Shown here piece by piece: positions 1 through 41,279 of a stretch of DNA of 41,279 nucleotides. The stretch is from Monocercomonoides exilis PA203. Taxonomy: Eukaryota; Protista; Preaxostyla. Each line of letters opens with the position of its first letter. The stretch's first letter is position 1. The stretch covers positions 1 through 41,279 of the forward strand of contig LSRY02000086.1 of the NCBI GenBank assembly GCA_001643675.2, read 5' to 3'. A program made the translations under genes and the position numbers. A model generated the notes under the pieces. The model saw nothing but the letters and a program-made list of their open reading frames with translations. It made no database searches and was not told the DNA's origin.

Positions 1-232
1 TGGAATTGTTTGCATTTCTTTTTTGGGCATTTCAATAAGATTGAAAGTGAAGACAGATGGTGAAGCTGATGAAAAGGAAAGAAAGGCAATAAAACGGAGA
101 ATATTTAAAAAGATGGAAGAAAATGGATATGAAGATACCATCGCAAGTTTCTTTGGAATATTTAATTTCCTCAACAAAAAACATTTTCCAGAAATATCAT
201 TGAATATTTCAGATTATTTTGTGAATGTTTGA
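1..232 (+). CDS. 3' end of a multicopy hypothetical protein family (C-terminus KRxIFxxMEExGYED...YFVNV); 5' part lies outside the window
   Basis: The peptide KRRIFKKMEENGYEDTIASF...ISDYFVNV* aligns with KRKIFEELEEEGYEDIITSF...VSVYFVNV* at 37503-38006. Confidence 0.7.
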   Translation, partial: GIVCISFLGISIRLKVKTDGEADEKERKAIKRRIFKKMEENGYEDTIASFFGIFNFLNKKHFPEISLNISDYFVNV

Positions 233-556
233 GAAATTGAAATACATTTCACTTTATAACTCAAAATCAATGAACTGTGAAATTATTTACCAGTTTTCCT
301 AATTCTCCATTATTTTATATTGGAAATTTCAGCTTTGAAAGCCCAGAAGTTTTTATTGAATGAGTTTAACGAATATTGGATTGTTTTTTGAAATTGTAAT
401 TTTTTTCTCAACACACATAGAAAAATTCAACAAGCTTGATTCTTTTGCCTTTCATTTTTTGTTTCTCATTTTAAATTATATTCTTCAAAACAAATGTTCG
501 TTTTTCTCGAAAATTCTTGGTATTCTTTGAAAAAGCACTTTCATCTATTTTGCAAA

Positions 557-1046
557 TCATAATTCCCATTTTTCTTGAGGGAATGAGTATTCTGCACAAA
601 AATAACAAAATGGAAATGCAAAAGATGAAGAGAATGTTAATGCAGATAAATTATAAATACACAAAAAATCTTGATAATCATTTATTAAACGAAAATCACC
701 AAATTCGCTGTGACAAATATTATGGAACAGTCCATTGATGCAATCTTCATATCCGTCTTCTTCCATCCTTTCAAATATCTTTATTTGAATGTCTTTTCTT
801 TCTTTTTCTTCGATTTTTCCTTACTCCTTTCTTTTCAGCCGCTTTGAAATCGCAGATGAAAATCTCAGGCATTCACATGTCATTTCATCACCCAACTTTG
901 TTTTCCGAATCTTCTCCAAAATAACATCGACAGCTACACTTTTCAACAAGTTACCAATTTTCACTGCTTTGTTAATCTCTTCTTCTCCAAAACAATAAAG
1001 GCATTGCAATTGTATTCCCATGGTATAATATCGAAAAGCACGAAAT
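557..1046 (-). pseudogene. Degenerate, 5'-truncated copy of the same EExGYED family
   Basis: LLKSVAVDVILEKI and MEEDGYEDCI match LLKSGAVDAVLEKI and LEEEGYEDII of the 37.5-kb copy. An in-frame stop at 821-823 separates the two ORF pieces. Confidence 0.75.
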
Positions 1047-1233
1047 ATATGGGTGATTATTTATTAAATCGTTTCATTTTTGGGAGTAGTTGACTTCATA
1101 TGTTTTGTTTTTCGAAGAGGAATTTTTCACACAAATACAAAAATAATGATAATTGTCAAAAACAATGACATTTGAAATAGTGTAAATGAAAAATTAACAA
1201 AAGAAAAAGTTGTATTTTTATCGTTCAATTATC

Positions 1234-1497
1234 AATATGGGTGATTATTTTTGAAATCATATCTTTTTTCGGGGTGTTGATTTTTCAAAAATTGTTTTCC
1301 TTTGGGAAGAGACTTTGTATTCAAATGCTAATATAATCACAACTATTCCAAAAGCTAATGCATAATCTGAAATAAAAATTAAGAGGTCTGGAATTTGTCT
1401 GTTCACTTTTCAGTGTTCATTGGTTGACATTTGAAAAAATTTTCAGTTCGAAAATTTTGAATGAAAAAATGTGATTTTAAAAATAATCGCCCATATT
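1234..1497. mobile_element. Possible short MITE or transposon-end remnant with GGGTGATTATTTT termini
   Basis: AATATGGGTGATTATTTTT (1234-1252) is the inverse of AAAAATAATCGCCCATATT (1479-1497) with one mismatch. The motif recurs near 1047, 1925, 1941 and, inverted, near 37052-37068. Confidence 0.45.
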
Positions 1498-4400
1498 CAA
1501 AGTGAATTCTCAAATTGAAATTTTTGATTGAGAAAATGTTAGTTCAAAAATCACCAGTCCACAAGGCAGCCAATGAGTCCATCAAGTTCATTTTTTCACA
1601 ATTTGCATAAGAATAAGCCATAAATAATATCCACCAGTTATTTCCTTCAAATACACATATTTATTCCAGCGTCTATTAAAAAGTGAGTGGAAAAAATAAG
1701 AAAAGCAAAATGAAAAAGAAATATTAACAAAAATTTTGGCTAAAGGAAATCGAAGAAAGCAAAGCCATTTCCACTTTTTTAGTCTCATCATTTCACTCTT
1801 TTCTCAAAACAACTTTCAGAAGATTTTGCACTCAAATTGAAAGCAAATTCTTTGAAACCCAACCGTTGAAAAATTATAGTTTTCACAAAGATCAGCAATA
1901 AATTATTCGTTGTTAACATCATTTGGGTGATTTTTGATGTGGGTGATTTTTTTGAAATCATAAAAAATAACGAAGTTTGATCATAAAAATTTTCATAAAG
2001 GGTGAGGTTGAAAAGATTAATTTTTTTGAAATTGCATGAAAATATTGATCGATATATTATAATTATTAATTATTTGTTGATTTTAATTTGTTTCCAATCG
2101 TTTTTATTTCAAATATCGAGAAATAAAAATAATTTCTAAAAAAACGAAAATTCGATAAACCTAATAAAACATTAGTTAACTGGTTTATAAAACAAAAAAC
2201 AATAATAACAATAAGTTGTCAATCAATTTTTATATAAAAATTAATTTTTTGATGTTATTGCAAAGAAATTTTTAAATTAATTTTGAAGATCATAAAACAT
2301 TTGTTGAATTTTATCAATTCATATTAACACTTACGCAAAAATATAATAGTAACATAAGACACTCATCAAGTTATCAACTGTTTGTTGATAAATTTGTTTG
2401 CAAACAAATAATCTTAGAAATATTTAATTATTATCTAAATATCAAACAAAGTTTAAGATAAATAAAGAAAATATTAAAAATGAAAAGAAACTCGTCAATT
2501 TTTGCTTTTTCCACTAATAAAGCTTTTATCGCACGAACATCTTCATTTTATCTTCCTCTCTTTGTTTCTCCTCTGATTCTCTCTATCTCCTTCTCATCAA
2601 TAATATGTCATCCAGTTATCTGCCTCCTTCGATGCTCTGTTTTTGTCCGCCTGTTCGTTTTGAGAACAGATTGGTTAATAACCAGTTTCACATGAAAGGA
2701 TATGAACAACAAAATGGTGCATGAATATAAAGCGCTGAACCATTGTTCTAGTATCCTTGTAGCGCCCATTTCTCCATATCGCTTCTGCATCCCCTTCCGC
2801 GGAACTCGCATCCCTCCGTTCACTTTCTCTTTGCTCGCTGGAGTTGACGTTGTGTCCATCTGCCCGTCTGTTCTGGCTGACTCCGATGATTTTGGGCTAC
2901 CTGCTCCAGGATCCAGAAAAGTCTTCGCTTTGGACTCTGCCTGCGTCACCTTTCACCGCGCTCACCAGATATTCGTTAACCAGCACACTGGCTTCTCTTT
3001 CCATCAGTGCGGCTCCCCGCTTTCCTCCGCGCTTCTCTCTCCACAGTCGTCCACCACATCTCCCCTTCCATCGGCAACATCCTCTGGATCTGATGCTCCT
3101 CCTTCTTCGACGCCCCGACCTCCCTTGCAAACATCCGATCCGAGTTCGTACAGTAGAGTCTTATTCTTGTTCTTTTAAACATTATCAGTTGGCTACAGAT
3201 GCATTTCTCAATGGCTGTATCATCCTTAAAGTTATTCCTCCCTCTATTTCTCCCTTCGCATCCCTCCTCTTTTCTCTTTCTTTCCATCCTTTCCTTCTTC
3301 CTTCTCTCCTTCTCTCTCATCCTCCTTGCCCAGATCTCATCCTCTCTCATTTCCAGTACTTTCATTCCTTTCTCAGTTAACCTCAGCTCCGGAGGGCATT
3401 TCAGTATGAGGCCAAAATCCCTTCTTCTTCATAGCACACAAGCTTCTCAATGCACCATCCATCAACAGGCAGAAGCAATACGTTGTCTTCCATTGTGCTT
3501 CTCCGCCTGCATGTCTCAGCACATCCGACCCAGTGGTGGAGAAGAGAAGGAAGTGTGAAATGGAGCGAGCACTGTATTTCTTGAAGAACAGAAGAAGAAG
3601 AGGAAGATGAAGAAAACGAAGAAGAAGAAGAATACATAAGTGAGTCTGAATGTGGAGACGATGTTGAAATAGTCAGACGAATTTATACTGAAGAAGATGG
3701 AAATAATTTTCCATCTGGTTTAGAAAAGGCTTTTGATGAGAAGTGATGATACCATTTGGCTGATTTTCTGCATCATCTTCGTTTCCCTCATGTGTCGTTT
3801 CAGGAGAACTGTGAGTTTGTGCTATTTTGGCTTCAATTTCGCTTTTTTTTTCATTTCCTTTCTCAGATTTCTTTTTGAAGAAATAGAATGGGAGAGCAGG
3901 ATTGATGAAAATGGAGAAGAGGACAATGAAGATGAAGATGGATATGAAAAAGCAGTGGAAGAAGATGACATCAAAGAAGAAGGTGATCGAGACGAGTTCC
4001 GCTTCTAACTTGCTTCCGGCTTCCTCTTTTGTTTTTGAATTCAGCTGCATTTTGCGTGAGAGTTGAGAATGGATATATTATAGAGATCGGTTTGAGGGTG
4101 TTGCTGCTGTGTTTTTTTATTTTTTTTTATTTTATTTTATTTTATTTTTTTTTTTTTTTTGATTGTGTGTGAGTGGTTGGCGGCAATGAAGAAATTGTTT
4201 GAAAACAGATGCATTTTGAGAGAATGATAAGGAAGATGAACCAGAAGATGAAGAAAAATAAATGATGATGATGTAGCTGTAATAGCTTTTGAATGAAGAG
4301 ATATGGCCGATACTGATGATCTGGGTTTTGAATGAGATGACTTTGAGGAATGAGTTTGTAAAAATGCAAAGAAGAGGAGGATGAAGAAGCAAAAGTGTTT

Positions 4401-4772
4401 GGAGTTGACAGAGAAGGATGTGGAACTTCAACTTCACTTCTCTAAGCAGAAGAATCCGAAGAAGGAGGAGAAGAAGAAGCTTCTTTCATGCTTTTTTGCT
4501 GTGTTTGACGATTATCTTGTGAAATACAAAGAAAACTTACAAATAGTGAGTTTTTCTTATAAGGATCAGAAGAAGAAAAATAATAAGTTTTGAAATCGAA
4601 CATCTTAAAACGCATTCGCATTTTCACTTCGCCTTGGCTCCGAATGTTTTTGTTTTTTTGGAACATAATTTTCATTTTGCTTTTCTTTTTATTCTTCTTT
4701 TGATGTTCTTTTGAAGGAGACATGTTTTCTGAAATATTATCTTCTCCTTTTTCTATAGACAGAAATGTGATT

Positions 4773-7378
4773 TTATTCTGAATGACATCTGCAAAGCTTC
4801 CATATTGAACAGCTTGCCAGAAAAATTATTGATCTTTTCGAATCGACAGCGCCTTCATTATCCAAACAAACTGGAGGCGATTCGAAATGCTCCTTCATCA
4901 ACACCTTCCTCTTGTTCACTTCGCTTTTGAAGTTCGATTCGCTTTTCTGAATTTTCTTCTTCTTCAAATACGAGACAAACGCATTTCTCTTCTTCTCAGC
5001 CTTCTCCAGCGCTTTCCTCTGCTCGTCTTCGAGCTTTTCCCGCTCTTTCTCTGAGTTCTCATTCTCTTCCTCCAGCTGCTCCTTTGTCTCCTTCTCTGCC
5101 TCTTCCTTCTGTATCTTCTCTATCTTCCACTGTGTCGCTTTCTCTTTCTCAATTCTATCGATGCGGCTTGGAATAGCCGACTATATAGGTTCAGGAAAGC
5201 ACAATGACGAAGAAGAAACGGGATGCTAAATTTGATTGGTGAAAGTTGGGGTATTGGTGGAAAAAGGAGATATAGATAACTTTGAAAAAGGAGGTGAAAG
5301 TGATGGTGTTGAAGGAGGTAAAGCATTATCAATATGATTGTAATCAGATGGAATTTGTGAGGATAGAGAAGAAGAAGATAAGATGATTATAAAGAAGAGG
5401 AGAAAGGAGAAGAAGAGAATGATGCTGATGTAGTTGGCTGAGGAGTTGATTGAAGAGTATGATTTGGTCCATTTAACGTTGTGTTAATAGCATTTTGCTG
5501 GTTAAAAGGCAAGTTTTTCATTCTTTCTGCTTCTCTTTCTCTTTCTTCTCTCAGCTTCCTTTCTTTTATTCACCTCAATCTTTCATCAAATTTCTGTCTC
5601 ACCTTCATTCATTGCTCCTTTCACCACATCCACATCTTTCATTTCCTCCTCAAACAACTTGTCATCTGCACGCGCAATATCACCAGCTGACATCAGAGTC
5701 AGTATCCTTTCATGTGTCAGCAACGAATACAGCGAAAGAAAATCTGTATTCTTTTTCTCCTCTTTCCTCCTCTTCATCCCTACCAATGAAGCATGAATGC
5801 CGCTTCGTGGATCCTTTGCGTATTTGTTGGAACTTTGTGGAGGGATCAATAAAGAAATCTGAGGGATAGACAAAGCAGAGGATGATGATTGAGAAACAGA
5901 TGGGGTCAAAGCTTTGTTAGCAGTTGTATTCTTTGACATAAAGAAATCATCATCTTCTTCTTGAAGCAGAACCATGTTATCTTTGCTGCATTTCTTCCTT
6001 CAACCTGCCATGTTTTTTGTCTTTTCCTTTGGATCACTGAAAAACGTTTTGAAGCGCTGTGAATAAGAAGAAAATGATGATGAAATCACTGAATATGTGT
6101 CACGAGCATGCCTATCTTTCAACGAAGCTGATTTCGACACTTCAGACTCACTTCCGTTCAAAACACTCTGCTCGCTTTTCCTTCTCTCTTCTTCCTTTTT
6201 GTCTTCGACAATAAATTGCCCCTTTCCTCTTATATTTTTCCTCATTGCATTCTCCCCTGCTGCTTCTGCTTCCTGCTTTTTGACAATTGAACATTAAAAC
6301 TCTTTCTCTGAAACGACTTTTCTAGACAATTTTATTCTTCGAAGTATAAAACTCTAAATGATGTTCTGCTTCCATCAAATGACTCCAAATGGATCATTCT
6401 ATCAACTTTTCTATTTGAAGTTCCATCTTTCTCTATCTTTTAATATTTCTCATGTTCAATTCTTTTCCCTCTTTCTCTTCCTCTTTCATTCATTTGTTCA
6501 TTCTCGTTCATATTCTTCATTTTCTTCCTGTTGACCTCTTTTTCTTTTCTTCCCAGCATCTGCCTGAAGAACTCCACCTCAAACAAAAGGGCATCCGCAT
6601 AACAGAAGAACGATGGATGGAAAAGCGGTGTTAACGAAGGAGAAGAACACATCAGAGTGAATTGGTGAGTGTGTGGGTGTGTTATAAAAGAAGGCGCGCG
6701 TTTTGATGAGTGAGGGAGTTGAGAAAGAGGCAGCAGAGACAAGGGTGGAGTCGTGAGATGGAAAGCAGAGAGGAAGAAGAGGAGAAAATGAATTGTTTGT
6801 GTGATTGAACTGAGCCATGGCTCGCTGCTGTCAAAGGAAGTTTTCACAGAGGAAGCTGAAGAAGATGTAAATAAAGATGTTGCTGTTGGGTTTGGAAAAA
6901 TAGAAGCAGAACTTGATGATGATGAAAAGAAAGAAGATTCATTTAAAGTCATTTCAAATGTTGTTGTTTGAGCATTTGCTGCTTGATAAATCTGTTTGTT
7001 TTTGTGGAAATACGGATGAATAGCGATTGTGGGGACGATCATTCCTCCTCTCTCTTTCCTCTCCCGCTCTTCTTCTGCCCTTTCTTCTTCAAAGTCATCC
7101 AAGTCCAAAATGTCGTATCGAGTGCCTGAAACATCATAGCTCAGTTCGTTGAGCCTTCCTTCTCCCCCAAAAGACGATGCAGAAATCGGAGAATGGCGCA
7201 CCAGCGAAGAACGAGGCGATGAGTTTTCAGTCAATTCCTTGTCCTCCTTTGCATGTTTTGTCTTTGATATTTTGTCTTTGTTCTCTGTCAGCTTTTTCAG
7301 CCTCTCTCTTTCTGAGATCAGATCCTCCAGCGACTCAAAGCAGATGACCATTTCTCTGCCCCACTTCACTCCACCCAC
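4773..7378 (-). pseudogene. Fragmented S-rich/EK-rich hypothetical protein coding sequence
   Basis: Chain of same-strand ORFs (6440-7378, 6000-6245, 5586-5975, 4773-4967) with protein-like composition. No recognisable domain, and continuity is unproven. Confidence 0.35.
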
Positions 7379-7439
7379 ATAATTGAATGAAACATCAATG
7401 TACGGAGTGAATAAGGCATTTTGCGAAGAAATCTGTGAT

Positions 7440-10400
7440 TGTTCTGTTTCAGAAGAAAAAAAGGAAGAAGAAGAGGAAGAAGAATTGGAAGGATAAGAAG
7501 AAATTGAAGATGAAACAGAAGAAGGAGAACAAGAAGATGAAAATGCAGAGGAAAAGAGATAAACCTGAGGTATATCATGAGGAGCAAAAGAGTTGGAGTG
7601 ATGAAGATGGAGATGATGACTTCATTTTCGATGAGAAAGATGAAAAAGATGAGAAGAATTGGAAGAAGGAAGGAAGAAATCAGTTGTGGTGTTGTTGGGG
7701 TATTTGTATGAGGAAGAAGGATGGGAATAAATGGAAAAAGAAGAAGTAGAAGCAGAAGAAGAAGATCATAACGAAGATGAAATTCCTGAAATTCCTTGAT
7801 ATTCTCCATGCTTCTTCTGTTTGTTTGCATCATCATTCATTCTGTTTGAAGATAAATTGAAATTCTGCTTGTCTGGAGAAGGAAGAAGATGTGTTTCTTC
7901 TCTTTGAAAAGAGCGATGGGGAAAGGAAAAGATATTGGATTTGAGACGATCAGATGAAGAGGAGGAAGAAGATGATGAGGAAGATGATAAAGAAGAAGAA
8001 GAAGAAGAAGAAGAAGAAGAATTTAATTAAGCAGAAGGAGAAAGAGAAGAAAAGGAAGAAGAAGAAGATAATGAAATATGAAGGGAATCTTGATTTGTAT
8101 TATTTATTGAAGTGACAGAAGAAGAAGAATTTAATGGAGAAGGAGAAGAAGAGGGAGAAAGAGAAAGAGAAGAGGAGGAGGAGGAAGAAGAAATAAAAGA
8201 GAAGGAAGAGAAGGAAGAAGAGAAGAAGAAAGAAAAAGAATAATTCCATTTGAAATTCAAAATTTTAATATAACATTTTGGAAGATGTTTATTTCATTGG
8301 ATGAGAGAGAAAGAGAAAGAGAAGGAGAAGGAGAAGGAGAAGAAGAAGAAGAAGGAGAAGGAGAAGGAGAAGGAGAAAGAGAAGGAGAAAGAGAAAGAGA
8401 AAGAGAAAGGAAGGGAAGGAAAGGAAGAAGAAAAGGAAGAAAGAGAAGAGAAAATTAAAGAAGAAGAAATAAAAGAAGAAGAAGAAGAAGAATATCAAAG
8501 AGGATTTATATTGGAAGATGTGGCAAAGGACAATGAATTATCAAATGAAGAAAGAAGAAAGAAAGAAGGAGAAAGAGAAGAAGAAGGAAACAAAAAAGGA
8601 GAAAGAAAAGAAGAAGAAGAAATAAACAATGAGAAAGAGGAAAATGTTTTGTTTTGTATAAAAACTGGATTTAAACTAGATGAAGATGAAGAAAGTGAAG
8701 AAGCTAACGAGAAAGAAGAGAAAGAAGAGAAAGAGAAAGAAGAGAAAGAGAAAGAAGAGAAAGAAGAAGAAGAAGAGAAAGAGAAAGAAATAAAAGAAGA
8801 ACTAAAAGAGAATAATAATAATAACATCAGTTATGATAAAGAAATGATTGACTGTTATTCAACACCAATGGAATTGATGGAGAGCATAGAAAAGATAGCT
8901 GAAGAGAGGAGGAGGAGGAGAAGAAGGAGAGAGAGAAATATTGAAGATAAACCAATTGAAAAGAAAGAAGAAGAGGAAGAAGAAGAAATGAAGATAGAGA
9001 AGAAGGAAGAGAAGAAGGAAGAGGAGAAAGATGAAATAAAGAAAGAAATGAAGAAAGAAAGTGAAAAAGAAGAAGATAAAAATGAAAAGAAGAAGAAGGA
9101 AAAGAAGGGTAACAACGTCATCAAGAATGAAATAGAATCAACAAAACAAGTTACAAAGAAGAAAATCAAAGAAGAAGAGAAAGAAGAGAAAGAAGAGAAA
9201 GAAGAGAAAAAGGAGAAAGAAGAGGAGATTGAAAAGAAATTGGAGAAATTAGAGAAGTATTTGAAAGAAGAAGAAGAAAACAAAAAGAAGAAAGCGGAAG
9301 AAGAAAGAGAAAGAGAAAGAGAAAGAGAAGAAGAAGAAGAGAAGAAGAAGAAGATAAAAGAGGAGAAGAAAAAGCAAATGATGGAGAGGAAGAAGAAGAT
9401 AATGGAGCAGCAGATGAAGAAAGAGGAAGAGAGGAGGAAGAAAAGAAAAGAAGAAGCAGAAACAAAAGAAAAGAAATTGAAGAAATCCAAAGAAGAAATG
9501 AAGAAATGTATAGAAAACAAAGAGAAGAGCTAGAAATGAAGCTGAAAGAAGAAGAAGAGAAGAAAAGGAGAATTATAGAAGAAAGAAAGAAAGCAATAGA
9601 AGAAGAGAAGAAGAAGAAAGAATTTAGAGAGAAAGAGAAGAAAGAGAATGAGAAGATGAAGAGAATGGAAGATATTTGTGTGGAAAGGATGAAGAAGAGG
9701 AAGAAAAGAGAAGAAGAAAGAAGAGAAGAAGAAGAAAGAAGAAGAATGTTTGAAGAAGAAGCAAGAAGTGCATTAGAGATGGAGAGAAGAAGAAGAAAGG
9801 AAGAAGAGAAGAAGAAGAGAGAAAGAGAAGAAATGAAGAAAGAAGATGAGAATGAGAAGATGAGAAGGAAGAGAGAGAAATGAAGAAGAAAGAAGAAGAA
9901 AAGAAGAAGAAGAAGAAAGAAGAAGAAGAAGAAAGAAAGAGAAGAAAGAGAAGAAGAAGAAGAAGAAGAAGAAGAAGAGAAGAAGAGAAGAAGAGAGAAA
10001 AAGAAGAAAGAAAGAAGAAGAGAGAAGAAGAGAGAAAGAGAAGAGAAGAAGAAGAAGAAGAGAAGGAGAAAAGAGAGAAAGAGAAAGAAGAAGAAGAAGA
10101 GAAGAGAAGAGAAAGAAGAAGAAAGGAAGAAGAAAGAAGAAGAGAAGAAAGAAAGAAGAGGAAGAAGAGGAAGAAGAAAGAAGAGGAAGAAGAGAGGAAG
10201 AAGAAGAAGAGGAAGAAGATGATGAAGAAAATGAGAATAGAAGAATATGAAGAAGAAGAAGAAGAAGATATGAATTGGAAGAAGAAGATGATGATGAAGA
10301 AGAATAGAGAGGAGGAGGAGGGAGGAGGGAGGAGGAGGAGGAGGAGGAGGAGGAGGAGGAAGAAGAAGAAGAAGAAGAAGAAGAAGAAGAAGAAAATGAT

Positions 10401-11335
10401 GAAAGAAAGAAGGAGAAGGAAGAGAAGGAGAAGAAGAAGAAGAAAGTGAAGAAGCAGAATGATTCAGAAGTGAATGAGTTTGATTTTGGGTTTGAAATGA
10501 ATGAAGAAGAAGGAGAAAGAAGAAAGAGAAGAAAGAGAAGAAGAAAAAAAAATACCTGAAATTCCATCATATTCTTCATCAGAAGAAGAAGATAATGAAA
10601 AGAAAATGAATGAAGAAGAAGAAGAAGAAGAAGAGAGAGAAAGAAAAGAAGAGAAAGAGAAAGAGAAAGAGAAAGAGAAAGAGAAAGAAGAAGAAGAAGA
10701 AGAAGAAGAAATGAAGAAGAAGATGAATGGAGAAGGAATAATTGAATATTCGATAGAAGAAATGAAAAAAGAACAAGAAGAAAGAAGAAGAGAAATAAAA
10801 ATGCATTTGAAGAAGAGAAGGAGAAAGAGGAAGAGAAGGAAAAGAAAGAGAAAGAGAAGAAAGAGAAAAGAAGAAAGAATTGAGAGAAAGTTTGAAGAAA
10901 GAAGAAGAAGGAGAAGAAGAAGAGAAGAAGAGAAAGAAGAGGAAGAAGAGGAAGAAGAGGAAGAAGAGGAAGAAGAGGAGGAAGAAGAAGATTTAGAGGA
11001 AGAAGATGATGACATTGAAAATGATGAATATGAATATGAAGAAGAAGAAGAAGAAGAAGATGAATTGAAGAAGAAGAGGATGATGAGGAGGAGGAGGGAG
11101 GAGGGAGGAGGGAGGAGGAGGAGGAGGAGGAGGAGGAGGAGGAGGAAGAGGAAGAAGAAGAAGAAGAAGAAGAAGAAGAAGAAAAGAAGAAGAAGAAGAA
11201 GATGTTGATGGAGTTGAAGAAGAAGAGGAAGAGGAGGAGGAGGAGGAAGAGGAAGTAGTAGTAGTAGTAGAAGAAGAAGAAGAAGAAGAAGAGGAAGAGG
11301 AAGAGGAAGAGGAAGAGGAAGAAGAAGAAGAAGAT
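7440..11335 (+). repeat. ~3.9-kb polypurine low-complexity tract with (GAA)n, (GGA)n and (GAGAAA)n microsatellites
   Basis: The + strand is overwhelmingly A/G, with long uninterrupted purine runs such as 9882-10218. Approximately 10240-10395 is duplicated at 11030-11205. Confidence 0.9.
8301..11208 (+). CDS. Probable Glu/Lys/Arg-rich coiled-coil protein, broken by frameshifts
   Basis: Successive E/K-rich ORFs (8301-9533, 9506-9883, 10501-11208) include non-repetitive islands such as YDKEMIDCYSTPMELMESIEKIAEE. Frame changes fall in microsatellites. Confidence 0.4.
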
Positions 11336-13795
11336 TGGTGGAAGTGAAAGGAGGTTTTGCAAAGAAAGTGATTGAAGTGCATTTGAACATGTTTCATCTG
11401 CTGCTTCTTTCTCCTCATCCGAAGATGATGAAGCGAAAGAGCAAGATATTTGGACATAGCAACATTCAGTTGTTTCACAATCAACTGGCAATGATGACGA
11501 TTAAAAGGAAGATGATATCAAAGATGATGCTAATTCTTGATACTCCGTTCTTTCAGCAGTTGCTCCTTCAAATTGTTCAGATTTGGACGAATAAATTTGG
11601 TCATCCAATGGTCCTTCTAAAGATTCTGAGGTTTTCGTGTTTGCATATCCTTCTCAGCGTCTTCTTCATTCTCTTTCACTCTCACTCTCTTCTTCTTCGT
11701 TTTCTTTTCTGACTTTTTCAAGTTCTTTGTTAATTTCTTTTCTTAATTCCTTTTATAACATCCTTTCATCTGGTTTGATTGCAATTCACCTCAATCTCCC
11801 TCATTTCCTCGACCTCCTTCATCTTCCAAATCATCATTTCACCTCTTCATTTTCTCCTCTTTCTATCCCTTTCGATCTGAGCACTCAACAAAACGAATCA
11901 GAATTCTTGTGATTATTAAAAAATAAGGTTCATCTTTCCCTTTTGCCTCTGGCTCAACAGAACTCTTCATCTGATGTCCAGCCCTTCTTCTGTGTGGATG
12001 AAGACATGTAGAATAGGAAGAAAGCAAACCAAGTGGAAAAGCAGAGAAAAGAGAAGAAGAAGAAGAATGGGTAGGTTGCTGTTTATTCTGTGCCTTTGAA
12101 TGAATACGGAGTTGCAGTTGAGAAAAGCAGAAGAGGGAAAATGAGTTTCTGGAAGCTGAGTAAAATCGAAGTTGGAAATTTGCACAAAGTTGCCTTTTTG
12201 TCACTTTATGAATTAATCAAACGAAAATGCCTCCGTTGCAGTCATTTGTTTCCGTCTTTCATTCGCCTCGCTTTATCTTCTTTTAAGCTGTTTTTCTTTC
12301 TGTTCTCAAAAAGAAATGAGATATTTTCCTTTATATTTTCTGCAGTTGCACCTATTTTCAGCTTGCAATCACGGTGCAGGCGGAGGAACGAACGAATAAT
12401 AAACAGCACTAGCAGATACCAATAAAATTCGCGGTTGATAATAACTTCTGGTATTTTTATAGGAAATTGTATTGCCGTTTAAAAAAATACAGTTGTTGAT
12501 GTAATAGATGCTTCTGCTTTTGCTTCTGCTGTTTCGATCGTGTTGGGAGTGATTTTTCCTGATCGTTCGTTTTGTGTTCTCGTAATCATCGGAATCATCA
12601 CACATGGAGTTTCTTTCTTCTTCCATTTAATCATATTTCATTTCCTTATCTTCTTCATTCATTTCTCCTACTCTTTCTATTTCTCTCCCTTTTCTCAGAG
12701 AAAATTCTTGATCCTTCATCTTCATCTGCAAATTCAGTTGTTCTTCATTTGATCGATTGAACGGCAAATGGGGAGATCTGAACGTAAAACAACACATTGC
12801 TTCAAATTCAGTCGAAATTTTCAATACAAATTGGATAATGCATCAGAGATGATGATATAATGGAATGGGATGTGGAAGAAGAAGACGAAGATTAAGAAGA
12901 AGAAGAAGAAGAAGATATTGAAGTTTCAAATGCCATCTGATATTCAATGTCTGCCTCCTGCTTCAAATGTCCAACAAATTGATTTGCAAATCAAATTGTT
13001 ATTCCATCAGAACATGACAATAATTCTCCAAAAAATGCTCAATGTGAAGAAAGTGCCAAATCCATTTCTGTGAAAGTGACTTGTCTCTCTTTTAGGTTGT
13101 ATCGACTTTCTTGTCTTCTCTGTGTTACTTTTTTATTCTTTAGCCATCTTCTCTTTGTTTCATTCATCTGTGTTGAGTAAAAGGTAATTAACATTTTCCA
13201 AAAAAGAATCTCCAAAAGCAATATCTTTTCGAGCAATGTTCAAAAAAAATGAATTTTTATCAGACAAGCTCAGTTTTCGCTCATTCCGTATCCGAAAAAA
13301 TAGAAAGACGAAGACGATGCAGAAGAAGATTGCCAAATACGGCTGTCAGCAATAAAATATAATGAAGAAGATGAGCAGATATTGTGAATAAATTCCTCTC
13401 TCTGTTGGAGTGGCTCGTAGGGAAGTTGAGCCAAATGAGAAGAAGTCAGCAGCATTTCCAGCAGAATATTCAGCAAAACGAGAATCACCAAAATTAACAG
13501 TGCTATCAGAAAAAACATTTTGTGTGTTGAATGAAACAATCATTGGCCATTGAAATGTTTCATTTGTGTAAGGCTCTCTTGTTGTTCAACAAATCCATAT
13601 CAATAATTTTGTTGAATAATCTGAGGCTGAAAATGAATGATGAATTCATAAAATTTTCCGCTTGAACACGCCTTTATGTATATAATCATTTTTGAAAGTT
13701 ATTGTTCTCCACACAAACAAAAAATATGGAAAAAAAAGTTCTTTATTTGAAAAATAAAAAATATAACGATCAAATCTGGCTTTTGTTTATCAAAA

Positions 13796-16740
13796 ATGAA
13801 TCCTTTCAAAAGAAAACATAACGGAATTGGAAACAAGAGCGTCAAACGGGATGTGAAAAATCTAGAAAATATTTTCGGAAAAATGTCGGAAGACCACGCC
13901 GAACTTGTTCTCACATCATTTTTACAATCTACGGAAAAAGGAAAAAAACTTTTGGAGGCATTGTCCACTTTGAAAACATGTTTGTATTTGTTTAATTATA
14001 AAATACAAAAAAACAATTATTCTAACAACTTTATTTCATTTAAATTTGGATTTTTTTATTTACTACAGCTTTTCCGACAGAACACTACAACGAAATAGAT
14101 CCTCACTCAGATTCAGAAAGCACTGAATCATTTGAAGATTATCCTTTGACAAAATGTGATAATAAAAATAAATATATTCATAAACAACATTTTCTGCAGT
14201 TTCCATTTGTTAAAATTAAATCAACTAAAAATTCACAAATACAACAAGAAAAACAGCTAAGCCTGAGTTCACAACAAATTAGTTCTATCAATTCACAGAC
14301 AATATACAATACATCAATATTTCGCATTCCAAACATCAACAATCCAATTTTAACATCATCATTTATGAATATTGTTCAGTCAGATCCTTCTAATATTCAT
14401 TCAAATACTTCTCCAGCTCCCTCAATGAATATTGTTCAGTCAGATCCTTCTAATATTCATTCAAATACTTCTCCAGCTCCCTCAATGAATATTGTTCAGT
14501 CAGATCCTTCTAATATTCATTCAAATACTTCTCCAGCTCCCTCAATGAATATTGTTCAGTCAGATCCTTCTAATATTCATTCAAATACTTCTCCAGCTCC
14601 CTCAATGAATATTGTTCAGTCAGATCCTTCTAATATTCATTCAAATACTTCTCCAGCTCCCTCAATGAATATTGTTCAGTCAGATCCTTCTAATATTCAT
14701 TCAAATACTTCTCCAGCTCCCTCAATGAATATTGTTCAGTCAGATCCTTCTAATATTCATTCAAATACTTCTCCAGCTCCCTCAATGAATATTGTTCAGT
14801 CAGATCCTTCTAATATTCATTCAAATACTTCTCCAGCTCCCTCAATGAATATTGTTCAGTCAGATCCTTCTAATATTCATTCAAATACTTCTCCAGCTCC
14901 CTCAATGAATATTGTTCAGTCAGATCCTTCTAATATTCATTCAAATACTTCTCCAGCTCCCTCAATGAATATTGTTCAGTCAGATCCTTCTAATATTCAT
15001 TCAAATACTTCTCCAGCTCCCTCAATGAATATTGTTCAGTCAGATCCTTCTAATATTCATTCAAATACTTCTCCAGCTCCCTCAATGAATATTGTTCAGT
15101 CAGATCCTTCTAATATTCATTCAAATACTTCTCCAGCTCCCTCAATGAATATTGTTCAGTCAGATCCTTCTAATATTCATTCAAATACTTCTCCAGCTCC
15201 CTCAATGAATATTGTTCAGTCAGATCCTTCTAATATTCATTCAAATACTTCTCCAGCTCCCTCAATGAATATTGTTCAGTCAGATCCTTCTAATATTCAT
15301 TCAAATACTTCTCCAGCTCCCTCAATGAATATTGTTCAGTCAGATCCTTCTAATATTCATTCAAATACTTCTCCAGCTCCCTCAATGAATATTGTTCAGT
15401 CAGATCCTTCTAATATTCATTCAAATACTTCTCCAGCTCCCTCAATGAATATTGTTCAGTCAGATCCTTCTAATATTCATTCAAATACTTCTCCAGCTCC
15501 CTCAATGAATATTGTTCAGTCAGATCCTTCTAATATTCATTCAAAAACTTCAGTAATTTTGGATTATAGTTTTGAGGATTATTTTATAAATTCTATTGAT
15601 ACTTATGATTATTTTATGAAATGCACATTTCGTCCTAAATTGAAAATAGATAACAAATCCAAATTAAACACAGATTGTATTTATGATAATGCGGAGAGTT
15701 TGAATAAATTGGAGTTGAGTGATAAAGATAGTGATGATGATGAAAATGAATTAATGAGTATATGTGAAGGAAGATCATTGAATAATTTTGGGAAAACATG
15801 TGCTTTCAATTCTTTATGTCAATGTCTTGCTTCATTATGCATTGATAAATGCACAAAAGATAGCAACATTTCCAAAAATCAAAGTTATTTTTTGAATCTT
15901 TTGGAAGAAATTCGGAATCCATCAAAAATAGTGAATGCTTGGGGAAAGAGGAGAATGAAGAATTTTTATGAACTGCTGTTTGGGTGTCTGGATGAACCAA
16001 AAATTTTGACTGACGTGTTTACTGCAGTTATGGAATTCCTATCAAAAAATAATTGGAATTTGAAGGAGATGTTTTTGATCCGCAGCCATAGAATAAATAT
16101 GTGCACCAGCTGCCATCATTTATCTTCATCATTAAGAGGAGCAGGTTATTTTATTTCAATCGCTGGATCAGATATTGTCGGTGGGTTGAATTGTGTGTTT
16201 CAAGCCTCAGATGATTTTGCTGAGAATCTACTTTCAAATTGTGATAACTGCTGGACGAAATCTGCATTTGAAAACTGGATATGGCTTTACGATTTCCCTT
16301 TCATTTTGTGTATTTATCACAAGTTCATTGATGGAGATTATGTGAGTTCTCCTCCAATCAAATTATTCTTCAGAAGTCAAGGAATAGGCCCAAATGATTT
16401 TCATGTGTTCAGTCCTCGTGTGTTATCTTCAATTGACAATCATTCATCTGATAGTGAGATAGTTGCAAAATACAACTTCGTTGGAACAATTATCCATTCT
16501 TCATTGAAGCATAAAGAAGGGCATTTTATTTCAATAGTCAAAAATGGAAGTTCTACTGACCATTCCAATGACAGCTTTCTGCAGTGCGATGATGACAAAA
16601 TTTCAATTATTGACTTCACTAAATGGGACCAATACTGGGATTATCTTTCAGAAGAAAAATGGAATTTTTCAATGAGTTTTTTCAAACTGTTTGAAACAAA
16701 ATACAGAAATAGTTCATCAAAACCCTTCTTGGATAAATGA
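13796..16740 (+). CDS. USP-type ubiquitin carboxyl-terminal hydrolase (peptidase C19)-like protein with N-terminal 20-aa tandem repeats; two exons (13796-13979, 14069-16740)
   Basis: Cys box SLNNFGKTCAFNSLCQCL (Cys codon 15799-15801), two CxxC pairs (CTSC, CDNC), His box YNFVGTIIH...EGHFISIVK (His 16522-16524) and QCDDDKIS. Removing the phase-1 intron joins ORF 13796 in frame to ORF 14146 with no stops. Confidence 0.85.
13980..14068 (+). other. Spliceosomal intron, 89 nt, phase 1
   Basis: GTTTGT...TACTACAG, very AT-rich; excision restores the reading frame. Confidence 0.75.
14365..15551 (+). repeat. Coding minisatellite: 19 identical 60-bp units plus a partial 20th, encoding MNIVQSDPSNIHSNTSPAPS
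   Basis: The unit ATGAATATTGTTCAGTCAGATCCTTCTAATATTCATTCAAATACTTCTCCAGCTCCCTCA repeats with an exact 60-nt period and no spacers. Confidence 0.98.
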
Positions 16741-17281
16741 ATGTTTCATATTTTTTTTTAATATTCATTAGTGCACATCATTAATCATTCCACTAAATAA
16801 TAAATATCAACTGCGATTAAAACCATTTTTTAATTAAGAAAATATGAAATAAAAAATTGATAATTACACTGCATTAATTCAAATGAATTGACATTAAGTT
16901 GTCATATAGAATAACGTAAACATAATAACACGAAAGCATTTGTCTATCATTAATTAGTTAACAACCAAGTCATATAAACACCAAGTGTGATGTGGGGATA
17001 AAAAAATAAAGTGAGTGAGAAATGGAAAGTGAGAAATTTAGAGTGAAAAATGATGTATTGATTTGTATTTACTGGTGAATTATTTTGTATGTTGTCTTTT
17101 CTGATATACTTGCCTATGAATATTTATTTCAATACGGAACAAATGAATATTTCATTTTAAACTTTAGTCTTTTCTTTATTCAATTGGTGTTTTGATCATT
17201 TATGATAATTATCAATCCCATTAAAATGATCATATCTATCCCTCCTCTTTCAATATCTCTTTCCACCATCAAATAAATTCT

Positions 17282-19207
17282 TTGTCAAATGCCCCTATCG
17301 TTCATGTTGGAACTGAAAATAAAAGAAAAACACTCGGAAGATTGAATTTATTAGATTTGAACAGTCATCTCTTTGAGTGTGCGAATGGAATGATTCTAAT
17401 TGAGGAAGTGATTTGGATGGTGCACTTTATGTTCATTCACTGCATGTTCAAGAAATGTGAATAATGGAGCGTTATTCTGTCAAAATTTGTTGAAAATCTC
17501 TCTCGAAAAATCCAATTTTTCATGTTATCAAGCGAGGAATGGAGGAGCAGTTGAAGTGTATGCTCCACAATCAAATTCCAAATATCACATTTTGGAAAAT
17601 AAAGTCGAAAGTTATTCAATAACATGCTGGTGTGGAATTGGTTGGTATTTTGTACAACAAACAATTCCTGCAAATGGTAAATTCCTGTTTTCCAAATGCA
17701 AGTTCATCTCAAATACAGGTGGTGATTCTGCTGGTTCTTTCACATTCAATTGGCCTCCACAAAATAAACCAAAACAATGCTTGCTCCAAGAGTGCCAGTT
17801 CATAAATAACAAAGTCGAAAATCCAACTACCTATGGTGGTGCTGCGTTGTGTTGAACAAGAACATATGATTGGATGAATGGAATGAAATTCATCACTTTC
17901 TGTTTCTTCAATGAAATACAGCTACTAACGGAAGAGGAAATGATGTGTTTTTCAATGGTAATTCCATAACTCAATCTCCGTTTGAGAATTGCGGATCAAC
18001 AACCCCAACAAAAAAAGTGCGGAACAACAACACAGCTGATAATGAGACTGTCAACAGCTCGCTCCCTCTCATAAGCCAGAACAAAAATGTTGCAAACAAC
18101 GGAACAGATGTTGATGGCTGTGGAAGAACGCAACAGAATCGTTGCTCCACTATGGAGTATGCAATCTATGGCTTATTCTTTTAAAAGAGGCTTCCCTCAC
18201 CCTCCTCAGCTCAACATTTGCTCCCACTCAAACACTTATCTTCCTTGCTTTTGACACATAAATCAAAGGAAATGGCACAGATACCATCACCATCGCATCA
18301 AGCGGAATTCTTCAATCATCATCTTTTTTTTCAGCCATTTCTGCACTCTACCGACAGACTCAGGGCTCCCTCACAGTCTCTGCCCTCACCGTCACCCACA
18401 ACTCCACAAATCAAATCACCCCCATCCTCTTCCACCTCTCCGAAAACTCCCCTTCCCTCAACCTCAACACAACCGCCATCACCGGAACAACACCATCTTC
18501 ATCATCAATCAAAACTCCCCTCTTCTTCCTCACTGCTGGCTCCCTCGCCCTCAACCACACAGCAATCACAAAACTCACACTTAACAACTCCAGCATCCCC
18601 ACATCACCTCCACAGCCACCCCCACCAGCTGTGTCCTCTCCTCTGCCACCTCCCCTGCCCTCTCCCTCTCCCTCGCCAACTGCACCATGACCAGCATCAA
18701 TTCAGAACAGTTGAGCCAACAAACTCCCACCAATGGCGGGGCATCTCATTCGCGTCATCTGCACCTGCCAACTCGTTTTCAGTGAGCAACACCACCTTCT
18801 CCGACTGTTGTGTGAGTGAGGATACAAGTTCTGGAGGAAGAGGCGGTGCTCTCATGATCGAGTTCAATGAAGGCTCACAAGTGTCAGAATCCTCCTTTGC
18901 CATCACCAATATCGTGTTTTCAGCCAACAAGGCCTGTGTCGGAAGAGATATGTATTTTGTGTGTGAATCATTTGTCGCTTCTGTGAAAGAGCCCTTGTTC
19001 ACTTTCATGACAAGCATCACTCAGAAAGACAATTCGGCTGTTGGACATGACAGAACAGAAGCAATTGGAATTTCGATTTATAAATCTTTATCAACAGGCA
19101 TACAGCTGACAATGAATACGTGGAAAACATGTTTGGTGTCAAAGCAATGTATTTCTGGCTATCAAAGATGCCCTGCAAGTGCACACGCAATGCGACGGGG
19201 CTTCTGA
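17282..19207 (+). pseudogene. Decayed member of a GGA-repeat (parallel beta-helix-like) putative surface protein family
   Basis: Motifs NGGAVEV, YGGAALC, GRGGALMI, FSANKACVGRDMYF and VANNGTDVDGCG...CSTMEYAI are spread over several frames with stops. Confidence 0.65.
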
Positions 19208-22200
19208 AGAAGGTGAAGAACGTTGGTAAATAATAATAAACGTGCAGACAAATTGTGAATTTGTGCGCGCAATAGAAAAACCGAAGAAAGTTGTGGAGAT
19301 GGCACACAAAATTGAAGAAAACTGCTCGTATGCGCATGTGATGAAATCAACATAACTTGTCGGACATGTATTCTCTTCTTTTATAGAATTATCTGTTAAA
19401 TATGCCTTTTCATCAAAATTGCTTTCACTCATCGTTTCATCTTCTCAGACATGTTGAAGGCATGTGGCCTTGCGAAATCTCTCGAAAATTATCCCTGCAA
19501 CTGTTTGTTCAAAGAAATCTTTTCCCACCTTGCTCCTTCTTCTTCCTGTTATTCTTTCAATCTCAAAATAAATTTTGTAGAGGCAACCTTCATGGATTGT
19601 GTGCCCGATGATCGACTATTCTTGATTTGACATTGTAGCATTTCATTTGTAAAATAATTTTTAAAGATATTCCTTGATAGAATAAATATTTCTTTCGTCT
19701 ATCTGAGTAGGAATGAAAGGTGATGCTTGGCCCTGGATTTAACGGGAGTTGAATGAAATGGAAATAGGAATATTTTTAATTCGTTCATCGAAGAAGATGT
19801 TGAAGAAGAAGAATGCATAGGAGAATGAATGTTGTGTGTGGAAAATGTCTGTCTGAGAAATTAAAGCTTTCAGATCGTATTTCTCAGAATGAGAATGTTT
19901 TCATTGGCTTATTTTGGAATTCATAAAAAGATGACGATAAGCTGAAGGAATTAAATAGCAAGGAAAAGAGGCAGATAAAGAAGGAAGAAGATGAAGTTGC
20001 AAAAATAGTTGAAGGAGTTGAAAAAGAAATAATAAGAAAAAGATGATGACGAGGAGGAAGAAGAAGATTATGAAAGCTATGAAGGTGGAGCAATTGAGAA
20101 TTGTGAAACGCATTCAATCCTTTTAATAAAGATGTTGAAAATGACTTGAATGATGTCGACCGATAAAAACACATTATTCGATGAGTTGATTTCAGATGAA
20201 ATAGACAATCTTTATCACAAAATATGTGAAAGGGAAAGAGATACAAACAGATGAAGAATGAAGTCCACAAATCGTTGATTGCCTATGAGTGGTTGAACTG
20301 CTTTGTCCCTCACAAAAAGAAAATTGTGTTTGTCCGTTGGTGTTCATAATTCAAACGAACGAAACGTCTGATGAGGATATTGGCAGAGAATAATTCGAAA
20401 TCGAAGAAGGCGTTGACAATTGATGAAGTTGACTTCAATTGCAAAAATTTCAAATGAAATAAGAAGAAAATGACGAATTTTATGATTATGTGATTGATGT
20501 GTCGATTCTGGCAATGAGCATCTTTTATTGAAGTGAGACTGTTGAGAATGATAGCGAAGGTGAAGAAAAATAGAAGATGTCAGGTTTTTCAAGTCACGTT
20601 GGGCGATAGAAAAAACTGAATGTGTTCTGAATGTGAATGACCATCCAGCTTATCAGCCCAGATAAAAGAGTCGCAACTGCAAAACATTCCGAACAAAAAT
20701 GCCAAATAAACTGCTTTTCTCTTTCTTGCAAACTCATGTTAAGCATTGTCAGGCTATGCAGCATGCAAAACAGATGGTAAGAAACGAATGACTTCGTTGA
20801 ATGCAATCCAAACAAGAATCATCTCAAAACTTCTGGATCTTTTGCAAAGGATTTCAGGGCTTCCCTCTCTTTGTGGTATTCCTGTACTTGATCAATTTGT
20901 ATTCATTGAAAGAACACCTTAAAAGAAAAATGAATGAAATAAAAGAAAATCAAACCATTTTTTTTTCTTGAAATATTTTCCTATCTCCAACTCACTCGAA
21001 ATGATCAGCCCACCTGGCTTTCTTGCAATATAAAATTTCCTCTTGCCACAAAAAATTCAGACAACTGGACAATAAATGGCTGGAATAGAAAGTCATTGAA
21101 AGCACAGAATCCATTGTGAAACGAGCTGTAATATCAGATTAAAACACATAATTCTTAAATAAACAAGAAATCAACTCTTTTTCAAAGACTTATTTAACGC
21201 CATTTCTTTGCTGATAGCTTTCCAACGGGTTTCGCGTAAATGGCGATGCGTTTGTCGTTAAGACCAGCTGAGTGTTTCGCTCTGTTCGCTTCCTCCATTG
21301 TCCTATGCTTCAATTCCCTTTCCTTTTCCACAAAGAAAATCTTCTCCCAAATAAAAAATCACGCAAAATAAGTCCTGAGCATAAGATATACCAAGTACAC
21401 AACATTTCGCTCGAAATGAACAAGCTGTTCATTTCAACTTTTCTAACATTTTAATCGCTTTTTTTGTATCTTGCTTTATTCATTTTTCATTCAAAATATC
21501 ACAGCCGATGTTGCATCATGTATTTTGCAACATATAACTTGATTCAAACTTCATGCAACTTCCCTCATCAATTCACTTTTTGGAAGCAATCGATGCAAAC
21601 AGCCACCCGCTCCTCCATTTGAAGGCTAAATCCCTGTTCTTCTTCAATGCTATAACTCGCATGAGTGCATCTGTGTTTGCGCTCAATAGTAGCTCAAATA
21701 TGCTCAGGCTGCTGCAAATAATTTATCAAAAATCTTCACTAATAAAATTATAGGTTGCAGACCCTTATTAAATAACCAAACAATAAATGAATGTTTTGTT
21801 GCCCTTCGTCTTGCCTGTTTTGAGGTAAAAGAATGAAAATGATGCAGAGGAAAAAGTTTATGAATGTGCATCTTCAGGTATTTTAATCGATATTTGTGAC
21901 TCTTTTGAAGTAGATGTTCCTTCAACATTCAGAAAATGAACCAATATGTTGCTTCATCTTGATTTTTCCGAAGGCAGCAGGACCAGTAACAAATGTTTTA
22001 TGGTGTGCATGGGGCATTACTGAATCACTGCTTATGCGATTTTATCTGTTCTTTTTTTATTATTATGAAATAAATAAATTTTTTATTGACTTTTGAAAGG
22101 GGCTTGGGCGATTGAACGATTTGAGGGACCTGGAGCAAAAAGAGAAAAGCGAAGAAATGGATGAAATATGGGAAGATGTGAGATTTGAAGAGACGGGTGC

Positions 22201-23765
22201 GATTTGTGGAGTGGGTTGTTGAAAAGATAATCGAGAAAATTGTGGATGGAAAGGGATTGGGGTTGGTGTTGGGATTTTGGCGTTGGAGTATCGGGAGATG
22301 TTTTGAAGGGCCAAAGGTTAAACGGGACGGTGGCTTGTTTTTCTTTGAAAATGAAAAGATTTGAAAGTAAGAATTCTGATGAAGAGAAGAAAAACGAAAA
22401 ATAAAAGGATGAAATGCTCCTGTGGGAATGTTTGCAATGGAACGTAATTCTGAATGAAGGCCTTTCAGTGGAATTGCTGTTGATTTGTGTGGCTTGCCTG
22501 CTGAAAGGTGTGTTGGAGAAAGAAGGAAAGGGAGGAGACTCAAAAAGAAGTTGAAATGAGTTTGCTCGGCTTGAGTCATTTTCACACAACGTTCAAGTGT
22601 GTCTTTTTTTTTTTCAATTTTTTATTTTTTTTTTGAAATGTATATATATTGAATAGGAAACAGACAATGAGTGATATTTGAAGGAAGAAACAGGAAGCTT
22701 CAAGCGCAATCAGTTGCAGCACGATTTGAGGGGACTTGTAAATGGATGAGTTTTGGAGAAATTGATGAAGTGTTTGATGAAGCGCAGAGATGGAGGAAGT
22801 TAGAGTAAATGAGCTGGGTTTTGGAAGAGAAGATTCAAAAGAAGTGAAAGAGGTGGGAACGCATGTGTATTGGAGAAGAGAATATGATGAGAGGATAAGA
22901 GAAGGGAGAGAATGACTGAACCCTGATGGATGTGATTGAAAGAAGATGAAGAAGAGGAATTTGAAGAAATCAACATTTTCAGTTTCTGAGGGGAAAGAGG
23001 AGGCAACCACTCAAGAGCATTCGATGAACGATAGATATCCAAATTATTTGATATGGCTCAATCTGTTTGTGAATTTTTTGTGTTTATGTTTTTCTTATCA
23101 ATATGAAGTTCATTTGCCATATTCAATATTTTATCTCAATGACAGCATCACATGAAGCCTTTTCATTATCTTCTTCAGAAACATCATTCAATTGATTGCA
23201 CATTTCTCTTTTACTTCATTTCTTCTTCTTATTCTTCTTTACCATCTTCTTCTTCATTCAACAAAAATGAAGCAATTCTTCAATTAAACAGTGCTTTCTC
23301 CAAGTATCTTAATTTTTCTGAAAAATGTTTTTTTCATCTTTCAACGTAACTTATGTTTATTCTTTTTCTCTTTCAACAGTGTCTGTTGTATTCTAATAAA
23401 TTGCTTGTATTGTTTCAAAAGCATGATAGATTTTGTTCAATTGTCAGATGAATTGATTATTTAACAAATAACAAAAAGTGATGAAATGTTCATGTTATCA
23501 AAAAATGAAAAAGAAATGAAAATTGGAAAATATGTGAACTTCAAAAAAATTTTTAAAACATAAAAACAAATAATAAACGATATTAGAATGATAACGAATA
23601 AATGAAATAAAAATTCGATGAAGATGCAGTTTCAGATACATTTCTTAAAGGTGAATTGTTTCTATTTCTTGTCGCGATGGTGGACTTTTAGCATTTTTAT
23701 GAGTCTTCTTCAAAAATTTCTCAAGCACGTTATATTTTTCAAAACATTTTAATGTTGAAATAAAT

Positions 23766-24200
23766 AATGTGAATATGGTTTTTCATTTCATAAAATGCAT
23801 TTTTATTTAATCATAAAAAAAATATTGAATATATACATATATATTTTTAAGACTCAATAAAATACAAAAACCAAAAAAAAGTCACCATTTCATGAAAATA
23901 TGTCAAATTGAAAATCTCGATCACAAAAGTGGTCACTAATTTTTCTTCAGATTTTGCAACAAACAGACATAAAAAGATGTGGGGAAGCGGTTTGTGCGGA
24001 AATCTGAGAAAAAATTAGTGACCACTTTTGTGATCGCCAGTCATTTTGAAAAACACTTTTATTAAGGTTCTCATCAGATTTGATCCGTTGAACGATCGGA
24101 ACTATTATAAAACTGAAACTTGAAATGACTGGCGATCACAAAAGTGGTCACTAATTTTTCTTCAGATTTTGCAACAAACCGCTTCCCCACATCTTTTTAT
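23766..24200 (+). repeat. Left terminal inverted repeat (its internal palindrome continues to 24281)
   Basis: Reverse complement of 29491-29917; differences are mostly homopolymer lengths, with one substitution seen near the outer end. Confidence 0.95.
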
Positions 24201-24560
24201 GTCTGTTTGTTGCAAAATCTGAAGAAAAATTAGTGACCACTTTTGTGATCGAGATTTTCAATTTGACATATTTTCATGAAAATTTTCGTATAGAAATATT
24301 TATTTATTATTTATATTTTTTTTCATATATTTGTTTATGATTTATTGTTATTATGTTATTATAATTAGTTTTAATGAGAAACATTTATGCGTTGATTTTT
24401 GGAAAAAGACAAAAAATAGTGATATCAGTTTCCAATATCAATTCATCATTTTAATAAAATCAAATTGCATAAATACTTATTTTTTGTGTGAAACATGGTG
24501 TTTTTCACCGAAAAAGAAATGTGACTTTTGTTCCATAATAAATTCAGAAAAATATAAACA

Positions 24561-27500
24561 ATGAATATTTCCAAACCTCAATCGACTCTATATTCTCGAT
24601 GCAAAGTATTATGGAATGAAATTAAGCGCATCGGCGGAGATGACGTGGATTCGTTACTTGCCTATTTGTTTTATTCTTACAGGCAATCAACTTCTGTAAT
24701 TAACGATTTACTGAAGACATTGAACGGTTTGATTTTTTATTTATTCATGTTTTATATAGAAAATTTCATGAACTGTCATTGTTGTTATTTTCTTAACTAT
24801 TAATTCAATATTTTTCTCATGAACAGAATATCACATAAAGCTGCTGGAAGACCTGTCTGTGGTGTACAACAACGCTCCTTTGCACACTCAGACAGTAATG
24901 CTGCAAGCGCTGTCACGCAACACATCATTATCCGATTTACAAGACTATGGATATGATGTCACAGAGGGAAAATTTATTTACGCGAAGCAAACGCTGAAGA
25001 AAAACCAAGGATTTATCATCACTCCTCTAAAACCTCATCTTCCGTCTTGCAAAAGTGGTTTGTTTTTATTTGAATTTTTTTGAATAATTTTCTCTGTTCA
25101 TTTTAGGCTTAAATGAACAGGATTGGGAAAAGGGCAACAACTGGATGTTGGCCCATTCAACTGAAGCATCCACTTCTCTTCAATCAGCAAAGAAAAAGCA
25201 GCGAGCTGAGCCAGATTACGCCAGATATATTGACGAAGCAGCTTGGGAAAATGAAATTGTTACAGAAAATTCTTCTTCAAAGAAAAAGAAATCTTCATTA
25301 TCAGAAAAATCACATCAACAAAATAAAAAATCAAGTTCTATTTCGGAAAAAAATTCATCTGCATCAACTTTTTCATCGTCTGAAGCTATTGATGCTCCAA
25401 TCAACACCCCAATAAGGAGAGAAAGGAGGTCAACAAAAAATAAAAAGAATAATTCAAATCACAAACGTCACTCTTCTCCATCTCCAATACCAATTCACAA
25501 ATTCTTCAAAACAAAACAATCGTCAACATATTCTTCTTCTTCTCCTCTTCCTCCTTGTTCTCCTTCTTCTTCTCCTCCTCCTCCTTCTTCTTCTTTTTCT
25601 TCTTTTTCTTCTTCTTCATCTTCTTCCTCTTCTTCAAATTCTTCTTCTTCAAATTCTTCTTCTTCTTCAAATTCTTCTTCTTCAAATTCTTCTTCTTCAA
25701 ATTCTTCTTCAAATTCTTCTTCAAATTCTTCTTCTTCTTCTTCTTCTTCTTCTTCCTCCTCCTCCTTTCTTCTTCTTATTCTTCATCTTCCCCATTTTTA
25801 TCTTCATCTTCTTCCTCTTCATCCAAAAAGCAACAAAAAATGACAATCAATTCTTCATTAACTTGCAATTCTTCTTCATATTTAAGAAATGAAAATGATT
25901 GGGTGAGCAAGCAATTGCTTGAATATGTCACTTCTCCCACTCTTGTTCCTCCACAGGCATTTCAAGATCTTCTATCTTCATTTGCAAAAGACAGCAACAC
26001 TTCTCCATCTCCACAAAACACTCATTCAGACGAAAGTTATAATTCAAATTGTAAAAATAATATGAATATCATTTCAAATAATTACACAATGGATTTTCTT
26101 CCTGAAATTCAATCTCATTCTCCATCAATTTCTTCAAGTGTCAAAACCACTTCAATCGCTTCATCAAAAACAAAGAAAGGATTAAAAATCTTGGAAATAC
26201 TTGCTATCTTGCCTCTCTCCTTCAATGTATATCTTCAATCACTTCACAAAAACAATCAATAATTAAAACCATTTCATTTCAAAACAATTTATCTTCTCGA
26301 GTATTGAGTGTTTGTCAACAACTTACCAAAGATGGAATGACAGTGCGTTCATGGGTCCCATCACTGATCAACAAATGGGAAGACTTTTGTGGATATAGAA
26401 GCAGACAGCAACAAAATGTCATCGAGGCGTTTGACAATCTTCACCAACTTCTTCAAAAAAATGAGTTAATAAACAAGGATACCTTCAATCCTGTTTTAAT
26501 CACACATTTCAAATGCCAAAAATGTCAAAAATCACATCACACTTCAATGAAATTTGTGACAATGTCGTTATCAATTCTTCTTCTCCTCACAACGGCCTAT
26601 CTTCTCTTTTTGCGACTGAAGTTTTAAACGAAAAGAATTGTGTTTATTGCGATGAATGCAAGGAAAAATGCTGTGCTGCGAGATGGGAGGAAATGGCTGC
26701 ATTTCCAGAGGTGCTAGCCCTCTGTCATGAATGCACTGATTCTGCTAGTTCAGCACCTTCGAGAACATTACTAATGGAAACAGACAGAGTCAATCAGCGC
26801 ACGTTTTGTAAAGGATTTTCTTCTAAAGATATTCAACATCTTCAAAAAGATAATCAAGAAACAATCATATATCATTTTTCTGGACAAATACTATTCAAAC
26901 GTCTGGATCAACAAAACGGACATTACATCGCAGTTGTGAAAAGAAAAAGTGGAATCAATAGTTTTTGGAATATTTGCAATGATGAAAGTGTTTCTGAATT
27001 CGATAGTGACAAATGGAGTTCTTCATGGAAAGATCTTTATGTTCAAGGCTACGTTCCTTCACTTTCATTCTACATCAAGGAAAAAACAAAACCAACACTG
27101 TCAACTCTTCAATTTGGTGGTTCATCATCTTCTTCAGAAACATCAAATAATAACACTTCAAATAACTCATCATCATCGTCAACAACAACAACTGCTACGT
27201 CATCTGCATTCATCACACCACCTCATCGAACAACTTCCATTCCTCCACTCTCTTCGTCAATTTCAACAAGTTATGGATTGGAAGCACTGAAAGAAAAACG
27301 AAAGAAAACGGGCATCTTTTCTCCCAACGAAAAGAGATTAATCTTCAAGCCCAAGACGAAATTATGGAAAGAGTTTACAGAAGAAACAAATATCAAAATT
27401 TCTTTCCCACTTCTACAAACTGACATCAAACTTCTCGAAAGCGAAAAGGCGTACTGATCTGTGTGGAATGTGTGAGAAGTTGAGCTATTTGGAGAATAAA

Positions 27501-28571
27501 CTCAAATCTTCACAAAACAAAAATGGACTTTCTTCTGCTGAATTTCACACACTCAAACTTCTTCGTCAACATCGACTAGTTGCAGAAATGCAACGAAAAC
27601 ATTATCAATCAACAGTCGACAATCTGAAAGAGGGAGAAGCAGTCTTCGTCTTCGACTTTAAAGAAAAATGGAAACTCCCTATCAGAAAAAATCAACTTCA
27701 ACAGGAATTCTTCAATTATCAACAAGTTTCTCAATTCACAATCATCTCTCTTCAAAAAATAAATAATCAACTTGAAAAACGAACATTCAACTTCTTCTCC
27801 GACTGCCTCTCAAATGATCACAGATTTGTCATTGAGTGTCTGGAATCTGTGATCAAAAGGCACTTCTTCTCAGACACTCACACTTTTAAGTTCTTCTGCG
27901 ATTCGGTACCACACAACCGAAATCGCTTCCTTCTTCACTTCATCCTCTCCAAACAATCGAAACTTCTCAAAAAGAAAAATACTCAACTCAACTTCTTCGC
28001 TGAGCACCATGGAAAAAATATCTGTGATAGTGAATTTGGTGCGTTAGTGAATGCAATCGACAACAATCTTTCGACTGAACACATCACCACACTTCATGAT
28101 TTGATCAACTTCTTCGAAAACAATATGAACACTTCGACATCAGCTTCTTCAACTTCACAATCAAACATTTTCTCAACATCATCATCGAACTCTTCACCAT
28201 CTTCAACATCTGTCAATAACTTTGAGCATGAGAGGTACTTTGAAGAGTATGTACCATCTCAGCAAATCTCATGGCCGTCATTGTCAGTCCCTCACATGAA
28301 GGACTACTTATATTTTGAGCGCAAGGGCTCATTTGTCTCTGCTTCAGCTGTTGGATATCTTCCTCAACGCTCTCTGGTTGCCCTCGAATCTTCAACAATG
28401 AAAGAAAAAGTTCAAAGATCAAGAAAGTCATTTCACTCTGATATCACATCATCTAACTCTTCTCTTCTTTCTCAATCTTCTCAAGATCTTCTTTCAAGGA
28501 GATTTGAGCTTCTTCTTGACTCTTCTTCTTTTAATGAATCTCAAAATTGTTCTTTTGGTGTCCCTTATTAA
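24561..28571 (+). CDS. Transposase with an inserted USP (peptidase C19) domain; exons 24561-24726, 24827-25057, 25107-28571; four frame breaks (about 25768, 26188, 26545, 27406)
   Basis: USP part: GLK[N]LGNTCYLASLLQC (Cys 26202-26204), QQQNVIEAF, CQKC/CDEC, GHYIAVVK (His 26921-26923), WNICND. Transposase part: HFYKL...TDLCGMC, then VFVFDFKEK (D 27654), FFCDSVPH (D 27900) and FFAEHHGKNICDSEFG (D 28026). The stitched path has no premature stop. Confidence 0.85.
24727..24826 (+). other. Intron 1 of the transposase gene, 100 nt, phase 1
   Basis: GTTTGA...GAACAG; excision joins ORF 24561 to ORF 24859 in frame. Confidence 0.8.
25058..25106 (+). other. Intron 2 of the transposase gene, 49 nt, phase 1
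   Basis: GTTTGT...TTTTAG; excision joins ORF 24859 to ORF 25145 in frame. Confidence 0.8.
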
Positions 28572-28575
28572 GAAA

Positions 28576-28713
28576 CTAGTTGTTGTGTATGCTTAGCTGG
28601 CACTCTATCGGAAGGGTGCTGGACATGACTGTTCGTATTAGATATTGCAGCCCGAAGGCTGCAATATCCGGACCTGGATACGACGAACAGCCTCCCAGGT
28701 GCACAACAGTTAG
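28576..28713 (+). ncRNA. Candidate structured RNA element directly 3' of the transposase stop codon (family unknown)
   Basis: Hand-folded helices: 28576-28590/28699-28713 (15 bp, 4 G-U), 28597-28606/28613-28622 (10 bp, 3 G-U), 28629-28636/28683-28690 (8 bp) and 28641-28652/28657-28668 (perfect 12 bp, CGAA loop). Locally GC-rich. Confidence 0.55.
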
Positions 28714-29490
28714 AATCCGATTGTTTTCTTGTGCTTTTTGTCCCTATAATGTCCCTATTATTGAATTGGTTATTATCCCTATAATAATTGTATTTATCGA
28801 GATTCATTAATAAAGAGAGTTGTGAGGGAATTCATTGATCTTTGGGTAAGGTTTTTGGAAGGGAGAGTTGTTGAGAGTGTGAAATGTTGTTTTATCATTG
28901 TGTCTGTCTTTTTTCTTTGTTGGATTTGATCTTTTTGAGTCAAAGTTAGAGAAATATCAGAAAGGGGAGAGAGGATAAAAAACAGATGGAAAATAGACAA
29001 GTTAGTTTTTGTACTTTTTATATAAGTATTCTTTTTTGTTTGGAATTGTCTTTGATACCACGAATTTGTTAAATTTGTACTATTTCTTCTTATATTTTTT
29101 ATTGTTCAAAATTGTTGATATTTAGTTGATATTTGGTGATTGTTTAATGATTATGTGATTGAATTATGTTTCTTTTGAAAGTTGATGAATCTGATTAGAA
29201 AATTTCTGACTGTTTTCAATTTTTTAATGATCAATATTGTGAAGTACTTTTTGTTTTTTATGTCATTTTGATTGCAAAACGATTGTTATTTTTTAACGTA
29301 TATTTTTCACTTTTCATAGTAAATTTTTCCACTTGTTCACTAAACAATTTATTGATAAACATGTTATATATTTATAAAGATATCAACAAAAATAAATTTT
29401 TCATAATAATCGATAATATTACAAAACAAATTTCAAAAATATATCATCATACAACAAAAGCAAATATTTCATGAAAAGTGGTCACTTCAG

Positions 29491-29917
29491 ATAAAGATGT
29501 GGGAAGCGGTTTGTTGCAAATCTGAAGAAAATTAGTGACCACTTTTGTGATCGCCAGTCATTTCAAGTTTCAGTTTTATAATAGTTCCGATCGTTCAACG
29601 GATCAAATCTGATGAGAACCTTAATAAAAGTGTTTTTCAAAATGACTGGCGATCACAAAAGTGGTCACTAATTTTTCTCAGATTTCCGCACAAACCGCTT
29701 CCCCACATCTTTTATGTCTGTTTGTTGCAAAATCTGAAGAAAAATTAGTGACCACTTTTGTGATCGAGATTTTCAATTTGACATATTTTCATGAAATGGT
29801 GACTTTTTTTGGTTTTTGTATTTTATTGAGTCTTAAAAATATATATGTATATATTCAATATTTTTTTTATGATTAAATAAAAATGCATTTTATGAAATGA
29901 ATAACCATATTCACATT
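29491..29917 (-). repeat. Right terminal inverted repeat
   Basis: Reverse complement of 23766-24200. 29467-29492 is a collapsed remnant of the inner palindrome arm. Confidence 0.95.
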
Positions 29918-30077
29918 TTATGACAATTATAAAAGCGACAATAATAGCAATCAGTGCGATAATTTACATCAAAAATGTGTCAGCCCGCGAATGGAATATC
30001 AATGAAAATTAAAAAAATATAAAAATCCACATTCAGAAATTTATTTGAAAGCGATTCTTTTTTCATGAGTATTTTTT

Positions 30078-30627
30078 GTGATTCAACTCGTAAACATCAA
30101 ATGCTTGCTGTTCATTTCGTATGCGGCACAAGGCACATATTGCAATCTGTTCTATGCATCGAACGCAAACTCTGAAGCGAATATAAACCGAATATTAGTG
30201 GATGAAAAGCGAGAGACGAACGACACGCTTTTTCGGATGCAAACCCCTCTGTGTAATTCGCTCGCAAGTTCCACTTACCGGACAGTCTGTACACATACAA
30301 TGGGAGAGAGTGTGGCAGCTTTATGGGGTCATATTTTGGATGTAACACATTGCTGATTCAGATTAGTGTGGTGTTAGCAGTGGAAAAAGAGGATGCAATG
30401 GTTTCATCCAAGGGCTTAACATGACAACTTTGGACATGTTCAAATTGACATCGTGTGTGGCAGATGCGCTGGAGAAGGAGAAGATCATCCGGCCGAATGA
30501 GATTGTGATTGTGGAGCAGATGCAGTGCATGTCACTTGAAGAGGAGGTATTTGAAGAGGCGAAGCTTGATGCGCCCAGAGCAGCAAACTTTGTGGACCAG
30601 CAAGTGAATACAGCTATTTTCGGTTAA
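30078..30627 (+). pseudogene. Interrupted coding-like segment, product unknown
   Basis: Two nearby same-strand ORFs (30078-30356, 30421-30627) with higher GC and protein-like composition. No motif recognised. Confidence 0.3.
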
Positions 30628-32200
30628 TTTTAGTTTTTTCTTTCAAGATTGCCTGGATTTTCGAAGGAGAGGGAGGTCAGGAAAGCAGAAAAGAAGGCAA
30701 AATATTTTGAGCTTGATTAAAGAAAAGAAAAAATTCCAAACAGATCGACTTTGGCAATGACGAAGATTTGAAGCGATGTGGTGTGAGTTGAATTTTTCTT
30801 TTAATAATAACAAAAAATTTTTGTGTGTTAATTTTTTAATGTATTTTTGAATTTTTGAAATTTTCTGAACTTTTTCCATCATTTATTATGAACTTCATCT
30901 TTTCTTGTGAGTTGGCCGAATCGGTCATTATATGATGTGTTTATTTACAATCTTCATCGAATTTTTGTTTGGGCCCCCTCTGCATAAAAATCACCGATTC
31001 ATTCAATCTTTCCAGTCAGATTGGACTCATTCAAACAATTGCTAATAAGCTCTGTACAAGATGTGATGAAGGCGCTATTCCTGACTTGATAATGTTTGTC
31101 ATATTTTTATCTTTTTGTTTTCATTGTTTTTATCATATTTCTTGTTTTTATTTTTTTAACTTTTCAAACCCTCATTTTAATTTTTACAATTTATTGATAC
31201 GTAAACATATGAACAATCTCTTTTTTGTTATAATTTCATTCAGTTTCTTCTTTTAGAGTGGGCAATGGGTCTCCTCCACGATCACCTACCACCGTTTGTG
31301 TCATCATTGGAGTCAGAGCTGATGAAAAGACTGAACCGGGAACCCTCTTCTGCGCATTTGGCTTCCTCTATTGTCACTGTGTTGCAGCTGACTGTTCATT
31401 CCACATGAAACGAGACTTCCTCTTCTCACAGACCACTAAACATTTCTTCTCTTCGTCGTCAACTTCTTCTTCTTCTTCTTCCTTCTCAAATCAGTCATCC
31501 ACAAACCGCTTTGTAGTTTCCATGATCGAAAAAGTCAAATATACATCGCAAAATGCAGGAATTATCTTCTCTTTCCAATAAAAGTTCTCCTCTTTTAATG
31601 TCACTCCTTATCTTCTGTGAATGACACTCCATTCAAACACCACAGATCTCCTTCTCCTCCTCTTTTTTCTTACTTTGCCTCAATAAATGATTTCAGCTTC
31701 CATCAAATGCTCTCTTTCCTCAAATATCCTCGACAGATAGAACATCTTTTTGTGTAACATCACAAGCACAACCAGAGCTGCCACGAGCCATCAATATGTG
31801 GATTCTTGCAGATCTTCAACATCTTCCAACTCATTCCAACGTTCTTCTTCTTTTGCAAGAACCTCCTTCCACCAAAAGGACATCATTAGGCAGATTTCTT
31901 TGTTTCATTTACAACATTCAACCACTTTCGCATCTGCAGCCAGCTCCCCAATCAAAAAAGTCGTCTCTTTCTTCCTTTTTACTCAATTTGTGCCACAGCT
32001 GCTGGGTATTTCAAGCACAGGTATTTATTAACAAAAAACAATAGACAGAAAAATGGAGTCTTTTGCATCATTTATTTTATTTAGCTAACAGCAGCGTCGG
32101 ATGATGAGTTGAAGAAATTATTGTTCCCAAATGAGAAATTCATTAATGATATGGAGGTTATTTAGAGAAAGAAGGAGGAAGAGAGAAGGAGAGAGAAAAA

Positions 32201-35200
32201 GTGAAAAAGAAGGAAGAGAAATTGAAAAGACTGAAGATGAAGATAAAGAGATATCTGCGGAGCTATGCAGATGAAATATCAACACTTTCTTCTTCAGCCT
32301 CTTCTTCTACACCAAATTCTGTTCTGAAGCTGCTCTCACATCAATCCATAGCATCCACCACTTCTCGGCTCCAATCAGAAAACACGAGAGCCTTCGGCGT
32401 TTGGTTGCAGATTATTCCAATGACAGACGATTTGACAGAAGAATGTGTGTTTCCGGTGTGCGAATGTTTATGAGATAGAAACAGACAAATGAAACAGAAC
32501 AGGCATGGTCATAGAAATAATCATTATCATTGACATCAATACAGAAATCATCATCATCATCACATTTTTCTTCATCTTCCTCTTCATCCGAACAGTCAGA
32601 AGTGAATTCATCACAAGAAAGAGCAGAAAAAGCAGAAATTGATGAAATCATTGAACACTTCAAAAGAAAACATGCGCCGCGTCTGCTACTTCCTATGTTC
32701 GTTCCTCCACAAGAAGTAACCCTACAGAATCCGTCTTATGTGTCACGAAGACAAAGACAGAGAAAAAGCAATCAAAATTCTATACAAACATTTTTGACTT
32801 ATTCGACTGCTGGCAAAAGTACAGTAACAGGAACATCTCCTTCTTCATTGCCGAATAAATCTTTTCTTTCTCTTCCTCAGTCATCTCCTTCACCCTCTCC
32901 TTCATCTTCATCTTCCTCATCTTCATCTTCATCTTCTTCATCTTCTCCAGCAGTAACTGACCTCTCTATCCATCCAAAACCACCTCATCGCTCTGAAATT
33001 GCTATGGCGCGATGCATAAGAGCAACGCATCCTCTCTTCCTCAGATGCTATTTCAACCGCTGTGCACAAGTGGCTGCTGCTTCTGGTGCTTCGCGTTCTT
33101 CTTCCTCCTCTTCTTCTGTCAACCAATCAGAGCCAATTTCATTCAGAATCCATTCTTCTGCTTATTCCTCCATTCCACCTGCCATTTCAGCCACTTCTTC
33201 ATTCAATTCCCCACCTCCTCCATCACAAAGACACAAACTTCAACCTCTTCTTCTTCCTCTTCTTCTTTCTCTTCTTATTCTTATTCTTCTTCGTTGCTGC
33301 GCTTTTCTTGAAACAGATTTCCGACAGGCAAAGAGCAGCAGATTAGGAGGATGAAGCAATCGTTCGGAAGTGGAAGGAAAAGGCAACACTTTTTCTCGCA
33401 CAAGATGTGTTTGAAGCGCTGCAGCTGTTTGCAGAGTTTCGGATGGTGGAGCGGTATTCGGAGAATCTGGAGAAAAGGATGAGAGAAAGAGAAAGAGAGA
33501 GAGAGCGAAGGAAAGAAAGAGAGGAGCAAGGAACGAGAGAAGAGAGGAGAGAATAATTAGAGAACTGATTAAGATGAGGAAGGCATTGAAATCTACAAAT
33601 GATGAAAATAACAATGATGATGAAAAAGAAAATAAAGTGAAAGCAGAAGAAAATGAGAATTTATCATTGATTAGAAGAGATTCTTTGAATGAAACCAAGA
33701 AAAATGAAGAAAGTGAATGCTTTTCCGACAGCTCCATCATCAGTGATGAAGAAGAGCGAAGAGAGAAGAGACACAAACAGAGAGAGAAACAGAGGTTGAT
33801 GCGAAGGTATTACTAGGTGCTTGAGCTTCAACGTGTTTCTGTTGTGAATGAAGTGCTTTTGATGGTCAGGCCAAACCTGCTGCTTTCTCCTGCACCGATT
33901 AACGAGTCGATAAAAAGACCAGGAATTACTGTGAACGCTGTAAAAAATGAGGGGGATGGCGAAAAGTATGAGAAAGAAGAGAAAGAATGGAATAATTCTT
34001 TGAATGAAAATGGAAACAAGGAAGAATTTGAAGGAGATGAAGATGGAAAAGATGAGGAAAAGAAGTGATTTTGGAGGATTTAATGAACAACCCCAAAGCA
34101 GTATTTTCAAAAGCAAATATAATCAAACAGAAGCAGAAAAGAATGAAAACACGAAAGAATCAATTCAAAACGGTAAAAAGACGAAACGCGTTCAGATGAG
34201 CCAAAGCCAGAGCCTCTTTCATCGCTAGCTCAGCAAAAACAGCAGCAACAGAACATAACAACAATTTCCCCACCTTCATCTTCTCCTTCTCCTCAACATA
34301 TACAATCCTCTTCAGAACGAGGCACCTTTGGAACAATACACTTTACGCGAGGGAAGCGAATGGACGGTGGATGAAGAGGATTCGGAGGGAGAGCTTTGAT
34401 TGCGTACAGCCAAGAGATGGAGATGGGGAGAGGGGCTGTTGGTACACCTACAACTCCGCTGTCACCTGCTGTTGGAGGAGGAGGAATTGGAGGAGGAGGA
34501 GGATGGGTGACGTTGAGTGTGATGGGAATGAAGGATTTGAACAAAGAAGTGACAAGGGCGATGCAAGATGAGCTTCAGAATGAGAAAGGGAAAGTGGACG
34601 ATGAAGAGGCGAAGATCATGTTCAGTTCATTGGAATCTAATGATCAGAGAGAAAAACTGCTTCGGCTGATGAAACAACAGGAAATACAGAAGAAGAAAAA
34701 GGAGAAAAAAGAAAAGCGGGAGCGCAGGAAAATTGAGAAAGAAGAAAAAGACAAGAATCTGTTTAGCAGCATCCAAGGAATACTGCAACCTTAAATTGAG
34801 ATAGGCACACCAATTAACCAGAAGGAGAACAAAATGGCAAGCGAGGCGCAACAAGAGTCAAAAGAAACCCAGACGCCGGTTTTGACAAGAGAGCTGAAAT
34901 TGGACTGCATGCTGAATGATTTAGCTAATTCTGACCTGGAAGATTTGAGCGATGAACTGGATTTGCCTTGCCGCTATGCGCGAATCAAAAGCGAGGAAAA
35001 CGGTCAATTTGTGTGGAAGATGCGGAAGGTTACTGTGTATGATGTACTTGATGCGAGGCAGATGAGAACGCGGTTGGATCTGATGAGGCTCTGAAGAGCG
35101 GGCTGAGGCAGAGCAGGGCGGAGTTGAGAAGAGGAAGGGGATGAAGTGGAGGGCTTGTGGCCATACAAAGAGGAAACAGAAATTACACACAGAAAGGAAA

Positions 35201-35781
35201 GAAAAGGAACAGGGAAAGGATCGCTTCTGCTGTTTCAGAAGGAGAAATGGACAAGAACATTCAGTCAGAGCAGCGTGCCTGGAAGAAGAGATGCACTGTC
35301 GAAGCTGTTTTCTTTGCTGTCGTTATCAAAATTTGAGTCTTTCTTCACGTTGAAGAAGAATTCAATGGCAATGGATCTGATGCAGAAATAACCTGCCCTC
35401 AATTCGGTTGCGCCTTTTGATTCAGCTGCTGATCTTGCTGTAAATACAAACATTGCTCTTCATCCTCTTTCTCATTGCGCCTCTTCACTTGTCGATTCAT
35501 CCTTTTTAATGAACATCCAACTTCAATCTTCTCCTTCTCTCAGAACATCTTTATCTCCTTCACTGCAGTCCCAAGCTAAACTTCCATCTTCTACTAGTCT
35601 TGCTGATCCTGGCTCTCTTTCTCTACTCTCACGTCCTGCTCTATTTTCGTCTCCTTCTCTTTCATTCAGCTCCCGTCAAATTCATCATCAGGCCTCATCT
35701 TTTATTTTCTTTTCCGAAACGCAAAAGGATTATATATTCTATAACGAAATATCAGCTGAAATTATATGTCAATGGAAGTGA
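32201..35781 (+). pseudogene. Long fragmented S-rich/EK-rich hypothetical protein gene
   Basis: Run of + strand ORFs (32201, 32530, 33574, 33817, 34396, 34834, 35146, 35509), several separated by single in-frame stops (e.g. 33814-33816). Confidence 0.45.
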
Positions 35782-36392
35782 TTCAATATCAAACCAAGAA
35801 TAGCCGATCATTGGGTGCACAATCTTTAAAGATCGAATCTGACATTTTTCATTTGGAAGTTGAAAGAATTCTCAGAAAACAGAAAGATCAAGGCAGAAGA
35901 CAATATTTGGAATTAATGATTATATGGATGATCTTCGAGAGATCGCATTATAACATGCACCTTCAGTGAGCAATTGAAGATGAAACAGAGAAAGAAAGCA
36001 ATTTTGAAGAAAAGGCATATTTGAAGGATAATTCTATGAGATGAGAGCTTCGAAAGCCAACAGGCAAGTTGGAATCAGTGAAACAAAAGAAACAGATATT
36101 TTTGAAGAGCTTGTTGATATGCTTGAAGAAATGCATGTTGAAGAGAAAAATAGTGATTCCTTAGGAAACAAGTGGAATTTGCATTTGATGAAAAGGAGAA
36201 AATAGAAGAGGAAATATCGAAGAAATATTTATATTTGAGCTGACGTTAAGTATTTTGGTAAAATTAAGTGATATGTTCTTCAGTTGAAGAAGCGATGAAG
36301 TCTCATGTATTTTTCTATGACATGGAAAATGGCGAAAATGAGAAAATGAAGGAAAGGAAAGAACGTAAGAAAAAGTTTATCATTTCCAGTGA

Positions 36393-36689
36393 TTATGGTG
36401 TCAACTGCGCTGAAAGTGAGAGGTTGAGTTGGAACAAATGTTGAGGAAAGGAGGGTGAGGGAGGCGTCTTGGAGGAGGGAATGAAGCCGTTGAGGGCAAA
36501 CTCGATGGATGCGCATGGGGTCTGTTGGGGTCTGCCACAGGCATCAGCATCGACATAACTTCCACCATTTGCAACGACTTTATTCTGGTCGATGAGGGGG
36601 AGCAAGCTATTGAACTCAGCTTTTCTAATTATCCACGATTTCGTTGAACGGTTGATGAAGCAATTGAACCGAATTAAAGGAAAGGACAT
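36393..36689 (-). pseudogene. Fragment paralogous to the 17.9-18.3-kb part of the beta-helix-like surface protein family
   Basis: LPLIDQNKVVANGGSYVDADACGRPQQTPCASIEFAL aligns with LPLISQNKNVANNGTDVDGCGRTQQNRCSTMEYAI. Confidence 0.75.
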
Positions 36690-37068
36690 TTGTTAGCTGT
36701 TCAAAGACGAAAAGAAAAAAGAGAAATAACTATTATTAGTAAATTGGTTTCAATAATTTTGTTTTCTTATCGTTTTTTCGTTCTTATTTTAAATTTTTTC
36801 TTTTCAATGTTTTGTTTTTTCAGTTTAGAAATATCTATTTTCCTTTTAAAGATTGATTTTTCTTTTTTTTTTTGAAACTTGATCAAAAAACTCTTTTTAA
36901 TGAAAAAAAGGTATGTTTTTTTGTTCTTATAAATTTTACAAATATATATGACAGAAATAAATGCTAAATACTTGCAAAAACAAATTAACTCTTTGATCAA
37001 TAAATACCACTATAGATTTATTTTTCAATTTTTGATCTTTTTTATGATATCAAAAAAATCACCCATAT

Positions 37069-38006
37069 GACCTGACTTTAATTTGTGTACCATGTCTTTT
37101 GAAAGTTTCATTAAAGAAAGGTGAAGGCGTGGAAATTCAATTGGAAGTGGAAGTGGCTTTACTGGCTTTGAGCAATATTTTTTAAGTGTATGTTAATTTT
37201 TATTTCATTTTTGAAGTTATTGATTTTTCCGATTTTTATTAGGAAGTGCCAAAAGAACTGTATTTGAATGAAATCAAAGAGATAATCCAATATCATCAAG
37301 AGCATCACAACCTCACTCGACTTGCCTATCAATCTTCTTGGAATTTTTGATTTTCAGATTGGTCAATGATGAAAGCTTGGATGAAGTGATTGTGAATGAA
37401 CTGCATTTCGCAAGAGAAGCATCAAGAGAATTGGAAGAATTGTCGAAATGTGTGGATTGGAAGAGAAAAGAAGAAGAAATGTGCAAATAAGAAGCGAATG
37501 GAGTGCAAGTTATTAAGGGATGGATGAAAACATTGGTGTGCTTCTATGAAAACTGTCTGTTGTGGAATGAAGAATATGTTGGACTTTTAAGCAGCATTGT
37601 TCGGATATATCGAACAGCGAAGGATAAATTCAGAGAAATTAGCTGCTGGTGTGTTTTTTCCTTGAGAAATGCAGCGAGTGACGGAGCTGTACCAGTTGAT
37701 GACTTGCTGAAAAGTGGAGCAGTTGATGCTGTTTTGGAGAAGATTCTGCAACAAACATTAAATAAAGATTTTATGCGTGATTATTTGGATTTCTTTTTGA
37801 AGATTTCAGAAAGACAAAAAGACGAGGAGAAAGACAAACTGAAGGAAGCGAAAAGAAAAGAGTTGAAAAGAAAGATATTTGAAGAGCTTGAAGAAGAAGG
37901 ATACGAGGATATCATCACAAGTTTTCATGGAACTTTTTGTTTTCTGAGCAGAATACACTATCTTTTTTTGTCGTTGGATGTTTCAGTTTATTTTGTAAAC
38001 GTTTAG
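37069..38006 (+). pseudogene. 5'-truncated, disrupted copy of the EExGYED multicopy family, with an intron at about 37188-37242
   Basis: Reads ICVPCLLKVSLKK...VALLALSNI, a GTATGT...TAG intron, then EVPKELYLNEIKEIIQYHQEHHNLTRLAYQS. A frameshift near 37345 and an in-frame TAA near 37488 precede the intact C-terminal ORF 37503-38006. Confidence 0.75.
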
Positions 38007-38254
38007 CCAAATTCTTTTCATTTGGCTTTGTTTCTCTAATTTTCAATTTTTCTTTTTTTTTTTCATCATTTCACTGACGCCAAAGATTATACAAAATGAA
38101 AGGCTTTCTTTCAAATTATTAATTTTGCAAGCATAATTTTGTTATCAAACAAATAAATAAAGCAAAAAATCATCAATTTGTTGGGAAATCTTTCATAAAG
38201 AACCAAATAAAAATTGTTTCTTTTCAAAATTCTCGTTCAGAATAATGTTTTGTG

Positions 38255-38782
38255 GGTAAGATGTAACATATTGGGTCCCGATTTTTATTGTGAAATAAAA
38301 CCAATATTTCACCAAATTTGACACACGAAAATATTATCATTTTCCTTATGATGTTTTTGGTTTTGGAAAATTGTGATTTTTATAGAAAAATCCTATCAGT
38401 TAATTATTTGTAAATCATAATCACTCAATTGGTGTGACAAATCTTTTCAAAAATTTTTATGGATAATGAAAAGAAAACTTCAAAGATGACGAAATATCTA
38501 CAGATTCTGTTAATAACGACAATTTTTTTTGTGGATTTTTTGATAAAAGGATAATTTAGAAGAAAATCCGTTGGTTTTTGTATAAAATATTTTATGTTTT
38601 TATAAATATTTGTAAATACTGGTTTAATTTTTGGTAACGAAACTGAAATTCACAACTTATTTGTTAATCGTTGAAACTTAATTACACATTTATTAATCGA
38701 ATTTTCAACAATGAAGTATTTTTTTTAATAATTCAAGATGATTTCTATGAAAATTTTCGGACCCAATAAGTTACACTTTACC
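38255..38782. mobile_element. 528-bp non-autonomous MITE with GG termini and an 8-bp target-site duplication (Merlin- or Mutator-like)
   Basis: Left end GGTAAGATGTAACATATTGGGTCC versus reverse-complemented right end GGTAAAGTGTAACTTATTGGGTCC. A perfect direct repeat GTTTTGTG lies at 38247-38254 and 38783-38790. The interior is AT-rich and non-coding. Confidence 0.85.
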
Positions 38783-41279
38783 GTTTTGTGTGTGATTATT
38801 AAAGTGAATATCACGCGAAGACATCAAATAAAAATCAGATTTTTTTATCTTGTTCAATTTTGATGAAATGAAGAAATAAAAAAGAGAATTAAATTGATTT
38901 TCATTTCTCTCTTTTCTTTTTGGAAATCTTCATCTAATCATTTGTTTGCTCGAATTTTTCATTAAAAATCGTTATTCACTTATTCATTCATCTGCTTCTA
39001 AGCCTCTTCTCTTCTCTTTTGAAATGTCTCTAGCAGCTCCAGTGTCTTTCATGATATTTCCACATTCAAGCTGATCTTAGTAAAGCTGAAGAAGAGAAAT
39101 TTAAAATCTTTTTTAAAAGGAGTTATAGACACAAACGCAAACGGAAAGAAAATAATGATTTTTGTATGTATGGTAGAGAATGAAAAGATTGAAGAAAATA
39201 GAAGTTGAAAAAGAAGAAATTATGTGATAATTGATTGAAGAAGAAAGAGGAAGAAGAAGAAGAGGAAGAAGAAAAGGAAGAGGAAGAAGGAGGAGAATGA
39301 GGAGAAGGAGGAAGCGGATTCTTCGATTCCAACGTTTTCTTCGAAGTTTCTGGTATTTTCAAATTTTTGTTTTTGATAAGCGAAATGTGAATGAGAAGTG
39401 TGGCCGATGGATAACTTCATGGGATGCTCAAAATTAAGAAAAGCTGAGAAGATATATAAATTAAAACGTATAAATAATATTGAAGCCAATAAGAAACATG
39501 AGAACCAGAAAACAGAAAATGATGAATTTTGAAATTGAATAAATATCGATTTTAATAAGAAAAACAAAAAGAATAAAAAATAATGAAAAAAACATTTCAA
39601 TAATATTCACTTTTTCTTCTCCCTTTAATTTTTATCCCCTTCCATCTTCATCCACACCTTGAAGCATCAACGGAACATCCTTCCTTCAGCCTAGTTGGAA
39701 TCACATTCGACGACAAAACCAAAACGGCATCAGAAACTCTTCTTTCACCTCTTTTGGATCGATTTCAATGTTTCTGTTGAAAGAGCTGCTAAAACACAAA
39801 CAGCATTTCTTCAGTTGGTTTTGTATCTTCCTTTGTTCTTTTGACAAGTTAAATTGCAACTCGCTCGCAAAATGTGTCAAGTCAAAAACAAAAAATTCCA
39901 AACGAGTTCAGAGTCTTTTCAGACTGATTATTTCTCCGATAGCTTTCTTGATAAGCGATTTTTTCCTCTGAATACTCGTTTTATTGCTTCAGAAGTCTTA
40001 ATGCGAAGAAAGTCGAAGGCAGAAAAGTCGAAACAGAAGAGCAATGAGACAAAAGAATGGGAAATGGAGGAATGATTTTGAGAAGAGAGAAAGGAGAAGA
40101 AGCAGTGCGCGAAGGGATATATGTGCTTAACTGCAGGAGAGAAAGAGAGGGCTAAGTCGGCTGTTACAAATGCTCTGGAGGCGGAATTGAAGGTTTTGAG
40201 TTCATTTTGTTCAAAATAATAAAAGGAAAAATGAAAATAATTAATTTTAAATAATAATAAAAAACATGTAAATTGGAAGTATTAATGAAAAGAAATTATT
40301 GTGATTGAAAATAAATGCATAAATAATACATAAAGCCACATATAAACCATTAACAAACCTTGTACGCAAGTGTGCCTTCTTGAACAGCTTTCCTTCCCTC
40401 CACCGTCCTTCACAACACGTCTCTTTCTTCCTCTTCTCCTCCTCCTTCTGCCCTTTCAGCAACCTCTTCGCCTTCTCCTCTTCCACTCTCTCATCACATC
40501 CACCAGCTCCATCTGGTTCACCAGCACAAATGCTGCTTCTGTTTCGACTTCTCTTTCTTTCCTAAATCAGCCTGTTAAAATGTACAAGTTCATTCGCATA
40601 GCCCAACTGCTCTTGTATTTCCCAGCTGTACTGTGAACAGAACCAGCCGCCAAAGACAGCCGACCACCCGTTCCTTGTACATTAGTAGCGTTTGTCTGTC
40701 ACTTACTGCTTTTCTCGTGTTTCTCAGGCAAAGCATAAGTTTTTCATGAAAGACAAAACGCATTCGAGTTCGGTTGATATAATTTCGCGTTGTTTGGTGG
40801 AAAATGAATCGTCAATTCGAAATTCTTCTTCTTATTCTTATTCTTATTCATCACCTTCTTCACCTTCTTCACCTTTTCTTCTTCCTCTTCCTCTTCTTCA
40901 CTCTCCTTCCTCCATTTCCTTCACCTCCTTCTTTTCCCTCCACAACAGCTCCGTTTGCATCAGTTCTGTTGCCTGCGCCAGTGCCCAACCCGCTGCCAAG
41001 CCCTGCATCTATCGCATTCCCTGTTCCAACCAAAGCCCCAGCTCTAGTCAAGACTTCCTTCCTTTGTTTGTTTCTCGGCTTCTTCTTTCCACAAGAATGA
41101 TCTTCGCACAGCACATCGCCCACGTGGAAGCCCTTCCGCCGGCAGAGTGATTGGAGCAGGGAGCCCTTGCAGAGTGCAAGGGAATACTCGCACTGCTTAT
41201 GTTGGATGTACGGCGCACAGAGAAAGGCAAAGACACAATGGGCGAAGGCTTTGGCTACACGAAGGCATGTCATATTCTT

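Follow-up and report, generated by a model that had tools for sequence, protein, structure and literature searches.

The window, a stretch of 41,279 nucleotides from Monocercomonoides exilis, contains a transposase gene on the forward strand at 24561-28571. Exon 1 (24561-24726), whose ATG and GT donor are kept across copies, is followed by intron 1 (24727-24826, 100 nt), exon 2 (24827-25057), and intron 2 (25058-25106, 49 nt). Exon 3 opens with a Ser/Asn-rich linker of variable length (25107-26170), continues through a USP (peptidase C19) domain (26171-27080) and a Ser/Thr linker (27081-27320), and ends with the Sola2 core and C-terminal region (27321-28571). In the polypeptide, a flexible linker joins a Sola2 N-terminal domain to a complete USP, and a second linker joins the USP to a DDD core; the exons total 3862 nt, or about 1,287 codons. 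Both introns are of the GT-AG type, with splice sites kept across 14 copies and interiors that drift, and their phases, calculated arithmetically, place exon 3 in the correct frame.

Within the USP, the Cys box lies at 26187-26207 (catalytic Cys at 26202), the QQ box at 26406, GHY at 26915-26929 (His at 26921), and W..CND at 26966-26983 (Asn-Asp at 26978-26983), in addition to two CxxC pairs. The core region has a CxxC..H motif and comprises DLCGMC at 27456, DFKEK at 27654, CDSVPH at 27897, and HGKNICD at 28008; its three catalytic Asp codons (27654, 27900, and 28026) are spaced exactly as D-81-D-41-D. A preliminary description of this DNA had listed these motifs and this spacing, two GT-AG introns, and four frame breaks in a polypeptide of about 1,290 aa, and re-reading the window recovered all of them.

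The frame breaks were located at about 25744-25767 in the Ser/Asn-rich linker, at 26184 and 26527 in the USP, and at 27401 in the core region, all within homopolymer or simple-repeat runs. L002, a sibling with 99% identity located on a different contig, has none of the four and carries its own indels elsewhere. Because of this absence, of the position of the breaks in such runs, and of the incomplete polishing of multi-copy regions in the M. exilis nanopore assembly (PMC8767320), assembly error is a likelier source of the breaks than decay. A Val adjoins the second catalytic Asp in both the window copy and L002, at a position occupied by Gly in nearly all other copies. For the window copy, the four breaks and this Gly-to-Val change speak against a USP that protects its own transposase.

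The preliminary description was confined to 24561-28571, which covers the gene; the whole element is larger, spanning 35 kb from 1941 to 37064, and includes a second USP. The element termini are GGGTGATTTT with a 4-bp target duplication. Both ends, at 1941 and 37064, read GGGTGATTTTTTT and begin imperfect TIRs of about 26 bp (1941-1966 on the forward strand and 37039-37064 on the reverse strand). Many copies begin at the left terminus, with flanks that vary between them, and homology to other copies ends at the right terminus. Twenty ends at other loci have the same terminus in unrelated flanks, two of them differing by one base in the terminal motif. The target-site flanks of the window copy, ATGT on the left (1937-1940) and ATAT on the right (37065-37068), differ by one mismatch, as do those of the C33 copy, whereas the duplication is perfect in three of the five two-ended copies (ATAT, AAAT, and ATGT). 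Element spans in the family range from 18 to 36 kb. A DDD core with an RNase H fold attaches to the ends of its element and transposes it by cut-and-paste; dispersed copies with differing flanks and target duplications suggest, only indirectly, that the M. exilis elements may be mobile in this way. According to the original Sola paper, Sola2 termini reportedly read 5'-GRG; the M. exilis ends read GGG, which would fit such a motif, and the published PPa-1 element starts without GRG. The 4-bp duplications agree with those of Sola2 elements, which are 4-bp and AT-rich (PMC3627910).

Inverted repeats of 431 bp with 98% identity, at 23766 and 29917, surround the transposase gene. The left arm (23766-24196, forward strand) lies partly within a palindrome (23888-24281) and does not mark the limit of homology to other copies, which extends past this arm; the right arm lies at 29493-29917 on the reverse strand. 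These repeats were considered as TIRs or foldback-type ends and rejected, since there is no duplication at 23766/29917 and homology continues to 1941 and 37064. The internal inverted repeat is a site of rearrangement: the gene cassette has been flipped with respect to the repeat arms in the C8 copy, and the arms are joined and the cassette gone in the copies on C33, C80, C17, and C53.

A stand-alone USP-type gene is also found inside the element (14044-16740, forward strand; open frame 14044-16737), with a 20-aa tandem repeat followed by the USP (Cys box at 15787, GHF at 16516, CDD at 16582). It scored 34.1 bits against Pfam UCH and aligned to the fused USP at 99.3% by hhalign, as a distant paralogue; its motifs are altered, with FGKTCA as the Cys box and no QQ box. 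Of 59 copies of this gene, 40 have a transposase core within 15 kb, against about 5% by chance.

Directly past the stop codon, at 28576-28713 on the forward strand, lies a structured RNA-like element with a three-way junction and a probable pseudoknot. The fold is stable (z -4.7), and a cUUCGg loop is present on the sense strand in most copies. The same layout, ending in the invariant CCUCCCAGG, is found immediately 3' of the gene in each of the four families, in the fourth of which it comes after a presumed last exon. In the central helix, four of the seven base pairs have changed at both positions and pairing holds in 96% of cells, and a 5-bp pseudoknot is possible throughout with one-sided variation, both results coming from only seven related sequences; the RNA covaries and is probably pseudoknotted. 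It has no match in Rfam. Two USP-less metagenomic Sola2 genes have stable three-way folds past the stop codon with similar junction words, a likeness judged by eye only; these similar-looking RNAs, in L060 and L064, went undetected by a small covariance model (R1).

The transposase core was assigned from its homologues and its fold; Pfam and PDB sequence searches with it returned nothing, DUF7869 being found on some homologues only. There were 627 relatives at E<=0.001. The core matched a Heterostelium album PN500 protein (P0095) with E 8.3e-17 and 30% identity, and the sequence of that protein matches the Sola2_PPa-1 transposase (PMC3627910, file 3). An alignment of 78 homologues shows no variation in the three Asp residues or the HGK motif. 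The AF2 model of the core (pLDDT 87.6) matched Mos1 (Z 11.4, rmsd 3.4 over 183 residues) and PFV integrase (Z 12.2), and also Metnase, the Mos1 and integrase cores lying at Z 11-12; as modeled, the core folds as RNase H with a DDD triad. The preliminary description had expected an RNase H-like DDE fold for this region, and the fold was obtained in the model, whereas a Pfam or PDB sequence match was not. Additionally, exon 2 is the best match in the whole window to an N-terminal profile of Sola2 proteins from outside Monocercomonoides (E 1.4e-6), so the USP is an internal insertion between the N-terminal domain and the core rather than an appended domain. Sola2 relatives without a USP exist, and Pfam UCH had no match in 86 long core homologues. 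An OTU-like motif in one homologue (P0012) was set aside, as Pfam and PDB gave no confirmation.

The identity of the inserted domain as C19/USP, proposed in the preliminary description from its motifs, was confirmed by profile searches. Against a Pfam UCH gathering cut-off of 23.9 bits, the window piece scored 31.7 bits and intact siblings scored 45.5 and 58.2 bits, although the Pfam UCH scan detected only two of four full-length frames. A family profile hit solved USPs, the best being USP34, with which it aligned end to end (E 1.9e-22, across the whole domain); USP21, USP12/46, and Ubp8 were also matched, as general hits spanning the whole USP family. In the alignment to USP34 and USP21, the catalytic Cys, His, and Asn/Asp and the oxyanion Asn are all present, and the QQ box and zinc-ribbon fingers are kept. 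The catalytic Cys, His, and Asp do not vary between families, nor do four zinc cysteines; of 29 loci, all have the Cys box and 26 have the His..ND motif. The structure prediction suggested earlier gave a usable model for the DDD core (pLDDT 87.6, as above) and not for the USP, whose single-sequence model (pLDDT 36.6) is too low for fold or triad geometry. A USP with Cys-His-Asn/Asp cuts the isopeptide bond after the ubiquitin C-terminus, and the fused domain appears to have what it needs to cleave ubiquitin conjugates.

Among 18 intact copies, the pooled dN/dS was 0.20 for the USP (mean dS 0.74) and 0.04 for the core, values from pairwise counts in which the pairs are not independent and the copies recombine. 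A sign of this recombination is that L002 and L003 are identical in the USP, yet have a core dS of 0.28. The ratios indicate that the USP domain is under purifying selection, and its evolution at about five times the rate of the core is compatible with relaxed constraint or with shifting host substrates. The nearest relatives of the fused USP are element-borne paralogues within the M. exilis genome, and a single-sequence search returned no homologue outside this species. In the ESM Atlas, the nearest clusters consist of giant-virus UCH proteins, partly with Peptidase_C98, which we treat as a lead only.

The M. exilis assembly (82.3 Mb, 101 contigs) was searched for further copies, and the closest proteins are M. 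exilis MONOS models. The genome contains more than 100 near-identical copies of the core, plus more distant families, as a lower bound, and at least 129 matches to the USP domain. The USP Cys box, the His box, and the three Asp motifs lie in a single stop-free frame of 1052-1296 aa at 18 of the 25 family-1 loci fetched. The same domain order, in frames of 923-1429 aa, was found at four loci of three diverged families, which are 42-61% identical to family 1 in the core and 21-36% in the USP. Two public gene models, MONOS_16548 and MONOS_16737, reach from the USP into the beginning of the transposase part. The window element belongs to a high-copy giant Sola2 family of M. exilis and is, in the assembled sequence, a broken copy; we consider the architecture, a USP within the transposase, and the Sola2 identity to be nearly certain. 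The earlier proposal of a single polypeptide with USP and DDD parts, nested in a Sola-type transposase, is borne out by these natural unbroken frames, of the kind that it had recommended looking for, and can be narrowed to Sola2, with the N-terminal domain upstream of the USP. Outside M. exilis, by searches that are weak for intron-containing eukaryotic genes, no USP-Sola2 fusion was found in the 150 top-ranking homologues of the core, around 10 metagenomic USP loci, or in viral contigs.

For the role of the domain, we favor a reading in which the tethered USP protects the transposase or the transpososome in cis from host ubiquitin turnover, with a rough probability of 45%. Owing to this tether, the USP would act in cis on the transposase or the transpososome, where it would strip ubiquitin chains added by the host and so delay proteasomal turnover or extraction from DNA. 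The preliminary description had proposed that the USP might deubiquitinate the transposase or counter silencing on target chromatin, and both roles are still inferred. One report describes host restriction through ubiquitination of a transposon protein, by TRIM41 on L1 ORF2p (PMC10716122), and on that precedent hosts do restrict a transposon protein in this manner. Since many elements also carry the separate, untethered USP, cis action would not be the sole mode in the family.

That second USP fits targets in trans, and it is among the points in favor of a possible, although somewhat unlikely, alternative, in which the fused domain is an active deubiquitinase for nearby proteins. The transposase would then bring it to chromatin, and ubiquitin would be removed there from histones or repair factors, which would lift silencing or steer the repair of the excision break. 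The USP is joined to a DNA-binding protein, and its closest solved relatives include the chromatin-acting USP21, USP12/46, and Ubp8; however, these PDB hits cover the whole USP family and indicate no specificity.

A C19-fold protease for a target other than ubiquitin is unlikely. Such an enzyme might be a SUMO/NEDD8-type isopeptidase, like USPL1, or might process its own polypeptide and free the core. SUMO proteases are the commoner transposon cargo, and we counted this for a non-ubiquitin target, together with the strong divergence from cellular USPs, the lack of a homologue outside M. exilis by single-sequence search, the partial Peptidase_C98 content of the nearest ESM clusters, and the long low-complexity linkers on both sides of the USP. 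The retained QQ box and zinc-ribbon fingers are, however, typical of ubiquitin-binding USPs, and no conserved cleavage-site motif was seen in the linkers.

We find it very improbable that the USP is a captured passenger, or a non-catalytic ubiquitin-binding module, retained solely through its in-frame position within an essential gene. An in-frame insertion must remain stop-free whatever its use, the dN/dS of the USP is above that of the core, and relatives lacking the domain exist; however, a dN/dS of 0.20 is far under neutral, and the catalytic and zinc-binding residues are invariant even between families with only 21-36% identity in the USP. Finally, the idea that a USP gene and a transposase gene are merely adjacent and were joined by assembly or reading has practically no probability: it would fit the four frame changes required in the window copy, but at the DNA level it is ruled out by the 22 other loci with both domains in an uninterrupted frame, and it is opposed by the two MONOS models that span the USP into the transposase start and by the Sola2 N-terminal domain upstream of the USP.

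Taking the features of the element together, we tentatively propose a joint reading that we consider possible rather than probable. The giant Sola2 family would carry a counter-ubiquitin system, in which an active fused USP and a free USP shield the transpososome or reopen silenced chromatin, and elements of up to 36 kb would have spread in this way past 100 copies. Their transposase mRNA would end in a pseudoknotted RNA of a class not yet described, which might be catalytic or act as a recoding or 3'-end signal and would be shared with USP-less Sola2 of other organisms.

The M. exilis genome contains 35% unclassified repeats (PMC8767320), and the giant Sola2 family accounts for part of them. 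The family also brings a conserved RNA structure without an Rfam family. Ubiquitin- and SUMO-removing proteases have been acquired independently by several transposon superfamilies, and we know of no demonstrated benefit of such proteases to the element. A compact C19 domain inside a transposase, for which there are intact natural copies with conserved catalytic residues and for which USP-less relatives can serve as controls, offers a system for asking whether host ubiquitination restricts cut-and-paste transposition, as these properties allow the question to be tested with a single Cys-to-Ala change.

Among cut-and-paste transposons, Ulp1 or OTU domains are carried by Mutator/Kaonashi, Zisupton, CACTA, and Ginger. 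There, as in M. exilis, a ubiquitin/SUMO-type cysteine isopeptidase travels with a DDE/D transposase; however, those proteases are C48 or OTU and the elements belong to other superfamilies, whereas the M. exilis protease is a C19 nested between transposase parts. In Helitron-like elements (Helitron2, HELIANO), UCH, OTU, and Ulp1 domains are stable cargo (PMC11417382), so the preliminary description, which named mostly C48 and OTU proteases in DNA transposons, was incomplete in missing the UCH of Helitron2. Helitron2 with UCH is likewise a eukaryotic DNA transposon with a stably captured UCH/USP domain. It is, however, based on a rolling-circle RepHel, without a DDD core, TIRs, or a target duplication, whereas the M. 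exilis element has a DDD/RNase H transposase, TIRs, and 4-bp duplications. As the two transposases are unrelated, the captures were independent, and USP capture by a DNA transposon is already known from the Helitron2 report.

The same precedent qualifies the earlier statement that the architecture was unrecognized, which holds insofar as no description of a USP inside a DDE/D transposase, and no published USP-DDD fusion, was found in the literature searched. We rate a USP nested inside a cut-and-paste transposase as a new variant, not a new class. Cellular and giant-virus USPs (PF00443; USP34, USP21; Nucleocytoviricota UCH clusters) share with the fused domain the Cys box, QQ box, zinc-ribbon fingers, and His box in the same order over about 305 aa, but the similarity is distant only.

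The closest known elements are the Sola2 transposons PPa-1 and DFa-2 of dictyostelids (PMC3627910), whose DDD core and N-terminal domain are homologous to those of the M. exilis elements. They also share short imperfect TIRs and 4-bp AT-rich duplications, including the ATAT and AAAT also seen in M. exilis, and are likewise large and cargo-carrying. The dictyostelid elements measure 10-15 kb and carry Fanzor1, whereas those of M. exilis measure 18-36 kb and carry a USP within the transposase and a second USP, which makes them two to three times the size of the published Sola2-Fanzor elements compared.

Directly 3' of the transposase gene, a three-way-junction RNA was found at window 28576-28713 on the + strand, and RNAs of the same kind directly follow the gene in four of the fetched loci (L026:6134-6263; L027:1470-1594, - strand; L028:4866-5005; L029:1215-1352, - strand). 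The structure is conserved across the four families of Monocercomonoides exilis, which show compensatory changes, and it probably includes a pseudoknot. The RNA had no match in Rfam; a ribozyme, a 3'-end signal and a recoding signal are offered as ideas for its role. Additionally, two USP-less metagenomic Sola2 genes have a stable fold directly after the stop codon (L060:2100-2240, z -5.7; L064:1990-2105, z -3.9). The junction words of these folds, CUAG, GCUUAG and CCCAGGG/CCCGGGG, resemble those of the Monocercomonoides exilis RNA, and the covariance model built on the latter detected neither fold.

Internal inverted repeats lie at window 23766-24281 and 29493-29917, with further examples in loci L007 and L021. 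They are near-identical within one copy and different between subfamilies, and the L021 repeat spans at least 1755 bp at 99.9% identity. The gene cassette is reversed in the copy on contig C8 and absent from several other copies. Between L002 and L003, the USP is identical, yet the core has a dS of 0.28, indicating from the sequences that element copies recombine within the transposase gene.

The element also harbors a second USP gene (window 14044-16740, + strand), in which approximately 21 copies of a 20-aa repeat precede the USP domain; contig C80 carries a related frame of 5878 aa. A long GAA-rich, Glu/Lys-coding low-complexity region within the element (window 7400-11700) was also present in other copies, and no Pfam domain was found in its scanned frames. 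Diverged repeats of about 70% (window 5-957 versus 37696-38004, and 18051-19758 versus 35660-36613) occur inside as well as outside the element; they probably belong to other repeat families or represent nested insertions.

Window 1919-1940, directly outside the left end, holds a partial second copy of the terminal motif, as does contig C66. This suggests either that the element inserted beside or within a different end or that a short stretch was duplicated in tandem. Because the 98-99% match between window 1200-23800 and the end of C66 extends into the flank beyond the element, the present 41-kb contig is possibly redundant with the C66 locus or allelic to it.

In P0012, a Sola2 homologue from another organism (locus L062), residues ~280-460 show an OTU-like Cys/His motif, for which Pfam and PDB searches gave no confirmation. 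This motif lies upstream of the core, a position in the Sola2 transposase equivalent to that of the Monocercomonoides exilis USP.
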